A stretch of 64,000 nucleotides of DNA from a virus. Made by a program: the position numbers and the translations under genes. Below the pieces are notes generated by a model that had not been told where the DNA came from, ran no database searches, and saw nothing but the letters and a program-made list of their open reading frames with translations. Below, one piece after another: positions 1-64,000 of the stretch. Where the stretch lies: positions 1 to 64,000 of IMG/VR virus record IMGVR_UViG_3300035670_000112. One strand, 5' to 3'. The first letter of the stretch is position 1. Each line of letters begins with the position of its first letter.

Positions 1-2124
1 CCTGTCATAGTTGCCCACATTGGGGTCGTATGCTATCAGCTCCTTCACGAGTCCGTATGAACTCAATGTGGTATAATTCCTCTCTCCTTCCCCCTTCCCG
101 TACGCCTGCTCCATCAGGTACGATCTGATGAGACTGTTCCTCCAACCGTTCACGGCCTTCGTGGTATGGGTACCCTTCGCAGCATTCCCGTAACCGTTCC
201 TGCGGGTCATCTGCATGTCCTTGAGTATCCCTGGGGTATCAGCAAGCATATAGAGTGCATTTATACGGTCGAAGTACTGGAACATCCCCTTCTTGTTGTT
301 CTCGTAGTTGCACCTTGCATTGTAATACCGCATCAACCTGTAGCAGGTCTCATAGTACTCCTCAGCGGTACGTGGACGACCAGTGTACTCCGCAACTATC
401 CTGCCTGTCAGACGGTTCATTATGAATATGCTCCCCAATGAGGGACCTGTCGACATGTCATCGTCATACGGGTCGGCACCTGCTATGTAAAGACCTGACT
501 GCACACCGTCATTCGTCTTCAGAGGATGTTCGAATATCTCCACACACCCCTCAAGATCCCTCACGTCCATTATGGGGAACTGTCTTATCGGAGGAACGTC
601 ACTGAGCTGCCACTCTATCTTCCCATCCCTTGTGAACAGCTTCACCTTCCATGATATGGCATCATACCTCTTCGGATTGGTCTCCATCTCTGAGAGATGT
701 ATCTTCAGGTCCTCCACATTGAACAGATGGCCCTCCCTTCTCATCATCGCCTCCTGAGGAGTGATCGATCGGTCCGCCTTCTCCTGTACGAGTGCATTCG
801 GATCGTTCGTATTGGACGATACCACCTTCCTCTCGGTGAACACCTGTACAAGTGCCTCTATGACATCGGAGTTGCCATCACTGTCGTAACAGCCCTCACG
901 GTTCATGTACTCCCCACAGTAATAACCGCACAGTGTCCCTACGGGGGAGTTGCGGTCGAACACGTTCCTGATACCGTATATCCTGTATGCACTGGGATTC
1001 GAGAACAGTTCCCTCATACCCTCGAAATCCGCACCTTCGGTACCTCCAGTACCCCACGTGACTATCGTTCCGAAAGTACTGTTGCCCTGCTCCACAGAAG
1101 GTCTTGCGATCGCATACGCCTTCTTCAGATGAGGGAATTTACCAGCCTCCTCGAAGAGCAGCAGCTTTCCGCGCTTTCCCCTCGCCTTCTCAGGTTCACC
1201 CTTGGTGGTCACCCCTATTATCTCGCTCCGCATACCCTTCTCAGTGCGTGTACGCGGATCCCTGTAGGATGCCTTCTTGTGCATCTTGGTGTCCGCATAG
1301 TCCCTTGATTTCCTCCATGGGGTGTGATTGTCCACGAAGTTCAGTACGTCCCATGCCTTGTTGAGGATACCGTCACCCATGAGGTAATCTCCCTCGGATG
1401 CTATGGCGAACGACTTGCTGTTCTTGAAATGATAATAGTTCCTCGATCCCATGCTGCCCCCCTTGAAGGAGTATCCCCTACCCCTCGTCTTGAGACACAC
1501 CGCATGGCTGCCTCTCATCTCAGCCTGTTCGACATAATGGAACCACAGATAGTCGCTGTCCCATACACGTGGGAAATCCTCTATACGGTCAGCCTTGACA
1601 GACCGTGTGACCTGCTGCTCCACCTCATATGTGTCAGCGGATGAGAACCCCTCCACCATCGGCATCAGTCCGTCAACGGTCCTGTTCTCAGTCAGAAGTA
1701 TGGGACAGTAGTTCAGATACCAATAGTAATAACCTGGTATCCACTCACCGTCAGAAGGCCTTACAAGTCCCTCCCTGCATCTTCTCTGCTCCTCCTTCCA
1801 GAACTGCATGTACCTCGATGAGGGATGTCTGTTCGGTATCATATCACAGTATACCCCGTTCCTCTTGAAATAAAGTGCCCTCTCCCTGAAGAAATCCATG
1901 TCTTCAAGAAGATGCGGTTCAGTGATGTTCACAATGATCCTCCCATTGACATCCCTTCTGAGATCGCATGCCCTTCTCCTTCCTCTCTTCACCAGATTGA
2001 ATATGAAGGGTATCTCGGATATCGCACCGATCACATCGGCACGTACATCCTCATCCTCTATCATGTTGACCCTCATACTGTGATCGAACATGATGCTATC
2101 AAGAATACCCTTCTCCTGCTCCAT
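1..2124 (-). CDS. terL: Terminase large subunit, crAss-like (3' end lies beyond the left edge of the window)
   Basis: Not in the ORF track because it has no stop in the window. Hand translation of the 5' part from ATG 2124: MEQEKGILDS...FWKEEQRRCREGLVRPSDGEWIPGYYYWYLNYCPI...LKTRGRGYSFKGG (Walker A-like), typical of crAss-like terminases. The start overlaps the upstream TGA. Confidence 0.88.
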   Translation of the reverse strand, partial: MEQEKGILDSIMFDHSMRVNMIEDEDVRADVIGAISEIPFIFNLVKRGRRRACDLRRDVNGRIIVNITEPHLLEDMDFFRERALYFKRNGVYCDMIPNRHPSSRYMQFWKEEQRRCREGLVRPSDGEWIPGYYYWYLNYCPILLTENRTVDGLMPMVEGFSSADTYEVEQQVTRSVKADRIEDFPRVWDSDYLWFHYVEQAEMRGSHAVCLKTRGRGYSFKGGSMGSRNYYHFKNSKSFAIASEGDYLMGDGILNKAWDVLNFVDNHTPWRKSRDYADTKMHKKASYRDPRTRTEKGMRSEIIGVTTKGEPEKARGKRGKLLLFEEAGKFPHLKKAYAIARPSVEQGNSTFGTIVTWGTGGTEGADFEGMRELFSNPSAYRIYGIRNVFDRNSPVGTLCGYYCGEYMNREGCYDSDGNSDVIEALVQVFTERKVVSSNTNDPNALVQEKADRSITPQEAMMRREGHLFNVEDLKIHLSEMETNPKRYDAISWKVKLFTRDGKIEWQLSDVPPIRQFPIMDVRDLEGCVEIFEHPLKTNDGVQSGLYIAGADPYDDDMSTGPSLGSIFIMNRLTGRIVAEYTGRPRTAEEYYETCYRLMRYYNARCNYENNKKGMFQYFDRINALYMLADTPGILKDMQMTRRNGYGNAAKGTHTTKAVNGWRNSLIRSYLMEQAYGKGEGERNYTTLSSYGLVKELIAYDPNVGNYDR

Positions 2125-2684
2125 CAGTCTGGATTCATATCCTCATCCTCGAATTCAGCCTTCTCCCTTCCTCCTCTCAGAGCAAGACTCTCAGCTATCT
2201 CGAACTCCACGAGCCTCTGTGTCTCCTGAAGGCTCTTGATGGTTGTCGGAAGCCTGTTCAACATCTCCTGCACCTTCTTGGCATCATGCACCACTGCTCC
2301 CTTGTCATTCCGTTCATTGAGATCCACTGTCAATAGGAAATTGTCCAACTTCCTCTGTGCCTCCCATGCACTGTCAAGACTGTCCATCGAACGTGTACGG
2401 CTCAACTCCTTATACTTTCTCAGGCACTTCTCAGTGATACCGTCAGGCTCCCACCCTCTGATATCACCCATCAGGTCATTCCTCACCTGAGACTCCCTCT
2501 CGCCATCTGACAGCCTTATATAGGGCGACCTCATATCGACCATGAAGAATATGTAGGACAGCTCTGCGAACAGAGCATCCTTCCTCTTACGTGCAGCAAC
2601 AAGCTGTTTGAACTCATCCACCAACAGTACCTGTGGTGCGATGACCAGCCTGCCGTCATCATCCATCTCAAAAAGATGCTTCAT
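2124..2684 (-). CDS. Conserved protein upstream of terL, putative terminase small subunit
   Basis: 186-aa helical ORF translationally coupled to terL (TGATG overlap); function inferred from position only. Confidence 0.55.
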   Translation of the reverse strand: MKHLFEMDDDGRLVIAPQVLLVDEFKQLVAARKRKDALFAELSYIFFMVDMRSPYIRLSDGERESQVRNDLMGDIRGWEPDGITEKCLRKYKELSRTRSMDSLDSAWEAQRKLDNFLLTVDLNERNDKGAVVHDAKKVQEMLNRLPTTIKSLQETQRLVEFEIAESLALRGGREKAEFEDEDMNPD

Positions 2685-3121
2685 TCCTGCACTATACGAT
2701 TGCCGTCACTGTCGAACTCGTGCTCGTAGCCCTCACTCACCTTCGCCTTCAGTGCCTTCATCTTCCCGAATCTCACATAGTCCGTAAGGTCCCTTACGAT
2801 CGAAGTGTCCGATCCTACGATATCATCAAGGTCAGGCTGCTCATCAAAGAGCACTGCAATGTCATACTCCTGTATCAGATGGTACATCTCACCATCATGT
2901 ATCACTGCCGCTGGTGTGCAGTTCGTGTTCAACAGTCCCCACTGTCCCACCTTCGCATGCTTCACGTCTGGACCTACTGCCATCAGTTCGACACAGGGCA
3001 CCACATCACGCTTACGCTTGATGTCCACTATCACACCTCCCTTTGTCGTCTCAGGCTTCAGATACGCCTTCGTGATCACTTTCGACCCCATCGGGGTCAC
3101 TCCCTTCAATCTCTCCTTCAT
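2681..3121 (-). CDS. groES: GroES/Cpn10-like co-chaperonin
   Basis: TPMGSKVI...ETTKGGVIV...MAVGPDVKHAKVG...LIQEYDI follows the Cpn10 pattern (P-x-G-x-x-V, TKGG mobile loop, AVGP, VG). Confidence 0.75.
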   Translation of the reverse strand: MKERLKGVTPMGSKVITKAYLKPETTKGGVIVDIKRKRDVVPCVELMAVGPDVKHAKVGQWGLLNTNCTPAAVIHDGEMYHLIQEYDIAVLFDEQPDLDDIVGSDTSIVRDLTDYVRFGKMKALKAKVSEGYEHEFDSDGNRIVQE

Positions 3122-3407
3122 TCCGTCTCATGTACTGTGCAATGAATGCCTCCATCGCCTCTCTGTTATCAACCGTATTCACAAGCCCTTTGCTCATACC
3201 CTTGAAAGGGTACGGATCCCATGACAGTCTACCTTTCTTGAATCTCTTCAACAGTCGGTCCGCCATACTCCTTCTGAGCCTGTACTCCTCGAAGGTCTCC
3301 CCTTCATCCGCGAGTCTTGCCGACACGCTACTGACGAACAGTCGCACCCCGTCCTTCTCAAAGTACGGTATGCCACTGTCTGTCATCCTATGCTCCCCAT
3401 CTGTCAT
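3051..3407 (-). CDS. Hypothetical protein
   Basis: Open frame in the minus-strand gene run; start uncertain (track start 3464). Confidence 0.5.
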   Translation of the reverse strand: MTDGEHRMTDSGIPYFEKDGVRLFVSSVSARLADEGETFEEYRLRRSMADRLLKRFKKGRLSWDPYPFKGMSKGLVNTVDNREAMEAFIAQYMRRNEGEIEGSDPDGVESDHEGVSEA

Positions 3408-3606
3408 TGCTCTCCCCGATATCATCATTACTGAACGGTCCCTTGAAAGGGATGACCACATCATCCTCCTTCATTCCCTTTCTCTGACCGTCCTTCTTAT
3501 CCTTTATGAACTTCCGTATGGCAGCAGCACCCTCGATGACATCATCAAGCTCACCGTTCCTGTACACGTTCAATATGAACTGTTCATTCCTCATCATCTC
3601 TTCCAT
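3388..3606 (-). CDS. Hypothetical protein
   Basis: 72-aa ORF overlapping its neighbours in a tightly packed operon. Confidence 0.55.
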   Translation of the reverse strand: MEEMMRNEQFILNVYRNGELDDVIEGAAAIRKFIKDKKDGQRKGMKEDDVVIPFKGPFSNDDIGESNDRWGA

Positions 3607-3827
3607 TTTGATCCTCCTTTGCTCTCAGGGTTCGGACAGTCCGACAGTGAACTCCTCGTCTTTGCAGCAAGTGGACATCCGCACTGTCCGCAGATCAGAA
3701 CACCCATGGCATTCCTCATATCACTGCATGTGATGCATATCTCCGCCCTTCTCAGAGCCTCCTTCTCATTCACAGGGTCCTTCATGACATATCTTGTCCA
3801 CCCCTCAACTATCGCCCTTACATCCAT
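3594..3827 (-). CDS. Small Cys-rich zinc-binding protein
   Basis: RRAEICITC...ICGQCGCPLAAKTRSSLSDCP; a CxxC/CxxCGC pattern seen in crAss-like phage small proteins. Confidence 0.7.
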   Translation of the reverse strand: MDVRAIVEGWTRYVMKDPVNEKEALRRAEICITCSDMRNAMGVLICGQCGCPLAAKTRSSLSDCPNPESKGGSKWKR

Positions 3828-4053
3828 CCTTCCTACTGTTCATGTACAGCATCTCTGCGAATCTCGGTACGAACTTCCCGAGACCTCTCATATATACCAC
3901 CTTGAAGGTTCCCACATCGTTCCTATCAGATTCCGACATCACCTTCTTAAGCACCTGGAACTGATTCTTCCAGGCCTTCTCAAGCACATAGGACGGTATA
4001 CCGTACCTGGATGCTATCTCATCTATGAGCTCAGACCTCCGATCCGACCTCAT
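3805..4053 (-). CDS. HU/IHF-like DNA-binding protein
   Basis: ELIDEIASRYGI...VVYMRGLGKF resembles the HU/IHF helix plus V-x-L-x-G-x-G-x-F arm. Confidence 0.6.
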   Translation of the reverse strand: MRSDRRSELIDEIASRYGIPSYVLEKAWKNQFQVLKKVMSESDRNDVGTFKVVYMRGLGKFVPRFAEMLYMNSRKDGCKGDS

Positions 4054-4429
4054 CCTTCACCTTGAAACTGAACACTATCGCATTCATCTTCCCTGGATAC
4101 AGCCTCAATGCCCTGTGCAGATAATTGTCTGCATCCATCAGTCTGTGTCTCCTGAGAGCAGTGAGACAGTTCGCAAAACCAGCATCACTCATCTTCAACG
4201 CTTCCGCCATCTCCCTCTTACTCTCATAGGAGAACAAGGCTCTCCACTTCTTGGGATCCTCAGGGTCCCTGTAATCCTTGGCAAGCAGGCTGTTCCTGTA
4301 CATCACCTCGGCAAGTACCTGACGTTCCTGTCTTCTCAACCTGTCTATCGGGGACTGAACGGTCATAAGCTCCACATACATCGTAAAGAACGATCTCTCA
4401 GTACCCTTCAACTCATATCTCCTCTCCAT
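4031..4429 (-). CDS. Putative winged-helix DNA-binding protein
   Basis: LRRQERQVLAE...KREMAEALKMSDAGFANCLTALRRHRLM is HTH-like. Start moved to ATG 4429 because a promoter occupies 4447-4478. Confidence 0.6.
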   Translation of the reverse strand: MERRYELKGTERSFFTMYVELMTVQSPIDRLRRQERQVLAEVMYRNSLLAKDYRDPEDPKKWRALFSYESKREMAEALKMSDAGFANCLTALRRHRLMDADNYLHRALRLYPGKMNAIVFSFKVKDEVGSEV

Positions 4430-4446
4430 CCGCTCTGCTCTCCCTG

Positions 4447-4478
4447 CAAATATACGAACCAATAACACACTCTGTCAA
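4447..4478 (-). promoter_or_regulatory. Promoter TTGACA-N18-TATATTTG
   Basis: Minus strand TTGACA (4478-4473), 18 nt, TATATTTG (4454-4447), matching the Bacteroidota -7 TAnnTTTG. Same arrangement at 5018-5048 and 63163-63193. Confidence 0.7.
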
Positions 4479-4504
4479 TCAATCTCACAGAAAATATTAA
4501 AAAC

Positions 4505-4798
4505 TCATATGAATCTCTCATCGTCCTCCCCTACGACATCATCCTGACGGTCCCTATCACCATAATATACATCCATACATCTCTCATGGAACTGCTCCCC
4601 TATGGCAGTCTCCACATCTACATCCTTCCCCTCCTCTATCGGATAGTACCCTGTAAGCTCCACCGATACGAACTCATCTTCCGTATTGAGCACATGTGTG
4701 AACAGTAACACCTTCACAACCCTCACACCGTCAACAACGGACTCACTCCTCTCGAACTTAATCTCAGGATACTGGTATGCCACGCCTTCCTCTCCCAT
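4505..4798 (-). CDS. Hypothetical acidic protein
   Basis: ORF 4505..4834 in the track; the likely start is MGEEGVAYQ at about 4798. Confidence 0.55.
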   Translation of the reverse strand: MGEEGVAYQYPEIKFERSESVVDGVRVVKVLLFTHVLNTEDEFVSVELTGYYPIEEGKDVDVETAIGEQFHERCMDVYYGDRDRQDDVVGEDDERFI

Positions 4799-4832
4799 TT
4801 TTTTTGCGTTTTGAACTTCACCTCGTAAAAAC

Positions 4833-5017
4833 ACTCGCTTCTGCGAGTCAAAAACTCAGACCTTGTACCTACATCGGAGTTTGTTGAGTATATCAATATC
4901 TACCCGATCCAACAGGAGTGGTCACCTGAAGTTCCAACTGAGACCTGTATACCGTCCCTTTGATCAGCCTTACGGGGCTACGCAGTCTCAGAAACTGCAT
5001 TCTCAATAGGAACGGTA
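4833..5017 (-). ncRNA. Candidate structured RNA / leader downstream of promoter
   Basis: Nested stems on the minus strand: ACCGTTCC/GGGACGGT enclosing GCAGT/ACTGC and AGCC/GGCT, then ATCGGG/CTCCGAT and CTCGC-AGAA-GCGAG. Confidence 0.4.
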
Positions 5018-5048
5018 CAAATATACAACACGAAAACCCGTATGTCAA
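5018..5048 (-). promoter_or_regulatory. Promoter TTGACA-N17-TATATTTG
   Basis: Minus strand TTGACA (5048-5043), 17 nt, TATATTTG (5025-5018); heads the leftward operon. Confidence 0.72.
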
Positions 5049-5191
5049 GTGTCGGGCAAAAAAAAATCAAAAAAAAATTTTTTTCATATAGGCGGGTGGT
5101 TACCACCGTGACATAAAGCCCCTACTCGAGTAAGGCATCTGGAAAGTCCCCCCAGGTGTCCGAACGTAAACGGGGACATATACCTAATATC

Positions 5192-5467
5192 ATGGAAAAC
5201 ACACTGGAATTCATTGACCGCCTCAGCATGTCTGAAGCAAAGAAAGTCCTTGGGGTCGACAGCATCGCTCTCAAGAAGAACCCTCACACTGGAAAGCTGT
5301 TCGCAGTCAATTCCGTTGGCAAGCAGATCGAGGGTCTCGTTGTCTCCACCAAATTCAACGTTGACGCAGAGGACGTTTGCATCAGCGAGGTCGAGGGTAC
5401 CAACGGTCGCTTCTACCTGCTTCACGAGCAGAAGGAGGGAAGATTGCCTGCCTTGAGAACCTTCTAA
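5192..5467 (+). CDS. Hypothetical protein, first rightward gene
   Basis: MENTLEFIDRLS...; followed by terminator-like hairpins. Confidence 0.6.
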   Translation: MENTLEFIDRLSMSEAKKVLGVDSIALKKNPHTGKLFAVNSVGKQIEGLVVSTKFNVDAEDVCISEVEGTNGRFYLLHEQKEGRLPALRTF

Positions 5468-5496
5468 GGTTCCTCAGGGGGGCAACCCCCTTTGTT
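5452..5496 (+). terminator. Hairpins / intrinsic terminator after ORF 5467
   Basis: GAACCTTCTAAGGTTC, then GGGGG-CAA-CCCCTTTGTT. Confidence 0.5.
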
Positions 5497-6014
5497 CCCG
5501 TCTTTCCTTGTGTACGACACATGTACGATGTGTACTACACTGATAGACAGGCAGTTGAGGATACGCAGGTGTGCTTTATATGTATGTTTGACGTGCATAA
5601 AAACCCACACCCTGCGTATACCTCATCTTTACATCACCAGTATACACACCTCATGTATACTTTAATATATGGACCTTTCCACACACACCAAGTGAACAGG
5701 TGTACCGTTGTTCACACCACAATATGTCTCCGACCATGAGAACATTTGTCATCATCAACGGGGTTGTCACCCTTGTTGAGTACATCATCAACGCTAACGC
5801 ATAGTTAGTGTACAGTATTTTGGTCGGTCGCACTCCTCTTCGGAGGGTGTGACCTTCTTTAAATCCTCTGAACCAATGAAGAGGTGAAGGCATTCACATT
5901 GTCTTCAAGATCTTATGGGAAGAGATGAGTAAGTGATAGACTCTCTTCCCTATGTTAATGCACCATTCTCACGTGGATATGAAGACTTCTGAGAGACAAC
6001 CAGCTCAAGAGAGA

Positions 6015-6207
6015 CTGCACTCAACTCAGATGTGAAACCACCTGATTAATAAAGTGAACTCTATGTGGTAAGCAGAGTTTAATGCAGCCTTGGTCTAATT
6101 GCCAAAATGCAGCTTATTAGTAGGACGCTGAAACATGCACAATAACTATTAATTGGAAGGGAATACTTAAATAGCATCAGAAACAGAGCTATTACAACTG
6201 AGTGCAG
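6015..6207 (+). ncRNA. Candidate multi-stem structured RNA
   Basis: Perfect 9-bp closing stem CTGCACTCA (6015-6023)/TGAGTGCAG (6199-6207), with internal stems TCAG/CTGA, AACTCT/AGAGTT and ATAGC/GCTAT; no ORF. Confidence 0.4.
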
Positions 6208-6279
6208 AGGGATTATCGGATTGAAGGTTAAGCAATAGACCTATGAACTTATTGCATCATTCATAATATCAATAGTACA

Positions 6280-6504
6280 ATGAGATACTACATCTTTGAT
6301 TTTCTGTTCATCTGTTCAATGCCACTTGTGCTTCTTGTATCGGTATGGACATTCTGTCTGTTCCAATTCGATATACTGTGGGTGACATCATCATCCCCGT
6401 ACATCATGATACAGGCACTTTTCACATTGTTCGCACCTTTCGTAATGTTCTCAGCTTCCTGCCCTGAACATACGATCATTTACAGGGCTCTTCACGATAA
6501 ATAG
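6280..6504 (+). CDS. Small membrane protein
   Basis: 74-aa ORF with two hydrophobic segments. Confidence 0.5.
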   Translation: MRYYIFDFLFICSMPLVLLVSVWTFCLFQFDILWVTSSSPYIMIQALFTLFAPFVMFSASCPEHTIIYRALHDK

Positions 6505-6954
6505 GATCGTTCCCTATTGACCACATCTGGAGAGCAGTGCTGCATGTGCACACCATGCATCATATATTTCAATGTGTGCCGTCACCACTGACGGAAGTAG
6601 ACCATTCAGCAATACTGCAAGAGGAACGGGCTTGCATATGAACCCGATGACATCATAAGTGAGGTCATCAGGGCTATATCCATAGGGGAGTGGTACCCTA
6701 TGGATGAATTTTTTTTTACCAGTAATCACGTGATCACTAACCTTTTAATACATTTGTAATGTGGAGATTTCATCAGACGATCCAGATCATCCCTACAATA
6801 TCTATTGTAGTGGAGGAGAGTACACCTTATATCATCGTGTTCTTTCCTATTTTCGGAGCATTGGAATATCGGTTCTTGTAAGCATCGCACTCATACAGCA
6901 CATCATCAATATCATGATGTTGCTGTATTGGCATGTGGTATAATGCCCTTCTTC

Positions 6955-6985
6955 ACATCCCAGGTCCTAAAAAGACCTGGGATGT
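6955..6985. repeat. Perfect 12-bp inverted repeat (hairpin)
   Basis: ACATCCCAGGTC-CTAAAAA-GACCTGGGATGT. Confidence 0.8.
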
Positions 6986-7741
6986 TTCCAATCAAGTGGC
7001 AACACATTGGTTGAAAGAGTAAAGCAACAAGTTGTACAGATAGTAACAATCAGATGCTGCAGCATCCAACCACACAGGAGAGTGTAAACTATAATGATAT
7101 GTACAAAGAAAGAAAGACAATTTGTTGAAATTCACCTGAGAACAATAGACGGTCATCCACTAAAGGTGTGTCCCTGAAGTTGACGATCTTCTTCAAACCC
7201 CTGATGATAGTTCTAGCCAAAGAGCGTTGTCTGTTGTTCTGTGTGGAGCAACTGTGGCACTAACGGGTAGTTAGGTCAAGAATGTACCGTTCGATTCGGT
7301 TGTTGTGATGAAGCATCCAGAGATGGCAATCTGGCAGGTGATAATTTATTGAGAGAGTTACAACAGGTGAAGGTTGTATTTACAGAGTAAGAGTCCTGAC
7401 AGCGATGCTTAGGATGCTATCAGCAATAAATGCCTTTGTAATGAAGGAGTTGAATAGTTGACATGCTGCTCTGATCTCTCATCTTATTGTTCCCGTCCAA
7501 TTGCAGGCTTGGTTAGTTCCCAAGAGACTGTCAATGCTTAATAGTTGCAGGACACAGCATTCAAGGTGCAACCTTGCGGGAACATATTCTATTGAGAGAG
7601 TGGACACACACGTGTATCAGCTAATGACCATAATGACCACATTAAGAGAATGTGGGTGGAAGACACGAAGCTCTCTCATCTTATTGAAACCGTTCTGATT
7701 CATTACAGACATTGGAGTGGACAGAATGGTTTCTTTTTTAC

Positions 7742-7884
7742 AGTCAGGTGGCGGAATGGCAGACGCAGAAGTTAGAAGAGAGAGATTATCAATGTTGGTT
7801 AGTGGATTGATTACCTTATCTAATGGATTAAATAACTTACACCAACTATTATAGGTTATACAGGTTCGAATCCTGTCCTGATTA
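7742..7884 (+). ncRNA. tRNA-like element (Leu-type D arm and T arm) with a ~93-nt insert replacing the anticodon/variable arms
   Basis: Acceptor stem AGTCAGG/CCTGATT, then TGGCGGAATGGCAGACGC (D arm) and T arm ACAGG-TTCGAAT-CCTGT; no normal anticodon arm and no encoded CCA. Confidence 0.65.
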
Positions 7885-7973
7885 CAGTGAGGTTGCAGAA
7901 AGGTAAGACGTGGCACATTCGGCCACGGATCGTTATGGATCAATTGAGCAGAAGTAAAGTTTAAAACCCATTT

Positions 7974-8183
7974 GTGATGAGATCAGAAGAAGAAATTAAG
8001 GCTCGATTACTTGAGCTGTTTTTAGCCCGTGAAAAATTTGAACGCTTAACTACGGAAGCAGATAATGGATGCCCTAACAAAAAGATGTTATGGTTGGCCA
8101 AACAAACTGGCGTTGGTGTTTATAGCGGTCAAATTGACCTACTTAAATGGGTTTTAAACGATTCTGCGCCCGAAGGCAATTGA
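7974..8183 (+). CDS. Cassette 1 hypothetical protein
   Basis: 69-aa ORF whose stop abuts attC-like site 1. Confidence 0.65.
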   Translation: MMRSEEEIKARLLELFLAREKFERLTTEADNGCPNKKMLWLAKQTGVGVYSGQIDLLKWVLNDSAPEGN

Positions 8184-8266
8184 TCCCAACGGTTGGCGGC
8201 TTTGTGTCAGGCTGCGAAGCGTTGGCATTGAGCGGTCGGGCAGCTTGCACAAAACCGCTGTTATAG
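8184..8266 (+). repeat. attC-like site 1
   Basis: TCCCAAC-G-GTTG-GCGGCTTTGTGTCAGGCTGC ... GCAGCTTGCACAAAACCGC-T-GTTATAG. Confidence 0.75.
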
Positions 8267-8302
8267 CCAGTAGCGGTTTATTAACGATAAAAACTAATTA
8301 AA

Positions 8303-8500
8303 ATGGGAGGGTTAGCAAGAATTTGTAAAATGTATGGCTCAATGGAAGTGAGTGATGCAAATGGTAAAAAAGTAACTTGGCTTTGGGATTATGTAAATGA
8401 CAAACCAAGACTAAAAACAGAAATGACCAAAGAAGAAATAATGGCAAGTGAAAAAGCCAAGTGGATGGCTGTGAAATCTCAATTAGATGCAGAAAAGTAG
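8303..8500 (+). CDS. Cassette 2 hypothetical protein
   Basis: 65-aa ORF with an AT-rich leader; stop just before site 2. Confidence 0.7.
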   Translation: MGGLARICKMYGSMEVSDANGKKVTWLWDYVNDKPRLKTEMTKEEIMASEKAKWMAVKSQLDAEK

Positions 8501-8506
8501 CATTGC

Positions 8507-8637
8507 GCACAACGGTCGGGCATAAGAGAAGTGCCGAAATTAGAAGTACAAATTATGAATTTAAAACGAAAGTAAATATGAAACACAGAACATCAATTTT
8601 AGTAGGAACTCGGCATTTCTTTTATGCCTTGTTAGCG
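8507..8637 (+). repeat. attC-like site 2
   Basis: GCACAAC-GGTC-GGGCATAAGAGAAGTGCCGA ... TCGGCATTTCTTTTATGCCT-T-GTTAGCG. Confidence 0.8.
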
Positions 8638-8886
8638 GTTGTTATTTTATCAGGTTGCGGAAAATCGGTCAATGAAAAAAACTTTGATATAAGTATGCAA
8701 AAAATAAATGGCGAATGGATACGTGCAACATATTCGCTACCAGAAGACGCATATTTTTTCATTGACACTCACAGAGGTAGTTATTCATTACGATACGATA
8801 GAAGTGGTGCTAATTGGTTCACAAAATCAAGAAGTGGAATTACTGTTAGAAACGGAATTATTGATTATCGGATTAATAACCGCTAA
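8578..8886 (+). CDS. Cassette 3 putative lipoprotein
   Basis: MKHRTSILVGTRHFFYALLAVVILSGC has a lipobox (LSGC). The ATG lies in the loop of site 2 and the TAA lies inside CGCTAAC of site 3. Confidence 0.65.
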   Translation: MKHRTSILVGTRHFFYALLAVVILSGCGKSVNEKNFDISMQKINGEWIRATYSLPEDAYFFIDTHRGSYSLRYDRSGANWFTKSRSGITVRNGIIDYRINNR

Positions 8887-9013
8887 CGTGTCGGTGCTAT
8901 ACGATGTGGCGGATTTTCAGCACGAAAGTCCAATACGAAGCACCACAGTTGAATTAAGTAAAAATGTTTAACCGAAGCACGTCAGCCGCCATATTGTATA
9001 GCACATGTTAGCG
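8881..9013 (+). repeat. attC-like site 3
   Basis: CGCTAAC-GTGTCG-GTGCTATACGATGTGGCGG ... CCGCCATATTGTATAGCAC-AT-GTTAGCG. Confidence 0.82.
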
Positions 9014-9039
9014 GTTCGGGCTTCACAAATCAAAATAAA

Positions 9040-9270
9040 ATGACAATAGAATTTAACTTTTACAAAAGCTGGTATGCAGGATTTCGCTTCAAAGATTTGT
9101 TGCCAATATTCAGCTTCACCAAAAATGTTCAGGGCTGGTCATACACTCGTGTATGGTCATTGAATTGGTTTACTTGTGCAGTTTCGTTTCGCCTAATAAA
9201 AAGAAGCGATTTGAACGAAGATAGAAGCGTTTCTCATGAGAAGCATGTCAAACGATATATGGTGTCATAG
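9040..9270 (+). CDS. Cassette 4 hypothetical protein
   Basis: 76-aa aromatic-rich ORF between sites 3 and 4. Confidence 0.65.
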   Translation: MTIEFNFYKSWYAGFRFKDLLPIFSFTKNVQGWSYTRVWSLNWFTCAVSFRLIKRSDLNEDRSVSHEKHVKRYMVS

Positions 9271-9276
9271 CCTGAC

Positions 9277-9406
9277 CGGTAACGTAAAATGTATGAGCAG
9301 TAGCCGATTTCAAAGCACTGACTTATCTTTACGCTAAAATATTAATTAGAAGCAATAGCTTAAATAAGCCCACTGACACGGCTATTGCTTATAAATAGTG
9401 TTATGT
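9277..9406 (+). repeat. attC-like site 4
   Basis: CGGTAAC-GTAAA-ATGTATGAGCAGTAGCCG ... CGGCTATTGCTTATAAAT-AGT-GTTATGT. Confidence 0.78.
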
Positions 9407-9418
9407 GGCGTTATTATT

Positions 9419-9640
9419 ATGAAAATACATTGGATGAATAAAAAGTTGTATATAACAACAGCAAAACCCATTAAAGAAAATGACTTGTATTTAGACGATT
9501 TGGTACACCCAAGTTTAATACAGTATCCATTAGTAATGTGGGGTTTTGCGGATGGAGATAAACGAAAGGTAATACAAAGCCATAGTGGAACAACAAGCCC
9601 CGTAAGTTGTAGTAGAAGAATATTGTTAGTGATTGGCTAA
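9419..9640 (+). CDS. Cassette 5 hypothetical protein
   Basis: MKIHWMNKKLYIT...; stop just before site 5. Confidence 0.6.
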   Translation: MKIHWMNKKLYITTAKPIKENDLYLDDLVHPSLIQYPLVMWGFADGDKRKVIQSHSGTTSPVSCSRRILLVIG

Positions 9641-9644
9641 TGCC

Positions 9645-9778
9645 ACATAACGTGCCGCAGCTTGACGCTGTTGGCGATTTAAACTACTAAACTTTAATTA
9701 AAAAACAAATACTTAATATGAGTACAAAAGATAAATTGAAAAACGAAGCCGCCAATAGCGTTCAAGGTGCTGTTAGCA
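9645..9778 (+). repeat. attC-like site 5
   Basis: ACATAAC-G-TGCC-GCAGCTTGACGCTGTTGGCG ... CGCCAATAGCGTTCAAGGTGC-T-GTTAGCA. Confidence 0.8.
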
Positions 9779-10137
9779 GCAGTGCTTTGCGTTACAATGG
9801 AGGTAAATTGCGTTGGTCGCTTGTTGACTTTGATGCCTTAGAAGATATGGTTAAAGTGCTTGAATTTGGGGCTAAAAAGTATGCAGACAATAACTGGAAG
9901 AAAGGGCTTAAAACACCCGAAATATTTGAAAGTATGATGCGTCACATGACAGCATACATAAGGGGTGAAGATATAGACCCTGAAAGTGGATTACCACACA
10001 CAGGGCATATACTTTGCAATGCAATGTTCTTATCATATATGCAGCGTTTTAAGCCCGATTTTGATACAAGGCACAAAGACAAAAACAAGCGATGCTGTGG
10101 TAATTGGGATGAAAATGGTGTGTGTACGTGTCCGTAG
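9718..10137 (+). CDS. Cassette 6 dATP/dGTP diphosphohydrolase-like protein (DUF5664 family)
   Basis: RYNGGKLRWSLV...VLEFGAKKYADNNWKKG...MRH...GEDIDPESGLPHTGHILCNAMFL matches the family signature. Confidence 0.8.
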   Translation: MSTKDKLKNEAANSVQGAVSSSALRYNGGKLRWSLVDFDALEDMVKVLEFGAKKYADNNWKKGLKTPEIFESMMRHMTAYIRGEDIDPESGLPHTGHILCNAMFLSYMQRFKPDFDTRHKDKNKRCCGNWDENGVCTCP

Positions 10138-10143
10138 CATTGC

Positions 10144-10271
10144 TGCTAACGGTCGAGTGTATGAACCGTTGCGTGATTGAAACAATAAACTTAAAAATAC
10201 AGATATGTTTAATAGAAAAAAGAAACTTGGCAGACGCACTATAAAGCAATGGTTTATACACATTGTTAGGC
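10144..10271 (+). repeat. attC-like site 6
   Basis: TGCTAAC-GGTCGA-GTGTATGAACCGTTGC ... GCAATGGTTTATACAC-ATT-GTTAGGC. Confidence 0.8.
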
Positions 10272-10441
10272 GTTTGTTGCGGAAAGAATACTGCAAGGTT
10301 TGTGGACAAGAACTGACTGAAATTAGAGGTCGATACCCTAAAGAACCAAGAAGGAAAGTATGTGCTTGTTGTGCTACTGAAAAACTTGAATGGATAAATG
10401 AACAGAATAATGTTGAGGCGAAATGTAGCAATAACGCCTAA
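10205..10441 (+). CDS. Cassette 7 zinc-ribbon protein
   Basis: CKVC...CACC. The start is in the loop of site 6 and the stop is in GCCTAAC of site 7. Confidence 0.65.
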   Translation: MFNRKKKLGRRTIKQWFIHIVRRLLRKEYCKVCGQELTEIRGRYPKEPRRKVCACCATEKLEWINEQNNVEAKCSNNA

Positions 10442-10567
10442 CGTATCGGTGCTTGGCGAAGGCTGGGCATTAATAGTACAAAACTTTAAATTTAAAACAA
10501 ATGATTGTAGATAGCACAAACGTTGATTTAGCACAGAAGCCCAGCTTTTGCCAAACACCTGTTATAA
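10436..10567 (+). repeat. attC-like site 7
   Basis: GCCTAAC-G-TATC-GGTGCTTGGCGAAGGCTGGGC ... GCCCAGCTTTTGCCAAACACC-T-GTTATAA. Confidence 0.82.
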
Positions 10568-10815
10568 GCCGTTTTTCTATTCCTGAAACATTGGAATTGA
10601 TTAAGGAGCAAACAGGTTTAAAGTTGGAATTATGCGACTATTTCACAGGCATAAAAGAACATAACGAAAGAAAGTATTTCAATGTGATTTTGCCACAAAG
10701 AACGAGCGAATCAAAAGAGTATGGCATCTTAAAAAGGTTTGCTGATAAATACAAATTAATTTCAGTTGATCCAAATGGATTGAAGCGAGTGGCTGTCTTT
10801 CAAAATGGCTTATAA
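10501..10815 (+). CDS. Cassette 8 hypothetical protein
   Basis: 104-aa ORF starting in the loop of site 7; stop inside TTATAAC of the terminal half site. Confidence 0.65.
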   Translation: MIVDSTNVDLAQKPSFCQTPVISRFSIPETLELIKEQTGLKLELCDYFTGIKEHNERKYFNVILPQRTSESKEYGILKRFADKYKLISVDPNGLKRVAVFQNGL

Positions 10816-10816
10816 C
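10802..10816 (+). repeat. Terminal half site (left arm only)
   Basis: AAAATGGCTTATAAC complements GTTATAAGCCGTTTT at 10561, but no inner stem follows. Confidence 0.65.
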
Positions 10817-10846
10817 ATCTGATATGTACATAAAGACTAAAGCAAA

Positions 10847-11071
10847 ATGCATTCAATATCAACTACTTACGATTTAAAGTGGCGACATAAAGAAGCTAAC
10901 GAATACCAGTTTGATTCTGATGGCATCTGCATAAACACCAAGAGAGGCAGAATAGTCAGACAGGTATTGAACGGACGTTCCAAAGGATTCTGCATACGCG
11001 GAAAGTTCGTGTCATTGACTTCGCTAAGACCGAAACTGGAGAAGATACCCAACATTGAATGTCCCTTCTGA
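10847..11071 (+). CDS. Hypothetical basic protein
   Basis: 74-aa ORF at the start of a run of overlapping small genes. Confidence 0.6.
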   Translation: MHSISTTYDLKWRHKEANEYQFDSDGICINTKRGRIVRQVLNGRSKGFCIRGKFVSLTSLRPKLEKIPNIECPF

Positions 11072-11258
11072 TGAGATACGCCTACGCCTACGTTCTGACC
11101 TGTGTCGTTTATCCGCTTTGGATAATTGCAACATGGCAAGAACCTAAGAAAGAACAACCTAAGTACGAACCCGAATACATTTGTGATTGCGGGGCGCGTG
11201 ACTTGAAGAGATGGAACGACCCTGAGAAACTAACTATTAACACTATAAACGGAACGTT

Positions 11259-11576
11259 ATGACACTAACAGGGGAAGCAAAAGAGCAGTTTGAACACTAC
11301 TTAGCTGGTGTTTTTAAACGTGGTTATTCATCATGGAGTAGGCATACTGATTTTTACTCGCTGCCCGAAGCAATGCAATGGGGAATGTATCAGGACTTCG
11401 CTGATTCGGTCGGGATTGACATGAACACAGACGCGTCTTTGGAACAAGACTCATATTGGTATCTTTTTTACATGAAAGACCAAAAGTTCAACAACTTAGA
11501 TGATATCTGTTTCAAGACCCGCCAAGAAGCCCGCGAAGCAGCCATTAAGAAACTTGATGAAATACTGAACAAATGA
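11259..11576 (+). CDS. Hypothetical protein
   Basis: 105 aa; ATGA overlaps with neighbours. Confidence 0.7.
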   Translation: MTLTGEAKEQFEHYLAGVFKRGYSSWSRHTDFYSLPEAMQWGMYQDFADSVGIDMNTDASLEQDSYWYLFYMKDQKFNNLDDICFKTRQEAREAAIKKLDEILNK

Positions 11577-11938
11577 GAAAGACTCTACACAAATACCTGA
11601 AAAGCCAATACGAGGGTTTTTATGACGGTTCAGGCCTATTCGACATTGATTCAGCGTTTACAGAATGCTACAAATACGCTGAACTGACTAACAGAAAGCC
11701 GAAGTTTGAGGACTTCATCGGAGAGAATGCAATATTCAAAGGTGAGTGGGAAATTTTTTACCAAGAAGACGAGTTCATTCAACTGAGGTGTAATGGCGTG
11801 TCTTGGGACGTAATAATACGAAATGATGACGCAGTAAGCGTGATTCGCTGGAAAACCAAAACGAAATATGATGAGGTTAAGGTCAGCCAAATAGAAGAAC
11901 TCCCCCGCGAGATTGAATTTAAAGAAAACGCGATATGA
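11573..11938 (+). CDS. Hypothetical protein
   Basis: 121 aa; ATGA coupled. Confidence 0.7.
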   Translation: MRKTLHKYLKSQYEGFYDGSGLFDIDSAFTECYKYAELTNRKPKFEDFIGENAIFKGEWEIFYQEDEFIQLRCNGVSWDVIIRNDDAVSVIRWKTKTKYDEVKVSQIEELPREIEFKENAI

Positions 11939-12144
11939 AAAAGACACTAGCACTACTACTATTATTATTTCTTGCAATAACTGGTTGTGAAACCGTACCA
12001 AAAAGACCTTACATCATAACGGGAAAGTATTGTAGTAATTCCGAATGCTCTATCTGTGATTTTTACTATACATCAAGAGATCAACAACGAATTCGTTTTA
12101 ACGAGCCTTGTATCAATTACACCATTGGAGACACGATAAAATGA
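11935..12144 (+). CDS. Putative lipoprotein
   Basis: MKKTLALLLLLFLAITGC signal peptide with lipobox. Confidence 0.7.
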   Translation: MKKTLALLLLLFLAITGCETVPKRPYIITGKYCSNSECSICDFYYTSRDQQRIRFNEPCINYTIGDTIK

Positions 12145-12371
12145 AAAAGACAGCATTACAACAGTTGATTGATAGACTCAATTCGCTAAAAGAAGATTGT
12201 ACTGACGAGTTTGGAAATGTCCATTCACAAGCTATTGTAGTTTATGGTGTCGCTATCGACCAAGCAACCGAACTACTCGAAACCGAACGGGAACAGATTG
12301 AGGAGGCTTATGATGCTGGATTCGGCAAATTCAATTCAAGTGAACAATACTACAAAGACACGTACAAATGA
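12141..12371 (+). CDS. Hypothetical protein
   Basis: MKKTALQQLID...EREQIEEAYDAG...EQYYKDTYK; ATGA coupled. Confidence 0.7.
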   Translation: MKKTALQQLIDRLNSLKEDCTDEFGNVHSQAIVVYGVAIDQATELLETEREQIEEAYDAGFGKFNSSEQYYKDTYK

Positions 12372-12556
12372 GAAACATTGAAGATAGCCTATCTGAGATA
12401 AGTGGTTCAATTAACTACATCAGCTTTTTTCTATTCATAATTGTTCTTCAAGGATGCTTCGGATGCAACAGGTGCAAGCATGAAAAGGAATTACCTGAGA
12501 AGGAGAAGAAGGAAATCAATTGGAGTGAGGAATGGCAAAAAATCAAGTACAAATGA
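12368..12556 (+). CDS. Small membrane protein
   Basis: One hydrophobic segment; ATGA coupled. Confidence 0.6.
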   Translation: MRNIEDSLSEISGSINYISFFLFIIVLQGCFGCNRCKHEKELPEKEKKEINWSEEWQKIKYK

Positions 12557-12900
12557 AAACACGCGAAGAAATAGAAGCAATTGCGCTTGAGTTCTATCCA
12601 GTTAGGCTCGACTTCCACAAGAACGACACGAACCAGTCACATAGGACATCTTTTGTGTTTGGGTGGCAACTTTGCCAAAAACACTACGAGCAGAACATGA
12701 TTGAGATGGGAAAGGAACACGATACGATGACAGAAGCCGAGGCGCAAGCGTTGGAAGATGATAGGGTTATACTGTTCGAGGGAGACTTCCGTGTAAATCA
12801 TTGCGTATCGGACGACTATCGCTCTTATATTGCAAAGGATGGTTATGTTTGGGAAACGCGGAACAACGGCAAAGAGTGCTACTTGGTAAGGGATAAATGA
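12553..12900 (+). CDS. Hypothetical protein
   Basis: MKTREEIEAIA...; ATGA coupled. Confidence 0.65.
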   Translation: MKTREEIEAIALEFYPVRLDFHKNDTNQSHRTSFVFGWQLCQKHYEQNMIEMGKEHDTMTEAEAQALEDDRVILFEGDFRVNHCVSDDYRSYIAKDGYVWETRNNGKECYLVRDK

Positions 12901-13073
12901 TCGTATGAGATCAATGGAGGATGCCGAAAATCCATAAAGAGTAGGCGATCAATATAAAACGACAGTATCATGGATGATGAATCGTATTACAGTGAAGAGG
13001 ATCACATTGAAGACCTGAACAATGAGATCCGAGAGGAGATAATTCAGGAATTGTTCAACGATAATGACGACAT

Positions 13074-13316
13074 GTGATGAAAGCAGGGGGAGATCTGTAC
13101 AATACCCATGTCACAGTGGGCATATGCAGCATGGTGAGCAGTGATCAGATGCATCTGAACAATATCACATTCACTCCATCCACAGTGACAGCTTACGCTG
13201 AACATCTGATCGAGGAGATGGATGATATACTCTTCAGAGGAAAGGACGACTCCGATCTGATCGCTCTCATAGAGATGCACAATATCACAATGATGTCACT
13301 TATTAGGATGAATTGA
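13074..13316 (+). CDS. Hypothetical protein
   Basis: 80-aa ORF in a co-oriented run. Confidence 0.55.
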   Translation: MMKAGGDLYNTHVTVGICSMVSSDQMHLNNITFTPSTVTAYAEHLIEEMDDILFRGKDDSDLIALIEMHNITMMSLIRMN

Positions 13317-13319
13317 GAC

Positions 13320-13583
13320 ATGGCAGAAAGATTTGACATAGGCATGGTGATAAGCACCAGTACGGGGAAGAAGGTCCTTGCAGTACAGAAACTTACAAAT
13401 GATCCGATAGTGTTCAGACAGTCGTTACAGAACAATGAGAGCTTCATAAGGCTTGACGGTCCCATTGGGACCACGTTCAACTATGTGACACTCGAGTACT
13501 ACGGATCGGATCTTAAAATTCTAAAAAAATTCAAGAACAATGGCAAAGGATATCAATGGAATACCACTGAAGGTGGGAGATGA
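13320..13583 (+). CDS. Hypothetical protein
   Basis: 87-aa ORF. Confidence 0.6.
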   Translation: MAERFDIGMVISTSTGKKVLAVQKLTNDPIVFRQSLQNNESFIRLDGPIGTTFNYVTLEYYGSDLKILKKFKNNGKGYQWNTTEGGR

Positions 13584-13929
13584 GGTCACCTGTGAAGTGA
13601 GTTCGATAATCATGGCACCGTGCTGTACACATCCCTTTGAGCGTCCTTCCAGGATAGCTCCCAAGAAAAGGGAGGAACTGTCACTGCATCCCAATGATGA
13701 CATCGATACGGTGATCATCAAACGTTTCAACAATGCTGTAAGGAATGCCAAGATGCACAGGGATGTCATAATAGGGAGAAGATCCCTTTCGGACAATGTG
13801 AAACTGAAGACCTTCGTCATCTCGGAGATCAGTGGAGAGCATATCATGTTCAAAAATCCTTCAGATGTGAAGCATTCCTTCATGAAACTGAAGCATTATC
13901 ATCCATCTGTAAAATTCAAGAAAAGATGA
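13540..13929 (+). CDS. Hypothetical protein
   Basis: 129 aa; begins KDINGIPLKVGDEV. Confidence 0.65.
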   Translation: MAKDINGIPLKVGDEVTCEVSSIIMAPCCTHPFERPSRIAPKKREELSLHPNDDIDTVIIKRFNNAVRNAKMHRDVIIGRRSLSDNVKLKTFVISEISGEHIMFKNPSDVKHSFMKLKHYHPSVKFKKR

Positions 13930-14378
13930 TGAAGGAGGAATTCATGCATATGGTGAACGCCATAGGAGAGTTCATTCATGAGGACATACTTGTGCAGACA
14001 CCTCCTGTGTATGTGCCGAACAGGACATTCATCATGGAGGACAGCGAAGGACGTAGGAGTACTGCGACCTTCCGTTACATACTGAACGATGCCGTCTCTC
14101 TCACTGTAGGGGATGGTCAAGTTACAATGGGTCTTTCGGAATACAATGGTCACAGTTTCTTCATTCCCACTACAGTGAATGACGTGATCGCATCACATCA
14201 TCTCCATGATGTAAGACAGGCGATGGACCGTGTAAGGCATCTGTCATCAATAGTGGATGAGAACAGGCTGGAAGCACTCATAAGGGCAGGTCTGGTCAAT
14301 AGTTCCTTCACACAGGAGCAGAGAGTGAAGTTGATAGAATCTCTCAATGTGTTGAGGGACATGATGACAGTGAGTTGA
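13926..14378 (+). CDS. Hypothetical protein
   Basis: 150 aa, directly upstream of polA. Confidence 0.65.
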   Translation: MMKEEFMHMVNAIGEFIHEDILVQTPPVYVPNRTFIMEDSEGRRSTATFRYILNDAVSLTVGDGQVTMGLSEYNGHSFFIPTTVNDVIASHHLHDVRQAMDRVRHLSSIVDENRLEALIRAGLVNSSFTQEQRVKLIESLNVLRDMMTVS

Positions 14379-14379
14379 T

Positions 14380-16377
14380 ATGATAGTACTTCATTCAGAA
14401 CAGATGTTCACAGAACCCCTTGAAGGGATCGAATGTGTCGACCTTGAGGGACTGTTGGACATATTGGATGGTATGAAGGGTGATATAGGGGTCGATACTG
14501 AGACAACGGGATTCGACCCCTATACGAACCGTCTTCTTACCGTTCAGATAGGGAATGCATCGGTACAGACCGTCATTTCCAGTGGAATGCTCACGGACAG
14601 GTTGAAAGGATATCTCAGGACATTCTTCAGATCATCCGAAAGGACGTTCATATTCCATAATGCCAAGTTCGATCTGAGATTCCTCATGCTATTGGACATA
14701 TGGCCTGAAAGGGTCTATGACACCTTCCTTGCAGAGAGTGTGATATATCAGGGCATACGATGGGACAGACATCCCAAAGGTCTTGCTGACGTGACACGTA
14801 AGTACTGCTCTGCAGAACTTGACAAGAGCATCCGTGGGAACATCCACTGGAAAGGACTGTCAACCGATGTCATAGAGTACGCTGCCAATGATGTGAAGTA
14901 TCTGCCTGCCATCAAGGACGGACAGATGCTAAGGATCTCAAGTGAAGGGCTCGAGAGGGTGACGGAACTTGAGAACCGTTTCGTCAAAGTGCTTGCATAC
15001 ATAGAGATGTCAGGAATGTTACTGGATGTCGAACCCTGGAAGAGAAGGATAGAGGAGGACAGGAAGGAACTGACAGCAAAGGTCATAGAGCTTGACCGTA
15101 TGGTCACCGAGGATCCGAGATTCCACAGGTATGTGGATGTACAGCTCGATCTGTTCTGCAATGATCCCAGAAGCAATATCAACTGGTCATCCCCTGCACA
15201 GTGTGTAAGATTCTTCAATGATCTCGGATGCGATCTGAGAACGAAGGACAGACTTACAGGTGAATGGAAGGACTCAGTGGATGCCAAGGTGCTGACACCT
15301 CAGAGGCATCTGCATCCGATAATTGACGTGTATCTGGAATACAAGGGCATAGACAAGCTCATAAGCACCTATGGTGACAACTGGATCGATCAGATAAATC
15401 CTGTCACAGGCAGGATACATACGCAATTCAAGCAGATGATCGATACTGCCCGACTGAGCTCAGGGGGGAAAAACAGCAAAACGAGGGAGCAGTACATCAA
15501 TTTCCTCAACATACCTCAGGACAACAGGATCCGTAATTGCATCATTCCCAGCAATGGATATGTATTCGTAGATGCGGACTACAGCGGTCAGGAATCCGTT
15601 GTACTTGCAAACAAGTCGATGGAACCCAACCTTATTCAGTTCTACAATGAGGACGGAGGGGATCTGCACAGCTTTGTTGCAAGTAAGATCTATCCTGAAT
15701 GTGCTTCAGTTCCCCTGAGTGAGGTGAAGACGAAATTCAAGGCTCAGAGGCAGAATGCAAAGGCAGCGAACTTCGCTATAGCCTATGGGGGTGTAGGAGC
15801 TACCATTGCAAGCAATCTCTCCATACCTATAGAGGATGGTGACCGTGTGTATGAGGCATACCTGAATGCATTCCCTAAATTGAAACAGTACTTTGCTGAA
15901 GAGAAGGCAAAAGTGCTCAAGAACGGTTACATACTCACTGACAATGTGTCGATGAGGCGTATCTATGCTGACAGTTTTGAGGAATACCTTGATCTGAAGG
16001 AGAGACTGACACCTGAATTCTGGGATGCATACCGTGAGAACAGGACTGAAGAGAGAAAACAGCTTGTAAGTCGTTTTTACCGGATAAAGGGAGAGATGGA
16101 ACGCATGGCACTCAATTACCCGATACAGAGCACATCGGCCTCAATAACCAAATTCGCCTGCATACTCGTTTATAGACAGATAGAGCGTGACAACAGACAG
16201 TTCGAGATACTGTTCCCGAATGTAGTTCACGATCAACTCATACTTGAGGTGCCTGAAGATGAGGCATCCCATTGGGCGGATACTGTGAAGGAATGCATGG
16301 AGAGAGCGGGTGATCTCTTCTGCAGGACGGTCAAATTGAAAGCAGAACCTGTAGTGTTAAGAAAATGGGAGAAATGA
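14380..16377 (+). CDS. polA: DNA polymerase family A with 3'-5' exonuclease
   Basis: ExoI DTETTG, ExoII HNAKFD, ExoIII YAANDV; motif A DADYSGQE, motif B RQNAKAANFAIAYG, motif C VHDQ. Confidence 0.95.
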   Translation: MIVLHSEQMFTEPLEGIECVDLEGLLDILDGMKGDIGVDTETTGFDPYTNRLLTVQIGNASVQTVISSGMLTDRLKGYLRTFFRSSERTFIFHNAKFDLRFLMLLDIWPERVYDTFLAESVIYQGIRWDRHPKGLADVTRKYCSAELDKSIRGNIHWKGLSTDVIEYAANDVKYLPAIKDGQMLRISSEGLERVTELENRFVKVLAYIEMSGMLLDVEPWKRRIEEDRKELTAKVIELDRMVTEDPRFHRYVDVQLDLFCNDPRSNINWSSPAQCVRFFNDLGCDLRTKDRLTGEWKDSVDAKVLTPQRHLHPIIDVYLEYKGIDKLISTYGDNWIDQINPVTGRIHTQFKQMIDTARLSSGGKNSKTREQYINFLNIPQDNRIRNCIIPSNGYVFVDADYSGQESVVLANKSMEPNLIQFYNEDGGDLHSFVASKIYPECASVPLSEVKTKFKAQRQNAKAANFAIAYGGVGATIASNLSIPIEDGDRVYEAYLNAFPKLKQYFAEEKAKVLKNGYILTDNVSMRRIYADSFEEYLDLKERLTPEFWDAYRENRTEERKQLVSRFYRIKGEMERMALNYPIQSTSASITKFACILVYRQIERDNRQFEILFPNVVHDQLILEVPEDEASHWADTVKECMERAGDLFCRTVKLKAEPVVLRKWEK

Positions 16378-17609
16378 GAAAAATGAACATTGACATCAGA
16401 AAGAGAGAGATACAGTCCGATGCGGTAAAGGCATGGAAGGAAGCTGACATGATCGGTACGATAGAACTTGCCACAGGAATGGGCAAGACCTTCATCTCCC
16501 TTGACTGCATGTCCGAACTGCCGAAGGGCAGTAAGGTACTGTTCCTTGCAGAGACCACCCAACGTGAGGTGGATCTCATGGAGGACATACGCAGATACAG
16601 GGAACTGTTCGGTGTGGACATACTCTCACATGTCGATCTTGAGTTCGCCTGCTATCAGTCAGCATGCAGATGGAAGGGAAGGAAATTCGATCTTGTCTGT
16701 GCGGATGAAATTCATGATTCCATTTCGGAGGTGTACATGCAGTTCTACCGTAACAACCGTTATGACAGACTGCTCGGACTCAGTGCGACAGTAAGATCGT
16801 CAAGGACATATGTCATAGACGGGGTCGAGATGAGCAAGGAGGTCATTCTGGACGATATAGCACCTGTATGTTTCACCTATGACGTAGGTGACGGTCAACG
16901 TGACGGTACGGGCAGAAGACTCGATTTCCATGTGATCTACCATCATCTCGACAGGGAGACAAGGAATATCCCTGGAGGGAACGACAGGGCAAGATTCATG
17001 TCAACTGAGGAAAAGACATACAGATACTATGACGATCTGTTCTGGCAGGGAGTGTACAGTAAGAAGGACTTCCTTGTCAAGAGAGCGATGTCCTCACGTG
17101 CAAAACTACTGTATTCCCTTCCCTCGAAAGTGGCAGCGGTCAGAAAACTGTTGGGCATCATCGATGGGAAGACCGTACTGTTCAGCAATGATCTCGATTC
17201 CCTCGAGACGATAACCCCCAATGTCGTGAGATCGCCCAGAAAGGGTGAAGCGAAGAAGGAACGGGATGCGATGAACATGCGCATCAGGAACGATTTCGAT
17301 CTCAACAGGATAAGGGATATAGGCTCATTCAAGATGTTGAAACAGGGTGCGAATCTGAAGGAGGCAGACAATGTGATACTCATATCGTATTACAGTACAC
17401 TGTTGGACCTTGTTCAGAAGATAGGGAGATTACGTAAGAACGGTGAGAAACGTGGCAATGTATATATACTGGTCACCGTAGGTACACAGGAACAGAAATG
17501 GTTCGACAGAATGACAGAATCGTTCCCTATGGAACAGTTCAACGTGACGACATACATGAGCATGGATCACTTTGTGAAGGAACACGCGAGGGCCTGTTGT
17601 TCCAAATGA
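16374..17609 (+). CDS. Superfamily 2 (DEAD/DEAH-like) helicase
   Basis: ATGMGKT (Walker A), DEIH, LSAT, QKIGR. Confidence 0.9.
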   Translation: MRKMNIDIRKREIQSDAVKAWKEADMIGTIELATGMGKTFISLDCMSELPKGSKVLFLAETTQREVDLMEDIRRYRELFGVDILSHVDLEFACYQSACRWKGRKFDLVCADEIHDSISEVYMQFYRNNRYDRLLGLSATVRSSRTYVIDGVEMSKEVILDDIAPVCFTYDVGDGQRDGTGRRLDFHVIYHHLDRETRNIPGGNDRARFMSTEEKTYRYYDDLFWQGVYSKKDFLVKRAMSSRAKLLYSLPSKVAAVRKLLGIIDGKTVLFSNDLDSLETITPNVVRSPRKGEAKKERDAMNMRIRNDFDLNRIRDIGSFKMLKQGANLKEADNVILISYYSTLLDLVQKIGRLRKNGEKRGNVYILVTVGTQEQKWFDRMTESFPMEQFNVTTYMSMDHFVKEHARACCSK

Positions 17610-17785
17610 TCCTTGATGCGATGTACAATTACATGATCGACAGTGATGATCATAAGGGTATTGCAGATGCCATAAACATGGTCGAAGGTGCATATACCAC
17701 ATGCGAAAGTGAGGTGAAGGAGGTCCTTGGGATCTTCTCTCCCACATTCGGGGATATCAATATACTTACACTTTACTATAGATGA
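17606..17785 (+). CDS. Hypothetical protein
   Basis: MILDAMYNY..., ATGA-coupled to the helicase stop. Confidence 0.5.
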   Translation: MILDAMYNYMIDSDDHKGIADAINMVEGAYTTCESEVKEVLGIFSPTFGDINILTLYYR

Positions 17786-17801
17786 AAGACGTAAAAGTAT
17801 A

Positions 17802-18380
17802 ATGGGAATGAGTAAGATAGGAGTTGATGTGAAGTTGATGGAGGAGAGTGGATTCACTCCTAATGAATTGTTCTATCTGTTGAAATTGAAGGACAATAAC
17901 AGTTCGATCCTTGGAAATATGTCCAATCTCAAGTATCTTTGTGATAAGGGAATGCTCACTGATGACGGGATGATAACCGATGAGGGGGTCCGTCTTGTGA
18001 ATGCGATATTCCTTTCAGTGGAAGGTAAGTTCATGCCGACAGGTGCCACAAGCAGCCTTGAGGAGCTATGCAGACAGTACAGGGAGCTTTTCCCGATAGG
18101 TGTCAAATCTGCAGGTCATCCAGTAAGGGGCAACATGGTGAACATAATGAGAAAGATGAGAAGATTCCGTGAGGAGTTCCCTCAGTTCTCAGACGATGTG
18201 ATACTTCAGGCCACCAGAAGATACGTGACCGAGAAGCAAAGGGAGGGATATGCATACATGAAGGTTGCAGAGTATCTGATCTATAAGGATACCTCATCAC
18301 TTCTTGCATCCCTCTGTGATTCGATGATAGAGAATGGACAGACAGCAGGAGAGGAGACCCGATGGGGCAGATCTGTTTGA
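17802..18380 (+). CDS. Putative replication initiation / helicase-loader-like protein
   Basis: Located immediately before dnaB. The N-terminus is wHTH-like and the C-terminal ILQATRRYV...YMKVAEYLIYK resembles phage replisome organisers. Confidence 0.5.
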   Translation: MGMSKIGVDVKLMEESGFTPNELFYLLKLKDNNSSILGNMSNLKYLCDKGMLTDDGMITDEGVRLVNAIFLSVEGKFMPTGATSSLEELCRQYRELFPIGVKSAGHPVRGNMVNIMRKMRRFREEFPQFSDDVILQATRRYVTEKQREGYAYMKVAEYLIYKDTSSLLASLCDSMIENGQTAGEETRWGRSV

Positions 18381-18849
18381 GATAGCACTCAGACAGATAA
18401 GGGAGAGACAGGAACGTGCCGCACTTGGGAATGCCAACTGCATTCCGTTCCCGTTCAAACGGACATCACATTACTACCCTGGCATAGAGAAGGGTACATA
18501 TGTGATATGCACTGCGAACTCGGGAGTAGGCAAGTCGAAGCTCGCAAGGTATCTTTATGTGATATCAACATATGAGTTCATCAAGGAGAACCCTGATATC
18601 GACATCAGACTGAGGATATTCTACTTCAGTCTTGAGGAGAGCAGGGAGAAATTCATGATGTCCATCATATCGTACTGGCTTTTCAGAAAGTACAACATAA
18701 GGGTATCGATAAAGCAGTTGAGATCCGTAGGTGAGATAGGCAGTTATCTTTCAGATGACATAATATCGAAGATAGAGGAGGGAAGGGAATATTTTTCAGA
18801 CCTTGAGAGGTATGTCACCATAATCGATGACATATCGAACCCTACAGGT
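18334..18849 (+). CDS. dnaB: DnaB-like replicative helicase, exon 1
   Basis: ANSGVGKS (Walker A), FYFSLEES; exon ends ...SNPTG. Confidence 0.85.
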
Positions 18850-18868
18850 AAAAATATTTAGTATAAAA

Positions 18869-18900
18869 TTTGGAATTTTGAGTTGTATATATTATCTTTG
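18869..18900 (+). promoter_or_regulatory. Intron-internal Bacteroidota-type promoter for the endonuclease
   Basis: TTTG (18869-72), 20 nt, TATCTTTG (18893-18900), 18 nt before ATG 18919. Confidence 0.5.
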
Positions 18901-18918
18901 TATCAAAATATTGATATA

Positions 18919-19692
18919 ATGGTAGGGATATACAAAATAACAAGTCCTAATGGACGTGTTTATATAGGGCAGAGTAAGAATCTTGAAGAAAGATTAAGAT
19001 ATTACTCTCTAAAAAGTTCTATAAATCAGGTGAAACTGCACAGATCTTTTAAAAAATATGGAATAAAATCCCATAAATTTGAGATAATTGAGCAGTGCTT
19101 GAAGGAAGAACTGAACAACAGGGAAAGGTATTGGCAAGAATATTATGAAGTATTGACCAAGGGACTTAACTGTCAATTAACAACTTCTGAAAATGCTCCC
19201 CATGAGATGTCTGAGGAATACAAAGAAGCCATAAGTACTACTTTAAAAAGAAAGTATGCAGAAGGAAAAATTGTAAATCCAAGGAAAAATTGCGGAAAAA
19301 TGTTGGATATGTATGATTCTTATGGGAATATTCTCAAAAGAGGATTGTATGTAGAAGAAGCAGTTGATTATTTGAATGTTTCAAATAGATCTGTAATAAA
19401 TAATGGGATCCGTATCGGAAACATTCATATTACAAATAATGATCAGATTGTAATACCTCATAATAAAAATCTTGTTAATACAATGGTTAAGTATGTTACT
19501 GTACATAAAAAAGGAAGAGTACCTCTATATCAAATATTTGAAAATGGAGATATAATCCGATGTTCAGGAGCTTCTAAACATAAAGTTGTTCAAAAAGTGC
19601 TTAATTCCAAAGATCTTATGTATTATAGTAAGAAAAATAATTCTTACTATACTTTTATAGGATTGCTAAATAATTGCCCCTTTATGCAGTAA
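18919..19692 (+). CDS. GIY-YIG homing endonuclease
   Basis: MVGIYKITSPNGRVYIGQS...R...LNNRERYWQ...GLN. Confidence 0.92.
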   Translation: MVGIYKITSPNGRVYIGQSKNLEERLRYYSLKSSINQVKLHRSFKKYGIKSHKFEIIEQCLKEELNNRERYWQEYYEVLTKGLNCQLTTSENAPHEMSEEYKEAISTTLKRKYAEGKIVNPRKNCGKMLDMYDSYGNILKRGLYVEEAVDYLNVSNRSVINNGIRIGNIHITNNDQIVIPHNKNLVNTMVKYVTVHKKGRVPLYQIFENGDIIRCSGASKHKVVQKVLNSKDLMYYSKKNNSYYTFIGLLNNCPFMQ

Positions 19693-19995
19693 TGTTTAAA
19701 AGGTAATTCCGTGAATTGCTGGAAAGCTAAGTAGAATACATTACAATAGCAGAGATCTCCAATTGAGGATGCCATTCTGTGAGCAATGTATTTTATATGC
19801 CGATCAGCAGCCAAGGTTCTCAGAAATGAGTTCAAGGTTCAACGACTAACACATGGAGTCTAAACAGGTAATGCTGTAGACGGTAAAGTGACACGAGCGC
19901 GGAACATCCTATTCGCAATAGGATGATGATATAGTCTGAGCTTATGGGAAACCATAAGAACCAAGAGATAAAAAGCTTTTGGGATAACACAACTG

Positions 19996-20616
19996 ATTTT
20001 CAAGTACATGAAGACCTACAACGAGCAGAGAGGCTCATGGTCGAAGAAGACCATAATCGTGGATGGAGAGCCCAAGGAGGTGAACGATTCGTATACACCT
20101 GACGATCCCAACGAATACGTGATAGTGATCACTGACCATATAGGTCTGTTGAGGAATGAGAAGGGGATGAACAAGTATGATACGATAGGGAAATTCTCCT
20201 CCGAACACTGCATAGAGCTGCGTAACAAATATGGCAACATAGTCGTGAATGTGCAGCAGCAGTCTGCGGAGAAGGAGAAGAAACAGTTCACCTTCAAGGG
20301 AAGTTCGATAGCTGAGAAACTGGAACCGTCACTTGACGGTCTAGGGGACAACAAGTCAACGGCAAGGGATGCAGATGATGTGTTCGCGCTGTTCGCCCCT
20401 GACAGATATCAGATGGACGAATGTGACGGATACAAGGTCGATGTACTTCAGGACCATTTCAGACTCTTCATGATACTCAAGAGCAGGGATGGGGAGTCCA
20501 ACATAAGGACACCTCTCTTCTTCGATGGTGCGGTGAACTATTTCACAGAGCTTCCAAAGGTGACGGACCTTGACAGTATGAACAAGGTCTACGAATATGT
20601 AAAATCAATTCAATGA
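19996..20616 (+). CDS. dnaB: DnaB-like replicative helicase, exon 2
   Basis: IVITDHIGLL (Walker B), VQQQ, DADDVFAL, ILKSRDG. Confidence 0.85.
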   Translation: MFKYMKTYNEQRGSWSKKTIIVDGEPKEVNDSYTPDDPNEYVIVITDHIGLLRNEKGMNKYDTIGKFSSEHCIELRNKYGNIVVNVQQQSAEKEKKQFTFKGSSIAEKLEPSLDGLGDNKSTARDADDVFALFAPDRYQMDECDGYKVDVLQDHFRLFMILKSRDGESNIRTPLFFDGAVNYFTELPKVTDLDSMNKVYEYVKSIQ

Positions 20617-21323
20617 GCGCAATAGCAATTCTGGTCGTAGGACCAAGCGGTGTAGGTAAGAGTACATCGATGATGAACCTTGATCCAAAGAGCACATACA
20701 TCATAAATGTGCAGGGCAAGGCATTGCCCTTTCCTAAGGGAAGGGAATATGTGAAGGTACAGAAAGGTGCTGCACCTGATACGGGTAACATGTATGTGAC
20801 CGATGACGCATTGACGATAATCAATGTCATGAACTTCATAAGCAACAAGATGCCGCAGATAAGGACGGTCGTCATTGACGATTTCCAGTACACTGCTGCA
20901 AATGAGTTCATGAGAAAGGCGGAGATCAAGGGTTACGACAAGTATACACAGATAGGTAAGCACATATGGGAACTTGCGAATGCCCCATCTGAACTCAGGG
21001 ACGATCTGATAGTGATCTACCTGACACATGATGAGGACATAACCGATTCAAGCGGTATCAAGAGGCGTAAGGCTAAGACCATCGGCAAGATGGTCGACAA
21101 CGTGATCACCCTTGAAGGCATGTTCACCATCGTACTCTATGCAGATGTGGAAGCGAAGGATGACAACGGGGTCAAGAGACTGTGGAATCACTTCGTGACA
21201 CAGAATGTCGGGGACACGACATGCAAATCCCCCATGGGAATGTTCCCCTCACTGAAGATCGGTAACGATCTCAATGAGGTTGTGAACACTGTGAACAACT
21301 ATTACGGAAAAGGGTCCTTATAA
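20613..21323 (+). CDS. AAA/P-loop ATPase (Sak4/AAA_24-like recombination protein)
   Basis: GPSGVGKS, VVIDD, TCKSPMGMF. Confidence 0.8.
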   Translation: MSAIAILVVGPSGVGKSTSMMNLDPKSTYIINVQGKALPFPKGREYVKVQKGAAPDTGNMYVTDDALTIINVMNFISNKMPQIRTVVIDDFQYTAANEFMRKAEIKGYDKYTQIGKHIWELANAPSELRDDLIVIYLTHDEDITDSSGIKRRKAKTIGKMVDNVITLEGMFTIVLYADVEAKDDNGVKRLWNHFVTQNVGDTTCKSPMGMFPSLKIGNDLNEVVNTVNNYYGKGSL

Positions 21324-21351
21324 CAATTAACAATTCAATTCAATTCAAAGA

Positions 21352-21696
21352 ATGTCAAATTCAGAAAAGAAGAAGATCTCCATCAGTGAGGTCAAGCAGC
21401 TCTGTGCAAGAGGTTATGCACGTACAACGGATGCCAATAATTATGACAGTTCAGTAGGTTCCATCGAGGAATATTACGGACTTCCTAAGGATCAGGTGAA
21501 ACTGATGTTCACACATCCTGCGTTGAAAGGTGTACGTACACTTACAAGGAAGGCGGAGTTGTTCGAACTCGTTGAGGATACGATCACAGAGGAGACAGTG
21601 ATCACTGTCAACAATGAGGACAACGTTGAGAACGAGGTCACAGCTCCGTTCCAACCAGTAGGATATCAGGAACAGTTCACAGATAGCTTTGCATAA
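21352..21696 (+). CDS. Hypothetical protein
   Basis: 114 aa with an acidic tail. Confidence 0.7.
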   Translation: MSNSEKKKISISEVKQLCARGYARTTDANNYDSSVGSIEEYYGLPKDQVKLMFTHPALKGVRTLTRKAELFELVEDTITEETVITVNNEDNVENEVTAPFQPVGYQEQFTDSFA

Positions 21697-22502
21697 TGGC
21701 GATAGGAGTAAGAGATTCGAATGAGAACGTAACAGGGGGACGTAAACTCTACACTGGTGCCACTTTCGTAAAGGTGGTCGCCATCAATCCAACGGTACAG
21801 GAGATGCATGCACAGCTCGGTTTCGAGGAACCGAAGGCACCTACCCCCTATGTGGACAAGGACGATACTGGCAACGACCGTATACGCATTGACGTATGGG
21901 TGAAGAATGATGACATCCTTCAGAAGGAGGCGTTCTTCATTGCCCGTAAGGATGTGACATCATCCTCTGGCAAGGTACAGTTCGTGAACAACTACGCACA
22001 GTTCTGCTATGCCGACCCTCAGGAGGGACCACAGTATGAGTGGTTCAGCAAGGAAGGACTCAGAAAGGCGTACAACGGTGAGGAACAGTTCATCGAGTTC
22101 GTACGTGCATGGGTGAACCATAAGGGAGGTAAGAAGGGTGAGCAGTTGTACTTTGACAACTGGAATGCCCTTTTCACAGGCAACTTCAATGAGCTGAAGC
22201 AGCTTGTGTCACTTACGAACGATCCATCGAAACCTGCCCCTAATATGGTAGGTGTACTGATGGGTGTACGCAAAGTGGACGTTGAGGGCACTGAACGCAT
22301 GTATCAGTCGATGTACCGCAGGAAGTTCGTCCGTACCTACCAGAGTCTTTCAGTGGAGTTCCAGAAGGCACTTGCTGAAGAATACGGGGAGTTCAAGAGC
22401 GACTATCAGAAGGACCTGACATGGAAGGAGTACGATCCGTCTGCGATCACCGTCCCTACAGGAGCTGAGAGTCCGTCAACTGCAACCACTCCTTGGATGT
22501 AA
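21696..22502 (+). CDS. Putative single-stranded DNA-binding protein
   Basis: YTG...VKVVAINPT start, position between the AAA ATPase and primase, C-terminal PW; resembles crAss-like SSBs. Confidence 0.55.
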   Translation: MAIGVRDSNENVTGGRKLYTGATFVKVVAINPTVQEMHAQLGFEEPKAPTPYVDKDDTGNDRIRIDVWVKNDDILQKEAFFIARKDVTSSSGKVQFVNNYAQFCYADPQEGPQYEWFSKEGLRKAYNGEEQFIEFVRAWVNHKGGKKGEQLYFDNWNALFTGNFNELKQLVSLTNDPSKPAPNMVGVLMGVRKVDVEGTERMYQSMYRRKFVRTYQSLSVEFQKALAEEYGEFKSDYQKDLTWKEYDPSAITVPTGAESPSTATTPWM

Positions 22503-22520
22503 TTCACCAAATGTCCTGAT

Positions 22521-23459
22521 ATGGCCATCATTGTAAACCCTGATATAAGCATCACCTCAATATTCTCAAGGGTGTCCCAGATGGACATATACCGAAGATA
22601 TCTGGGTGATGTGAGCCTGAAGAGGATGATCTCATCCCCATTGAGAAGTGGGGACAGCGATCCCTCGTTCAGACTGTATACAGGTAGCAATGGTGACATC
22701 AGGTTCGTTGATTACGGCACAGGCATGAGAGGGGGAGTGATCGATCTTGTATCACTCCTCCATCCCATGCTGGATCTCAAAGGTGTCCTTCTGAGAATAT
22801 GGGATGACATGGGATGCGAATACATCCCATCGTCCATCGTCAGAACACGGAAGGTCACCGACACTCCACAGTTCCCAGAGATACTTGTAAGGAAGCGAAG
22901 GCCAGACATGCAGGATATCATGCTCTGGGAGAGATGGGGAATAGATCCATCCACCTTGGAGCATTTCAGGGTATCCCCGATATCGAAGTTCTGGATAGGA
23001 GGATCGGCATATGTCTGTAGGACCCTTACATATGCATACGATCTTTCGACCGAATGGAAGATATACAGACCCTTTGAGAAGGTGATGAGATTCGTATCTG
23101 GGGGAATGACCCTTCAAGGATACGATCTTCTGCCTTCCTCAGGGGAACTGTGTGTGATACAGAAGTCCTATAAGGATGTGATGTTCATGCACACGATGGG
23201 AATACCCTCATTCGCACCTCAGGCGGAATCGATAGATGTTCCCTCCCATACGATGAGGGAACTGTCACAGAGGTTCAGTCGTATCGTCATATGGGGAGAC
23301 CCCGATGAGGCAGGAATGCTGTTCTCAAAACGTCATGTGGACGCATTTGGGATAGAGAGCGTTATGAACAATGACGGTACAAAGGACATCACTGACAGTT
23401 GCTCAGAGTACGGAAGGGAACATGCCGTATCAATGGCAAGGCATGTACTCAATATCTGA
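22521..23459 (+). CDS. dnaG: DNA primase (DnaG-like, TOPRIM)
   Basis: SSPLRSGDSDPSF...FVDYGTG..GGVID N-terminal domain; KSYKDV, GDPDEAG, KDITD. Confidence 0.8.
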   Translation: MAIIVNPDISITSIFSRVSQMDIYRRYLGDVSLKRMISSPLRSGDSDPSFRLYTGSNGDIRFVDYGTGMRGGVIDLVSLLHPMLDLKGVLLRIWDDMGCEYIPSSIVRTRKVTDTPQFPEILVRKRRPDMQDIMLWERWGIDPSTLEHFRVSPISKFWIGGSAYVCRTLTYAYDLSTEWKIYRPFEKVMRFVSGGMTLQGYDLLPSSGELCVIQKSYKDVMFMHTMGIPSFAPQAESIDVPSHTMRELSQRFSRIVIWGDPDEAGMLFSKRHVDAFGIESVMNNDGTKDITDSCSEYGREHAVSMARHVLNI

Positions 23460-23824
23460 TGGCATCAAGGAACAGAAATGCAGGTCACGGCTGGGAAAGG
23501 GAATGCAGGGAACTGCTTCTCAGATATTTTCCCAATGTGAAGACCTCAAGGGCAGAATCCAAAAGCAGGGATGATGAGAAGGTGGACCTGTGCAATACTG
23601 GACATCTGAACATCCAGTGCAAGAATGTCTGTACAAGGGTGAACTATGTGGATCTACTCAATGAGATGCCTGATGAGGAAGGTCAGATCAATATGATCTT
23701 CGAGAAGAAGACCCGCAAGACCCCTTCAGGGAGATTCCTCATGGAAGGCAAATATGTGCATCTCAGACTGGAGGACATGTTGAAACTGATGGACATCATT
23801 CATCTGGACACGGATAGAAAGTAG
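23459..23824 (+). CDS. Holliday junction resolvase-like PD-(D/E)xK nuclease
   Basis: RNRNAGHGWERE...KVDL...IQCK. Confidence 0.75.
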   Translation: MASRNRNAGHGWERECRELLLRYFPNVKTSRAESKSRDDEKVDLCNTGHLNIQCKNVCTRVNYVDLLNEMPDEEGQINMIFEKKTRKTPSGRFLMEGKYVHLRLEDMLKLMDIIHLDTDRK

Positions 23825-23827
23825 AAC

Positions 23828-24094
23828 ATGTTCGGCAACTCATTATCCAGCGGAACTGTCGAGGAGCTTGCGAAGCTTCTCAAAATGGATATCGACAATG
23901 TGATGAATTCCAACATCGATACATTGCGATACAATGTGGAGGAACTCTATGATATTGCAGAGGAGAATGTGATGGCATCTGCAATGAACGGGGACTCAAT
24001 AAGACCAGAGACGGAACGTTTCACTCACGTTAAAGGGGTATATTCCCTGCTGATGGGTGATATCGAGAACCTTCTCAACAGAACAATAGTATAG
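23828..24094 (+). CDS. Hypothetical protein
   Basis: 88 aa. Confidence 0.6.
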   Translation: MFGNSLSSGTVEELAKLLKMDIDNVMNSNIDTLRYNVEELYDIAEENVMASAMNGDSIRPETERFTHVKGVYSLLMGDIENLLNRTIV

Positions 24095-24107
24095 AATCAA
24101 TAGAAAA

Positions 24108-24710
24108 ATGACAATTTACATCAAACACGCAGGAAATTCAAAACCATTGGAGGTTGATTTCACAGGCACGACATTCGGTGAACTCAAGGCAGCAGCCCCT
24201 CAGGTCAACTGGGAGAACACGAATGTCATCATCCATTCGACACGTACACAGTTGATCAATGACAGTTCATTGATCCCGAATCAGGACAATCTGATCCTGT
24301 TGGTGGTACCTGCACGTAACAAGGCAGGTGCACTGCCATATGCCTCACTGAAGCGGAATGATCTCCTTTCAGAGGTCAGAACGATCATCTCACAGGATCC
24401 CAATGCCTCCTCATACTTCGGGAACTACCCTCAGATGAAGACGGCTGCGATCCTTTCCCTTCTGAACGGTTACTCGTCAACTGCTTCCACTTCAAGTGCA
24501 GATGAACCTCTCATCTCATCGATCGATGAGTTCAAGGTCCTTGAGCAGAAGTACGTTCAGTTGGTCAATGCAGTGAGCGATCTCAACGCATCGTTGGGAG
24601 CACTCGGCAATGTGATCTTTTCAGAGCAGCCTGAGGAGAGTGTCGGAGGAGTGAAGCTCAGTGAGCTTGATGCCGACTTCAGTTTCTTTGAGGCATCCCT
24701 CAGAGGTTGA
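24108..24710 (+). CDS. Putative ubiquitin-like (beta-grasp) protein with C-terminal extension
   Basis: The N-terminal ~74 aa fit a beta-grasp pattern (TIYIK, LEVDF, TTFGELK, LIP, LILLVVP) ending in NKAG; lies upstream of E2/JAB/ThiF genes. Confidence 0.6.
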   Translation: MTIYIKHAGNSKPLEVDFTGTTFGELKAAAPQVNWENTNVIIHSTRTQLINDSSLIPNQDNLILLVVPARNKAGALPYASLKRNDLLSEVRTIISQDPNASSYFGNYPQMKTAAILSLLNGYSSTASTSSADEPLISSIDEFKVLEQKYVQLVNAVSDLNASLGALGNVIFSEQPEESVGGVKLSELDADFSFFEASLRG

Positions 24711-24725
24711 TGGTATACCGATATG

Positions 24726-24768
24726 ATGGAAGGGGAGGCACAGGTTGCCTTCCTTTCCATTTTTTTTT
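24726..24768 (+). terminator. Intrinsic terminator after the Ubl gene
   Basis: ATGGAAGGGGAGGCA-CAGGT-TGCCTTCCTTTCCAT followed by a T-run. Confidence 0.8.
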
Positions 24769-24794
24769 ATCATTCACAGAAAAATCCATTGACA

Positions 24795-25856
24795 ATGAAA
24801 GTATTCAGAATATATTCAGAGAGGTATCAGCAGCATTTCCATTTCAAGGGGGATGGCTTCACTGCAATGCAGACGGATCTGCAGGATTTCGGGAATGACG
24901 CGGAGTTCATTGACCTTTGGAGACAGGACGACACGGACATCATGATCTTACATGCCCCCTATCAAAGGTTATTGAAGACGGTCCATGACATTCTGGAGAC
25001 CGCTGATGATCAGAAGGATCTTTCCATAATGATCAGGTCATATCCCCAACAGGAACTGTATATAACCATACGGATAGGTGATGTGATCACAGACAATTCC
25101 CTTGAGATAGGCAATCTCATAAAGGATGTGTACATCATACAGCAGATGACTCTCTCCAGAACGGGATACAGATTGAATAAACCTCTGATGAGAAGAGGTA
25201 CTTACAATGACCTTGAGATCATGAATGAGTTCATACATCCCCATTCATCGAGGGAAGGCGTAATGTGTCTTGGGAACTCTGAGTTCAGTAGAGCCTATTT
25301 TAACAGAGTGATATTCAGGTTCGACATGTTCGAATATCTGATGTACCTCAAGGCATATCTGTCATGGGAAAGTCTTGAAGGGGGTCCTTACAGAAGGACG
25401 CATGAGTATTATGACAACAGTATCGGTGTAAGGCCTAAGGTTCTCAGTGAGGGAACCATCGACAGTATCCTTAAAAGGATCGATCCCACAGGGTTCAGAC
25501 CAAGGGTGGATATCTCATCCTCATCGATGGAGATCAGGATAGAGGAGAGTGCCGTAAGGGAAATGTTCATTGCAGAAGGCGTACCGATGGCATCGCTTCA
25601 TGGTAAGATCCCATCCACGGAAAGCTTGAGTGATATCCCAAGACATGAGGTGTTCTCCAAACATCTTCTCCTAAAGATAAGATTCAGGGACGTTGAGATC
25701 GTTCCCCAGAGTGAAAGGTTCGATCCAGAGGTGTACAGGGAATATCTTGACAGCGTGTTCTCCTATGTTCCCAGTATCTACATAAAACAGTTGGAACACA
25801 GACTTCAGAGTGAACTTATAGCAACATCACCAGAATTCAAATATGAATTGATATGA
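24795..25856 (+). CDS. Putative prokaryotic E2-like (UBC-fold) protein
   Basis: FIHPHSSREGVMCLG resembles the E2 HPN...GxICL catalytic motif; located between Ubl and JAB genes. Confidence 0.55.
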   Translation: MKVFRIYSERYQQHFHFKGDGFTAMQTDLQDFGNDAEFIDLWRQDDTDIMILHAPYQRLLKTVHDILETADDQKDLSIMIRSYPQQELYITIRIGDVITDNSLEIGNLIKDVYIIQQMTLSRTGYRLNKPLMRRGTYNDLEIMNEFIHPHSSREGVMCLGNSEFSRAYFNRVIFRFDMFEYLMYLKAYLSWESLEGGPYRRTHEYYDNSIGVRPKVLSEGTIDSILKRIDPTGFRPRVDISSSSMEIRIEESAVREMFIAEGVPMASLHGKIPSTESLSDIPRHEVFSKHLLLKIRFRDVEIVPQSERFDPEVYREYLDSVFSYVPSIYIKQLEHRLQSELIATSPEFKYELI

Positions 25857-26941
25857 AAGACACAGTAAAGACAAAGAAATACCCAGTGATAACAACCCCT
25901 TTGAGAGGGAGGATACTGATACCTGGTGGAGTGAAAAGAAAGATCGATCAACTCCATAGGAGCATCGGTAATGTGGAGTGGGCAGGATTCATAACCTATG
26001 AGAAGACAGCAGGATCGATGTCAGTACCCAATGAACTTGTTCTCAAGGTACTGGACATATATCCCATGTCAATAGGCACACATTCCTATGTGGAGGCTGA
26101 TAATCATGCCGATGACATGTTGGACCTGTGTGACCGTGTACCGAGTTTCATGGGGTCCAGATACGGACTTGTGCATACACACCATACGATGAACACCTTC
26201 TTCAGTGGAACGGACATCGATGAACTGCATGACAACGTGGACAAGTATTCCTCATACCTGTCACTCATAGTGAACATGAAGGATGAGTATACCGCAAAGA
26301 TCGTCAGTCTTGTGGACGTATCACCTAGAATGGTATCCATAAAGGAGGAGGATGAGGAGACACGGAGTGTACAGATAGGTGACGACACGGTACAGATGCT
26401 CATGGTCGACCTTGATGTGTCCATTGAGAAGGAACATGAGGACGATCCTGTGATATCACTCAGGATAGAGGAGCTCAGAAAGAGGAACAGAGAGAAGGAG
26501 ACGGACTCTCAGAGATCCGTATCACCTACCTCAGGGACTGTGAGGACATCTTCTCCCCCTGTTCAGACAAGGTTCCCTTTCGACACATTCGACATGCCTA
26601 TGACACATCATTATTCCGTGAACAGGTTCAATGCTGAGGTATATCTGAAAAGACTTCTCAGTCTTGACGATACGGTAGGCAATGTGGATCTCTACTCACT
26701 CCTGTTGGAAGAAGCAAGGGATGCCAATGACTACCCTGACTATATCGATATCTACTACGGGGAGATCGCAGAGGAATGCTATAACATGGCAATAAAGATG
26801 GTCGGAGGTGAGAAGGCCGATGAACTCATAAAGCTTGCAGTGGAAAGACTTTCCGACTATGAGAAGGACCCCAATGTCAGCCCTGTGGTCGCCAATGTGA
26901 AGCTGATAATGTCGTCCATACTCAATGTACCCTCACTATGA
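25853..26941 (+). CDS. JAB/MPN+ metalloprotease
   Basis: EWAG ... HTHHTMNTFFSGTD (JAMM E...HxH-x7-S-x2-D). Confidence 0.8.
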   Translation: MKDTVKTKKYPVITTPLRGRILIPGGVKRKIDQLHRSIGNVEWAGFITYEKTAGSMSVPNELVLKVLDIYPMSIGTHSYVEADNHADDMLDLCDRVPSFMGSRYGLVHTHHTMNTFFSGTDIDELHDNVDKYSSYLSLIVNMKDEYTAKIVSLVDVSPRMVSIKEEDEETRSVQIGDDTVQMLMVDLDVSIEKEHEDDPVISLRIEELRKRNREKETDSQRSVSPTSGTVRTSSPPVQTRFPFDTFDMPMTHHYSVNRFNAEVYLKRLLSLDDTVGNVDLYSLLLEEARDANDYPDYIDIYYGEIAEECYNMAIKMVGGEKADELIKLAVERLSDYEKDPNVSPVVANVKLIMSSILNVPSL

Positions 26942-27612
26942 AGACAGCACACATAAGATTCAACAGTGTCGACTGGTACGGTATACCCAAGGAGATGACC
27001 GTAGGAGGTGCAGGTACCATAGGAAGTTGGCTTACCCTTCTGTTGGCAAGGTCTGGTGACCACGACATCATACTCTATGATGACGATACTGTCAGTGAGG
27101 AGAACATGGCAGGACAACTGTACGGCAGGTCGCATGTAGGCATGCCGAAGGTGGAAGCGATGAAGGATATTCTGAACGGACTTGTGGACATGTCTGGCAA
27201 CATAAGGCTGGACATATACGGCAAGAGGATACAGGAGGGCACTTACGTGTCCCCTGTATGTTTCTCGTGCTTCGATAACATGAAGGCAAGGAAGGACATG
27301 TTCAACAACTGGATGAAGAGGGATGACAGGGAACTCTTCATAGACGGTAGGATGAGCATTGAGACCTATGAGGTCTACACCGTAAGGAAAGGACAGGAGA
27401 AGGAGTATATGGAGACACTGTTCGATGACTCCGAGATACCTGATCAGATATGTTCGCTGAAGGCAACATCACATACAGGGGCACTCATTGCTGGTAGGAT
27501 GATGAGCATGTTCACCAATCATCTGGCGAACAGTGTCTCAGGAATGGACATCAGATCGGTACCATTCAGCTTCAGAGAGGATATGGAATATCACATGATA
27601 ACAACAGTATAA
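26938..27612 (+). CDS. ThiF/E1-like adenylating enzyme
   Basis: GGAGTIGS, DDDTVSEEN, PKVEA, CFDNMKAR, IDGR; candidate thioester Cys in DQICS. Confidence 0.88.
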   Translation: MKTAHIRFNSVDWYGIPKEMTVGGAGTIGSWLTLLLARSGDHDIILYDDDTVSEENMAGQLYGRSHVGMPKVEAMKDILNGLVDMSGNIRLDIYGKRIQEGTYVSPVCFSCFDNMKARKDMFNNWMKRDDRELFIDGRMSIETYEVYTVRKGQEKEYMETLFDDSEIPDQICSLKATSHTGALIAGRMMSMFTNHLANSVSGMDIRSVPFSFREDMEYHMITTV

Positions 27613-27971
27613 TGGAAATAGTGGAATATGTTCCCAACAGGGAAAGATGGTCTGATGCTCCGAGGGTCAATGATGTTCAGATAGAGGGTGCAACATGTGT
27701 ATCCCCGCTGTTCAAAAGTTACACGGTCAATTACAACTATGACAATGGACTGTTCGTAAAGGACCCTCATGTGGAAAATGTGATGCGTAACGTGGTACTC
27801 GCAGTATCGACAGGAAGGACGTTCAAACAGCTTCTGTATGAGGTGAGCATGCGACTCGACAGGTCATTGGATGACAGAGTAGGGAGAGAGACCTTTGCAA
27901 AGGTCATAGTGGAAGAGAGGATATCAGGGATATTGAACAGAATAAGGACAGAGAATGAAGGACAGGAATGA
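27612..27971 (+). CDS. Hypothetical protein
   Basis: 119 aa; coupled to ThiF. Confidence 0.6.
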   Translation: MEIVEYVPNRERWSDAPRVNDVQIEGATCVSPLFKSYTVNYNYDNGLFVKDPHVENVMRNVVLAVSTGRTFKQLLYEVSMRLDRSLDDRVGRETFAKVIVEERISGILNRIRTENEGQE

Positions 27972-29013
27972 TTATTTCAATTCAAGCGGTGTATCAAGGA
28001 GTCTCCTTGTAAAGCTACTGGATCACCCCAGAAAGGTGAAGATGATGATGGACGGAGTCTATGCGGATCAGACCTCAGATGCACTTGAGAAGGGATCTGC
28101 ATTCGATTCGCTCATGTTCGACACGCGACAGGAGTTCAACTCAAAATACCGTATAGCGGCAACAGCGAATCCGTTCCCTCAACGCAACACCAACAAGGGG
28201 AAGTTCGCATGTGAGTGTGAATCCATAGTGAAACAGATGATAGAGGCCGATGAGTTCTTTGACATCGATAATGTCTACGTGAAGGCCTATGCGGACTCTG
28301 GTATAAAGAATCCAGATATCAGAACCTCCATAAAGGAGTTCGAGGAAGCTGGAGGGAGAGCATATCTTGAGGAACTCTACGCCAATGCGAAATTCATCAC
28401 GCTCTCTCAGGAGGAATTCAACGGTCTGTCGGCCATGAAGGAGTCTCTGATGTCCCATGAGAACATCTCACATTTCTTCTGTGACAGTGTACCAGAGGAT
28501 CATAGGGTGCTCAAAGGGAATGATGAGATGCTGTATCAGGTGGATGTAAGATGGCAGCAGGAGGATCTTGAGTGCAAGGCACTTCTGGACATAGTGTCGA
28601 TAGACCATGAGAGAAGGGTCATAACAGGGATAGACCTCAAGACGACATCCTTCACATCTGCGGATACCACAGGCTCGATATTGAAGTTCAACTATCACTA
28701 TCAGGCAGCATGGTACCGTCTTGCGTTGGAGGCATTCGCTGCTCAAAGATTCGAAGGATTGGACTATACCGTAAGTGATCAGTTCCATTTCATATTCGTC
28801 TATACGGACACTCTGTACCCTCCCACGATATTCACCATGTCATCACATGACATGAAGTGTGCACGTGATGGGGGTCATAGATATGGAAGACCTGTCAAGG
28901 GTATCTGTCAACTGTTGAGCGATCTGAAATGGCATATTGACCATGATGCGTGGGACTATTCAAGGGACACCTATGAGAACGGTACCCTGATCTCCACCAT
29001 CTATGACCGTTGA
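27955..29013 (+). CDS. PD-(D/E)xK exonuclease (RecE/exonuclease VIII-like)
   Basis: SRSLL...ALEKGSAFD...CKALLD...IDLKTT...YHYQAAWY. Confidence 0.8.
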   Translation: MKDRNDYFNSSGVSRSLLVKLLDHPRKVKMMMDGVYADQTSDALEKGSAFDSLMFDTRQEFNSKYRIAATANPFPQRNTNKGKFACECESIVKQMIEADEFFDIDNVYVKAYADSGIKNPDIRTSIKEFEEAGGRAYLEELYANAKFITLSQEEFNGLSAMKESLMSHENISHFFCDSVPEDHRVLKGNDEMLYQVDVRWQQEDLECKALLDIVSIDHERRVITGIDLKTTSFTSADTTGSILKFNYHYQAAWYRLALEAFAAQRFEGLDYTVSDQFHFIFVYTDTLYPPTIFTMSSHDMKCARDGGHRYGRPVKGICQLLSDLKWHIDHDAWDYSRDTYENGTLISTIYDR

Positions 29014-29015
29014 GC

Positions 29016-29861
29016 ATGGAAGGCATCATAAAGGCGACACAGGTATTCGCATCCATACACGTTCAGTTCGCTGTGAACTGCAATGTGACCGATGTGAAGG
29101 ATGACAGGGGCTCTGTGATCACTGTACTTGACAGTAATGGAAGAAGGCTGATCACTCTTGGTGATCTTCTGTACGTGAAGGACCATGGTTGGTATCAATG
29201 TAACCGTATGGACCGTTTACGTGTAAGTGACGGACATGCCATCTACAGGGTGATAACCGCTGAAAGGTCGGACACGTCACTTCTACTTCTTCCTATGTAC
29301 GGAGGTGACAGAGAGAGCTTCAGGTTCTCAGACCTTCTGGTGAATGCCTATTGTTTCAGGGAGGGGTTCTCTCCAGGTAGAATATGGCTGCTGTACAGGA
29401 TACCTCACAGTGATGAGGATGTCCTTACAGATACATTGGACAGTATATCGAAGAATCCATGGTATCTCACACATGAGAGTTTCGGTACTGAGCATATCGT
29501 GGTCACGATGTCCATCCCTGATGGGCATATCGACACTGTCCATAGGTTCTTCAGCGGAAAGTTCTCAAAGTTCACTCAGGAGTACAAGGAGTCGATATAC
29601 AGATTCCATAATATCAATGACAGATACAACAGACTCAGACTCGAGCTGGAAAGACATCCTGTTCTCAAACAGAGAATGGAGACGGATCTTTCCATCACGC
29701 TCGGTGATGAGGATGAACTGAGGTCTGCAATAGTGGAGGATAGGGAGACACTTAAGGTATCCATGCTGATAGATGAGCAGAGAACTGGTATTGAGAAGCA
29801 TCGTAGGGGAACAATGGTTCAAGGCACTCTACGGTCACATGATGTCAAAGGAATTCGATGA
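29016..29861 (+). CDS. Hypothetical protein
   Basis: Long ORF in the operon. Confidence 0.65.
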   Translation: MEGIIKATQVFASIHVQFAVNCNVTDVKDDRGSVITVLDSNGRRLITLGDLLYVKDHGWYQCNRMDRLRVSDGHAIYRVITAERSDTSLLLLPMYGGDRESFRFSDLLVNAYCFREGFSPGRIWLLYRIPHSDEDVLTDTLDSISKNPWYLTHESFGTEHIVVTMSIPDGHIDTVHRFFSGKFSKFTQEYKESIYRFHNINDRYNRLRLELERHPVLKQRMETDLSITLGDEDELRSAIVEDRETLKVSMLIDEQRTGIEKHRRGTMVQGTLRSHDVKGIR

Positions 29862-30477
29862 CCTTGGGCATTTCATAATTGAGGAAAGGAAGAGATACAG
29901 GGTATTCCCTGCTCAGAAGGATGTGTTCAATGCATTCAGATCCACACCTTTCCATGATGTGAAGGTGGTATTCCTGGGGCTTGATCCTTACATACGTGAG
30001 GGTCAGGCCACAGGGTACTCATTCGGTGTCGACATCGATACTGCGATCACAGTACCTCCATCATTGAGGAACATCATCAGAGAAGTGGAGAGTGACCTTG
30101 ATGTCCTGTGTCTTGAGTTCGACCATTCATTGAAAGGTTGGGCACAGCAGGGGGTACTGCTGTTGAATACCGCACTCACGGTCAGAGAGGGACAGACAGG
30201 TTCACATCTTCTCCAATGGAGCGGATTCACTCAGAGTGTACTGAAGGCATTGAACGATAAAGGGGACAATGTGATCTTCATACTGTTGGGAAAGGATGCC
30301 CAGTCGTATGCAAAGTATCTTGACCCGTCAGTGACGAAGGTGATAATGGCACCCCATCCTGCAGCGGAATCGTATGCAGGGGGGAAAGCAGGATTCTTCG
30401 GTAGCAGGATATTCAGTAAGTGCAACAGCATGCTGTACATGCTCGGAAAAGAAGAGATAAATTGGAATATAAAATAA
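29773..30477 (+). CDS. ung: Uracil-DNA glycosylase, family 1
   Basis: DVFNAF, VKVVFLGLDPY, VPPSLRNI, WAQQGVLLLNTALTV, HP...GFFG...FSKCN. Confidence 0.9.
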   Translation: MSRELVLRSIVGEQWFKALYGHMMSKEFDDLGHFIIEERKRYRVFPAQKDVFNAFRSTPFHDVKVVFLGLDPYIREGQATGYSFGVDIDTAITVPPSLRNIIREVESDLDVLCLEFDHSLKGWAQQGVLLLNTALTVREGQTGSHLLQWSGFTQSVLKALNDKGDNVIFILLGKDAQSYAKYLDPSVTKVIMAPHPAAESYAGGKAGFFGSRIFSKCNSMLYMLGKEEINWNIK

Positions 30478-30480
30478 ACC

Positions 30481-30717
30481 ATGTATTTAGATTACAAGTG
30501 TACAGTTTGGATGAGGATACGTATACCCGATGAAAGGAATGATAGGGAATACATCCTCAGGATGTTGAAGCAGGGGATGGAGCCTCTGTTCACAGATGAA
30601 GAATATGAGACCCTTTACGATACCTCAGAGGATATGACAGTGGAGGATAACGATGGACAGTCCACAGTAGAGCTGTTCGATGACAATGGTAATGCAATAT
30701 TCAGTAATGGAAAGTGA
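30481..30717 (+). CDS. Hypothetical protein
   Basis: 78 aa, acidic. Confidence 0.65.
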   Translation: MYLDYKCTVWMRIRIPDERNDREYILRMLKQGMEPLFTDEEYETLYDTSEDMTVEDNDGQSTVELFDDNGNAIFSNGK

Positions 30718-30922
30718 AAAAGCGATAATAAACAGATTGGAGCTTGCTTCAGAGCTTGCCCATAGAATGCTTGTGATGGAATGGAAGGACCGTTCTGAGA
30801 GCATGTTCAACGATCCGAAAGCGGGTATTACAGAATATTCTGATGATGCTCAGGAGATATTCAACCATCACTATGACACGATACTTGAAATAATAGAGGA
30901 CATACGGTATGACGCAGCATGA
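30707..30922 (+). CDS. Hypothetical protein
   Basis: MESEKAIINRLELASELAH... Confidence 0.6.
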   Translation: MESEKAIINRLELASELAHRMLVMEWKDRSESMFNDPKAGITEYSDDAQEIFNHHYDTILEIIEDIRYDAA

Positions 30923-31157
30923 TAGAGTAGTGGCCCATATAGAGAGCAGATCGTGGTTCACCTATGACGGTATCAGTGCAGGAGTATTGAGCTTCAGTAC
31001 CCGTGAACACGGTAACGTGGGAGATGAGGAGCCAGGTGAGGAGGATATACGGAAGGCACATCAGGTGGCAGGGGAGATACGTGAACGTTTCCCTGTAAGG
31101 AACATCGAGATATCCTCAGTGGATGAATGGACGTATATCCAATTCGAGATGATATGA
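30909..31157 (+). CDS. Hypothetical protein
   Basis: 82 aa. Confidence 0.6.
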   Translation: MTQHDRVVAHIESRSWFTYDGISAGVLSFSTREHGNVGDEEPGEEDIRKAHQVAGEIRERFPVRNIEISSVDEWTYIQFEMI

Positions 31158-31566
31158 ATGGAACATACGTGTATATCGTAACCCTTACCAAGGACGATGG
31201 GGTCACACGGTTCAAGGTTGCCATTACGGCCGCTGATGATAACGGACTGAGGGACAGGATAGCTGAAGCGTATCCTGATCACGATTGGTATTCACCAGTG
31301 GGTGAAAGATATCAATTGGTATAGTATCGATAGATATTATATTTGGATAACATGTGAGGGAAGCTGTATATTTGCAGCTTCCCTTTTTTACATTTCGAGT
31401 ATGGCGAATTTCTATAACATACAGGGTCAATGTGCAGCTTTTGTGGCTGGTAGACTCAGTGACCTTCAATGGAGGAACATATCTCATGTGGAGAGAGATG
31501 GAAAGCAGTGTATACTGCATATGAAGAATGGGGATGTATATGAACTTTCAATTAAAAGAAGAGAAG

Positions 31567-32082
31567 ATGAAAGAACCGATGCCTATGCACTCTTGCATAA
31601 GAGTGTGGTTGGAGAAGACATCGACCCGAAAACCATCAGTTCCTGAACTGATGACAAGGGAGGATGCCGACTTCAACACGATGTTGATAAGAGAGGAAGT
31701 GAATGAGCTTCTGTCCGCACTGTCAACGAATAATGACCTTACAGAACTGTGCGATGCATATTTCGATGTGCTCTGGGTGGTCACCCAATCAGCAATGCTG
31801 AACGGGCTCAATATAAACGACCTCTGCAGAGCGGGCTTTTACAGCAACATGTCAAAGTTCTGCAACACATACGAGGAGGCACTTGATACTGTGGAAGCCT
31901 ACGCCAAGGGAGAACATCCTGCAAAGTATGGTACACAGATCGAATGTAGGATAGACGAGAACAGGGATGGGAGTTTCACTGTAAAGAGAGCATCCGATTC
32001 CAAGATACTCAAGTCGATCAATTTCAAAGAACCTGATTTTTCATTCATAGTACAGAGAGCAAAGGAACATGGGACAGTGTGA
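31567..32082 (+). CDS. MazG-like / all-alpha NTP pyrophosphohydrolase
   Basis: LIREEVNEL...ELCDAYFDVLWV...SNMSK...KILKSINFKEPD. Confidence 0.75.
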   Translation: MKEPMPMHSCIRVWLEKTSTRKPSVPELMTREDADFNTMLIREEVNELLSALSTNNDLTELCDAYFDVLWVVTQSAMLNGLNINDLCRAGFYSNMSKFCNTYEEALDTVEAYAKGEHPAKYGTQIECRIDENRDGSFTVKRASDSKILKSINFKEPDFSFIVQRAKEHGTV

Positions 32083-32629
32083 AGAGTACTTCAAAGGTGA
32101 TGAGCTTGCAGTTTCAGTATGGCAGGGTAAATATGCTGCAGATGGGGAGATCACCCCTGATGACATGCATAGACGCATGGCAAAAGAGTTTGCAAGGATT
32201 GAAAAACAGTATTCTGATTCTTCAGAACCCTGGGAAATAAGAGTTGTAAAGACTGAGAATCTGAGCAGATACGGAAAAGATAGAAAACCTCTTGTAGAAA
32301 GTGTGATATACGATCTGTTCAAGGATTTCAAGTACATAGTACCTCAGGGTTCCATTATGTACGGGCTTGGAAGGAATGATAAGTACATCTCATTGAGCAA
32401 TTGCTTTGTCATTGATTCAGCAAAGGACAGTTATGGAGGCATCTTCAAGACCGAACAGGAGCAGATCCAATTGATGAAACGCAGAGGAGGTGTAGGTCAT
32501 GATATCTCAAACTTACGTCCTGAAGGTACTGCAGTGAGCAATTCAGCGGGAACATCAACAGGAGTGGTCTCTTTCATGGAAAGATTCTCCAACGCTACAA
32601 GAGAGGTTGCTCAAGCAGGAAGAAGAGGT
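32069..32629 (+). CDS. nrdJ: Class II (B12-dependent) ribonucleotide reductase, exon 1
   Basis: VWQGKYA, IVPQGS, SLSNCFV, RRGGVGHDISNLRP; ends AQAGRRG. Confidence 0.88.
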
Positions 32630-32995
32630 AAATAAAAATGTGCCTCAAAACTATGTGAACCTATAAATATAGGGTGTCTGAGGAGATTCAGGCTAACGGT
32701 GGAAACTATAATTTTGCCAAAAAATTATAATAATACCGTGCTAAGCATTTGTATATTTATGTTTTTGTTAGAAGGAAGAAGAAATAATCCTATTCCAAAA
32801 GGTAAAAGAAAGGGATTGTTCTTTGAGTATACAAATGAAAGTGTAACGACTATCGAACGGGTAACTGTCACAGTTGACAGTGAGTAACCAAGTAGAGTAC
32901 ATTTAAGGTGAAATTCCTTAAGTGGAAGCGCATAGGTGAGTAGAAACGTAGTTCTACTTGAAGATATAGTCTAAACGTGAAGAAATTCACTTTTG
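32630..32995 (+). mobile_element. ORF-less group I intron in nrdJ
   Basis: Splicing restores GRRG|ALMLS. P1 pairs GAGGT with GCCTC (U.G at the splice site); AATGT pairs with 3' exon GCATT (P10); P7 GACTAT/ATAGTC; terminal G. Confidence 0.88.
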
Positions 32996-35029
32996 GCATT
33001 AATGTTAAGTATTGATATCAATCATCCTGATGTTGCCAAGTTCGCAACGATCAAATCGGATCTTACAAAAGTTACAGGAGCAAATATATCAATAAGGGTC
33101 AATGATGAGTTCATGAAAGCTGTTGAGAATGATGAAGATTATATTCTCAGATGGCCCTGTGATAAAGAAATAGATGAGGAAATTGCTTTTAGACACCCAT
33201 ATAATGAAAGTATAATAGGCGAGTGGGGAAGTGTCACAAAGAAAATTAAAGCAAAAGAACTTTGGGATACTATCATTGAACAGGCAAGAAATAATGCTGA
33301 ACCAGGTGTAATGTTCTGGGATAATGTGATGAAAGGCTCTCCTGACAGTGTATATGAGGAATACAGACCTGTCAGCAGTAATCCCTGTGGTGAACAGTTC
33401 CTTCAACCGTACGATAGTTGTAGACTGATGTGTCTGAATCTGTTCTCGTTTGTAAATGATCCATTCACTGATGATGCAGAGATCGATTATGATAAACTGT
33501 ATCAGGTGGCCTATGAGCAACAGAGACTGATGGACGATCTTGTTGATCTTGAGATAGAGCATGTCGACCGTATCATTGAGAAGATAGAGAATGACCCACA
33601 GGATGACCTTATCAAGGGTACTGAACTTCAGCTTTGGAAGAACATCAGACAGACTGCACAGAGTGGTAGACGTACAGGCAGTGGTATAACTGCTCTTGGA
33701 GACATGCTTGCTGCAATAGGAGTAAAATATGATTCTGATGAAGGTCTTGAGGTAGTTGAGAAAGTGATGTCGACCAAGATGAGAGGTGAGTTGGACTGTA
33801 CGATCGATCTTGCCATTCTGAGAGGAAAGATTGAGGGATGGGATCCTAAAAAGGAATTCGGTACAGTAGTGGGTTATAAGGACACGAGATCAGTGGATAT
33901 AAAGACTATAGGGAATGATTTCTACCTTTCATTGATCAGAACCTTCCCTGAACAGGCTTCCCGTATGATCGATCACGGACGGAGGAACATCTCCTGGAGT
34001 ACGATTGCTCCGACAGGCAGTGTAAGTATCCTTACAGGAACTTCAAGTGGTTGTGAGCCATTGTTCATGCCTTTCTATATGAGAAGGAAGAAGGTCAATC
34101 CTGACAATACTGATGTACGGGTGGATTTCGTTGATCAGAATGGGGACTCATGGCAGGAATTTGCAGTATTGCATCCTAAATTCAAGGATTGGTGCATCAC
34201 AGCATTCGGATTGAATGAGACTGCACAGGAAAGATTGAATGATAAGGATACTTTACAGAATCTTTTCACGAAGTCTCCATGGTACGGTGCAACTGCAAAT
34301 GATATCGATTGGAAAAAACGAGTGGAGATGCAAGCTGTGTTGCAAAAATATACTACCAATGCGATCAGTACTACACTTAACTTGCCTGAGGATACTACTA
34401 CAGAGACCGTGAGTGAGATATATCTGCACTCTTGGAAACAAGGTCTCAAAGGACAGACGGTTTATAGAGAAGGGTCACGTAGCGGAGTACTGGTGAATAT
34501 AGATAACAAGCAGCAAAAGACATCATTTGAGTATCATGATGCTCCTAAACGTCCTTTATGTCTGCCTGTGGACATTCACACAACGGTTTCCAAAGGAGTC
34601 AAATGGAATGTCATTGTCGGACTGTTCGATGGTAGACCATATGAAGTGTTCGCAGTACCTTACTTCACCAATGAGACATCTCTGGAACTATGTAAGGTCA
34701 AAAAAGGAAGATACGACCTGCTCAGGAACGGTGAAACATACAGTGAGGACATAACCTCTCAGATCACTGATGAGCAGGATGTACTGACGCGAATGGTAAG
34801 TACAGCATTGCGACACGGAGCTGATATCACATTCATCGTAGAACAGTTGAACAAGTCCCATGGTGATATCACCAGCTTCAGTAAAGCTATTGCAAGAACT
34901 CTAAAGAAATACATAGATGAGAGGAAGATGGTATCAAGAGCAACCTGCACTGAATGTGGAAGTAATAACCTGGTTTTTGAAGAGGGTTGCCTTTCATGTA
35001 AGGACTGCGGTTCGTCCAAATGTGGGTAG
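32996..35029 (+). CDS. nrdJ: Class II ribonucleotide reductase, exon 2
   Basis: NAEPG, SNPCGEQ, SCRL..LNL, TIAPTG, YREGSR; C-terminal zinc ribbon CTECG...CLSCKDCGSSKC. Confidence 0.9.
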   Translation, partial: ALMLSIDINHPDVAKFATIKSDLTKVTGANISIRVNDEFMKAVENDEDYILRWPCDKEIDEEIAFRHPYNESIIGEWGSVTKKIKAKELWDTIIEQARNNAEPGVMFWDNVMKGSPDSVYEEYRPVSSNPCGEQFLQPYDSCRLMCLNLFSFVNDPFTDDAEIDYDKLYQVAYEQQRLMDDLVDLEIEHVDRIIEKIENDPQDDLIKGTELQLWKNIRQTAQSGRRTGSGITALGDMLAAIGVKYDSDEGLEVVEKVMSTKMRGELDCTIDLAILRGKIEGWDPKKEFGTVVGYKDTRSVDIKTIGNDFYLSLIRTFPEQASRMIDHGRRNISWSTIAPTGSVSILTGTSSGCEPLFMPFYMRRKKVNPDNTDVRVDFVDQNGDSWQEFAVLHPKFKDWCITAFGLNETAQERLNDKDTLQNLFTKSPWYGATANDIDWKKRVEMQAVLQKYTTNAISTTLNLPEDTTTETVSEIYLHSWKQGLKGQTVYREGSRSGVLVNIDNKQQKTSFEYHDAPKRPLCLPVDIHTTVSKGVKWNVIVGLFDGRPYEVFAVPYFTNETSLELCKVKKGRYDLLRNGETYSEDITSQITDEQDVLTRMVSTALRHGADITFIVEQLNKSHGDITSFSKAIARTLKKYIDERKMVSRATCTECGSNNLVFEEGCLSCKDCGSSKCG

Positions 35030-35156
35030 ATAATCAGTAAAGTAATAGAGCGAAACTCTTGATCAGAGTAGAAACAGCCGTAAATTCCATGGATCAGCTC
35101 GGTGATAATGGTGGTAACATATACCCACCCGCTCTTAACTTTTAATCAAAACAAAG

Positions 35157-35570
35157 ATGAGTAAATGTGAAATATGCGGCAAGGAAGGTTTTCATAAACT
35201 GAGCTGCCCAACGCAGAAGGTAACTGTGTTCCTATCGGATGAAAAAACGGATAACTTCTTTGAAGAACAAGATAAAAAGTACCTGAACGGTATAAGAGAT
35301 CAAATAGAGAAACTGACTCCATCTGATTACGAGCCTATGCCTAAAGAAACAGTGTCAATATTCAACGCTCTTATCCCTACACTTGAAGGAGACGAAGTAG
35401 AGGAGTTCATCCGTAAGTCAGAATCAGCAGAACGGGCAACAATTGACTGGAGCAGACAGATGAAACAGATGGAGTTGATTCTTGAAAAGTCACGGGTATC
35501 CAGAAGGATATCCAAATACAGCAAGGGCAACGTTCCTGTGGTCAAACGAAGTAAAGACGTAGAAGAATGA
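35157..35570 (+). CDS. Hypothetical protein with N-terminal CxxC-H-C motif
   Basis: CEICGKEGFHKLSC. Confidence 0.65.
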   Translation: MSKCEICGKEGFHKLSCPTQKVTVFLSDEKTDNFFEEQDKKYLNGIRDQIEKLTPSDYEPMPKETVSIFNALIPTLEGDEVEEFIRKSESAERATIDWSRQMKQMELILEKSRVSRRISKYSKGNVPVVKRSKDVEE

Positions 35571-35902
35571 AAGCAGAAGAACTACGCATCGGGAATTGGG
35601 TCGAAATAAAAGACCAAGAAGTTAAGACATACGCACAGGTTGAAGGGTTAGGAAATCTCCAACACGTTGCTGGACAATTATGGTCAATTGAAGAACTTGA
35701 ACCGATACCACTAACAGAGGAATGGTTGACGCGGTTCGGGTGGAATCCGCCTAAAGACATAAGCGTATCTTTTTCATTAACCACGAACGATATTCATTTT
35801 GTAGCGGGTAACTACTACAAGAAAATTCAACACGTCCACCAACTTCAAAACCTTTTTTACTGTCTTTGTGGACAAGAATTAACACTAAAACAAATAGCAT
35901 GA
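35567..35902 (+). CDS. Hypothetical phage protein
   Basis: MKAEELRIGNWV...EPIPLTEEWL..FG...VHQLQNLFYCL, a common Bacteroidota phage family pattern. Confidence 0.75.
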   Translation: MKAEELRIGNWVEIKDQEVKTYAQVEGLGNLQHVAGQLWSIEELEPIPLTEEWLTRFGWNPPKDISVSFSLTTNDIHFVAGNYYKKIQHVHQLQNLFYCLCGQELTLKQIA

Positions 35903-36081
35903 GAAAAGAATCTGCACTTACGGTTGTAATTGCATTAATTGGAATGGCTGTATATTTTTGGCTTGGATATTATAACGGAATCAAGACACCAATGGAATCA
36001 GAAAATGAAATAATACCGATACTTAGAATTGAGCAAACAGAAAACAGAATAGACACAATTTACATATACAAAAGACCATGA
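35899..36081 (+). CDS. Small membrane-anchored protein
   Basis: N-terminal transmembrane segment; ATGA coupled. Confidence 0.6.
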   Translation: MRKESALTVVIALIGMAVYFWLGYYNGIKTPMESENEIIPILRIEQTENRIDTIYIYKRP

Positions 36082-36124
36082 GCAAAGAAAAAGTGAAAAG
36101 AAGTAAAGACGTAGAAGAATAGCC

Positions 36125-36355
36125 ATGCCAGACATTACGATGTGTACGGGTGAGAAATGCCCACTTAAGCAGATATGCTACAGACATACTGCAAAGCCAG
36201 ATCGTTATCAAACATACTTTGCAAAAGCTCCTGTACTTGGAGGAACGTGTGAGTATTTTTGGAGGACAGAACCAAAGAAGTGCAAGTATGTAAAAAGGGA
36301 AGGTGAAAGCTGTACCCTGAATGATAACTGTACATACCCTAACTGTAAAGAATGA
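36125..36355 (+). CDS. Cys-rich hypothetical protein
   Basis: MPDITMC...CP.K..CYR...CEYFW. Confidence 0.7.
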   Translation: MPDITMCTGEKCPLKQICYRHTAKPDRYQTYFAKAPVLGGTCEYFWRTEPKKCKYVKREGESCTLNDNCTYPNCKE

Positions 36356-37128
36356 AAAAAAAAATGATAATATCGATTAGCGGAAAAGCAGGTTCTGGAA
36401 AGGACACTGTAGGAAAGATCATTCAGCATTTGACATCTGAGTGGGCGGAAGATGAATATAAGGATTCCGACATGCTTGCTTTTAGAAGCGATTGGCAGAT
36501 CAAAAAGTACTCTGACAAACTCAAGGACATAGTGTGTATTCTTATAGGATGTACCAGAGAGCAATTGGAAGATCAAGAGTTCAAAGAAACTCCATTGGGA
36601 GAAGAATGGACAAAATGGGGAATATTACGTCCCAACGGATCCAGAGTTATTGATATGCAGGCCACTTACGAAGAGGCTTTTGCAAGAAAGGAGAATGTCT
36701 GGCAGGATGGTTCCACAATAGAGGAAGTTAAGTTGACTCCAAGAATGGTCCTTCAGTATCTGGGAACTGACTTTGCAAGGAATGTGCTTCATCCTGATGC
36801 TTGGGTGAATGCCTTGTATTCTGAATACAGCCCGTTGTTTTACGAAAAAGATTCAGAAGGAAGAATTGAGATAGTTGAGGAAAAATGGATCATCACAGAT
36901 TCAAGATTTCCCAATGATGTCAAACGTACCCGTGAAATGGGAGGTATTCTTATAAGAGTGAACAGATCTGAATGTGAAGGTCGCAAGAATGAACACATTT
37001 CAGAAACAGCTTTGGATGATTTTGATGAATGGGATTATGTCATTGAGAACAACGGAACCATTGAAGAATTGATAGAACAGGTAAGAACGATCCTTGAAGA
37101 AGAAGGAATCATAAAAGAGAAAGAATGA
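36352..37128 (+). CDS. Deoxynucleoside monophosphate kinase (T4 gp1-like)
   Basis: ISGKAGSGKDT, TPRMVLQYLGT, IITDSRFPND, HISETALD. Confidence 0.85.
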   Translation: MKKKMIISISGKAGSGKDTVGKIIQHLTSEWAEDEYKDSDMLAFRSDWQIKKYSDKLKDIVCILIGCTREQLEDQEFKETPLGEEWTKWGILRPNGSRVIDMQATYEEAFARKENVWQDGSTIEEVKLTPRMVLQYLGTDFARNVLHPDAWVNALYSEYSPLFYEKDSEGRIEIVEEKWIITDSRFPNDVKRTREMGGILIRVNRSECEGRKNEHISETALDDFDEWDYVIENNGTIEELIEQVRTILEEEGIIKEKE

Positions 37129-37559
37129 AAATAGATTGGAATGAGATACTTGGACCTATTAAGATAGCTGAGTTGACATATGGAAAGGATGCATCAAGAT
37201 TCAATGGTCTGAACATCATCATCAAGGAGATAAATGACGTATCTGACAGATGGTTGGATTTCATCAAAGAGAACTGTATCCCAAAAAATGCAGTCTCTGA
37301 CAGAGGGAGTAAGGATATACTTGATGCACTTAACTGTGTAATGACCGATATCGAAATGCTCAGGGACAATAAATGGCAACCTGATGAGGAGTCATGCAGA
37401 TGTACACTTGAGAATCTTGAACTGATAAGGGATCATATCATGACACATGGGTCATATACTGACAATGAAAAGGTCATGTTTGAACGTAAAAGCAGTCCCT
37501 TAAAGGAAGGGGATATGAGTTATCCAGAATTGACAAAGCCTGAAGATGTCGAAAGTTAG
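37125..37559 (+). CDS. Hypothetical protein
   Basis: 144 aa. Confidence 0.65.
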   Translation: MKIDWNEILGPIKIAELTYGKDASRFNGLNIIIKEINDVSDRWLDFIKENCIPKNAVSDRGSKDILDALNCVMTDIEMLRDNKWQPDEESCRCTLENLELIRDHIMTHGSYTDNEKVMFERKSSPLKEGDMSYPELTKPEDVES

Positions 37560-37568
37560 GGGTATCTT

Positions 37569-37666
37569 TGGTAACGTTTTGCAGCTAACATAAGTGGCTG
37601 CTTGTAAGAACTTCTGAATTAAAAACAAATGCTTGTAGCAGCCATTTTTGTTAGGTGCTGTTATAA
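37569..37666 (+). repeat. attC-like site 9 (second locus)
   Basis: TGGTAAC-G-TTTT-GCAGCTAACATAAGTGGCTGCT ... AGCAGCCATTTTTGTTAGGTGC-T-GTTATAA. Confidence 0.8.
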
Positions 37667-37684
37667 GTTGTAAAAATTACGGTA

Positions 37685-37876
37685 ATGGAAAACGAAACAA
37701 AAAAATTAACACAAAAAGAATTAGAAGCAAGAGCATTAATTGCAGGTGATTTGCTACGAGAAGGTGAAGTAACAAGAGTTGAAACGTTCAGAGTTGAAAT
37801 TGATGCTGCTCTTGGTGAAAATACTGGCGATTTGAAGTTTGAAAAGAACACAGACTTTGAAGATGGTACGATGTAG
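37685..37876 (+). CDS. Cassette protein (second locus)
   Basis: 63-aa ORF between sites 9 and 10. Confidence 0.65.
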   Translation: MENETKKLTQKELEARALIAGDLLREGEVTRVETFRVEIDAALGENTGDLKFEKNTDFEDGTM

Positions 37877-37889
37877 TAATTTTTATTGC

Positions 37890-37940
37890 TTATAACGATT
37901 TGCTAAACAACGTTTCAATGTTGTTTAGGTACTGTTAAAC
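37890..37940 (+). repeat. Short attC-like site 10
   Basis: TTATAAC-GATTTG-CTAAACAAC ... GTTGTTTAG-GTACT-GTTAAAC. Confidence 0.65.
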
Positions 37941-37947
37941 CGATAAA

Positions 37948-38184
37948 ATGAACGACATGGAAAAGATTTTAATAGCACTAAAGGTTATTCAAGTTGTTTC
38001 AAATATTGATAGAAAAAAGAACGGACTTGAGTATTTGGGTAGAGGGTTTTCTAAAGCATACAGACTAAATCCATTTAACCCGTTAAGTTACATAATTGTA
38101 ATTGTGGCGATACCTATGACGATAATTCTCTATGGATTTATAGGTTTTTTCAAGCAGGTAACAAATCCATTTGAATGGGACTGA
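37948..38184 (+). CDS. Small membrane protein
   Basis: RLNPFNPLSY followed by a transmembrane segment. Confidence 0.65.
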   Translation: MNDMEKILIALKVIQVVSNIDRKKNGLEYLGRGFSKAYRLNPFNPLSYIIVIVAIPMTIILYGFIGFFKQVTNPFEWD

Positions 38185-38294
38185 ATTAATTAAGATGAAC
38201 GACATCACTAAGCACCTGCTGAAAGAATACCTACCGATTGTAATTGCCTTTATCTTGGGAGTGATAATGGGTTTATATCTCTGATGCATTATTT

Positions 38295-38329
38295 AAAAGG
38301 GGGAAGGGTTATTCCTTTCCCCCCTTTTT
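38295..38329. terminator. Bidirectional intrinsic terminator at the convergence of the two arms
   Basis: AAAAGGGGGAAGGG-TTATT-CCTTTCCCCCCTTTTT, with A and T tracts on both sides. Confidence 0.8.
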
Positions 38330-38340
38330 GCAGTCATTGG

Positions 38341-38496
38341 TCACTTTACCTTCTTGAGTCTCGGATTAGCTTTTTTTGCAGCAGGTGATGCTTTTCTGGT
38401 AGATGATGCAAGGATTGCTCCTGCACTCTTCATACTCACTCCCTGTTGCTTTGCTATCTTAGACTGTACTGCTTTGAATCCTGGGTGCTTTTTCAT
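38341..38496 (-). CDS. Small basic protein (51 aa)
   Basis: Hand translation MKKHPGFKAVQSKIAKQQGVSMKSAGAILASSTRKASPAAKKANPRLKKVK; below the track cutoff. Confidence 0.7.
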   Translation of the reverse strand: MKKHPGFKAVQSKIAKQQGVSMKSAGAILASSTRKASPAAKKANPRLKKVK

Positions 38497-38588
38497 TTTT
38501 TTACAGTTTTTGTTTTACTGCCCTTCATCTTAATTGCTCCTCCACATTTCATCTTGGAGGGTTTTGTTGTGGTCATTGTTTTCTTCAT
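38493..38588 (-). CDS. Tiny Lys-rich peptide (31 aa)
   Basis: MKKTMTTTKPSKMKCGGAIKMKGSKTKTVKK; ATGA overlap with the next gene. Confidence 0.55.
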   Translation of the reverse strand: MKKTMTTTKPSKMKCGGAIKMKGSKTKTVKK

Positions 38589-38589
38589 T

Positions 38590-38877
38590 TCAGCATTTCC
38601 ATCTTTTACGTGCCTGTCTCAATCTACTGTTAGGGTCCTTGGCAGCATCAGGATACATCTTCATCTGTCCTGCTGAACGGGCACAGAACGATTTTCTTCT
38701 TGCAGCTCTTGGACCACTTGGGTCATCCTCTGTGACCGCTGTCTTCAATTTTGATCCTGGATTGGCCTTTCTATAGGCATTCACTCCTTTCTGTGTCATT
38801 CCTGCACCTGAGGAGGTGGATCTGTAATTCCCCCCTTTTCCTGTCGTCCTTTTTATCGGATTCTCTTTCTTTGCCAT
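38590..38877 (-). CDS. Small basic phage protein (DUF6321-like)
   Basis: GAGMTQKGV.AYR..NPGSKLKTAVT...RRKSFCARS...SRLRQARKRWKC. Confidence 0.75.
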   Translation of the reverse strand: MAKKENPIKRTTGKGGNYRSTSSGAGMTQKGVNAYRKANPGSKLKTAVTEDDPSGPRAARRKSFCARSAGQMKMYPDAAKDPNSRLRQARKRWKC

Positions 38878-38878
38878 G

Positions 38879-41800
38879 TTAAAGTGATATGAAGTATTTC
38901 AATCTTTCCTCTGGATAGAACCAGTCTGTGACAGTCTCATACAATGGTATCTGTCTGTTTGCCCATACCTGTAGTTTGAGTGTTCCCTTGTTCCTTCCAG
39001 CCTTGTATTCCTTGAAGAAGTCATCATCGCTGAATATTGCAGAAGGATCGATCGTTTTGGTTATGCTCAGTATGGAGTCCAACTGATCCAATGCTGCAGA
39101 GGGTGACTGTACGATGGCAGTGATCTCAGTGGCATTCCATACAGGAATGAATATACCGAGGTCCGTGGAGAATCTCTGTGCCTGATATGCTGCCATATTG
39201 AGGAACCAGTTGTCATCATCGTCCCCTGCAAGTCCTGTGAGTATACCTGCAAACACGGTTGCTGCAAGGAAATATCCCACTTCGATCATACTGCGTCTCA
39301 TATTGGCCTGTTGCATAGGGGTCATCCTGTCATATATTTCCTTGGATGTAGCAAGACTGAACTGTCCAGCCTTTATCTCATTCCAGAGTGCAGTCATGAA
39401 CCTTGCTCCCAGAGTATAGTACATTCCTTCGATCTCCTCATTCAGAGTGTAGCTTTTGTAAGGTGATTCGAACCTTCTGTTTATGCCTGAGGGTATCCAT
39501 TTTCTGAAGAGCATTGCTGCCCTTCCCAGCGCATATCTCTGTATCGCAGATCGGTCATTCGTATTGTAGATACCGTGCAGTTTCTGATTGACCGCCTGTA
39601 TCTTCAGTGAGAAGTTGTCCATGTCTATATCGGTCACTTCCGATCCGTCAAGGTTCTTCACACCATCTATGAGCTCAAGTCTGCCGTTCTCCACAACAAG
39701 TGCATCATACAGTGATATCTCATTGCCGTCTGGTCCCATGAGTTTTCTATTGTATGCAAGTGCAAGTGCCATACGGCTCTGCATCTGATGTTCCCCAAGA
39801 TGGTTGAGAAGGAAGAATGATGACTCTTTGAACATCCTTCCCCATTTTCCCCTGTCAGCATTCACGGATGACACCCTTGATTCGAAATCCTGAAGTGCAT
39901 CGAACCTTTCAAGGAACAGTCTCAGTTTGTTCGATGAGGTCAGATTGCCTGAATCTCCCATGAGTCCTGCGATACCTTCCCTTCCTGCCTGCCAGTATGC
40001 CTTACGTGCCTTTGAAAGGTCCTCGTGGGTCACATACTGTTTTGCAAATGCCTCCTCACGTACAAGGGCATTTCCCAAGGTGACGTTGGAAAGACCTGCG
40101 AATATGTTGAGTCCCAGTTTATTGATGGCAGTATACTTGGTGAGGGCATCTATTGCCTTCGATGAGGGGACATGACGGTCATTCTTGGTCTCACCATAAT
40201 AGATCATGTCGATATAGGATCTGTATCTATCGTATATGTTGCCTCCTTCCCTACTCTCTGGTGTCCCTTTGAGTGATGCGAACTTGCTGAGAAGACCTGC
40301 ATCCGCCACCTTTCTGCTTCTCATCACATGGTCACCTATCTCTATCACACTCTGAATATGTGTCAGATTCCTGTGTCTGTTCATCATGTTGGCATACAGT
40401 ACCAGTGATGATGTCGCATCCAAGGAAAGATCATTGGTATCCTTCAGTCGTGTAGAGTAGTATATCGGAACACTCTTTATCACCTTACCAGTCACATCGA
40501 AATGCTTGAGACCGTAGGCGGTATCGTCCTCAACCTTTGTGAGTGTCTCAACAAGTGATTCCTTTACAGCCTTCAATCCTCCCTCTGAAAGGGTCCTTTC
40601 CACAAGATCCTTCCGTATCTGAGGGGCCAACGGACTGTTCCTGTAAGTATCATTCATATGGGAGTTCATCCTTGACCTTCTGTCCATGTAACCCTCATAG
40701 TAACGTTTCTTTGCAGCACTGTTCATTATATCATCGAACTGTGGATTCGAATATATGGAGGCCTTCGGTACCGCAAATTCCTTTCTGAATCTGACATTAC
40801 CGTTCATATCCTCCCATATACGGTCGTTCTTCCATCTGTTCAAAGAGTTCATGGCACGTTTGACCCCCTTTGCAATGTGCAGATCGTTCTTTATAAGATA
40901 TGTCTGCCATGTGGTAGGGTGTGCAGATCTCACCTCATAGTACCTGTCGATGTCCTTCTGGAATTTAAGCTCCTGTTCGATGAATCTGCGCTCCTTGTCG
41001 GCAATGATGTTCTTGAAATCAGGATTGAGATCATTGTTCCTCTCATACCATTCATTCTCTGATTCAATGTACTCCTGATCGATGTTTATGTCACGTTTCC
41101 TTATTCTGAGACGTTCAATAGGATCCTCTGGAAGACCCAGTCGTCTGTGAAGCTCCTCATAGAACAGCTTTTTGCTCTCGTTGTACTGTGACATGTTGTA
41201 ACGGGTCACAAGATTGCCTGTAGGCTTTCCTGTTGAATCCCTTTCGTACATCCATGCGGTATCTGCCACTCCTGATGCCTTCAGTTCATCATCAAGACGG
41301 AAGAGGTATTGCATATCATCGTATGTCTGTCTCTGTGCGGCCAGTATCCTGTCCTTTACAAGTCTGTCAGTCAGTGCAAGCAGTTGATCTGGACTCTCTG
41401 CGAGAGATACAAGCTCCTTGTTGTACCAGTTGATGTCAGCAGATATGAAGGAGGGATCGGTGATCTTCATCAGTTCCTCAAGTTCCCTCTCAACTGCAGC
41501 ATCCCTCTCTTCAGGGGTCATACGCTTATCCTTGTAATATGCCTCCAGAAAAGGTTTCATGGTGTACACATAAATGCTCCTTGAATAGTAGGAATAGTCA
41601 TTGTCCATCTGTGTTATACCTGAATTGATGTTCTCCAGTGCCTCGATAAGGGCAACATGATGTTGAAGGTCTGCCTCCTGTGCACCAGATCTCTTCTGTG
41701 TCCTCATGTCGGAACGGGTCTCAACGAGAAGTGAGGATACCAGTGGTCTGTAGATGTGAAGATATTTGTACATGTCATTCACCACATCGGCAAATTGAGC

Positions 41801-44296
41801 AAGCTCATCATCGTACATCCCATTCGCAAATGCACCTCTCATATGGTCAAGTCTGTTCAATATGCCCTCCGCTTCATCCTCAGCATGTGCAATGAACTTG
41901 ATGATGCCCTGAGTGACCCTTCCCTGCTTGAGTTTGGGATCCTTCTCAGTAAGGTCCTTTTCAATGGCCCTTATGAGTTCCTTCTCCTTGACATAGTATG
42001 GACCAGTACCTTTTATCTTCATTGCCTGAACCCTTGTCTTGAGTCCGTTCAATGCTGTCTCGAGTTCCTTGGTCATACCATCGAGCATCCTTGAGTTCCT
42101 GAACATCTTTCTGTCTATCTGAAAGAACTGCTGGTCCTCTCCAGCCTGTATACGTTCCTTTATGGCAGCAGGATTCTCCATCACACTCTTTGATATGGCA
42201 TCCAAACTTTCACGGATCCTCCTTTCCTTCAATGCACTTCCCACTGAGAACATTCCGATGAAGGCATTCAATATCCTTTTCAGCAATGTCTTCCATTTAG
42301 GGGTCGCATCTATGTTGAACTCTGAGATCATGGAGTCCGTGAGCATCTTGCCTACGATCTCCATTCTCACTCTTTTCCTGTCATTGCCATAGGCCTCCAT
42401 ATATTGTTCGGAGTACTTTTTCCAGTAATTGGTCTCCTCGATCAATGATAACGCCTCCACTATACGTGGATCATCCTTCATCGCATATACTATGAAGTGG
42501 CTGACCTCCTCTGTAAGGGTGTCATATCTCTGGGAACCTTCTTTCACCGCTATCACCTTTCTCATCATGTCGGCAACTGCTGATGCGGTCAATTCCTTTC
42601 CATACTTCTTCTCATACCATTTTCTGTACTCCTCATAGTTGACCAATGATATTCCGAGTTCTGACATTATGGAAAGCATCCTATTGTCAAGTGCAGTGTC
42701 CACAGGACGTGATCCCTCCTCCTGCTGGAACAATGTTGAACGGGGATCTATCTTTATGTAGAATATCTCCCTTCCCTTCTCCCCGAACTTGTTGGCCCTA
42801 TGTACAGTGACAGCATTGTACCCCAGTTGACGGTTCACTCTGCCCACCTTGTTGACAGCATCCACATAACCGTTCTTTGTGATCATCAACCCTTCATTGT
42901 ATCTCTTTATACCGTATGATCTCAGAAGCTCATTCTCGATATCTGCCACTGTATTGAGAGAAGGTTCTTGAAAGAATACAGGAGTTTGACCTCTTTCAGT
43001 AAATCTTTTAAATCCTTCTATGTCTTGTTTACTTCCTAATATGTGAATATTATCAGCATCTAAAATAACTAATTGAGCATTATCATTTATAAATAATTCT
43101 TTACCTTGAAAAAAAGAATCTATTTTTGTTTCTTCAATAAAGTCTTTTATAAAATTAGTATTATAGTTTGAAGCTAAAAATAATCTTTGATAAATACTAT
43201 TTACTGTATTTTTACCATATATATTAGGTTTAATTTCTTTCTTTTCAATTTCTTTAATTATGTCATTATAACTTTCTTCGTCAATATATTTTTTAAACTT
43301 ATCAACTATACTCAAAGATTTTTCTTCAGAAATGGTTTCTGCAAATGTTTGTGAAATTGTATTTTTAACATTTACAATTGCAGATATTACTGTTGGAGAA
43401 GTACCTTGTTTAAATTCCCCTTTTAAATACCTTTCTACTTTTTGTCTGTTATTTAAAAAATAATGACCTATACTAATTCTATCACCTGTAAAAATGTTAC
43501 TAAAATTAAATTTATCAAACTTGCCATGTGGAGTACCATGATAAACAATATCCTTTACTTTACTATCAGGAAATATAGTATCTAAATATTGAGAATAAGC
43601 TTGTAGTGCTTGTTGTTTTTGTTGTGGAGTTATTTGAGTAGCTGTCGTTAATTCTTGTTGTGCTAATTTTAATCCTTCTAAAAATGCCTTATCTATTAAT
43701 TCATTAGTATTATGAGTAAAGTTTTCGTATTGTAAAAGTTTTTTAGTTGCTTCTGAATTAGGATTTTGTTTAAAACTTTCTACTACAAGTTTTTTCATTA
43801 AACCTAAGCTATCAGCAGCTTTCATTTCTGCAACAGTTCCTTTACCTCTTATTTTGCTACCATGTCCACCTATTTTATTATAAGCATCATAAGTAGCCTT
43901 ATCAAAACTTCCAGATTTATTAGATTGATAAGCATGTTCCACGCTACCATATTCTTTGCCTTCCCAATTAAATTTTCTTGGCGCTAAGTTAGACAATATA
44001 CGAGTTGAAGAATTAGACTCAGCTTGCCCCCAATAAACATTTATAGTTCCTTTAGTCTGTACTGTATTATCAAACCCTAAAGCTTCATATACTTGATTAG
44101 CTAATTCAGGATTAGAATCAAATAGTTCTTGTACTCCTTCCTTTACTCCCATTAACTCACTTGCTGATGGAAATTGATCGGAATTGTTTCTTTGTTGCCA
44201 TAATGCAACTTCGGCCCTCAATATTGCAGGGTTTATTCCAGTTGATCTCTGAAGTGCTATGAATTCAGGATGTGAAGTGTTGATACAGATCGACAT
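38879..44296 (-). CDS. Large virion/ejection polyvalent protein with inserted NADAR-like and ART-like domains
   Basis: 1805 aa. ILSNLAP...YGSVEHAYQSNK (NADAR-like); DIVYHGT...FDKF...GHYF (ART-PolyVal-like); degenerate zincin EEVSH; helical C-terminus. Confidence 0.7.
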   Translation of the reverse strand: MSICINTSHPEFIALQRSTGINPAILRAEVALWQQRNNSDQFPSASELMGVKEGVQELFDSNPELANQVYEALGFDNTVQTKGTINVYWGQAESNSSTRILSNLAPRKFNWEGKEYGSVEHAYQSNKSGSFDKATYDAYNKIGGHGSKIRGKGTVAEMKAADSLGLMKKLVVESFKQNPNSEATKKLLQYENFTHNTNELIDKAFLEGLKLAQQELTTATQITPQQKQQALQAYSQYLDTIFPDSKVKDIVYHGTPHGKFDKFNFSNIFTGDRISIGHYFLNNRQKVERYLKGEFKQGTSPTVISAIVNVKNTISQTFAETISEEKSLSIVDKFKKYIDEESYNDIIKEIEKKEIKPNIYGKNTVNSIYQRLFLASNYNTNFIKDFIEETKIDSFFQGKELFINDNAQLVILDADNIHILGSKQDIEGFKRFTERGQTPVFFQEPSLNTVADIENELLRSYGIKRYNEGLMITKNGYVDAVNKVGRVNRQLGYNAVTVHRANKFGEKGREIFYIKIDPRSTLFQQEEGSRPVDTALDNRMLSIMSELGISLVNYEEYRKWYEKKYGKELTASAVADMMRKVIAVKEGSQRYDTLTEEVSHFIVYAMKDDPRIVEALSLIEETNYWKKYSEQYMEAYGNDRKRVRMEIVGKMLTDSMISEFNIDATPKWKTLLKRILNAFIGMFSVGSALKERRIRESLDAISKSVMENPAAIKERIQAGEDQQFFQIDRKMFRNSRMLDGMTKELETALNGLKTRVQAMKIKGTGPYYVKEKELIRAIEKDLTEKDPKLKQGRVTQGIIKFIAHAEDEAEGILNRLDHMRGAFANGMYDDELAQFADVVNDMYKYLHIYRPLVSSLLVETRSDMRTQKRSGAQEADLQHHVALIEALENINSGITQMDNDYSYYSRSIYVYTMKPFLEAYYKDKRMTPEERDAAVERELEELMKITDPSFISADINWYNKELVSLAESPDQLLALTDRLVKDRILAAQRQTYDDMQYLFRLDDELKASGVADTAWMYERDSTGKPTGNLVTRYNMSQYNESKKLFYEELHRRLGLPEDPIERLRIRKRDINIDQEYIESENEWYERNNDLNPDFKNIIADKERRFIEQELKFQKDIDRYYEVRSAHPTTWQTYLIKNDLHIAKGVKRAMNSLNRWKNDRIWEDMNGNVRFRKEFAVPKASIYSNPQFDDIMNSAAKKRYYEGYMDRRSRMNSHMNDTYRNSPLAPQIRKDLVERTLSEGGLKAVKESLVETLTKVEDDTAYGLKHFDVTGKVIKSVPIYYSTRLKDTNDLSLDATSSLVLYANMMNRHRNLTHIQSVIEIGDHVMRSRKVADAGLLSKFASLKGTPESREGGNIYDRYRSYIDMIYYGETKNDRHVPSSKAIDALTKYTAINKLGLNIFAGLSNVTLGNALVREEAFAKQYVTHEDLSKARKAYWQAGREGIAGLMGDSGNLTSSNKLRLFLERFDALQDFESRVSSVNADRGKWGRMFKESSFFLLNHLGEHQMQSRMALALAYNRKLMGPDGNEISLYDALVVENGRLELIDGVKNLDGSEVTDIDMDNFSLKIQAVNQKLHGIYNTNDRSAIQRYALGRAAMLFRKWIPSGINRRFESPYKSYTLNEEIEGMYYTLGARFMTALWNEIKAGQFSLATSKEIYDRMTPMQQANMRRSMIEVGYFLAATVFAGILTGLAGDDDDNWFLNMAAYQAQRFSTDLGIFIPVWNATEITAIVQSPSAALDQLDSILSITKTIDPSAIFSDDDFFKEYKAGRNKGTLKLQVWANRQIPLYETVTDWFYPEERLKYFISL

Positions 44297-47200
44297 TACT
44301 GACAGGTTCTTTTCTGGTTACGCATCATTTCCTTGGTCTCATCTGGAAGAGCATTGAACTCCTCCTGAGTTATGTTGTTCTCTTCCATTATCATCATATC
44401 GATGTCTTCATTGGATACAGAAGTGAGGGTCACATCTGCACTGACCTTCTTTGTTGTTACAGGAACCTTACTCTCCTTCAGTTCCATGATCTTTTCGAAC
44501 ATGCTCTTCACGTTCTTCCCTGAACCTATACGTTCCCTCAACTGTTGAAGTTGTTCTGGACTCAATCCCTGTATGCTCTTGAACAGAGGATGTGATATCA
44601 TCGCTCCTTCCAAAGGTGCTATACTGTCAATGTCGAATCCTGGAAGTATATCGGATATTGTCAATACCGCCTCTGCCGCATCTACAGGTTTCACTGCTCT
44701 ATCCTTTATCCTTGTAGGGGTGGCAGAGGGTTTTCTGGTGGAAACTATCTGAGTATATGTCATGGTATCGGACATTGCATTGTCATAATTGAACTCAAGG
44801 AACTCATTGTTTGAACCCAACAGAGGTACTTCCCTGTATATGGCATCATCCCTTTCGATAGAGTGGAACACCATCAGTGCCGACCTCATCTGTCCTTTCG
44901 TCTTCAATACCGTCCTTATGAACTCCAACGGTTGCTTCTCAGTGTTATTGACCTTGTTCAGAGGTACCTTCACATATGTCACTCCCTCACTTACCATGAA
45001 GATACTGTCCGCATTACTGGTATCGAAGTACTTGATGAATGGAAGACTGCGGTACATGTTCCTTATTATCTGAGAGGATATCTCCTTGGATATATTCACG
45101 GATCTCTCATCATCGAACATGTTCCTATTGAACTGATTCTCCATATACTGTGTGAAGTATATGCCGTTATCGTCCTTCAATTCTGCCCAGTACATGGTAG
45201 GCAGAATGTCACTCAGCTTGCTCGGAGAGGTCACGAACCCTGTTGCAAATATGGAATATGCTGCAATGTCGTTCGCAAGTGATGATACTTTGGGATCCAC
45301 ATCACGCAACATTGAAAGGAACTCCATCTTGATAGACTGCATCTGTGTCGCATCGATACCTGTACGGTTCATCCTTATCACCTTCATACCTGATACATTC
45401 TCTGAGGGGATGACGTTCAGATACTTCAACAGTGGGATATAGGGGCTTTCAGGGTTCTCATTCATGAAAGTTGTAATGGCAGTCGGGGTATCATTGATCA
45501 CCCGTTGGAACTCAGATGCTCTGAAAGGTCCGAATGATGATGCCAGTGCTGATGATATCGCATAGTGCATAAGGTTGACCGTCTCTGGCTGTATCCTCTG
45601 TCCCAATGGAAGGGAGGCCTTCATAGCATTCTTGACCGTATGATAGATGGATTCACCATATCTGTCGGTGTAAGGTATGCCAGTTGAATTGTATATGTCT
45701 GCCAAGGATGCCTCAAGTCCTCTCTCTCTGAATGCTGCAGACCATCTGATAGGGTTGGACTCCACCATTGAAAGGAGTTCTCTCACCCCGTAAACGATGC
45801 CTAACTCCTCAGCATTGAGTATGGTATCGACATCATCGAGTTTACTGAGCGTATGTGCAACTGTCGGACCAGCGGCATTCTTGATGGAATCGTATCTCAT
45901 TGCACGTGTCATAGGTGCAACAACACCTGTCGACACCTCTGCAACCCTTTTGAGCAACCTGTAGACGGCAAGTGAATTGACAAGTTCCAGATCGGTCATT
46001 GCCGATACATCCTTTTCACCCATCTTCACAAGGTCCATTATGCTTCCTGTGCGTGTAGTAGGATCGAACTTCAATGCCTTTGTGCTCAAGTAGTTCACCA
46101 TTTCATCATATGCAGCACGTCCCCGTCTTCTGATATACTCATCAGTGATATCATCCATACCTGAAAGGTCGAGTCTGTCCACGGAACGGGCTCCTTTGGT
46201 AGCTCTGATGACCTGTGGAGTATTGAAGAACAGTACAGATGCCTCAAGGCCGAAACCCATTCTGACAAGGGTGGCTATCATATCAGCGGTCACCATGGTT
46301 ATATTGAGGAATGATGCCACAGGATCCTTTCCGTTATCTACCGCAGCCGCAAGGAACTCCTTCAGCTTCACAAGGTCATCGAATGTGGTACCTTCGTCCT
46401 TTCCACTCAGACTTATCTTCTCCATCCCGTTGAATTTCAAAGGATATTTGAGTGTTACGTTACCTTGCATGACAAGTGCCTGATTGGACACATGGTTTGC
46501 AAATATACCGATAAGTCCGTTACCCGTCATATTCCTTTCAAATACTTCCCTTGAGGTTGAGTTCAACAGAGGGTTCAGAGTGTCGGTACCCATGGAATCC
46601 TTCTCGGTCTTTTTCGGGGAAACCTCCTTTACAAGTGCCTTGAGCGTCTCAAAGCCTCCAGGAGTGGTTATCTCCTTTGCAGTCCTTGCATCTGAGAGTA
46701 CAGAGAATGCAATGTCCAATTTCAGATTGTCCCTTGATGCCTTTGTTTCCATCCCTGATGGTACCTTTCTGAGACTGTACTTTCTGAATGTACCCGTATC
46801 CTCATCAAAGGCAATTCCTTCCTTATTGGCAAATTCCCTACGTGAACGGAGTTCATCGAAGTCTGGGATCTCCTTCCTTACGATATCCCTCTTGAGTTTG
46901 GAAGACCATTGCATGGTCGATATGTATGACTGGAATCTCTCCTCAGCACCTTCCACCTCTGAACTGTACTCCTCTATGTTGTAAAGGATACCGTACAGTT
47001 TATCGATGTCAAAGTCAAGACCTGCTATCTTGGTGGCCTCCTCTGGAAGGATGATCTGCCCCCCTACACCCTGTGGAAGGAAACCTATGATCTTGATATG
47101 GAACATCGAATACTTGTGCTCTGTAGGTATACGGTAGAAGACTGCTTTCAGTATATCAGGGTCCACTCCCTCTATCTTCGATATGTCTATGATACCATTC

Positions 47201-50200
47201 TTGTCGGCATAACGTTCCAACGAACTCAATGTGACTGGAAGGATCGCTTCAAAATACTCTATGGATCTACCGTCCTCGCTCCATTTTATCTCAGGCTTCC
47301 TATAACCTTTCTCGGAGCCCTTTTCAAAACCGTATGAGGTGGCATTGTACAATGATGCACCTGCTCCCTTGTTGGTCTTCTGTTTGGTGACCCTGTTCTT
47401 GAAGAAGGAATTCATCATGGTCTCCACATCATAGGCTATGCTCGGATGCCACAATGGAAGTACCGTAGTGTTCTCAGATCTTACGAGTTCACCATCCTTC
47501 TCCACATAGTATCCCTGATGGGCGGTTGCCCAATCGAGTGCCGTGAGAAGATCATCAGGCTTCTCATTCTCTATGGCCTGCTGTCTCAATGCCTCGACTA
47601 TCTTCGTATTGTCTGGATTACCGTCAGCATCAGTGAACAATTTCTTCAGTTCATCGTATGATTCCTGTACGTTACGGTACAGTGCCTCATTGTAAAGTCT
47701 GAGTATCTCCGCACCCTCTGTAGGGACCCCGTTCAACATATAGGTATGAAAAGGATCGACATTCTCCACGACAAGTTTACGGTACTGTGTACCTTCCAGT
47801 ATGTTGGTATCAAGATGGTGTTCAGGGGTAAGTTGCTGTCTACGGTAATCTGCATTCCTGAATCTATGGACATCCTCTTTTACAGCAGCTTCTATTGAAT
47901 CCACTGCCTTGAACTTTCCTACCTTGACTGCAGAGGTGAACATGATTGAGTCTGTGATCCTCTTACTGGGATCGTATGTCCATGTTCCGTCAGCTTTGAA
48001 CACGTATCCGAACTTTGACATCATCGCCTCGAGTTTCGGACTTCCTACTGCCATTGCAGGGGTGATCAGCGTTTCTGAGTTCTTATGCTGTACAGGATTT
48101 ATTCTTACGTGACCAGTCACTGGATCTATTGTCCTTGAATGGAGGAACTGGAACGGTTTTATAGGTTGATGTATGTGTCTGCTACCTATGTGTCGCATAG
48201 GATCACCGTTCACAAGTCCTGTATAGAATTCATATTTCTCCTCATTGAGTCCGTTGAATCCCAATTCCAACTGCATTGCACGTATGGGATCTATGATGGT
48301 GGCAGCATCGGTCTCATTGAGTTCAGAGAATGCCTTTACAATACTTTCCCTGTCAGGATTGTCCCTGTGTATCCTTTCAATGTTCCTTATACCGTCAGAC
48401 ACCACATCTGAAATGTCAGCAGGGTCGTTCACATACAGTACACTGTACTCAGGGGCTATCCTTACGATATTCCCGTCCCTTGATGTGAACATGTTGGACT
48501 GATGGGCATTCATGTAATCACCAGGTGACCAGATCTCCTTGATACGTTTGAATACATCGGTATAGTCCACCCTGCTGTCCCTGCTCTTATAGAATGCAGG
48601 GTCACCTCCGAAGGTGAACAGGGTCTGAAGGTTCATAGCCAATGAATTGTGGAGGTATGACGATATGTTACGGTCGAATGATTCAGGGTCCATGAACCTT
48701 GAATCTATCAGACCAGTGTTGTCGAAGATGGTACCGTTCTCCTCTGCAAGGATCCTCTCAGTGTACAGGGACTTCAGTTCACTCTCTATGATCTTCGGTA
48801 TCTCAGCCCCGACCGCATCTATCACCTGTTGGTCATCCTTCAGGTCCTTGATATTCTCATTGAGCGATCTGAAAACCTGAAAGTAGAGTCCATTGAGAAG
48901 CATGTTGACTGGAATGTCATTCAACTGCTCAGGTATGCGTGCCTTCTCACTGTATGATTTTTTGCTGTCCTTCTGATCCTTCAACCATGTGTTATACTCC
49001 TGCTTGACGGGTTGTATCCTCGATCTCAACCATTTTATCCTGTTCCACTCCTGAAGTGCAGAATCGATTATCGCCTGTCTGGACTCATCGATGTCCATCT
49101 TTTTGATCTTGATGAGTGCAGCAGATGTGGAATCCGATAGTATGGGCATAAGGAATATGCCGTTCGATTTAGGCGAAGTGGCATCATCGGCAATATTGAA
49201 ATATGCGTTGATCCTGAATGCCTCGAGTTCCTGTCCTGTGAGTTCTGAGTATTCCGTTCCCTTCCTCCTCTTCTCAGATTTGAGAGAATCCATCACACCC
49301 AGCTCCATCGACATTGCAACATCTCTGTCCATCATCATTCTGAAGAACGGAGAGGTTGAATAGAACGGATCCTCCATGTATGAATCTATGGTGGCCATTC
49401 TTGTGGCATTGTCAACTGTGGAGATGTTGCCTCTGAGATTCTGCATGAACCTTGATTGCAGGAGTGAGTATATCATCTCACCTGCACCGCTTCTGAAAGA
49501 GTGCTGATATGCCTGAGGAAAGACCTCCTGATAGACCTTGAGAATGGAATTGAGTGCCTTATCATTGTCAATGGTGCTTACGAACGGATTGTTACCCGTC
49601 TGTATCCTCTTCATATAGTATATGATGTTGGGAGCGAATGATTCAACGAATCTTCTCTTACCCCCAGGAATGGCATCCTGATCGTCAGGTATGGAGAACA
49701 TCATGTTTATCTCCCTTTTGGTCAGAGGTAGATTCAGGAGTTTCATAAGATTGTATACCTTCTGAGCGTCCTCCCTTGATATGGGACCTTCCTTCTCCAA
49801 TGGATCCCTGTTGATGTTCCTCTTGTAATCATCCCTCAATCTCTCAAATTCAGATATGCGTTCACTCAGATCCCCTGATACCTTCTCAGTGGATGGATCG
49901 TAGAACTTTGAATCATAGAAGGACTGCAACCATTGTTTCCTCATGTCACGTGTCATGTCACGATGGTTCGCATAGAATATCTTTGACCTTCCCTTCTCAT
50001 TGCTCACTATGAAGAATGGAGTGAAGGTACGTTGGGCAACATTGACCCAGAACTCTGTTATCACATGAGGGTCCTGCGTCATTGCGGTCGTTATGACCTT
50101 GTAACCTGGATTGAGCTTCACAAGCTCATCCAGTCTTGACAGCATGGTATCGACATTGGGAGAACCAGATATCTTCGATGCTATCGTATTGTAAACATTT

Positions 50201-51972
50201 GACGGATTCTCGAAAACGGTCATCCCTCCGAACTTGACACCTTTCAACGGTATCATGGAGAACATCGCCTTCGCCTTCTGAGAGAATTTCTCCCTGCCTG
50301 AAAGGAACTTGTCCTTTACAGCCCATGATTCCACCTGTTCCTCATCTTCCTCCATTATGCCCACCTCATCGATGGCATCAGAGGTCTTTGAGGCATCAGA
50401 CATGTCATAGGTCATGTTTATACCGTAGTACTTGAGGTATCTTGCCGCCTTTACGGACAGTTTCCTCATTGTAAGGGTACCGTCCGCATTGACAGTCCCT
50501 ATGGAGTTGAGTGTGCGTTCAAGTACCTTTCTGTCACTCTCATTCCTCTTGAGTGCCATGGAGTTCTGAATGACCCTGTGAACATTGGCATACAGTCCAT
50601 TCAATGACAATGCAGGGTTTCTGGTCCTCTTCCCTCTCTTTATGATCTCCTTTATCAGATCCGCATCTGAAAGGCTCTCCATACCGTAAAGACTTCTGTA
50701 CTTGGGAAGTACGGTATTTATGAGGATACCGTTCATCAGACGTTTCGCATACTCCTCCTCCCTTATGTTGAGATACGTGGTACTGTCCACAGACCTGAAT
50801 CTTGTGACATCCCTTTTGAACTTCACTCCTCCGAATCTCTTCACGATGCCCTTATTGTACAGACCTCTGCTCACTCTGTACATGTAATCGTTCATGGACG
50901 CAGCACCTTTGATACCAGTGCGTTCAGCAAGGATGCTTATGATATGCCACAGTCTTCTGAAAAGATCGAGGACATTCTCTGGAAGACCCCTCTCTTCCTT
51001 TGCCTGTGACAGTTGATATTCCATGAAACGGTCTGCCCAGTATTCCTCAATACCTATGGCACCTTTTGCAAATCTCTCACCTGCATCTATTATGGAAGCA
51101 CGTTCCACATCATTCAAGAGTGTATGGAATACAACGTGAAACGCCTCGTGATAGAGTGTACCGGTCTTTGCCTGCTGTGATATGAATACCGCTGAGTTCC
51201 TGAAAAGTCCCCATAGTTCTGGACTTGCCTTACCTGCAATGGATCTCAGATCAGCAAGTACTGTCAATGGTACACCTGGATAATTCTCCTTGAACCACTG
51301 TGTCTCCTTCTGTTCATCCCACAGTTCATAGCTTCCGTCAGTATCAATCACCTCACGTGAACGTTCATCGATGTCCTCATCGAACTCCGATATCGTATCA
51401 TTGAAATCAGGTATGTCATCCGATGGAGTGGTCACATCGATGGTCGGACCAGTTTGTTCAAACGGTATCTCAGGTTCACCCTTTCTCTTCAATATGGCTC
51501 TCCCTACAGGACCTTCTGAGGATACCTCCTTTCCGTTGGATGCACCTTCAGGTGTTATGTTTATGATCCTTCCGTCCTCTGTAAGTGCATACACCTCACC
51601 ATTGAATTCGAATTTCTCATAGCTCACATACTTTGATTTCAGATGTGCCTTGTTGATGAGTCTGATGTCCTTTACAGGGTCGAGTACTCTGCCGTTGTTG
51701 GTGAAGGACACCTCACCGTTCTCCATATTGACAGTGACATTGAACTTCTGTGTACCATCCTTGTCAATGGTCAGTCTCTTCACATTCTTTGAAGGTGCTG
51801 CCAGAGGAACGTTCACTGCAACAGGCTTGATCTGCCTTGCAGGCATGTCCTTTATAAGGGACCTCTTTATCCTTCCTGAGGATGCAAGTGTTTCCAATTC
51901 ACCATCAAGAAGGAGTTTTGCAAACTCCTCAAAACTGTATCTTCTACCTCCGTAACTTATTACACAGCTCAT
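44296..51972 (-). CDS. Virion-packaged RNA polymerase (crAss-like) with N-terminal zincin domain
   Basis: 2558 aa; catalytic loop GLDFDIDKL, YRIPTE, AAVDNGKDP; HEAFH...EE metallopeptidase motif. Confidence 0.9.
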   Translation of the reverse strand: MSCVISYGGRRYSFEEFAKLLLDGELETLASSGRIKRSLIKDMPARQIKPVAVNVPLAAPSKNVKRLTIDKDGTQKFNVTVNMENGEVSFTNNGRVLDPVKDIRLINKAHLKSKYVSYEKFEFNGEVYALTEDGRIINITPEGASNGKEVSSEGPVGRAILKRKGEPEIPFEQTGPTIDVTTPSDDIPDFNDTISEFDEDIDERSREVIDTDGSYELWDEQKETQWFKENYPGVPLTVLADLRSIAGKASPELWGLFRNSAVFISQQAKTGTLYHEAFHVVFHTLLNDVERASIIDAGERFAKGAIGIEEYWADRFMEYQLSQAKEERGLPENVLDLFRRLWHIISILAERTGIKGAASMNDYMYRVSRGLYNKGIVKRFGGVKFKRDVTRFRSVDSTTYLNIREEEYAKRLMNGILINTVLPKYRSLYGMESLSDADLIKEIIKRGKRTRNPALSLNGLYANVHRVIQNSMALKRNESDRKVLERTLNSIGTVNADGTLTMRKLSVKAARYLKYYGINMTYDMSDASKTSDAIDEVGIMEEDEEQVESWAVKDKFLSGREKFSQKAKAMFSMIPLKGVKFGGMTVFENPSNVYNTIASKISGSPNVDTMLSRLDELVKLNPGYKVITTAMTQDPHVITEFWVNVAQRTFTPFFIVSNEKGRSKIFYANHRDMTRDMRKQWLQSFYDSKFYDPSTEKVSGDLSERISEFERLRDDYKRNINRDPLEKEGPISREDAQKVYNLMKLLNLPLTKREINMMFSIPDDQDAIPGGKRRFVESFAPNIIYYMKRIQTGNNPFVSTIDNDKALNSILKVYQEVFPQAYQHSFRSGAGEMIYSLLQSRFMQNLRGNISTVDNATRMATIDSYMEDPFYSTSPFFRMMMDRDVAMSMELGVMDSLKSEKRRKGTEYSELTGQELEAFRINAYFNIADDATSPKSNGIFLMPILSDSTSAALIKIKKMDIDESRQAIIDSALQEWNRIKWLRSRIQPVKQEYNTWLKDQKDSKKSYSEKARIPEQLNDIPVNMLLNGLYFQVFRSLNENIKDLKDDQQVIDAVGAEIPKIIESELKSLYTERILAEENGTIFDNTGLIDSRFMDPESFDRNISSYLHNSLAMNLQTLFTFGGDPAFYKSRDSRVDYTDVFKRIKEIWSPGDYMNAHQSNMFTSRDGNIVRIAPEYSVLYVNDPADISDVVSDGIRNIERIHRDNPDRESIVKAFSELNETDAATIIDPIRAMQLELGFNGLNEEKYEFYTGLVNGDPMRHIGSRHIHQPIKPFQFLHSRTIDPVTGHVRINPVQHKNSETLITPAMAVGSPKLEAMMSKFGYVFKADGTWTYDPSKRITDSIMFTSAVKVGKFKAVDSIEAAVKEDVHRFRNADYRRQQLTPEHHLDTNILEGTQYRKLVVENVDPFHTYMLNGVPTEGAEILRLYNEALYRNVQESYDELKKLFTDADGNPDNTKIVEALRQQAIENEKPDDLLTALDWATAHQGYYVEKDGELVRSENTTVLPLWHPSIAYDVETMMNSFFKNRVTKQKTNKGAGASLYNATSYGFEKGSEKGYRKPEIKWSEDGRSIEYFEAILPVTLSSLERYADKNGIIDISKIEGVDPDILKAVFYRIPTEHKYSMFHIKIIGFLPQGVGGQIILPEEATKIAGLDFDIDKLYGILYNIEEYSSEVEGAEERFQSYISTMQWSSKLKRDIVRKEIPDFDELRSRREFANKEGIAFDEDTGTFRKYSLRKVPSGMETKASRDNLKLDIAFSVLSDARTAKEITTPGGFETLKALVKEVSPKKTEKDSMGTDTLNPLLNSTSREVFERNMTGNGLIGIFANHVSNQALVMQGNVTLKYPLKFNGMEKISLSGKDEGTTFDDLVKLKEFLAAAVDNGKDPVASFLNITMVTADMIATLVRMGFGLEASVLFFNTPQVIRATKGARSVDRLDLSGMDDITDEYIRRRGRAAYDEMVNYLSTKALKFDPTTRTGSIMDLVKMGEKDVSAMTDLELVNSLAVYRLLKRVAEVSTGVVAPMTRAMRYDSIKNAAGPTVAHTLSKLDDVDTILNAEELGIVYGVRELLSMVESNPIRWSAAFRERGLEASLADIYNSTGIPYTDRYGESIYHTVKNAMKASLPLGQRIQPETVNLMHYAISSALASSFGPFRASEFQRVINDTPTAITTFMNENPESPYIPLLKYLNVIPSENVSGMKVIRMNRTGIDATQMQSIKMEFLSMLRDVDPKVSSLANDIAAYSIFATGFVTSPSKLSDILPTMYWAELKDDNGIYFTQYMENQFNRNMFDDERSVNISKEISSQIIRNMYRSLPFIKYFDTSNADSIFMVSEGVTYVKVPLNKVNNTEKQPLEFIRTVLKTKGQMRSALMVFHSIERDDAIYREVPLLGSNNEFLEFNYDNAMSDTMTYTQIVSTRKPSATPTRIKDRAVKPVDAAEAVLTISDILPGFDIDSIAPLEGAMISHPLFKSIQGLSPEQLQQLRERIGSGKNVKSMFEKIMELKESKVPVTTKKVSADVTLTSVSNEDIDMMIMEENNITQEEFNALPDETKEMMRNQKRTCQ

Positions 51973-52469
51973 GCGAACAACTTTTTCTCAAGCAATAGTA
52001 GATTCGTCTTTGTAGGTTCCACCCCCTCCAACATATTCAACATGTCCGAGTATTCTGCAACCGACTCTCTCTGAATGGTTCTGAAATGCTGTAAGAAATC
52101 GAATGTGCACAGATCTGGGAACTCGAATATCTTCATACTGATATCCTCATACTTCTCATACAGATCGTATTCAAGGTCATATGATTTCTCTATCACATCG
52201 ATGAGAGAGGAGAACATCGGAGGAGCAGGGATGATACTGAGATCAGGAAGTACGTTCCAATCGACCACATAGTCCTGTAACTTCTTTGCATGTTCGGTCT
52301 CTGCCACTGCCTCATTCTCGAAGAACTCAGCAGCCTTGAAGAATGCCTTATCTCTGCACCAGTTGGCTGCTGCTCTGTAAAAATAGAATGCAGTATATTC
52401 ATCCTTTATACGTGGTACGATCAGTTCTACCACTGCTTTCGGTAATTGTATCGGTTTTTTCATGGACAT
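51969..52469 (-). CDS. Ferritin-like protein
   Basis: DEYTAFYFY...AAEFFENEAVAETEHAKKL...E...TFDFLQHFRTIQRE: ferroxidase-centre residues. Confidence 0.85.
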   Translation of the reverse strand: MSMKKPIQLPKAVVELIVPRIKDEYTAFYFYRAAANWCRDKAFFKAAEFFENEAVAETEHAKKLQDYVVDWNVLPDLSIIPAPPMFSSLIDVIEKSYDLEYDLYEKYEDISMKIFEFPDLCTFDFLQHFRTIQRESVAEYSDMLNMLEGVEPTKTNLLLLEKKLFA

Positions 52470-55400
52470 GTTCCTTCAAGGGTCACATCAAGTGCCTTGT
52501 ATATCTTTTTCGTGTTATTGATGATGAATGCTATGGAAGGGTCTGTACCCATTATCTCAGCTATCCTGTTGTTCAATTCCTGTTTCCTTGTTCTGTCCGA
52601 TGTCTTCTTCATCTGTGCGTAAAGATCAGATATCTCTTTGAAAGATGCAAGTAACGGATCTTCAGTTGTAATTAGATCTGTAGCAACTTCTGCTTTAGCA
52701 TCTGTAGTAACAGACGGTTGAGACCTCTGTCTCTCAAACTCAGCGGATTCATCATATTCTATATAAGGGACCGAGTCTATCTTCATTATGACAGACGTGT
52801 TAAGAAAAGGAGTGGATGGATCCATATTGACAGTGAACCATCCTTTGGTGGACAATGTCCTGTTGTATCCCTGTCTGTTGATCTTGTTCACATCGGATCT
52901 CATAACCTTATCAGCTGCCCTGTTCTTCGCAGTTTCCCTTGTAAGTGGGGGAGATATCACTTCAACCCCTCCCTCCTTTGAGTCCTTCACTTCAACCATG
53001 GTATTCGAATTGAGGTCGAGTCTCAATTTGAAATGCACGTATGACATCAGCAATGTATTGGCCCTTCTCATCTCCTCAAAGAACTCTGATACATCGGATC
53101 TGTCGGTCTTCTCGAACAGATCGAATATCCTGTCTATCTCCCTGTTCACCTTCATCATCTCATCAGGATGTGATGACAGTGTGGAGTTTCCCATTCTTAT
53201 AGGCACATAGACACCATTAGTGGAACGTATGAACATTATTGTTGCACCAAGATGGTTCAGAAGATGAGAGGCGGCCTGTCTGTCATAGGTGAAGTTCTCA
53301 TCGATGTTCTCTGCACCGTCAGTAAGTATCTTGACCTGTCCGTCAATGTCCTTGTCTACAACTCCCATTATAAAGTCTTTGCTCACAAGATGTGGAGGTA
53401 CGCTGGGATGACTGAACGATGAATTGTATTTCGGTGCAGTCCTGTTGGATATCCTTACGGTATCTATGGATGATACGAATACTCCTTCCTTCATACCTGA
53501 GTTCCTCATCTCATTGTAGATGGATTCCCTCAATCTTCTTACGCTGTCATTGACAGATGCCTTTGAAGTGTCCTTCAACCTTCCCAATTTGACCTCTCGC
53601 TTTACCCCATCGACCTCTATCTCAGTACTTACTATGATCTGAAGGTTGTTCTTTCCTGTGGTCTCCCTGCGATTCCAGTCCTCATTGGTTATCACTGAGA
53701 ATCTCAATGGTGCTCCCACCATATTGATGTTCGGATCATTGAGTATACGGATCTCCTCTTCGGACTGAAGAGGGAATTTCACTCCGTCCATGCTGACAGT
53801 ATTATAGTCATTGGGTACAGGCAGTCCGTCCTTTGTGAACAACACCCTGTTATTGCCTTTTATCGGAGAGGCGAACCTTTCCTTGAACTCCTGTAAAGTG
53901 AGTGAACGTACTCCGCTCAGACCCTTTATGGTGACAGTATCATCAGGCTGAATCGTATACATGGCATACTGATTGCTCTGAACTATGGTATTCACCTCAT
54001 CATGTTCCAATGGAGAGGTTGTCTGTGATTCCTGTGCATCCACACTGCTCTCACTCTCAATGGGGTCCTGTGTCTGAAACTGTCCATTCCTAAGATCCGT
54101 CTCCTGTGTCTCTGACAGTTTTGTCTTGTCCTTCATAAGACCTATGAAGGCATCCCTTACTTCACGATTATTAGTGTACAGATTGTAGAACTCCTCTACA
54201 TCCTTTACAGCATCGACCTTCTTACGGGCATTGTCCTTTCCAGTCAATGCCTTCTTGAGTTCCTGAAGCTCTGAATAGAACAGTACGGTGTTCGAGTATC
54301 TGCGTTTCATGGTATTCTCAAGATCGGCAGCACCGTATACTGGTACAGGCAATGTCTTCTCTCCCTGCTCCCTTATCGAACGCAGCTTCTCCTTCAATGG
54401 GGAATCCTTATCACCCCATGTGGGAAGTCTGTCCATGGACATCATATTCTTCAGGGCACTCAGTGACATGTCTGGAGTGATCGCGTTGAGATATTCCTCA
54501 ACCTCCCTGTTCTTTGCAGTCTCCTCTATCTCCTTCATGCCCTCCTCAGAGTATACTGCTGACAGATTCCTCTGATTCTCCTTCTGCTTCACCTCATTGT
54601 GTGTAGCAGCCTCTACGGCCATCGCTATGTTCGGATCGTGAGACGTTATAGGGTCTATGATGTCCCTGTTCTGTGCCTTTGCATTCTGCTCCATCTCTCC
54701 GATACGCTTGGATATTTCCGAGATGTCACTGTCAATACTGTCAAGTACCTTCTTCTTTCCAGTCTTCTCTGTGACCTGAGCATCATACATCGCTCTGTAA
54801 CGTTGCAGTGATGCCAGTTTGAGCTTTGCCTTCTTGTATTCCAACTGCTCTGGTGTAAGTATGGAAAGAGCATTCTGATCTATGGCAGATGTCTTTTCCG
54901 CAATGTCCTTTGCAGCCTGTGCATTCAATCTCTGTTGATAGAGTGATGCAAGTTCCCTATGTTTGACGGCAGATGATTTTGAGGAATCGTTCATTATACG
55001 GGAATACTCCTCCCCTATGAAATCGATGTCTGAAAGTATCTCCCTGTCACGTTTTCTCTTGTCTGCGATATCACCTTCGGACATTCCAGCGGCAGCAAGC
55101 TGTTCATCCGTCATATTGGAATGTGACTCGTAGAAGTCCCTAAGGTCCATCAACCTTCCTTCCCTTGCATACATGAGCGATTGATCCAACAGCAATGCAC
55201 CGTCTATGGTATGTGCAGTGGTCATATCGAACTTGTCAAGACTTGCCCGTTTTGCAAGGTCAGCGGATCTCATATCATCCTGTCCCCTCAATCTGCTGTA
55301 AAGGGAAGGCAGATTACCTACAGCCTGGAATACACCTCCACCGACAGCTCCGAGGAATGTTGCAGCATGCATCTCAGGATCACGGATGTAATCCTCCATT

Positions 55401-56506
55401 CGGTCACCGAACTCTGAAAGTTCCATGAAGTCCTTGCCTGAACGTGCTGCCTGCTGTGATTCCTTGGATATAACATATTGCAGACTCTCCTCAAGTCCTT
55501 CACTGGCGATACCTTTGACATAATCCATCCCTATCTTTGCAAGGGATTCCCTGTTCGCTCTGGATGCAGCGGATGCTATGTTCGGACCCTTTGAGAGTAT
55601 GCTGTATTGGAATATGTCCTGAGCAAGGTTGATCCAGTTGGCCTTCCATGTGTCAGCAGCAGCCTTTCCAGCACGTTGTTTCGCCTCCTCATCATTGATC
55701 CCCCTTGAGAGAAGATCCTGATAGGTGGAGTCATAGGTCTCCCTTGCCTCCATGGTACTCTCAATATGTCTTGATATGACACCTGAGGACACTACGGACA
55801 TTGCCTGTGCAGCCTTTTCACCGTAAACGATCCTGTTGGCAGCCTGCAATGCAAGTGATGATCTTCTCGTGGCATTCGCAACCTTTGTCGTCTGAAGAAG
55901 TCCCCTTGCGGCACCTCCTGCCATCGATAGTCCCTTGCCTATTGCACCTACAGGTATCATTATGGAGAGAGTACTTGCAATGGATTCAGCATTGCTTGCC
56001 CACCATGTACCGTCACCTGGTGAGAATCCCTGCTGTCCCTCCTCCGTACGGTATATCGGTGTAGCCTCCGCTATGGATTCCTTACCTTTCTCCATGAGGT
56101 CTGCGAACCAGTTACCGTAATCCTTCTCTCCCTGATCTACAAGGATACCAGCATTCTCAAGGTCTGCAAAGTATGACAGTCCCTGAGCACCTCCTAAAAT
56201 GACCTCCCCTGCACCTCTTGCAATGGTGTTCTTGAAAAGATCGAATGCAGATTGACTCTTCTCAAGCTGTGCCTCTATAGGCTTTGATGCATATATCGGT
56301 CGGTTGAGCTCAGCAGGATCGATGTCGAACCCTGTCTCCACAGGTGTTCCTATCAACGATGTGTCAGGTGAAGGTGCAGTAGGTCTTGCAACCCTTCTTA
56401 TGCGTGTATCTGGCTGTACATCAGCCTCAGGAAGATTGTTCCTATCAAGCTGTACCTGAGTATCCAGTCGTGGAGTACCAGGTCTTGTGATCCTCATTCC
56501 TCTCAT
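52460..56506 (-). CDS. Large virion ejection/cargo protein
   Basis: 1348 aa with Gly/Ala-rich hydrophobic stretches (EGLEESLQ...GAVGGGVF); sits in the vRNAP cluster. Confidence 0.65.
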   Translation of the reverse strand: MRGMRITRPGTPRLDTQVQLDRNNLPEADVQPDTRIRRVARPTAPSPDTSLIGTPVETGFDIDPAELNRPIYASKPIEAQLEKSQSAFDLFKNTIARGAGEVILGGAQGLSYFADLENAGILVDQGEKDYGNWFADLMEKGKESIAEATPIYRTEEGQQGFSPGDGTWWASNAESIASTLSIMIPVGAIGKGLSMAGGAARGLLQTTKVANATRRSSLALQAANRIVYGEKAAQAMSVVSSGVISRHIESTMEARETYDSTYQDLLSRGINDEEAKQRAGKAAADTWKANWINLAQDIFQYSILSKGPNIASAASRANRESLAKIGMDYVKGIASEGLEESLQYVISKESQQAARSGKDFMELSEFGDRMEDYIRDPEMHAATFLGAVGGGVFQAVGNLPSLYSRLRGQDDMRSADLAKRASLDKFDMTTAHTIDGALLLDQSLMYAREGRLMDLRDFYESHSNMTDEQLAAAGMSEGDIADKRKRDREILSDIDFIGEEYSRIMNDSSKSSAVKHRELASLYQQRLNAQAAKDIAEKTSAIDQNALSILTPEQLEYKKAKLKLASLQRYRAMYDAQVTEKTGKKKVLDSIDSDISEISKRIGEMEQNAKAQNRDIIDPITSHDPNIAMAVEAATHNEVKQKENQRNLSAVYSEEGMKEIEETAKNREVEEYLNAITPDMSLSALKNMMSMDRLPTWGDKDSPLKEKLRSIREQGEKTLPVPVYGAADLENTMKRRYSNTVLFYSELQELKKALTGKDNARKKVDAVKDVEEFYNLYTNNREVRDAFIGLMKDKTKLSETQETDLRNGQFQTQDPIESESSVDAQESQTTSPLEHDEVNTIVQSNQYAMYTIQPDDTVTIKGLSGVRSLTLQEFKERFASPIKGNNRVLFTKDGLPVPNDYNTVSMDGVKFPLQSEEEIRILNDPNINMVGAPLRFSVITNEDWNRRETTGKNNLQIIVSTEIEVDGVKREVKLGRLKDTSKASVNDSVRRLRESIYNEMRNSGMKEGVFVSSIDTVRISNRTAPKYNSSFSHPSVPPHLVSKDFIMGVVDKDIDGQVKILTDGAENIDENFTYDRQAASHLLNHLGATIMFIRSTNGVYVPIRMGNSTLSSHPDEMMKVNREIDRIFDLFEKTDRSDVSEFFEEMRRANTLLMSYVHFKLRLDLNSNTMVEVKDSKEGGVEVISPPLTRETAKNRAADKVMRSDVNKINRQGYNRTLSTKGWFTVNMDPSTPFLNTSVIMKIDSVPYIEYDESAEFERQRSQPSVTTDAKAEVATDLITTEDPLLASFKEISDLYAQMKKTSDRTRKQELNNRIAEIMGTDPSIAFIINNTKKIYKALDVTLEGTCP

Positions 56507-59500
56507 TTATTGAGATTTGCATTCATGTAACTAGGGTCACCTCCAGAGGTTGCCTTCATTACAGCTATGGCGTACATCCAATCCTTGAGACCGCTTGCAT
56601 TGTAGTCGGATCTTGGTGCCTGCAATCCCTTGGACAGTCTATAACCCTTCATTGTGGCATCATTGAACATGTTGAATGTATTCTCCACCACTGACAGATC
56701 AAGGTCGAGTGTATCTGCAATACTTCTCATGACATCCCTGTTCTTCTGTGAAAGCAGTGAAGGACTGTAATTGGCCGCTATGGCCTTCAGTTTGCTCACA
56801 TTGCTCTTCAGTTCAGGATCATCCGATCTTACAACTCCCCAGTTGTTCCACGATTCCTTGGTATTTGCAACCACACGTGCTGCAAGCTGCATGTTCTCCT
56901 CAGGTGACATCGCTGAAGGATGTTTAGGTGACTCTCCAGAGGAGATGAAACCTACTGCCTGCTGTATGTTCCCACCGTTGTTCTGATAGAACTTCCTGTC
57001 ATTGAGTCCGAACAGTCCGTTGTCAAAACTCTCTATGTCCTTCTTTGAACCTATCTGCCCTGAGGATATCATGGCATTCACAGTATTGTCGTATGCAGGA
57101 GGAATGAACAGTTCGTTACTCTGTTCTGTCAACCTTGTCTGTGAGTGGAAATACTCAAGGTCTGGAAGAGCGTTCGCAATGATCTCCTTTGCAGTTGACA
57201 TCGGAATGTTCTTGAACTGCATCTGTTGATCGGAAGGAAGTTCACTGATATTCTTGACCTCCCCGTACTCCACACCGTCACTGTCAGCCTTCCATACTAC
57301 CACAGGTCCTGACAATGAGATGGTACCATTCGGATTCTTATGGGCTTCAAATGAGCCTCCGAGATCTGTGGCCTTCTCCTTATCAAGGAACTGCACATAT
57401 TCTGCTGCATCGAGTGTCACCAGTTTATCAGCAATGCCGTCCATGAATGACAGTCTTGCCCTCTCATCGGCAGAGAACATCCTGTTCTGTGAAACAAGGT
57501 CCGTCACATCTATGTTGAAGGGTTTGAGGGTACTGTAGGTTGCCCCATTCTCCGTCATCTCATAGTTACCTCTCACATATGCCTTGTATCCCTCACCGCT
57601 GAAATCGAACCAGAGTGTCTTAGGATTGAATGTACTTCCAGCCATGAACTGCTTCTTCATATCATCAGTCATCGATGATGGTAGATTGTTCTCAATGGAT
57701 TCCTCAAGATTCTCAACACTTCTACCATCGATGGAAACGAATGCAGACTCGGAATCCCTTGAACGGTCCACTGATATGTCTGCAAGTTCCTGATGCAATG
57801 GGTTTGCAGTTATGTCCGTCTTCTCAGTACCTTTCAGTTTAAGATTGATGCCCCTTGATGCGAATGTCCTTGAACCGTATGCATTCTTCAGATCCTGATC
57901 GAGTTGATCGAACAGTCTGCCTCTGGACGTATCCTTTATTCTTGCCTTGTTCTCCTTTTTCATATACTGATCAGCATAGTGATCTGCAGACATGGGCAGA
58001 TTCTTTGACAATAACAGTTCCTGAGGGTTAAACACTCCGCTCATTGAAGGGTCTGAGTTCAAAGTGACCTTCTTGAGTTCTTCCTGTACCTTGGCTATAT
58101 TGTTGCTCAGTTTCATATTGTCCACACTTCCATCCTCATTCAATACTGAGGCGATATTGGGAAGATACTGTTTCATCCACTTGTCTCGGGTCTCCGCAGA
58201 TGATAACAGTATGGAAGGAGGGGATACCTGACCTACCTTGAATCCTGTGGTGGACAACATGTTTGAGATGATATACCCATAGGATTCCGCCATGTTGGCC
58301 TGTCCAGCCTGTTCCTCAGGGGTCATCACTGGAAGCCCGTCATCCCCTATCTCAACATTCTTAGGCAGAGTGTTCAGTGATTTTGCATAGATGGCTCTGA
58401 AGTTGTCAAGTGCATCCATCTTTGCATCAACCTCTCTGGAAGCAAGTGCCTCAAGTTCGGTAGGTGAATATACAGGTTCCACCACACGGACACCGTTCAC
58501 TATCTTATACTTTCCAGTATTGGCACTCGGTTGCAACTTCTTCTTTGCAGCCTCCATGAGTTCCTGACGTACTGTCGCTCTTGACTGTGCATCCCAATCG
58601 GACTTCAATACTCCACGCTGTGATGCCCATGATACGAATGCATCATTACTGGTATTCCCTGTAATGAAGTCTGCAAATCCCCCTTCACCGCTGATACCCT
58701 TCTCGGCTATCTTGGATGACAGTTCATTGTCCTTGATGTCTATCTCCGTAGTGGAATAATGTCCCTGTTGATCACCGAATATACTGTATCTTGAAGGTTG
58801 TGCTGGAGGAGCTACGGACTGCTGTCCCCCCGACAGTGCCGCTGAATCCACATTTCCTTGAAAGTACGTGTATCTCTGAGCATCCGTATAGAAGTCATTG
58901 ATAAGGTCTGGAAGGAAATAGTTCCCTCCGTTCTCAGCCTTCTTGAACTCTATGTGCTTTGCAAGTGTGGGATCCGTCTGTCTATATTGATCGAGATTAT
59001 ACCCGTCCGAACTCAGCTGCTGCAATGAGGGTAACAGTTTCTCTGAGATGAGATCCATTGTGACCGCCTTACCCTTATAGGTGTAGTACGAACCTTTACC
59101 GTCAGGCCTCGTTTCCAACTCTCTGCTATTGTTTATCTCTGCCTCAAGGGGTTCATGTAACCATTTGAATGATTCATGCTGTCCAGGTGTGGACAGTAGA
59201 TTGTAATCCTCAGGATTCACCGCTATTCCCGCAGATATCTGTTCAGGGGTCAGTCCGAGAACGAACTCCCTTGAATTGGGATCGTATTTCTGATAGAGAG
59301 TACTTGTACCGTAATCTGGTTCAGCCATATTCTTGAGAATGAGTTCAGACAGTGCCCTGTCACTCTCAACGAATCTCACCCTCGGGTCGGATGCCCATTC
59401 AGACTGCAGTTTTGAGATGCTGTACATCGCATTGCGCGTGTCACCCTCTCTGACCTTCATGGCTATCTCATCAAGCTGCTGTTTCCTTTCCTTGTTTATC

Positions 59501-59700
59501 TGTGCAGCGGTCTCCCTGCTCTCCCTTGAGAGTCCTGGTGATACTGTAAGTCCTGCCTCTGCCTTTCCGAGAAGTGCCTGCATCTGATCAGTACGCTGTT
59601 GCTTGTACTGTGCAAGTTGGAACATCTTCTCGAACGGATAGGGGTCATACACCTGAGCAAACTCTGCTGGAGTGTACTGTACGAATCTTCCTACTGGCAT
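56503..59700 (-). CDS. Virion cargo protein with possible C-terminal lysozyme/SLT-like domain
   Basis: 1065 aa; N-terminal YDPYPFEKM; C-terminal ES..DNGLFGLND...ENMQLAARV...WNNW. Confidence 0.6.
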   Translation of the reverse strand: MPVGRFVQYTPAEFAQVYDPYPFEKMFQLAQYKQQRTDQMQALLGKAEAGLTVSPGLSRESRETAAQINKERKQQLDEIAMKVREGDTRNAMYSISKLQSEWASDPRVRFVESDRALSELILKNMAEPDYGTSTLYQKYDPNSREFVLGLTPEQISAGIAVNPEDYNLLSTPGQHESFKWLHEPLEAEINNSRELETRPDGKGSYYTYKGKAVTMDLISEKLLPSLQQLSSDGYNLDQYRQTDPTLAKHIEFKKAENGGNYFLPDLINDFYTDAQRYTYFQGNVDSAALSGGQQSVAPPAQPSRYSIFGDQQGHYSTTEIDIKDNELSSKIAEKGISGEGGFADFITGNTSNDAFVSWASQRGVLKSDWDAQSRATVRQELMEAAKKKLQPSANTGKYKIVNGVRVVEPVYSPTELEALASREVDAKMDALDNFRAIYAKSLNTLPKNVEIGDDGLPVMTPEEQAGQANMAESYGYIISNMLSTTGFKVGQVSPPSILLSSAETRDKWMKQYLPNIASVLNEDGSVDNMKLSNNIAKVQEELKKVTLNSDPSMSGVFNPQELLLSKNLPMSADHYADQYMKKENKARIKDTSRGRLFDQLDQDLKNAYGSRTFASRGINLKLKGTEKTDITANPLHQELADISVDRSRDSESAFVSIDGRSVENLEESIENNLPSSMTDDMKKQFMAGSTFNPKTLWFDFSGEGYKAYVRGNYEMTENGATYSTLKPFNIDVTDLVSQNRMFSADERARLSFMDGIADKLVTLDAAEYVQFLDKEKATDLGGSFEAHKNPNGTISLSGPVVVWKADSDGVEYGEVKNISELPSDQQMQFKNIPMSTAKEIIANALPDLEYFHSQTRLTEQSNELFIPPAYDNTVNAMISSGQIGSKKDIESFDNGLFGLNDRKFYQNNGGNIQQAVGFISSGESPKHPSAMSPEENMQLAARVVANTKESWNNWGVVRSDDPELKSNVSKLKAIAANYSPSLLSQKNRDVMRSIADTLDLDLSVVENTFNMFNDATMKGYRLSKGLQAPRSDYNASGLKDWMYAIAVMKATSGGDPSYMNANLNK

Positions 59701-59702
59701 CT

Positions 59703-61256
59703 TTAAACGTCTCCGAAAATGTTATTGTACATCTGTTCAACTATCTTGTCGTTCCTTCTCATGTTCATCTCCCTCATAGTTGTCTGTGAAGCGAGTCCCA
59801 TGTCTTTCAACACCTGTATTCTCATAGATGTGGCAGCATCCTTGTTGGCCTGATTGTCAGCCATCTCCTGCATGACCACCTGATTGTTTATCTGCTGTGC
59901 CTGATTCAACAGTCCTGTCCTTTCATTCGCAATGCTCTCCTCCACACGTGCAGTCTCCTTTGCCTGTTGTGTGGCAAGCAGTGCCAGTGTACCGAGATCG
60001 AGTCTCCCCTGCTGTGCAGCGGACTGCTGTGCAGTGGCAAATGCATCCCTCACATCACGTTTAGGCATTGTTGCAGTAGGCAGCATCGGAGAGAATCTCG
60101 GATATCTGACCTTATCATAGGATGATGATTCCCTCAATGCACTCAACAGTGGTCCCATACGTGCCGCATATGAACCGAGATCCGACAGGATTCCCATATA
60201 ATCTGGACTGTTCAGTCCATTGGTACGTCTACGGTCGGATGTTCCTCCATCAGGGGATACCGTATATTCGGGTTCCACTGGTGCAGCAGGACGTTGCTCA
60301 GGACTGTTGAGACTCTGCATCGACTGTGCTGAAGGTGTCGCATAATATCTACTGGCATTCAGAAGTGCAGCAGGATCGAACTCCTTTGGAAGTTCCTCAT
60401 CTACAGGTTCATCGATGTAGTTCCCTGACTGCTGTGCATACTGGTCTGCAAGATAATTGGCTATTGCATTTGAATCTATGCCTGCCCTTTTGTAGTCTTC
60501 CACAGACATTCCTGAACCGTCAGGAGTAATGGTAGCCTGCTGCTGATCTCCACCATATTGGTCTGCAAGATACCTTGCTATTCCAACTGTGTTTATCTTG
60601 GCCTTTCTGTAGTCCTCTATCGCCTGCAGTTGTTCAGCAGAGGTCGGAAGTCCCAATGCTGCTGCTGTCTGATCAAGGGTGGGATCGATATAACCCTGTT
60701 GTGCAGGGATCCCCTGCATATCATCCGTTATCTCGGTGGGAAGTCCTCCGTATCTTCTGTCGAACAGCTCCTGTTTCTGAGTTCTCACATCCTCAGGTAT
60801 GGAATCCCATGATGACCTGGGATCATACACTGCAGTGTTGCTGAGTTCAGAATATGTCTCCATCCAGTCATCAGGACGCTTGCCTGTCAATCTGGATACA
60901 TTACTACCGTGGAATGCCTCCCATCTTCCCTTGGAAAGTGGGGAGAAGTCCCCGTTCTCAACACTTGAGAGTACTCCATCCTTGTCAAGAAGGGCAAGTA
61001 CGGCAAGTTTCTGTTCGTCTATGTTAGGACTCCATGCATCTATTCCGTAGGTATCGAGTACCTCCTTACGTGTACTTCCTATGAACTGTCCCATACCGAA
61101 TGCTGTCGAATTGCCTGCACTGGTATTGAACCCTCCTATGTTTATACGTCCATTGAGCTTATCCGCCTCATGTTCCATTATCTTGTAAAGGAACCACTGG
61201 ACGTTCGGATTCTCAAGTTTCTTCTGTAGCAATGCTACGTTGGTGTTGTTAGGCAT
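59703..61256 (-). CDS. Virion cargo protein with N-terminal lambda-lysozyme-like domain
   Basis: FLYKIMEHE...STAFGMGQF...WSP..EQKLAVLALL; Q/A-rich coiled-coil C-terminus. Confidence 0.6.
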   Translation of the reverse strand: MPNNTNVALLQKKLENPNVQWFLYKIMEHEADKLNGRINIGGFNTSAGNSTAFGMGQFIGSTRKEVLDTYGIDAWSPNIDEQKLAVLALLDKDGVLSSVENGDFSPLSKGRWEAFHGSNVSRLTGKRPDDWMETYSELSNTAVYDPRSSWDSIPEDVRTQKQELFDRRYGGLPTEITDDMQGIPAQQGYIDPTLDQTAAALGLPTSAEQLQAIEDYRKAKINTVGIARYLADQYGGDQQQATITPDGSGMSVEDYKRAGIDSNAIANYLADQYAQQSGNYIDEPVDEELPKEFDPAALLNASRYYATPSAQSMQSLNSPEQRPAAPVEPEYTVSPDGGTSDRRRTNGLNSPDYMGILSDLGSYAARMGPLLSALRESSSYDKVRYPRFSPMLPTATMPKRDVRDAFATAQQSAAQQGRLDLGTLALLATQQAKETARVEESIANERTGLLNQAQQINNQVVMQEMADNQANKDAATSMRIQVLKDMGLASQTTMREMNMRRNDKIVEQMYNNIFGDV

Positions 61257-61275
61257 CTCTGAATGTCTTTAGGGA

Positions 61276-63156
61276 TCAGAATCCTGCCATCGGATAGGAT
61301 GACAGACCACGATAGGAATTGTTAGGGTTTTTCACCTGTATATAACCTTCAGGGGATTCGTTCCCGAAAAGAGGTCTCACGACATCCTTCTGAGAGCGTT
61401 GTCCCTCCATAGCAGCCTGAAGCACTTTATTTCTGGCTTCCTCATTCTTGAGTCTATAGTATGCCTTGAGGTCGATTGTACCCTCTGGTAGGAATGATGC
61501 CGAAGAGAGCAATGGATTGCCTGTGACATTTCCCAACATGCTTATGTAAGTGTTAGGGTCAACAGTACTTTTCGCTCTGTATGTGTTGTTGTGTACAGGC
61601 TCCTCGTAACTTCCGTCACCTACATACTGATCATTGCCTGTGATCACTCCTATGTGTCCCCAATAAGGATACGCGTTACCACTCGGAAATTGAACATAGT
61701 CACCAGGAGCTGCCTGATCCGATGGTATCTGTTCAAAAAGTGCCTTTCCCTCGTCACTGGTCATGAAATTCCTTACACCAGTATTGTTGTAATTGCTGTC
61801 AGGTATCCCTCTTACTCCAGCAATGTCCTCAAAACAATTGACTCCTGCAACACAGGTATTGTTCTTTGCATAGGGTACGAACAGGTCATCACCTCCAAGA
61901 CTTACAGGAGTCTGTGCTCTGAGTGTCTTTTCGGTATCCTTTGACATTATGATATTCTCTGGTATCTTCAATTCATTGCCTCCTCCGTTGCCGTATAACT
62001 GTTTTCCCCCTCCGTGTGCATAGTGACCATAAATGTTCTTTGCACCTCCTTTTTTAAACATAGGGATATCCACTCCATCTGTGGTAATGACAGCATCTTC
62101 AGGAAAAGGTCCCATTGTACTAGGGGCATAGGATGAATTGCCGTAAGTGATCGTCCCTTCAGGAGCTGCATAAGGATATTTATCTGAAGAAGTATCGTCA
62201 CTTCCTTGAAGTGCTCCGAAATTACCTCCTCCCATTACCTGCCTCTGTCCTCCTATCTTATCAGTGATGTAACTTTCCCCAAGGTTCTTTGCTATGGTAT
62301 CGTCCATTGCTGACCCTGCTATGACGGCAGAGGAGTCCTTGACCGTCTTGAGTCCTTTTATGAGCTCTATTACGCCTCCTCCCATATATTTGTCTTTGGA
62401 CAGTACACCTCCGTTACCCATGCTCTGAAGGACTTGTCCTCCCATATTGCTTATGACATTCTGAGATTGCATCTGACCGTAACCGAAAGCAGTACCTGTC
62501 ATGGTATCGTCCCCCACTGCACGTTTTGTAGCCTCAGAGGATGAAAGTCCCATATCTGCCATCACTGTCTCACTGAAGGATTTACCAGTAAAGGATGCCA
62601 TGGGGAATCCAAGGAATATGTCACCTATGAGCATCCCTGCCTCCTGTGCCTCTCCTATCTCACGGAGGGATCTTTCAGTAGGGGCATTCCTCATCTCCTG
62701 AACATTCCCCTGAGAGTATCTCATCCTCGGATTGATCTCAGCGGGGTCATTCATGAATGTACCCTTGGCATTCGGTGTACTGTCAGGCATGAACGTACCT
62801 CCAGAGGCATATCTCACACCACCGTTGGCACCCATCTGAGTATTGTACATGTTGCGGAACGGATCGATCCCCTTCTCGTTGACCGATCTTTTCGCATGTT
62901 TGAGGGATTCCTCCCTTGCTATCTGTTCAATGGTGGCAAGAGAGATCGGGTCATCCTCTGTCAGACGACCGTTCCTATCAAGCTGTTTGAATCTCTTTGA
63001 AAGGGTCTCCCCTTCAGGAGAGCCCTTATCAAAGATGTATTCATTGCCGAGCTTTCCTATCTTTATACCGAATTCGCCTCCTTCGAGTTCCGAATTCTCC
63101 GTATAATCGATCCCCCCAAGCTCATGGGGCATACCTTTAAAGGACTTCAATTCCAT
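61276..63156 (-). CDS. Virion cargo protein with repeated xxxGG motifs and C-terminal NlpC/P60/CHAP-like domain
   Basis: GMPHELGGI N-terminus; CVAGV...PGDYVQF...WGHIGV (Cys/His dyad). Confidence 0.6.
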   Translation of the reverse strand: MELKSFKGMPHELGGIDYTENSELEGGEFGIKIGKLGNEYIFDKGSPEGETLSKRFKQLDRNGRLTEDDPISLATIEQIAREESLKHAKRSVNEKGIDPFRNMYNTQMGANGGVRYASGGTFMPDSTPNAKGTFMNDPAEINPRMRYSQGNVQEMRNAPTERSLREIGEAQEAGMLIGDIFLGFPMASFTGKSFSETVMADMGLSSSEATKRAVGDDTMTGTAFGYGQMQSQNVISNMGGQVLQSMGNGGVLSKDKYMGGGVIELIKGLKTVKDSSAVIAGSAMDDTIAKNLGESYITDKIGGQRQVMGGGNFGALQGSDDTSSDKYPYAAPEGTITYGNSSYAPSTMGPFPEDAVITTDGVDIPMFKKGGAKNIYGHYAHGGGKQLYGNGGGNELKIPENIIMSKDTEKTLRAQTPVSLGGDDLFVPYAKNNTCVAGVNCFEDIAGVRGIPDSNYNNTGVRNFMTSDEGKALFEQIPSDQAAPGDYVQFPSGNAYPYWGHIGVITGNDQYVGDGSYEEPVHNNTYRAKSTVDPNTYISMLGNVTGNPLLSSASFLPEGTIDLKAYYRLKNEEARNKVLQAAMEGQRSQKDVVRPLFGNESPEGYIQVKNPNNSYRGLSSYPMAGF

Positions 63157-63162
63157 GATTTA

Positions 63163-63193
63163 CAAATATACTTTATTACAGTTCATTTGTCAA
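63163..63193 (-). promoter_or_regulatory. Promoter TTGACA-N17-TATATTTG
   Basis: TTGACA (63193-63188), 17 nt, TATATTTG (63170-63163), 6 nt before ATG 63156. Confidence 0.72.
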
Positions 63194-63209
63194 GTAGATT
63201 TTTTTAATA

Positions 63210-64000
63210 TTATCTCAGAATCTTTCTAAAAAGATTCATTACATAGTGTAATCTTATCTCTTTATTATTGTTGTTCAGAAACTTGAACTTCTGCTTGACA
63301 TAATGACTTCTTATTCTATCCTTGGTGGATGCCGCATATATTATGGCATGTTTCCATTCTCTCATCAGTCTGCTGAATACCGTACGGTTACCTGTGGTCT
63401 GATAGGTGTTTGCAACCTCGAGTCCGCTGAAAGTCTCTGATGATATCTCGACCCCATTGGTGTCGAATACTTCAGTGAACCATCTGATGTTGTCAAAGAT
63501 CTTGACAATGAACGGATCCTTGTTCACCGTTATGGTGACATGTGATGTTGACGGAGGATCATCATAGAATACCCCCCTGTCACCCGTATCATGCATGTAC
63601 AGTTTTGAAGGTGATGAATTCCTATCAGGACTTATCAATGACCTTCTATCATTGATGTACATGATCGGAGTGTGACTTCTGAATGATACCCATATGTCCT
63701 TGGTATCATCATAGGCAAGTGTATATACCACAGGATCCCTACCTATCCTTTCAAATACCGTTATGAGAAACTCCCCGTTCACACTGTCATAGGTACAGGT
63801 CATGCCTACATATTCGGAACCCAGAAGTACAGGGGAATCGTTATTCTGCAACTGTCCTCTTGTATTGGCGAACAGCCATGAGCCTATCTTACCAGAACTT
63901 ATGTCGGAAAGACCTTCTCCAGTATGCCTGTAGAAAGTAGATGTGTTGGCATCAAAGAAGATGATACCTGTCGGGGATACTGCAAAACTGAACTGATGTC
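63210..64000 (-). CDS. C-terminal part of a tail/muzzle (stabilisation-type) protein; 5' end lies beyond the right edge
   Basis: The frame stays open upstream of the track start to the window edge (HQFSFAVSPTGIIFFDA...); beta-rich; KIFDNI...RIRSHY end is typical of crAss-like tail proteins. Confidence 0.6.
   Translation of the reverse strand, partial: HQFSFAVSPTGIIFFDANTSTFYRHTGEGLSDISSGKIGSWLFANTRGQLQNNDSPVLLGSEYVGMTCTYDSVNGEFLITVFERIGRDPVVYTLAYDDTKDIWVSFRSHTPIMYINDRRSLISPDRNSSPSKLYMHDTGDRGVFYDDPPSTSHVTITVNKDPFIVKIFDNIRWFTEVFDTNGVEISSETFSGLEVANTYQTTGNRTVFSRLMREWKHAIIYAASTKDRIRSHYVKQKFKFLNNNNKEIRLHYVMNLFRKILR

Follow-up and report, generated by a model that had tools for sequence, protein, structure and literature searches.

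Probable mobile gene cassettes at integron-like hairpin sites in a crAss-like phage

Background

The closest described systems are integrons, in particular the sedentary chromosomal integrons and the 'inverted integrase' group. They carry arrays of promoter-less cassettes whose imperfect hairpin sites keep their structure better than their sequence. The sites have AAC/GTT cores, the two ends of a cassette are complementary (the hallmark of integrons), and a tyrosine recombinase gene lies at one end of the array by a conserved junction. The phage array described here is alike in all but the last of these, which is found in bacterial arrays with the same class of site. Xer recombinases acting on folded single strands (CTX phage attP with XerCD) and the XerA family are another point of comparison. 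However, the sites here are not of the dif type, and they would form arrays by cassette-by-cassette insertion.

The PeSL modules in the hyperplastic regions of T4-type phages are direct repeats with a conserved promoter and stem-loop, and they shuffle by homologous recombination. They share with this array the small accessory ORFs in a plastic region of a phage, the repeated stem-loops and the modular shuffling. The hairpins here differ in being variable in sequence with conserved cores, in having inverted boxes specific to each cassette, and in having bacterial counterparts next to a recombinase. We rejected T4-type PeSL modules since the sites are not direct repeats (mean column identity 58%) and no common promoter motif was seen in the loops by eye. 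IS200/IS605 PATEs and REP/RAYT elements were also rejected, since PF01797 is absent from G000-G002 and the hairpins are single, long and placed between ORFs rather than at ends.

A CALIN is a group of at least two attC sites close together without an integrase. Qi et al. (2023, PMC9892861) described attC-like clusters without an integrase between small genes and methyltransferase genes of the flavobacterial Polaribacter phage P12002L. The sites were treated as classical attC and assayed with IntI1, and one that belongs to the class described here gave no verified junction (PMC9892861). The same paper does not connect them with crAss-like phages, with a non-IntI recombinase or with a site class that is widespread in bacteria. 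Apart from this CALIN, a search of the literature returned no description of the system.

Layout of the array

The window is the whole stretch of DNA that was analysed, 64,000 nt of the crAss-like phage IMGVR_UViG_3300035670_000112. Eight co-oriented + strand ORFs of 65-139 aa lie at 7974-10815 (Table 1). They are spaced by seven imperfect hairpins of 83-134 nt with TAAC-G and T-GTTA borders, and the array closes with a TAAC half site, ...GGCTTATAAC, at 10802-10816. Stop codons fall within the AAC box or 2-11 nt 5' of it. The GC content of the block is 0.37-0.39, versus ~0.45-0.48 for most of the phage. The original prediction had described these ORFs, palindromes and half site, the placement of the stop codons, the AT-richness of the block and the lack of an integrase, and all of this is borne out, the last by a PF00589 search of the 87-kb phage genome.

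The head of the array has no long hairpin upstream, only a 6-bp hairpin at 7909-7927, and the site model gave nothing significant over 7700-8050. There are eight ORFs to seven hairpins, and whichever polarity is assumed, one end is left without a clean explanation, which counts against reading the block as mobile cassettes.

The cassette 3 ORF has 32 homologues, which are variable upstream of LLAVVILSGC. In close homologues of ORF6 the N-terminal ~20 aa are unrelated leaders, up to the V that GTT encodes. The cassette 8 ORF has 102 homologue clusters, many with different N-termini up to VISRFS; a PDB comparison gave no significant match. By sequence comparison, the pattern in the ORF6 and ORF8 homologues is one of N-terminal leader swapping.

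Table 1. Features of the array and of the second locus at 37.6 kb; bit scores are for the covariance model of the sites
Feature	Position	Strand	Remarks
Array head, R' box GTTATGGATCAATTG opening cassette 1	7932..7946	+	Reverse complement of CAATTGATCCCAAC at cassette 1 end, 10/10 bases after one indel
Cassette 1 ORF, 69 aa	7974..8183	+	Family search: no match
s1, 83 nt, GC-rich, hairpin type GGCTTTGTG.../...CACAAAACC	8184..8266	+	51 bits
Cassette 2 ORF, 65 aa	8303..8500	+	Only cassette with mismatched end boxes, 4/13
s2, 131 nt, loop carries ORF3 ATG (8578)	8507..8637	+	112 bits
Cassette 3 ORF, 102 aa, predicted lipoprotein (MKHRTSILVGTRHFFYALLAVVILSGC)	8578..8886	+	Predicted signal peptide spans R' box
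s3, 133 nt	8881..9013	+	116 bits
Cassette 4 ORF, 76 aa	9040..9270	+	Family search: no match
s4, 130 nt	9277..9406	+	103 bits
Cassette 5 ORF, 73 aa	9419..9640	+	Family search: no match
s5, 134 nt, loop carries ORF6 ATG (9718) and 18 leader codons	9645..9778	+	119 bits
Cassette 6 ORF, 139 aa, dATP/dGTP diphosphohydrolase	9718..10137	+	PF18909, domain begins at residue 22
s6, 128 nt, loop carries ORF7 ATG (10205) and 20 leader codons	10144..10271	+	107 bits
Cassette 7 ORF, 78 aa, CxxC...CxxC motifs	10205..10441	+	Family matches sub-threshold only (zinc-ribbon family, E 0.083)
s7, 132 nt, loop carries ORF8 ATG (10501) and 20 leader codons	10436..10567	+	109 bits
Cassette 8 ORF, 104 aa, small alpha/beta domain	10501..10815	+	AF2 model: residues 1-17 disordered, remainder pLDDT ~90
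Terminal half site AAAATGGCTTATAAC, followed after the break by ATCTGATATGTACATAAAG	10802..10835	+	Matches s7 R' box at 11/13 positions
Site sA, 98 nt	37569..37666	+	89 bits
Cassette A ORF, 63 aa	37685..37876	+	Bracketed by GTTATAAG...CTTATAAC
Site sB, minimal 51-nt form, 9-bp stem	37890..37940	+	24 bits, E 0.01
ORF B, 78 aa, predicted membrane protein	37948..38184	+	After R' box GTTAAACC

Structure of the hairpin sites

Each site opens with (Y)TAAC and G. A 3-5-nt bulge then leads into a stem of 16-21 bp around an AT-rich loop, and after the second stem arm come T and GTTA. AAC and GTT are invariant in the seven full sites. The full 7-mers RYYYAAC/GTTRRRY fit only some of them (GCCTAAC, GTTAGGC), and the s6 R' box, GTTAGGC, is the canonical core. 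Start codons lie inside the loops at a fixed 54-60 nt from GTT. A simple AAC/stem/GTT scanner returned five array sites and one at 37573 on the + strand, 0 on the - strand, and 0-3 in shuffled genomes.

The stems covary. RNAalifold on eight sites gave 24 pairs, of which 15 show compensatory changes. Over 37 phage and bacterial sites 95.9% of cells pair; shuffles give 67.5%, and sliding the partner gives 36-49%. There are 211 compensatory cells against 62 in the shuffles. Covariation had been put forward as a check in the original prediction, and it turned out in its favour. The claim that the palindromes share architecture and not sequence fared less well. The architecture stands, while the other half falls because TAAC-G, T-GTTA, one U-A pair and two G.T pairs show little or no variation over the 37 sites. 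The suggestion to fold the bottom strands needs correcting for the phage, where it is the + (ORF-sense) strand that folds better in 9/9 sites.

A covariance model built from the phage sites alone finds nine + strand sites in the 87-kb genome, confined to the array and a two-site locus at 37569-37940. This phage has 7+1 and 2 attC-like sites with no integrase in 87 kb, and it differs from the P12002L CALIN in having nine sites at two loci of one phage. Over TAAC...GTTATA, sA is 96.8% identical to L009:8848-8941 in an unrelated phage, and the flanks differ. sB was left out of model building; its short architecture is the same as that of the published P12002L_attC1. A matching TAAC end was sought for ORF B and none was found.

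Cassette ends and breakpoints

Each ORF is bracketed by inverted boxes of 10-14 nt (GTTAxxxx...xxxxTAAC) whose pairing spans the ORF rather than the hairpin. Start and end boxes are complementary at 11, 10, 11 and 11 of 13 positions in cassettes 3, 5, 6 and 8, while boxes of the same site match at just 3-8 of 13. The s3 R'' box CCGCTAAC and the s3 R' box GTTAGCGG each partner the s2 R' box. In a permutation test on the end boxes the summed matches were 65 versus a mean of 41.5, and only 5 of 40320 permutations were as high. Cassette 2 may be composite, given its mismatched boxes. End complementarity was also seen by eye in the L009 and L010 arrays. One cassette has R'/R'' boxes that covary: they are GTTAGCAGC/GCTGCTAAC in the window and L106, GTTAGTGGC/GCCACTAAC in L009 and L089, and GTTATCGGAAG/TTCCGATAAC in L090.

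Breakpoints were compared between assembled contigs. The diphosphohydrolase cassette is 97.7% identical between the window and L106 from -7 to +378 relative to GTT only, and +378 is the C of AAC. None of seven pairwise comparisons runs more than 3 nt past AAC, and in the six that reach the end of the cassette the homology stops no more than 3 nt from it. The terminal cassettes in L106-L110 have TAAC followed directly by unrelated sequence. The upstream hairpin is sometimes co-inherited (L009/L089 to -123, L107/L108 to -113), and other homology ends at -24 and -44, inside hairpins. In L009 and L089 the diphosphohydrolase cassette is preceded by the 3' arm of s1. The same cassette turns up after different hairpins and in other genomes, both phages and a bacterial array, and its homology breaks exactly at GTTA and TAAC.

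Judged from these alignments, the hard breakpoint is directly after TAAC, on the 5' side of each hairpin, and not only between G and TT. The original prediction had placed the joints at the latter position. The GTTA border does break as well. Its modular cassette array gains support from the cross-ORF complementarity and from cassette homology that breaks at GTTA and TAAC. It must be noted that a second breakpoint at the other box distinguishes this system from integrons. Breaks at GTTA as well as TAAC are unlike the single-crossover prediction for an integron and count against the reading of mobile integron-like cassettes.

The insertion end is likely the 3' half site (10816) and not the head (7932). 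We regard 10802..10835 as a candidate attI-like insertion end, whose flank bears a weak resemblance, over few bases at 10817-10835, to the bacterial junction described below.

Distribution of the sites and the recombinase

The model has matches in 71 of 151 genomes (47%) from the phylum of the 'Bacteroides' MAG G003, versus 1 of 121 control-phylum genomes. The site class is common in one bacterial phylum, apparently Bacteroidota. Bacterial arrays score 50-110 bits with the phage-built model. Sites are ~138 nt with short forms of 51-100 nt, and one covariance model covers phage and bacterial arrays. The model also matches arrays in two phages that have no TerL match to this one, L009/G001 and L010/G002. 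The CALIN region of P12002L has weaker matches (42.7-18.6 bits) in methyltransferase intergenic regions, and P12002L_attC1 falls within the match at 30002-30062. Bacterial cassettes hold defence genes (an OLD-type nuclease, RloB with an AAA_21 ATPase, an RT-like ORF). Bacterial sites are antisense to nearly all ORFs, whereas sites in all three phage arrays are co-oriented with transcription. The s2 hairpin and sequence from cassettes 3 and 5 recur at 91-100% identity in a lake-water run from another study. There, 8513-8628 is a separate 116-nt contig at 100% identity, and 9413-9653 has 21 differences in a contig that continues on both sides.

No tyrosine, serine or HUH recombinase (PF00589, PF00239, PF01797) was found in this phage (86% complete), G001 (100% complete by CheckV) or G002. 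In the three bacterial arrays inspected for an adjacent recombinase (G128, G015, G045), the TAAC end lies ~0-170 nt from the 3' end of an Xer/IntI-like tyrosine recombinase gene. Their common junction is AAC followed by TYRTTTATAT. On NF040815 these enzymes score 203-248 bits; on TIGR02249, whose cut-off is 265, they reach 210-221 bits. They lack the IntI-specific insertion present in the true IntI of G015 (430 bits, on a different contig), have an N-terminal extension of ~80 aa and score as XerA-like, with XerA/XerC/XerD the nearest profiles. Their genes also differ from those of integrons in pointing the 3' end at the array. No IntI with the IntI-specific domain lies beside an array, either in the phages (no PF00589) or at the three bacterial edges. 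The substrate of the array-edge recombinase is probably a folded single strand. The original prediction had anticipated non-canonical sites and a distinct recombinase encoded elsewhere, which fits a phage without a recombinase and these three enzymes. It had also proposed a wider scan for sites with a linked tyrosine recombinase, and that scan yielded the second locus, two phage arrays and the three bacterial edges.

Recombination and alternative explanations

We argue that the block is probably eight mobile gene cassettes which, with the second two-site locus, belong to an integron-like system common in one phylum, apparently Bacteroidota. The recombination mechanism we propose is inferred from sequence. 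A site would fold when the + strand is single-stranded. The parental + strand is perhaps the lagging-strand template, if GC skew reflects replication. An Xer/IntI-like recombinase supplied by the host or a co-infecting element would cut at or beside AAC on the 5' arm and exchange the strand with another site or an attI-like target, so the moving unit would be hairpin + ORF + TAAC. Since there is no recombinase in this phage or in the complete G001, action in trans is an assumption. The array would gain new units at its 3' end (10816), and a second, softer breakpoint between T and GTTA would swap hairpins between ORFs. The phage ORFs are inverted relative to those of integrons. Each reads away from its hairpin, whose loop gives an A-rich translation start, often an ATG with 18-20 codons. 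This would put a disposable N-terminal leader on the protein, and the array could be read within the rightward phage operon.

One can imagine a scenario where the phages need no dedicated recombinase and the hairpins are where modules are shuffled by general or short-homology recombination, or by template switching as the phage replicates, as in PeSL modules. Three phage contigs, one of them complete, lack a recombinase, both hairpin borders act as breakpoints, some homology ends within hairpins at -24 and -44, and microhomology could be provided by conserved ends of 7-11 nt such as AGGTGCTGTTA. However, the terminal junctions go from TAAC to a non-homologous flank in five independent contexts, and general recombination does not require R'/R'' to covary within cassettes. 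Loops without a common promoter motif (by eye) and bacterial counterparts that adjoin a dedicated recombinase with a conserved junction motif also speak against it, so we think this scenario unlikely. Nor do we give much credence to an ordinary CALIN, in which true attC sites of classical integrons are recombined by a canonical IntI of the host; this is quite improbable. It is true that the cores resemble R''/R' (GCCTAAC...GTTAGGC at s7 and s6), that cassette ends are complementary as in integrons, that HattCI called the same-class site P12002L_attC1 an attC (PMC9892861), and that G015, which has these arrays, also has a true IntI. But the three array-edge recombinases lack the IntI insertion and fall under the TIGR02249 cut-off. 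By eye the geometry is unlike attC, which has a spacer and extrahelical bases where these sites have one bulge by the R box, a long uninterrupted stem and two near-invariant G.T pairs. IntegronFinder surveys give one complete Bacteroidetes integron (PMC9024848) versus sites in 47% of the sampled genomes, and P12002L_attC1 is the one of six sites without an IntI1 junction in E. coli (PMC9892861).

A very remote alternative is that the genes are immobile and the hairpins act only at the RNA level, in the processing, stability or translation control of a polycistronic phage mRNA. The better folding of the sense strand with its G.U pairs, the fixed position of start codons in the loops and the co-orientation of all sites with transcription in three phage arrays would all make sense for an RNA. 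The bacterial sites are antisense to nearly all ORFs, though, and the end complementarity, exact breakpoints and identical hairpins and cassettes in unrelated genomes show mobility. An RNA role as the sole explanation is largely refuted, and the hairpins may have a secondary one in phages.

Conclusion

CALINs in virulent phages have already been published, a flavobacterial phage included (PMC9892861). Since this phage lacks the recombinase, its cassettes would be an orphan array of the integron-like system proposed here.

The array and its phage

We conclude that the block at 7974-10815 is a genuine cassette array, an orphan member of an integron-like system. The eight co-oriented ORFs, seven imperfect palindromes (s1-s7) and terminal half site were confirmed where the original prediction had placed them. 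Its larger claim was a modular cassette array without an integrase in view. This is borne out by the complementarity of cassette-end boxes, by the breakpoints between relatives and by a search that found no recombinase of three families. Pfam and PHROGs have no match for seven of the eight ORFs. The other, ORF6, is a dATP/dGTP diphosphohydrolase (PF18909).

The full IMG/VR contig is linear, 87,417 bp long and 86% complete according to CheckV. Its large terminase is 38-41% identical to those of cr111_1, Kolpuevirus, IAS virus, DAC15 and other crAss-like phages. Its DNA polymerase is of family A and without a close relative in IMG/VR, and its minus strand carries giant ORFs (1065-2558 aa). The GC content is 0.37-0.39 in the array block vs ~0.45-0.48 over most of the phage. 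When 7000-12000 was searched against 50,697 phage records with blastn, short diphosphohydrolase matches were all that was returned. One can imagine that the array was joined to the phage by chimeric assembly. We rejected this on the strength of an independent 6.1-kb contig (possibly from the source sample) that crosses 7600-11200 with zero differences, and of a second locus 27 kb away (sA and sB).

The array begins just right of a region of minimum cumulative GC skew, so the + strand there may be the lagging-strand template. The tRNA-like element before the array is variable. In all four runs whose contigs were compared, many contigs match both of its ends and differ in the middle (~10-40 nt vs ~90 nt here).

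Coordinates of the array, its surroundings and related loci
Genome or locus	Feature	Position (strand)	Detail
Window phage	ORF-poor stretch	~4470-7740	~3.2 kb without an ORF >~75 aa; at strand switch and cumulative GC-skew minimum
Window phage	tRNA-like gene with large insertion	7742-7884 (+)	48 nt upstream of array; Rfam tRNA 32 bits over whole model (gathering score 29); no tRNA by ARAGORN
Window phage	Cassette array	7974-10815 (+)	Terminal TAAC half site ends at 10816
Window phage	Site sA	37569-37666	Second locus
Window phage	Site sB	37890-37940	Second locus
Window phage	Starts of two successive small ORFs after sB	37943-37960, 38194-38210	Both ATGAACGACAT (MND...); short direct repeat at gene starts
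Window phage	Low-GC segment	43001-44000	~1 kb, GC 0.26 vs ~0.45 around; in frame within 1805-aa ORF 38879-44296 (-), a giant virion-type protein
L009 (phage G001)	162-aa ORF in cassette position	8290-8778	By eye like AP2/HNH-type homing endonuclease
L009 (phage G001)	Fused cassette	10370-10545	Diphosphohydrolase cassette in frame with next; gene end and most of hairpin gone, ...GTTAGGTGCTGTTATAAGCC left
L010 (phage G002)	Long-loop site	7460-7668 (-)	Loop ~150-190 nt
L090 (diphosphohydrolase locus)	Long-loop sites	930-1131, 1492-1694	Loops ~150-190 nt
L089 (G003:C31, MAG)	Array, genes reverse-oriented	1597-10561	AAA_15 with OLD-TOPRIM (OLD-type nuclease), RloB with AAA_21 ATPase, VWA with NOV_C, HATPase
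G128 (bacterial)	Junction ...GCTGCCAAC / TTGTTTATATGCGCAAC		~90 nt before stop of 355-aa recombinase; then menD
G015 (bacterial)	Junction CTTGCTGCCAAC / TCGTTTATAT		Same as G128; after 353-aa recombinase
G045 (bacterial)	Junction GGCTATAAC / TTAGTTATAT		Overlaps stop of 582-aa recombinase
G015 (bacterial)	Bona fide IntI, another contig	C5:61111-62052 (L161 5106-6131)	TIGR02249, 430 bits

Structure of the hairpins

RNAalifold finds 24 pairs across eight sites, with compensatory changes in 15 of them. A larger alignment holds 37 sites from the window phage, two other phages and four bacterial loci. In it 95.9% of cells pair, vs 67.5% in shuffles and 36-49% with slid partners, and there are 211 compensatory cells vs 62 in shuffles. 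Little or no variation is seen at TAAC, GTTA and one U-A pair. There are also two constant G.T pairs. One joins the G that follows AAC to the T that precedes GTT (36/37 sites), and the other lies ~14 pairs into the stem (36/36). With DNA folding parameters the + strand is more stable than the - strand at all nine sites of the window phage; counts of G.T vs A.C pairs outside the two invariant positions do not decide the strand. Rfam has no family for these hairpins.

Cassette ends and breakpoints

The hallmark of integron cassettes is found at the cassette ends. Sites were anchored on AAC and GTT, and the 13 bases outside AAC were compared to the 13 that follow GTT, taken as reverse complement. 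The boxes before and after the same ORF agree at 11, 10, 11 and 11 of 13 positions for cassettes 3, 5, 6 and 8, and at 7-8 for cassettes 4 and 7. Cassette 1 matches at 10/10 after one indel, and cassette 2 is the exception (4/13). The two boxes within one hairpin agree at 3-8 positions only. Just 5 of 40320 partner permutations reach the observed sum of 65 (mean 41.5). The same complementarity can be seen by eye in the arrays of two other phage contigs, L009 and L010. In the diphosphohydrolase family the window and L106 combine GTTAGCAGC with GCTGCTAAC, L009 and L089 have GTTAGTGGC with GCCACTAAC, and L090 has GTTATCGGAAG with TTCCGATAAC. Judged by these sequences, the two boxes change together inside one cassette family.

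Breakpoints were taken as the start and stop of pairwise homology relative to GTT in seven comparisons of the diphosphohydrolase cassette. The window and L106 are 97.7% identical from -7 to +378, which is the C of AAC. Homology never runs more than 3 nt past AAC (0/7); six comparisons extend to the end of the cassette, and in all six homology stops no more than 3 nt from that end. None has the downstream hairpin in common. The upstream hairpin is common to L009/L089 (from -123) and L107/L108 (from -113), and partly so in two further comparisons (-44, -24). In L106-L110 this cassette is terminal, with a full hairpin upstream and TAAC followed by unrelated sequence. The window array ends the same way, its terminal AAC (10816) giving way to phage flank ATCTGATATGTACAT. 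Cassette mobility is well supported by comparisons of this kind.

A comparison with other samples was made using contigs of four runs against 7600-11200; circles or rare joints are not visible in contigs. In one subsurface run, possibly the source sample, a single contig spans the region without a difference. A lake-water run from another study has the s2 hairpin (8513-8628) at 100% identity on a separate 116-nt contig. The same run has cassette 3 (3 differences) and, within a longer contig, cassette 5 (21 differences). Depth differences, and contig breaks at the sites in run X4 (one of the four), were not counted as evidence.

Distribution of the sites

A covariance model was built from eight sites of the window phage, with sB left out. 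In its own 87-kb genome it recovers the eight training sites and the short sB, all on the + strand, and nothing else; no site was found at the array head. With eight ORFs, seven hairpins and a siteless head, neither polarity accounts for both ends of the array.

Arrays are present in 2 of 80 viral loci that encode a diphosphohydrolase relative. L009 (genome G001, 68.8 kb, 100% complete) has 7 sites by the model and one by eye, and L010 (G002) has 4. Neither genome matches the terminase of the window phage, so these are unrelated phages. The other 78 loci have no site within 10 kb, and the model finds zero sites in five ~100-kb phage genomes with a diphosphohydrolase homologue. In those site-free phages the diphosphohydrolase is a phage gene like any other. 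Over TAAC...GTTATA, and no further, site sA matches an L009 site at 96.8% identity. The fused cassette of L009 has the end boxes of window cassette 8 and a different interior. The site flanking the 162-aa ORF of L009 has no clean GTTA box, so this array may contain an inserted homing gene.

The sites are also bacterial. L089, on a contig titled 'uncultured Bacteroides sp.', is an array of them that also includes a cassette for a T9SS-tailed protein. One diphosphohydrolase unit of the phage type is also present; over hairpin and ORF it is 88% identical to its counterpart in phage L009. Matches at E <= 1e-4 occur in 71 of 151 genomes of this MAG's phylum, many of them forming arrays, while a control phylum (that of a 'Bacillota' MAG) has one weak match in 1 of 121 genomes.

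Previous work reported 17 CALINs (attC clusters without an integrase) in phages, including the virulent Polaribacter phage P12002L (Qi et al. 2023, PMC9892861). Our model matches intergenic regions around the P12002L methyltransferase genes. P12002L_attC1, taken from that paper's supplement, lies inside the match at 30002-30062 and has an architecture like sB. It is the one site of six without a verified IntI1 junction (PMC9892861). IntegronFinder 2.0 reported one complete integron in Bacteroidetes (PMC9024848). In the literature searched we found no description of this site class or its recombinase.

A candidate recombinase

PF00589, PF00239 and PF01797 have no match in any of the three phages (G000, the window phage; G001; G002). 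In the three bacterial arrays inspected, the TAAC-side end adjoins a tyrosine recombinase gene, which lies on the opposite strand with its 3' end towards the array. In G015 the junction is followed by three co-directional ORFs (529, 378 and 1107 aa), and the first detected site comes after these. Against NF040815 (XerA type) the recombinases score 203-248 bits; against TIGR02249 they reach 210-221 bits, below its cut-off of 265. In an alignment they are without the ~50-aa insertion of the true IntI from G015 (430 bits), and they have an N-terminal extension of ~80 aa. Searching IMG/VR with their alignment gave distant matches only (24-29% identity). G015 has both the Xer-like array recombinase and an IntI, so two systems may coexist.

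Polarity, orientation and leaders

We infer the enzyme, strand and chemistry of cassette movement. The breakpoints and the position of the bacterial recombinase suggest that the unit is hairpin, ORF and TAAC. The main crossover would then fall on the strand that folds better, at the AAC of its 5' arm, and insertion would take place at the array's 3' end. In a classical attC the crossover falls between AA and C on the folded bottom strand, and this is the analogue of the proposed AAC crossover. Breaks at GTTA (the window against L106, L089 and L009; sA against L009) imply a second, less regular exchange point. It could come from use of the other strand, from recombination between conserved hairpin ends such as AGGTGCTGTTA, or from something else.

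ORFs in the bacterial arrays run almost wholly opposite to the model strand (2517 vs 145, 3498 vs 384, 2421 vs 1137, 3304 vs 0 and 3996 vs 0 aa). In L009 and two P12002L regions they are on it (991, 945 and 232 aa vs 0). In the window the automatic count is confounded by one 169-aa antisense ORF; all eight cassette ORFs are on +. The lone same-strand ORF in L089 is the phage-type diphosphohydrolase unit. These counts imply that phage cassettes are inverted within the unit, which puts the hairpin in front of the ORF, where it can supply the start.

At s2, s5, s6 and s7 the loop contains the ATG of the next ORF, preceded by an A-rich stretch such as TTTAAAACAAA, and the 3' arm and GTTA box are coding sequence. 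For s5-s7 the ATG is 54-60 nt upstream of GTT, which is itself a codon. The Pfam domain of ORF6 begins at residue 22, directly past the box. Among its close homologues (83-95% identical) the N-termini are unrelated up to the V encoded by GTT. The same is true of ORF8 homologues, and those of ORF3 vary upstream of LLAVVILSGC. An AF2 model of ORF8 has residues 1-17 disordered and the remainder confident; neither the protein atlas nor Foldseek against PDB gave it a function. Since the loops code and homologues swap N-termini, the identity of the first 18-20 residues is set by the upstream hairpin. Leaders can also be long: at the L010 site the loop includes the ATG of the following ORF and ~50 of its codons. 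A start codon and leader supplied by a hairpin would be an unusual means of making any captured ORF expressible.

Implications

We see about an even chance that the phages of this phylum, here a crAss-like one, share a single cassette pool with their hosts, run by a non-IntI, Xer-like recombinase. In this scenario phage cassettes are inverted, the hairpin provides the translation start and a swappable N-terminal leader, and units pass from phage genomes to bacterial defence-gene arrays or back. In the MAG, OLD-type and RloB-type defence cassettes accompany the diphosphohydrolase unit seen in phage L009. If the scenario is true, defence and counter-defence genes could be exchanged directly through this system, and the near-absence of integrons in surveys of this phylum would be accounted for. 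Our results point to a large integron-like system that was missed because an integron, as usually defined, must have the IntI insertion and fit the canonical attC model.

In Bacteroidota, crAss-like phages rank with the most abundant. To our knowledge, how they acquire accessory genes is poorly understood. Through the array, such a phage would gain genes site-specifically, one cassette at a time. Its sites are the same as those that organise defence-gene arrays in the bacteria of the phylum, and this provides a concrete mechanism, open to test, by which genes could flow between phage and host.

Follow-up and report, generated by a model that had tools for sequence, protein, structure and literature searches.

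A row of small gene cassettes in a Bacteroidota phage

The window, the whole 64,000-nucleotide stretch of virus record IMGVR_UViG_3300035670_000112 that was analysed, comes from an uncultivated Bacteroidota phage. At the head of a rightward gene block, the + strand of positions 7903-10816 carries a row of eight small gene cassettes with attC-like folded sites between them, and a second locus holds one further cassette (Table 1). Each cassette body of the array runs from the first base of a GTT to the last base of an AAC. The GC content of the array is 37.5%, versus 44.8% for the phage.

Table 1. Positions of sites and cassette bodies in the window
Feature	Position	Strand	Content or evidence
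S0, degenerate minimal site left of c0	7903-7934	+	sequence read directly
c0, cassette body	7932-8190	+	69-aa ORF 7974-8183; ends GTTATGGATCAATTG / CAATTGATCCCAAC; repeat I25
S1, short 75-nt attC-like hairpin site, AAC...GTT	8188-8262	+	stem detector
c1, cassette body	8260-8513	+	65-aa ORF 8303-8500; ends unmatched (score 0)
S2, 123-nt site	8511-8633	+	CM R1 100 bits, E 5e-21; inverted repeat I4
c2, cassette body	8631-8887	+	ORF 8578-8886, 102 aa
S3, 125-nt site, most widespread type (GCTATACGATGTGGCGG...)	8885-9009	+	CM R1 100 bits
c3, cassette body	9007-9283	+	76-aa ORF 9040-9270
S4, 122-nt site	9281-9402	+	CM R1 68 bits, E 2.5e-13
c4, cassette body	9400-9651	+	73-aa ORF 9419-9640
S5, 126-nt site	9649-9774	+	ATG 9718 in loop; CM R1 103 bits, E 9e-22
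c5, cassette body	9772-10150	+	ORF 9718-10137, 139 aa
S6, 120-nt site	10148-10267	+	ATG 10205 in loop; CM R1 82.5 bits
c6, cassette body	10265-10442	+	ORF 10205-10441, 78 aa
S7, 124-nt site	10440-10563	+	ATG 10501 in loop; CM R1 99 bits
c7, cassette body	10561-10816	+	ORF 10501-10815, 104 aa; repeat I8, 16 nt at 94%
Second locus, one cassette	37573-37936	+	
Second locus, 90-nt site	37573-37662	+	CM R1 59.6 bits
Second locus, cassette body		+	63-aa ORF 37685-37876; ends match 18/21
Second locus, minimal 43-nt site	37894-37936	+	CM R1 24.4 bits

At the left end, S0 reads TAAG instead of TAAC, followed by a 6-bp hairpin (CGTGGC/GCCACG) and GATC-GTT. It gave no CM R1 detection and is probably a dead distal site that fixes the far end of the array; minimal sites stand at the equivalent position in L116 and L129. 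At the right end, the ORF of c7 ends at a lone AAC with no hairpin beyond, and position 10816 is predicted to be the attI-side end of the array.

The ORF of c0 matched nothing in Pfam or PHROG. In c2, the ORF starts in the loop of S2, where its ATG follows an A-rich leader; the product is lipoprotein-like with a lipobox-like LSGC, and its stop codon TAA lies within CTAAC, as does that of the c6 ORF, which encodes a CxxC...CxxC protein and shares 81% nucleotide identity with a gene of Cellulophaga phage phi10:1. The ORF of c5 encodes a dATP/dGTP diphosphohydrolase (PF18909, 2.5e-31; phrog_801), whose Pfam domain begins at residue 22, just past the junction at codon 19. Several elements of the array recur elsewhere. 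S1, unreported by CM R1 at E<=1, recurs in lake metagenome X5, where a separate contig of 81 nt carries the identical 70 nt, and a 91%-identical copy of c4, with similarity spanning 9413 to 9653, stands in a different context in the same metagenome. S7 and its leader are also found in L008 and L029, before a gene whose N-terminus, as read from the sequence, is cytosine-C5 methyltransferase-like. The end type of c3 (GTTAGCGGTTCGGGCT / AGCCTGACCG[G/C]TAAC) is shared with a Sphingobacteriaceae integron cassette in L172, and that of c7 with a Pedobacter integron cassette in L151.

A covarying family of attC-like sites

Integron attC sites are imperfect inverted repeats of 57-141 nt bounded by RYYYAAC and GTTRRRY. 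The window sites, 43-126 nt long, have the same inverse core and core boundaries (..TAAC ... GTTA..), and the four bases beside AAC/GTT do not always follow RYYY/RRRY (e.g. GTTATGT). Their architecture comprises TAAC-G, a bulge of unequal size in the two arms (5' arm 4-5 nt, 3' arm 1 nt), a stem of roughly 19 bp with conserved G.T pairs and a loop ending T-GTTA, which is about 80 nt in the 120-126-nt sites. An RNAalifold alignment of 36 sites revealed attC-like covariation, with compensatory changes in 17 of the 24 consensus pairs; the G.T at AACG/TGTT is present in 36/36 sequences and another G.T in 34/36. No canonical extrahelical bases were seen in the sites, and Rfam reported no family there. 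Applied to phage contigs, CM R1 detected about 125 sites (E<1e-6), almost all of them on a single strand. The + strand is the more stable one in 86 of 101 sites, with about 106 G.T cells versus 14 A.C cells.

The initial annotation had argued that the palindromes are neither simple terminators nor REP elements. Our data agree with this, as the sites form a covarying attC-like family and none of S1-S7 was terminator-like in intrinsic terminator scoring.

In all 71 phage cassettes the longest ORF lies on the R1 (folding) strand, and in the Pedobacter, Algoriphagus and L167 chromosomal arrays it lies on the opposite strand. The integron arrangement, with the gene on the top strand and upstream of its own attC, is found in these three chromosomal arrays and is absent from the phage arrays; phage cassette genes are inverted relative to bacterial cassettes. 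Since the phage genes are read on the folding strand, each cassette carries its own translation start beside or inside the site loop, the start codon falling within the loop in about a third of phage cassettes.

Complementary cassette ends

The seven end pairs quoted in the initial annotation are all present in the window at the coordinates given there, as is the pattern drawn from them, that the bases after each GTT pair with the left arm of the next site better than with their own. Counting ungapped matches over the 15 nt after GTT, matched ends in the window averaged 8.5, compared to 5.2 for all other pairings, and among all 8! pairings the matched assignment was reached by 7 of 40,320 permutations (p = 1.7e-4), or by 2 of 40,320 with an extension score. 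A set of 71 cassettes, which combined the window with IMG/VR phage contigs, gave scores of 7.28 for matched ends, 1.90 for unmatched ends and 2.06 for own-site flanks (permutation p < 5e-5). Permutation in both sets placed matched pairs above random pairings of arms. The second cassette (8260-8513), described earlier as weakly matched, is indeed unmatched, and the first (7932) and fourth (9007) require a 1-nt indel for their match.

The end pairing extends over about 14-16 nt, so the 10-16 bp given by the initial annotation was correct. It includes either a bulged T or a conserved G.T, whose G is at position 11 after the G of GTT and whose T is at position 11 before the C of AAC. Complementary ends are in themselves the footprint known from integron cassettes, and only the length of the pairing is unusual (14-16 nt versus the 7-nt core). 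When the units were circularised in silico, as the annotation had proposed, the circle-junction sites folded at -24.7 or -25.5 kcal/mol, lower than the in-array sites at -18.5 or -19.6 kcal/mol (DNA parameters), whereas sites with shuffled left arms reached only -18.7 kcal/mol (paired Wilcoxon p = 2e-11).

Signs of cassette movement

Thirteen S3-type sites were found across phage contigs, with 12 different left flanks and always the same GTTAGCGG... leader next to the hairpin. In homologous cassettes, similarity halts exactly at CTAAC or begins at TGTTA. The two ends of homologous cassettes on different contigs carry compensatory changes (CA/TG to GT/AC, and C14T on both sides). Single cassettes and sites also occur in other contexts in the unrelated lake metagenome X5. 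Among the assembled contigs, no excised circle, circle junction or empty site was seen, and those of the relevant sequencing runs show no array joints. One 2.5-kb contig (L072) has the same site at both ends and is either a circle or an assembly loop.

A recombinase adjoins the arrays in Bacteroidota chromosomes

No tyrosine, serine or Y1 recombinase and no PF00589 match were detected in the window's phage contig (87 kb, 86% complete), nor a recombinase gene in four other array phages, three of which are at least 90% complete. The Y1 HUH transposase TnpA of IS200/IS605-type transposition (PF01797) gave no match in the five array-bearing phage genomes, and the phage contig has no IntI gene next to an attI as a complete integron would. 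Seven full sites and one degenerate site lie within 2.9 kb, which, on accepting the sites as attC-type, makes the locus a CALIN (at least two attC within a few kb, with no integrase nearby).

The same site family is present in Bacteroidota chromosomes, with 23 sites in Pedobacter and 9 in Algoriphagus. At ten loci, each from a different genome or MAG contig, the array has a Xer/IntI-like tyrosine recombinase at one fixed end, R1-right. Recombinases with PF13495 and PF00589 adjoin the arrays in L151, L159 and L161 and score 126-202 bits against TIGR02249 (integron integrase), versus its curated cut-off of 265; TIGR02249 is the best family for the L159 protein. Orthologues adjoin arrays in L167 (12 sites among the CM R1 matches listed), L168, L170, L171, L172 and L139, all at the R1-right end. 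These array-linked bacterial enzymes lack the IntI-specific insertion; residues 181-246 of VchIntIA (2a3v) are matched by only 23 aligned residues in the L159 protein. The L151 and L159 recombinases have an extra N-terminal stretch of about 90-130 residues.

The initial annotation proposed that, as with integron cassettes, full pairing of a site arises only on circularisation of the unit. This proposal is supported by the covariation of the sites, the compensatory changes at cassette ends and the integrase-linked Bacteroidota arrays.

Position of the exchange point

The initial annotation placed the exchange at G|TT on the + strand, an assignment that is probably incorrect. Exchange most likely takes place at the AA|C that flanks each hairpin on its left and that reads G|TT on the opposite strand, the canonical top strand, because the + strand is the folding ("bottom") strand, the recombinase is always at the right array end, arrays close rightward with a lone AAC (11 arrays), and hairpin similarity tracks the downstream body (10 pairs, versus one with the upstream body, in which both sides are similar). 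Minimal or degenerate hairpins stand before the first body. In one homologous cassette pair (L077/L133), the hairpins are unrelated on both sides, which does not fit a single fixed crossover.

In a canonical layout on the + strand, each gene would be followed by its own site, exchange would occur at G|TT to the right of the hairpin, and the start codons in loops would belong to the upstream cassette. The chain of complementary ends and the circularisation energies fit this layout equally well (-25.5 versus -24.7 kcal/mol for the AA|C layout), and the first GTT (7932) has no full hairpin before it. Nevertheless, every move would separate genes like the lipoprotein-like ORF 8578-8886 from their start codons, and S3-type hairpins always have the one leader after them and 12 different ends before them. 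Together with the better folding of the + strand, the recombinase at the right end in 10/10 loci examined, the closing lone AAC and the hairpins that follow the downstream and not the upstream body, these points make the canonical layout unlikely.

Recombination by homology and RNA function as alternatives

Another possibility is that the hairpins are expression signals of regulatory cassettes of the PeSL kind, and that genes are shuffled without a site-specific recombinase when co-infecting phages recombine at similar hairpins by ordinary homology or annealing. The phages lack a recombinase, Erf, YqaJ exonuclease and SSB are encoded near the arrays in many array-bearing contigs, translation starts lie in loops, hairpin types are 85-95% identical across unrelated phages, and mini-circles are documented for PeSL in T4-type phages (PMC2839356). 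However, homologous exchange neither needs nor explains complementary ends kept by compensatory changes, and it leaves unexplained the invariant AAC/GTT and G.T positions and the breakpoints exactly at CTAAC between unlike hairpin types. The same sites, moreover, adjoin a tyrosine recombinase in the ten loci. The hairpins are also not terminator-like, and sigma-70-like promoters are not enriched at them (5 found versus 9.7 expected by shuffle, in a scan that does not cover Bacteroidota-type promoters), so that the strong sigma-70 promoter with terminator stem-loop that defines PeSL is not seen at the sites. We consider this explanation improbable.

Structures acting only as RNA, in which long-range stems close reading frames, local hairpins serve mRNA processing, stability or translation control and cassettes are not mobile, would suit the G.U-compatible mismatches of the sense strand, the location of all phage genes on the folding strand and the start codons in loops, but are very improbable, since bacterial arrays of the same family have their genes on the other strand, so that their mRNA would carry the poorly folding strand, and since the same cassettes are met with different neighbours and in different genomes and arrays are linked to a recombinase. 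An RNA role additional to mobility could exist in phages, and it cannot explain the site family.

A probable integron-type array without integrase

Taken together, 7903-10816 and the one-cassette locus at 37573-37936 are likely an integron-type gene-cassette array without integrase (CALIN) in a Bacteroidota phage, whose cassettes would move in an integron-like way. We propose that the + strand (the "bottom" strand of integrons) would fold as single-stranded DNA, and that AA|C on the 5' arm would be cut by a recombinase that the host or a co-infecting element provides in trans. The excised cassette would be circular, with a stem of about 40 bp completed by its two ends, and the circle could re-enter at another site or at the attI-side end (10816 in the window). 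Read-through from the phage's own operon would express the cassette genes.

On a larger scale, we lean towards the view that a distinct integron branch, so far largely unrecognised, is common to Bacteroidota and their phages and is characterised by a Xer-like recombinase without the IntI insertion and by attC-like sites with a long outer stem and a fixed G.T. Phages would keep a separate, "inverted" cassette pool with promoter-proximal signals and start codons built into the site, and lytic phages without a recombinase would exchange early genes, among them methyltransferases, nucleotide hydrolases and many of unknown function, through the enzyme of a host or co-infecting phage.

Several points count against the integron-type reading of the window: the phages have no recombinase, no circle or empty site was seen, the L077/L133 pair does not conform and one window cassette is unmatched. 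Counted in the same way are the sub-cut-off scores of the recombinases, which have no IntI insertion, and a bench test by Qi et al., in which P12002L_attC1, the only member of this site family tried at the bench, was not recombined by IntI1 (PMC9892861).

If the mechanism holds, it explains how Bacteroidota lytic phages swap small early genes as precise units, gives the rule that delimits a unit (starting at the C of an AAC and ending with the AA of the following one) and offers a natural case of a recombination site doubling as a gene's translation start. A candidate enzyme and candidate sites are now named for the system.

Comparison with known systems

Integrons are known chiefly as bacterial platforms for resistance genes. 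They have been reported to be rare in Bacteroidetes (IntegronFinder 2.0, PMC9024848), and phage CALINs were reported recently, also as rare (PMC9892861). Here, sites of this kind make up long arrays, both in many Bacteroidota phages unrelated to one another and in chromosomes of Sphingobacteriaceae, Cytophagales and others, whose neighbouring recombinase would not be recognised as IntI in standard integron searches.

The arrays resemble integrons, especially sedentary chromosomal ones with homogeneous attC families, in their imperfect palindromes with inverse cores ...AAC / GTT..., in the conservation of structure over sequence, in the complementarity of a cassette's first bases to its own inverse core, in the better folding of one strand and in near-identical sites common to unrelated genes. 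Likewise, the Bacteroidota chromosomal arrays adjoin a Xer/IntI-like tyrosine recombinase, and their genes read away from the attI end. Integrons have an outer (R-box) pairing of 7 nt, whereas here it spans 14-16 nt and includes a fixed G.T or bulged T. Further differences are an asymmetric central spacer (4-5 nt versus 1 nt), a linked recombinase with no IntI-specific insertion, with an extra N-terminus (L151, L159) and with a score below the TIGR02249 cut-off, and phage genes that are inverted relative to the site, within which their starts can lie.

PeSL of T4-type phages, which carry a strong sigma-70 promoter and a terminator and recombine by homology (Arbiol et al. 2010, PMC2839356), are similar in that repeated stem-loops flank small non-essential genes in a variable phage region, with gene shuffling via mini-circles proposed. 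Unlike PeSL, the present sites are not terminators, and they have AAC/GTT cores, cassette-specific complementary ends and a link to a tyrosine recombinase in bacteria.

The closest precedent is the survey of Qi, Rajabal, Ghaly, Tetu and Gillings (2023, Front Microbiol), who found 17 CALINs of two to few sites each in 10,705 cultured phage genomes; these are integrase-less attC clusters in virulent phages, including the Flavobacteriaceae phage P12002L of Polaribacter with its DNA methyltransferase genes (PMC9892861). The primer sequence of P12002L_attC1 (PMC9892861) is a minimal member of the present site family, and the minimal site of the second locus resembles it. Compared to those CALINs, the present arrays are longer (the window has 8 cassettes and L041 at least 12), their family spans many uncultivated Bacteroidota phages, gene orientation is inverted and, whereas IntI1 was the enzyme tested there, the recombinase that probably serves these sites is Xer-like and not an IntI.

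Hairpin sites and cassettes in the phage genome

The window covers the initial 64 kb of a phage contig from IMG/VR that measures 87.4 kb and has an estimated completeness of 86%. At the DNA level, the few matches of this phage to cultured phages were to Cellulophaga phages and one Pseudomonas phage, and blastn of the array itself gave short gene matches only, to Cellulophaga and Pseudomonas phages. No IMG/VR relatives were found via the nearby DNA polymerase. The array consists of eight small plus-strand ORFs with seven imperfect hairpins (S1-S7) between them, each hairpin starting with ..TAAC-G at the left and ending with T-GTTA.. at the right. Hairpin length is 120-126 nt in six cases and 75 nt in the remaining one; each long site has a stem of ~19 bp and a loop of ~80 nt. 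The G+C content of the array is 37.5%, versus 44.8% for the phage and 42-44% for the array flanks.

Features of the phage DNA discussed in the text
Feature	Position	Strand	Remark
tRNA-like gene	7742-7884		just upstream of the array; Rfam tRNA, 32 bits
S0, degenerate hairpin	7903-7934		TAAG-A-CGTGGC..GCCACG-GATC-GTT; left end of the array
Array of ORFs and hairpins	7932-10816	+
Cassette two	8260-8513
Gene with loop ATG	8578-8886	+	
Gene with loop ATG	9718-10137	+	139-aa protein
Gene with loop ATG	10205-10441	+	
Gene with loop ATG	10501-10815	+	
DUF805b RNA motif	12914-12947	+	RF02914, 42 bits
Group I intron	19655-19958	+	RF00028, 94.5 bits
Second locus	37573-37936		one cassette flanked by a 90-nt site and a 43-nt site

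About 91 nt separate one half of the tRNA-like gene from the other, and ARAGORN reported nothing for this gene. Metagenome contigs of other organisms match 7742-7767 and 7858-7886 only, with 10-40 other letters between them. Many "joints" at 7757-7861, considered as excision products, proved to be other organisms' tRNA genes matching these two halves.

A search of IMG/VR with a 16-nt pattern from S3 and S7 returned contigs carrying near-identical hairpins beside different flanks. The 114 loci given by a first detector pattern were mostly chance matches, and were kept only if backed by stem pairing or a covariance model. Alignment of 36 non-redundant sites gave a consensus fold with compensatory changes in 17 of 24 pairs, a G.T at AACG/TGTT in all 36 sites and another G.T inside the stem in 34. 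At a threshold of E<1e-6, the covariance model built from this alignment, R1, detected about 125 sites, which are spread over the window, four whole phage genomes (36-92 kb) and some 30 further contigs; in phage contigs they form arrays with a maximum of 12 members, and almost all of them share one strand. R1 found no sites in the matching locus of the Cellulophaga phage phi10:1. The TGTTA of the sites resembles XerCD/dif over no more than 5-6 nt. In agreement with the initial annotation, S1-S7 were not terminator-like in a scan. Nor were the sites of the sigma-70 promoter type in a scan for promoters of that type.

The two ends of a cassette are complementary

The initial annotation had proposed that the start of each cassette (after GTT) is complementary to its end (before AAC), so that a circularised unit completes a fully paired site. 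All the end pairs it quoted are present in the window at the positions it gave, and the pairing of GTT flanks with the next AAC flanks was non-random: among all 8! pairings, the real assignment was reached by only 7 (p = 1.7e-4), and by 2 when an extension score was used. The ends of cassette two, described as weakly matched, were found to be unmatched. Across 71 phage cassettes, complementarity scored 7.28 for matched ends, 1.90 for unmatched ends and 2.06 for a site's own two flanks. The proposal also held in a folding test on these cassettes with DNA parameters, in which circle-closed sites reached -24.7 or -25.5 kcal/mol, compared with -18.5 or -19.6 kcal/mol for the sites as they stand in the arrays and -18.7 kcal/mol for sites with a shuffled left arm.

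The outer pairing is 14-16 nt long and contains either a G.T at a fixed position or a bulged T. In its fixed form, the start reads GTTAnnnnnnGTnnn and the end nnnATnnnnnnTAAC, which makes position 11 a G.T on the plus strand; the bulged T marks a second class. Hairpins inserting independently, like MITEs, at a palindromic AACGTT were rejected because their own flanks are complementary at chance level (2.06 vs 1.90), and a nested insertion model because the end pairing is serial rather than nested.

Predicted exchange point and cassette unit

Several results agree that the R1 strand, the window's plus strand, would be the attC bottom strand by classical definitions. Folding is more favourable for this strand in 86 of 101 sites, and mismatches read on it are mainly wobble-compatible (about 106 cells, versus 14 of the opposite kind). 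Similar hairpins are accompanied by a similar downstream body in 10 site pairs and by a similar upstream body in one pair, which is alike on both sides. S3-type hairpins are all followed by a GTTA[G/T].. start (13/13), 12 of them by GTTAG[C/T]GG and a similar leader, while their 12 readable left flanks are all different. The right ends of eleven arrays consist of a cassette body and then a lone AAC, and at the left array end a minimal or degenerate hairpin precedes the first body. Together, the bottom-strand, hairpin-similarity and array-end results argue for the unit [C-G-hairpin-GTT-body-AA]. The predicted cut would then be AA|C on the plus strand, equal to G|TT on the canonical top strand. 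Thus, of the earlier proposal of exchange at G|TT, the complementarity argument is unaffected, but the cut moves to the other hairpin end and the cassette limits shift by one hairpin. We consider the AA|C assignment likely rather than certain, because in one pair of homologous cassettes (L077/L133) the hairpins differ on either side of the cassette.

Evidence that cassettes move between phages

The five whole array phages (the window's phage and four others) have almost no proteins in common, indicating that array distribution cuts across phage lineages. Their common set comprises just an endolysin, a tail-fibre domain and phrog_10066, none of which is a recombinase. Between homologous cassettes on different contigs, similarity stops exactly at CTAAC or starts at TGTTA. 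Their two ends co-vary, as in GTTACAGGCAG../..CTGCCTGTAAC versus GTTAGTGGCAG../..CTGCCACTAAC, in a C-to-T change at position 14 of both ends, and in a 68%-identical pair with several positions changed together in both ends. Moreover, an unrelated lake metagenome contains individual cassettes and individual sites from the window in other contexts. Comparison of these sequences indicates that cassettes move. A search of assembled metagenome contigs for cassette circle junctions found no joints in the array. A 2540-nt contig (L072, IMGVR_UViG_3300020047_014327), classed as viral, has the same S3-type site at each end and one further site between them; it represents an excised circle of two cassettes or else a loop that assembly made via the repeated sites.

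A recombinase adjoins arrays in Bacteroidota

No tyrosine, serine or Y1 recombinase was found in the five whole array phages (G000, G001, G002, G004 and G005). In bacterial genome assemblies, the two-arm site pattern occurred on 20 contigs, nearly all labelled Bacteroidota; contigs from metagenome-assembled genomes (MAGs) in this set may include mis-binned phage DNA, and cultured isolates account for three contigs, one of them a complete Pedobacter chromosome. R1 located 23 sites in this chromosome, spread over at least seven loci, and 9 sites in Algoriphagus confluentis. A tyrosine recombinase of 266-405 residues (PF13495 and PF00589) adjoins an array in Pedobacter, Algoriphagus and a Bacteroidales genome. 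Orthologues (~50% identity) are present in 9 of 121 Sphingobacteriaceae genomes, and an array abuts the recombinase gene in all five orthologue loci where R1 found sites, one complete chromosome having 12 sites among those listed by R1 beside the orthologue. L139 is a further array with recombinase. The gene lies at the same array end (right, in R1 orientation) in 10 of 10 loci. From this position, we infer that the array-linked recombinase may be the enzyme of these sites.

On the integron integrase model TIGR02249, the array-linked recombinases scored 126-202 bits against a cut-off of 265; this model ranks first among families for the Algoriphagus protein, and for the other proteins it comes second, after XerA. 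The Algoriphagus protein aligns with VchIntIA (2a3v) in two blocks, with only 23 residues opposite IntI residues 181-246, so that the IntI-specific insertion is missing; among PDB entries, its best contiguous match is to a Xer-like enzyme. Two end types are common to bacterial and window cassettes: GTTAGCGGTTCGGGCT../..AGCCTGACCGCTAAC in locus L172 and cassette c3, and GTTATAAGCCGTTT../..AATGGCTTATAAC in locus L151 and cassette c7.

Integrons of this site family lie in Sphingobacteriaceae and Algoriphagus chromosomes (L167 at G096:C1:1646000-1665999, L151, L159, L168 and L170-L172), with up to 12 sites listed by R1 beside a Xer/IntI-like recombinase without the IntI insertion (shown for the L159 protein). 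At the attI-side junction, AAC is followed by a similar A/T-rich stretch in four loci, and L151, L170 and L172 have [T/G]C[C/T]CAAATATACG. A 109-kb Bacteroidales MAG contig (L161; phage, prophage or chromosome) combines the phage-type cassette orientation with a 266-aa recombinase.

Genes in the cassettes

The folding strand encodes the longest ORF in 71 of 71 phage cassettes, opposite to the orientation in the bacterial arrays. For 24 of 69 phage cassettes, the in-frame ATG furthest upstream falls within the hairpin loop, at a distance of 42-67 nt from GTT; in the 139-aa protein of the window, the dATP/dGTP diphosphohydrolase domain starts just after the junction. Stop codons recur at set positions of the left arm: 24 cassettes have theirs 13 nt upstream of the AAC cytosine, and 15 have it within TAAC. 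With AA|C limits, the cassette reads as a self-contained gene whose translation start is part of its own site.

The commonest recurring cassette gene cluster is N6/N4-type methyltransferase-like (motifs read by eye; 8 contigs). One gene, whose N-terminus reads in the sequence as cytosine-C5 methyltransferase-like, stands behind two different hairpin types (L008:2606-3598, L029 and L118 of genome G004). Eight array-bearing contigs carry a conserved phrog_25647 gene of 58-73 aa (including L116:13602-13808 and L119:5548-5742), a weak match to DUF6290 (Pfam, unknown function). It directly follows the lone-AAC array end in the checked contigs L116, L119 and L045, and the motif ..TA[T/A]AAATGTATTACA.. 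lies upstream of it in both L119 and L045. Genes for an Erf annealing protein, a YqaJ-type exonuclease and a DUF3127 SSB lie near arrays in many phage contigs (L033, L035, L045, L054, L084, L085 and L086).

Comparison with known systems

Phage genomes with clusters of attC sites without integrase (CALINs) have already been described by Qi et al. 2023 (PMC9892861); among them is the virulent Polaribacter phage P12002L, which has methyltransferase genes. The P12002L_attC1 primer sequence is a minimal member of the site family and reads like the window site 37894-37936; R1 found only one further, weak site in P12002L. In an IntI1 assay, P12002L_attC1 was the one non-integrated site of six (PMC9892861). 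Integrons are very rare in Bacteroidetes according to IntegronFinder 2.0 (PMC9024848). The nearest phage analogue working by homology is the PeSL cassettes of T4-type phages (PMC2839356); different from those, the sites described here are neither terminators nor sigma-70 promoters. Compared with integrons, genes in the Bacteroidota chromosomal arrays lie on the strand opposite R1 and point away from the recombinase end, which is the classical integron gene direction. The outer pairing of the phage sites extends over 14-16 nt instead of the 7-nt core of integron attC sites.

What the first reader, a model, noticed from the sequence alone, without database searches (positions are those of the whole stretch)
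8578..10567. Recombination-site loops donate start codons and N-termini to the downstream cassette
Seen: ORFs at 8578, 9718, 10205 and 10501 start at an ATG inside the AT-rich loop of the preceding site and read through the right arm and the GTT. In three of four, GTT is an in-frame Val (offsets 54, 60 and 60 nt). In cassette 3 the lipoprotein signal peptide (…FFYAL|LAVVILSGC) spans the junction. Inference: whether a cassette is translated, and what N-terminus or localisation it gets, depends on its upstream neighbour, so shuffling would act as a translational switch or fusion generator.
Basis: partly seen in the sequence, partly recalled or inferred. Interest (0 to 1): 0.72.

Follow-up and report, generated by a model that had tools for sequence, protein, structure and literature searches.

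The report
Phage cassette genes starting inside hairpins
In this phage, four small swappable genes begin at a start codon inside the folded integron-like hairpin in front of them. That hairpin belongs to the gene it heads, not to the neighbour upstream, so it acts as recombination site, translation start and first ~20 amino acids at once.

Summary
ORFs 8578, 9718, 10205 and 10501 start at ATGs in the 70-73-nt AT-rich loops of attC-like hairpins and read through the 3' arm and the GTT. The offsets are 53, 54, 60 and 60 nt.

The loop ATGs look like real starts:
- Their sequence context scores like this phage's true starts.
- In related copies, conservation rises sharply at the ATG.
- Homologue similarity begins at the GTT-encoded residue in all four proteins.
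- The same hairpin leader heads unrelated bodies in frame. One is a 300-400-aa C5 DNA methylase with no other upstream in-frame ATG. Several are lipoproteins.

The hairpin travels with the gene on its right:
- Left flanks diverge immediately at AAC, while right flanks stay conserved.
- The coding strand folds better in 7 of 7 sites.
- The array ends at a bare AAC.

So these are reverse-polarity integron-like cassettes (hairpin + gene). Ordinary shuffling keeps each gene's start codon, and leader swaps at GTT are rarer events. No integrase was found on this contig.

Integrase-less attC clusters (CALINs) in phages and the ORF-11 leader of attI1 are published. I found no paper describing this layout. 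This scan has already noted the same layout on other phage DNA.

The parts
7909..7934 (+). Candidate minimal hairpin A0 (6-bp stem 7909-7914 / 7922-7927) followed by GTT at 7932. Possible head of the array. Weak: it has no clean AAC on its left.
   Evidence: Read from the sequence. Cassette 1's ends (from 7932, and ending at AAC 8188-8190) are complementary with one indel.
7974..8183 (+). Cassette 1 ORF (69 aa), with its own start downstream of the GTT.
   Evidence: No Pfam or PHROG match.
8188..8262 (+). Hairpin A1, short form (75 nt), no ATG in the loop.
8303..8500 (+). Cassette 2 ORF (65 aa), own ATG with a very strong start context (score 7.3).
8511..8633 (+). Hairpin A2: AAC, a 5-nt bulge, stem 8519-8537 / 8610-8628 and a 72-nt loop holding ATG 8578. 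It encodes the n-region and half of the h-region of a lipoprotein signal peptide.
   Evidence: + strand -18.8, - strand -14.9 kcal/mol. The same hairpin heads other bodies in L026 and L095 and in P0021-24, P0028 and P0032.
8578..8886 (+). Cassette 3 ORF (102 aa), a lipoprotein. It starts in the A2 loop, the lipobox Cys is residue 27, and the stop TAA lies inside its own R'' box.
8885..9009 (+). Hairpin A3. The loop ATG 8964 opens a 15-codon uORF that stops at the TAG of GTTAG. A conserved leader runs on to ATG 9040. It belongs to a ~125-nt repeat family found on 51 viral contigs.
9040..9270 (+). Cassette 4 ORF (76 aa), own ATG 33 nt after the GTT.
9281..9402 (+). Hairpin A4, the weakest fold, no loop ATG. 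The hairpin plus leader up to the ATG recurs in L012 in front of a different ORF.
9419..9640 (+). Cassette 5 ORF (73 aa from ATG 9419).
9649..9774 (+). Hairpin A5, with loop ATG 9718 and GTT 9772 as in-frame Val19.
9718..10137 (+). Cassette 6 ORF (139 aa), dATP/dGTP diphosphohydrolase N-terminal domain at residues 22-118. It starts in the A5 loop.
10148..10267 (+). Hairpin A6, with loop ATG 10205 and GTT 10265 as in-frame Val21.
10205..10441 (+). Cassette 7 ORF (78 aa), a Cys4 zinc-ribbon-like protein. It starts in the A6 loop and its stop TAA lies inside R''.
10440..10563 (+). Hairpin A7: stem 10448-10468 / 10539-10559, a 70-nt loop, ATG 10501, and GTT 10561 as in-frame Val21.
10501..10815 (+). 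Cassette 8 ORF (104 aa), starting in the A7 loop. It ends in R'' (AAC 10814-10816) with no hairpin behind it, which marks the right end of the array.
37573..37940 (+). Second locus: hairpin A9 (37573-37662, loop ATG 37629 opening a 14-codon uORF), a one-gene cassette (ORF 37685-37876) and a minimal 51-nt site A10 (about 37886-37940).

Best explanation
The region 7.9-10.8 kb is an integrase-less array of eight integron-like gene cassettes in a large phage, probably of a Bacteroidota host. Its polarity is the reverse of the textbook one.

Structure of each unit (shown): each mobile unit is [C-bulge-stem-loop-stem-GTT..gene..AA]. The attC-like hairpin sits at the 5' end of its own gene, on the coding strand. 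The gene is bracketed by its own inverted repeat (R' just after the hairpin, R'' at its 3' end).

Role of the hairpin in translation: the hairpin doubles as the gene's translation-initiation region. A 19-21-bp stem closes a 70-73-nt A-rich loop, which holds an ATG about 30-40 nt from either arm. In four cassettes this ATG is the gene's only plausible start, so the loop and the 3' arm encode the first 18-20 residues, including half of a lipoprotein signal peptide. In two others the loop ATG opens a short uORF ending just before or at the gene's own leader.

Recombination (inferred): recombination of the folded coding strand at AA|C, left of the hairpin, moves the hairpin, start codon, leader and gene together. 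Rarer exchanges at the GTT have re-paired leaders and bodies in frame over evolutionary time. Which recombinase acts, and whether the stem also tunes translation in the mRNA, is not shown.
For: Site anatomy:
- AAC/GTT are invariant and the stems are imperfect. Strong sites occur only at the two loci in 87 kb.
- Each gene's 5' end after the GTT is complementary to the R'' at its own 3' end: 13, 10, 13, 13 and 11 of 14, and 13 of 14 for cassette 8 by hand with AAC set correctly at 10814-10816. Across the hairpin the mean is 6.7 of 14, the same as unrelated pairs (6.8).

Real starts:
- Loop ATGs score 4.3, 6.6, 1.5 and 3.9 on a start-context matrix built from 76 long ORFs of this genome (true starts average 2.3, internal ATGs -2.3). 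The in-cassette TTG alternatives for cassettes 3 and 7 score -3.3 to -4.1; TTG 10591 in cassette 8 scores 1.1.
- In 5 distinct A6-type copies, 18 of 30 loop columns upstream of the ATG vary, against 1 of 33 in the unpaired loop after it. For A7-type the figures are 12 of 30 against 8 of 33.
- The A7-type leader, with the same ATG at offset 60, heads C5 DNA methylases of 305-402 aa where complete, on 11 viral contigs. In the two scanned, PF00145 begins at residue 28, 7 residues after the junction.
- Cassette-8 bodies sit behind at least 5 different hairpins at DNA level, each with an in-frame ATG, and behind more than 10 different N-termini at protein level. Free-standing homologues start with Met at query residue 26.
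- The Pfam domain of ORF 9718 starts at residue 22, and most of 150 representative matches start at residues 19-24.
- Lipoprotein bodies keep LAVVILSGC behind different MK-rich leaders. The A2 leader heads at least 6 other bodies.

Ownership and polarity:
- For A3-type sites (34 non-redundant), identity is 0.38 left of AAC, 0.87 in the hairpin and 0.70 right of GTT. The unit's own R'' lies 225-535 nt downstream in most.
- The A6 hairpin is always with the cassette-7 body while its left flanks differ.
- The window and L004 share similarity over 10448-10817 only.
- Cassette 8 is followed by A3-, A4- or A6-like hairpins, or by none.
- The + strand is more stable in 7 of 7 sites, with about 15 G:T pairs against about 2 on the - strand. 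This is the published mark of the recombinogenic bottom strand (PMC5027507).
- The array ends at a bare AAC.
Against: - There is no direct evidence of translation or transcription; no usable RNA data were found.
- No integron integrase or any tyrosine recombinase is on this contig, which is 86% complete. None was found on 4 of 5 large carrier contigs; the fifth has a tyrosine recombinase that is not an IntI. Integron-type recombination is therefore inferred from site anatomy only.
- The unpaired bulge lies on the 5' arm of the coding strand. Canonical extrahelical bases lie on the 3' arm of the bottom strand, so one structural criterion points the other way or does not apply.
- Breakpoints also occur at the GTT. 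Both sides of the hairpin have therefore been crossover points, and their relative rates are only roughly estimated.
- One cassette-8 copy (L005) has no in-frame ATG upstream.
- The protein N-termini from the databases are gene-caller predictions.
Confidence: 0.72

Rival explanations
1. One reading: these are canonical-polarity cassettes (gene + 3' attC). The loop, start codon and N-terminus belong to the upstream neighbour, so each reshuffling changes whether and how the next cassette is translated.
For: The same body is found behind different hairpin leaders, and the same leader in front of different bodies, with the break at the GTT. The 4-6-nt bulge would lie on the 3' arm of the - strand, where canonical extrahelical bases lie (for the rule; for the folds).
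Against: Hairpins are linked to their right flank, not their left. Cassette 8 has no constant hairpin behind it, and the array ends without one. The coding strand carries the G:T pairs and the lower folding energy. Leader type matches body type: signal-like leaders precede lipoproteins and hydrophilic leaders precede cytosolic proteins. Random neighbour donation would not produce that match.
Confidence: 0.1
2. The loop ATGs are not used. Translation starts downstream of the GTT at TTG or other codons (8629, 9787, 10274/10277, 10591), and the in-frame extensions are by-products of AT-rich loops.
For: Each of the four cassettes has an in-frame TTG within 0-10 codons of the GTT. The within-window frame coincidence is only p about 0.1. 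L005 carries cassette 8 with no upstream ATG. TTG 10591 has a middling context score of 1.1.
Against: The TTG contexts for cassettes 3 and 7 score like non-starts. A 9-residue signal peptide from TTG 8629 would lack an n-region. The conservation step falls at the loop ATG. In-frame ATGs recur in at least 5 independent hairpins before cassette 8, and before a methylase whose catalytic domain begins 7 residues after the junction.
Confidence: 0.07
3. The hairpins are mainly RNA-level or regulatory stem-loops, comparable to the promoter/terminator PeSL motifs of T4-type phages. The mosaicism would come from general or illegitimate recombination at short conserved motifs, not from an integron-type single-strand site-specific reaction.
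For: The structure is favoured on the sense (mRNA) strand. The hairpin families are highly conserved and include a leader and start codon. No recombinase was found. PeSL-mediated modular shuffling is documented in phages (PMC2839356, PMC4122927).
Against: Invariant AAC/GTT boxes, gene-specific R'/R'' inverted repeats bracketing every gene and breakpoints falling within a few bases of AAC and GTT are the signature of attC-type recombination. An RNA structure would not need them. Hairpin bodies of neighbouring cassettes are unrelated, so homologous recombination between them is unlikely.
Confidence: 0.12

Closest known systems
Integron gene cassettes and attC sites, including integrase-less clusters (CALINs) in virulent phages (Qi et al. 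2023, PMC9892861)
   Same: AAC...GTT boxes and an imperfect hairpin with an unpaired spacer. Each cassette has its own complementary R'/R'' ends. One strand is favoured by G:T pairs. The genes form a tandem array of small unrelated genes with no integrase nearby, carried in a phage.
   Different: The gene lies on the favoured (bottom-type) strand, so the hairpin is 5' of its gene rather than 3'. The loop is long (70-73 nt) and holds a start codon. The bulge is on the 5' arm. No IntI was found, and I could not run the attC covariance models.
ORF-11 / ORF-18 leader of the class 1 attI1 site, and in-frame cassette fusions such as aacA4 or gcuF1-blaOXA-28 (review PMC8876359)
   Same: A short ORF with its own initiation region inside a recombination site feeds translation of the next cassette, either by coupling or by in-frame fusion. 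Such a fusion can alter a signal peptide.
   Different: Those cases involve one site (attI) or rare accidents. Here the start codon is built into the attC-like hairpin of many cassettes. It is conserved as families and is normally inherited with the gene.
Homogeneous ~120-130-nt attC repeats of sedentary chromosomal integrons (e.g. Vibrio VCRs). The repeat length and homogeneity are from my own knowledge; VCR2 at 133 bp is in PMC5027507.
   Same: Long (~125-nt) hairpin repeats are highly conserved between unrelated cassettes. The A3-type shows 0.87 identity over 34 non-redundant sites.
   Different: Several distinct repeat families are mixed within one array. They are spread over many phage contigs rather than one bacterial chromosome, and the conserved unit extends into the gene's leader and start codon.
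PeSL promoter-stem-loop motifs of T4-type phages (PMC2839356, PMC4122927)
   Same: Structured intergenic motifs flank small novel phage genes and mark the boundaries of shuffled modules.
   Different: PeSLs are similar to one another and recombine by homology. Here the hairpin bodies differ, only AAC/GTT are shared, and each gene has its own inverted-repeat ends. No promoter was tested here.

Membership tests
Integron cassette array / CALIN | Conserved 5'-AAC and GTT-3' triplets in inverted R'' and R' boxes at the ends of each site | tested here: met
   All eight larger sites (A1-A7 and A9) begin with AAC and end with GTT.
Integron cassette array / CALIN | Imperfect hairpin with an L box, an unpaired central spacer and a variable terminal loop | tested here: met
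   19-21-bp stems with a 4-6-nt bulge after AAC and 0-3 nt before GTT. Loops are 70-73 nt in A2 and A5-A7, and shorter in A1, A9 and A10.
Integron cassette array / CALIN | Extrahelical bases near L'' on the 3' arm of the recombinogenic strand | tested here: inconclusive
   Only A5 shows a clear single extra base, on the 3' arm of the + strand (read). The main asymmetry is a 5'-arm bulge, unlike the canonical layout described in PMC5027507.
Integron cassette array / CALIN | The cassette's own two ends are complementary, so the circular form rebuilds one attC | tested here: met
   10-13 of 14 matches for cassettes 3-7 (13 of 14 for cassette 8 by hand), against 6.7 across the hairpin. The same holds for 34 A3-type units.
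Integron cassette array / CALIN | One strand is favoured by G:T mispairs and a lower folding energy (the bottom strand) | tested here: met
   The + strand is favoured in 7 of 7 sites, with about 15 G:T pairs against about 2. Here, however, the favoured strand is the coding strand.
Integron cassette array / CALIN | The gene is on the top strand with its attC at its 3' end | tested here: not met
   The hairpin is linked to the gene on its right, on the same strand. The array ends without a hairpin.
Integron cassette array / CALIN | Recognised by the attC covariance models (IntegronFinder, HattCI) | not testable with these tools
   The models are not available here. Rfam has no match in the region.
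Complete integron | An integron integrase (IntI, TIGR02249) and an attI site next to the array | tested here: not met
   There is no TIGR02249 or PF00589 match in the 87-kb contig. Four of five large carrier contigs have none, and the fifth has a non-IntI tyrosine recombinase.
ORF-11-type leader of a recombination site | A short ORF with its own initiation region inside the site, coupled or fused to the next gene | tested here: met
   There are four in-frame fusions and two short uORFs (A3, A9) ending at or shortly before the gene's leader. The start contexts are good. Function was not tested.
ORF-11-type leader of a recombination site | Located in attI of the integron platform | tested here: not met
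   It is located in the attC-like hairpins of individual cassettes.
PeSL regulatory cassettes of T4-type phages | An early promoter joined to a terminator-like stem-loop, with motifs similar enough to recombine by homology | tested here: not met
   Hairpin bodies of neighbouring cassettes are unrelated (mean column identity 59% with only 11 invariant columns). No promoter was tested.

The most novel reading that the evidence does not exclude
A widespread, phage-borne cassette system distinct from bacterial integrons. Its recombination hairpin sits on the coding strand at the head of each gene and is also the gene's translation-initiation module and leader peptide. The cassettes would be moved by a recombinase that is not an integron integrase and is still unidentified. 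Occasional exchange at the GTT would build new proteins, for example by attaching a ready-made half signal peptide or leader to a new body.
Probability: 0.35. Interest if true: 0.85.

Novelty: new variant of a known kind. Interest (0 to 1): 0.7.

Why it matters
Integron cassettes are taught as promoterless genes followed by their attC site, with expression depending on position. Here the site precedes the gene on the coding strand and carries the start codon and leader, so each cassette brings its own translation signal wherever it lands. That would suit hosts whose ribosomes ignore Shine-Dalgarno sequences and rely on unstructured A-rich starts (PMC6847099).

It also shows a natural way in which one DNA element serves as recombination site, RNA structure and coding sequence at the same time. 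And it shows how leaders, including part of a lipoprotein signal peptide, get re-used on unrelated proteins.

Practically, gene callers and integron finders will mis-set the starts and cassette boundaries in such phages. The hairpin families are abundant on viral contigs (51 contigs for one type), so the effect on phage annotation is not small.

Tried and rejected
I used viral-contig pattern scans instead.
I stopped that step and used the match-start columns only.
- The search for related loci with the flanking gene 37125-37559 found no relatives. The second locus could therefore not be compared with an empty site.
- The A5-type arm pattern gave no viral-contig hit.
- The genome contigs and viral-contig scans with the cassette-8 family gave only free-standing homologues.
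- Rfam has no family for the hairpins.
- Sequencing runs: only assembled contigs were available, so there is no evidence on transcripts, 5' ends or expression. Short contig pieces from lake and wastewater runs match the hairpins alone (for example 10448-10564 and 8511-8648), at far higher summed depth than the gene bodies. I treat this only as a hint that the hairpin families are widespread. Regions without cover carry no weight.
- Purine content does not separate hairpins from gene bodies (0.56 against 0.58), so I dropped that strand criterion.
- In one search the candidate TTG in cassette 6 was mis-indexed (9790 instead of 9787) and is not counted.
- In one search the last AAC was mis-set (10812 instead of 10814). 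The corrected comparison for cassette 8 is 13 of 14, done by hand.
- I could not fix the crossover more precisely than within about 3 nt of AAC and GTT. Between the window and L004 the bulge also differs.
- Searches for matching ends around the second locus were uninformative.
Full report
**Context.** The window is the first 64 kb of an 87-kb IMG/VR virus record, estimated 86% complete. It has giant virion-type ORFs, a group I intron and densely packed small genes. Its only DNA matches among isolated phages are short stretches of Cellulophaga phages and one Pseudomonas phage. The start contexts of its long genes are A/T-rich with no Shine-Dalgarno signal. A Bacteroidota host is therefore likely, but this is inferred.

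**Observation.** The four ORFs are as described.
- ATG 8578, 9718, 10205 and 10501 each lie in the loop of an AAC...GTT hairpin: A2 8511-8633, A5 9649-9774, A6 10148-10267 and A7 10440-10563.
- Each reads through the 3' arm and the GTT into a long frame.
- The offsets to the G of GTT are 53, 54, 60 and 60 nt. GTT is an in-frame Val in three ORFs. In the lipoprotein ORF the junction falls between two Leu codons (...FFYAL|LAVVILSGC).
- Each ATG lies 32-41 nt after the 5' arm and 29-38 nt before the 3' arm of a 70-73-nt loop (arms).
- Inside this window alone the frame match is not compelling. Six hairpins have one loop-ATG frame open to the GTT, and four of these coincide with the downstream gene (p about 0.1, my calculation).

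**The sites.**
- A scan of the whole genome for AAC-bulge-stem-loop-stem-GTT finds strong sites only in this array and at 37573-37662. Shuffled sequence gives 0-3 weak hits.
- Folding z-scores on the + strand run from -1.3 to -4.9.
- Every gene is bracketed by its own inverted repeat. The bases after the GTT are complementary to the R'' box ending in AAC at that gene's own 3' end: 13, 10, 13, 13 and 11 of 14 for cassettes 3-7, and 13 of 14 for cassette 8 after a coordinate correction made by hand.
- Complementarity across a hairpin is at background level (6.7 against 6.8). This is the anatomy of integron cassettes.
- No integron integrase or other tyrosine recombinase is on the contig.
- Clusters of attC sites without an integrase are already documented in virulent phages (PMC9892861).

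**Are the loop ATGs real starts?** Five lines of evidence agree.
1. *Start context.* On a matrix trained on 76 long ORFs of this genome, the loop ATGs score 4.3, 6.6, 1.5 and 3.9. True starts average 2.3 and internal ATGs -2.3. The alternative TTGs at 8629 and 10274/10277 score -3.3 to -4.1, and TTG 10591 scores 1.1.
2. *A conservation step at the ATG.* Among five distinct A6-type hairpins from other viral contigs, 18 of 30 loop columns upstream of the ATG vary. Only 1 of 33 varies in the unpaired loop after it, at a third codon position. For eight A7-type copies the figures are 12 of 30 against 8 of 33. These columns are ungapped, so indels inflate the upstream figure; the indels themselves show there is no frame constraint upstream.
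   - The cassette-8 family shares VISRFSI... from the GTT codon onward. It sits behind more than ten unrelated N-termini. Free-standing relatives begin with Met at query residue 26.
   - At DNA level, copies behind at least five different hairpins all have an in-frame ATG 51-60 nt before the GTT. One copy (L005) has none.
   - The lipoprotein body keeps LAVVILSGC behind several different MK-rich leaders.
   - For ORF 10205, most relatives keep the same leader, and six break at or within a few residues of Val21.
   - For ORF 9718, the Pfam domain begins at residue 22, and most of 150 representative matches begin at residues 19-24.
4. *One leader heads unrelated bodies in frame.* The A7-type hairpin, with the same ATG at offset 60, heads C5 cytosine methylases of 305-402 aa where complete, on 11 viral contigs. 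In the two scanned, the PF00145 domain starts at residue 28, 7 residues after the junction. There is no other upstream in-frame ATG.
5. *The A2 leader is reused.* The A2-type leader (n-region plus half of the h-region) heads at least six other bodies, most with a lipobox.

The data point the other way.
- One arm pattern of the A3-type hairpin hits 51 viral contigs. Among 34 non-redundant sites, pairwise identity is 0.38 in the 20 nt left of AAC, 0.87 in the hairpin and 0.70 in the 20 nt right of GTT.
- In those sites conservation runs on for about 35-40 nt to the downstream gene's ATG. The R'' complementary to each unit's R' lies 225-535 nt downstream in most.
- The A6-type hairpin is followed by the cassette-7 body in all six contigs, while the left flanks differ.
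- The window and L004 share 10448-10817 (hairpin A7 plus cassette 8) but not the upstream cassette.
- Copies of cassette 8 all end at the AAC. They are followed by A3-like, A4-like or A6-like hairpins, or by unrelated sequence.
- The array itself ends at a bare AAC (10814-10816).
- The + strand folds better in 7 of 7 sites and holds about 15 G:T pairs against about 2. More G:T mispairs and a lower folding energy are the published marks of the recombinogenic bottom strand, which is cleaved between A and C of its 5' AAC (PMC5027507).
- Together these results give a unit of the form C-hairpin-GTT..gene..AA. It is an integron-type cassette with the gene written on the bottom strand.

**Leader swapping.** Breaks at the GTT are nevertheless real. 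The cassette-8 body sits behind many leaders. The A7 leader heads both cassette 8 and methylases, and the A2 leader heads several exported proteins. Left flanks differ even between copies about 90% identical, whereas right flanks fall into a few types. I therefore read exchange at the GTT as the rarer event; the rates are only rough. Leader type matches body type: signal-like leaders precede lipoproteins and hydrophilic leaders precede cytosolic proteins. This argues for co-inheritance or selection rather than random neighbour donation.

**Mechanism, with status of each step.**
- *Shown:* the anatomy, the linkage, the strand bias, and start-like context and conservation beginning at the loop ATG.
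- *Inferred:* translation begins in the loop. The long A-rich loop presents the start codon in unpaired RNA, which suits Bacteroidota ribosomes that ignore Shine-Dalgarno sequences and are tuned by mRNA structure and upstream bases (PMC6847099). Cassettes move by folded single-strand recombination at AA|C.
- *Unknown:* the recombinase. Four of five large carrier contigs, two of them rated 100% complete, have no tyrosine recombinase. The fifth has one that is not an IntI.

**Comparison with known systems.**
- The closest are integron cassettes and CALINs, with which this shares anatomy but not polarity.
- Next is the ORF-11 leader of attI1 and the rare in-frame cassette fusions (PMC8876359).
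- The homogeneous attC repeats of chromosomal integrons and the PeSL motifs of T4-type phages are further comparators.
- Three literature searches found no description of start codons built into attC loops or of reverse-polarity phage cassettes.
- This scan's own notebook holds several earlier notes of the same layout in other phage genomes. I treated them as leads. My polarity and linkage tests were run independently, and they agree.

**Caveats.**
- Database N-termini are gene-caller calls.
- Pattern scans required exact arm matches.
- There is no expression evidence.
- One structural criterion (the arm carrying the bulge) does not fit the canonical bottom strand.

Noticed in passing
window 8884-8886, 10439-10441, 10813-10815: In cassettes 3, 7 and 8 the stop codon TAA lies inside the gene's own R'' box (..TAAC). 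The recombination box therefore supplies the stop as well.
   Followed up: partly
window 8964-9011 and 37629-37673: Hairpins A3 and A9 hold loop ATGs that open short uORFs of 15 and 14 codons. These end at the TAG of GTTAG, or 12 nt before the gene's own ATG, which resembles ORF-11-type coupling. The A3 uORF is kept in nearly all of 51 related sites.
   Followed up: partly
L027-L077 (51 viral contigs): The A3-type hairpin is a ~125-nt repeat family about 87% identical across many phage contigs. It has a conserved ~35-nt leader running to the downstream start codon.
   Followed up: yes
L078-L088: The A7-type hairpin leader heads C5 cytosine DNA methylases on 11 viral contigs. In L085 the 5' arm and AAC are replaced while the leader and gene remain, which looks like a decayed site that survives as a plain 5' end.
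   Followed up: partly
window 7959-7973 / 8145-8159: A perfect 15-nt inverted repeat is nested inside cassette 1 and brackets its ORF. It may be a cassette within a cassette or a remnant of a second pair of ends.
   Followed up: no
window 7742-7884: A tRNA-like element scores 32 bits in Rfam, but ARAGORN calls nothing. It has a long insert between the D and T arms and sits just upstream of the array.
   Followed up: no
window about 5500-7700: About 2 kb shows no long ORF on either strand, directly upstream of the tRNA-like element.
   Followed up: no
window 19655-19958 and 12914-12947: Rfam gathering-level matches to a group I intron (94.5 bits) and to the DUF805b RNA motif (42.3 bits).
   Followed up: no
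L096 (G003:C1:22671-26207): One 73-kb carrier contig encodes a 432-aa tyrosine recombinase that does not match the integron-integrase model. The other four large carriers examined have none.
   Followed up: partly
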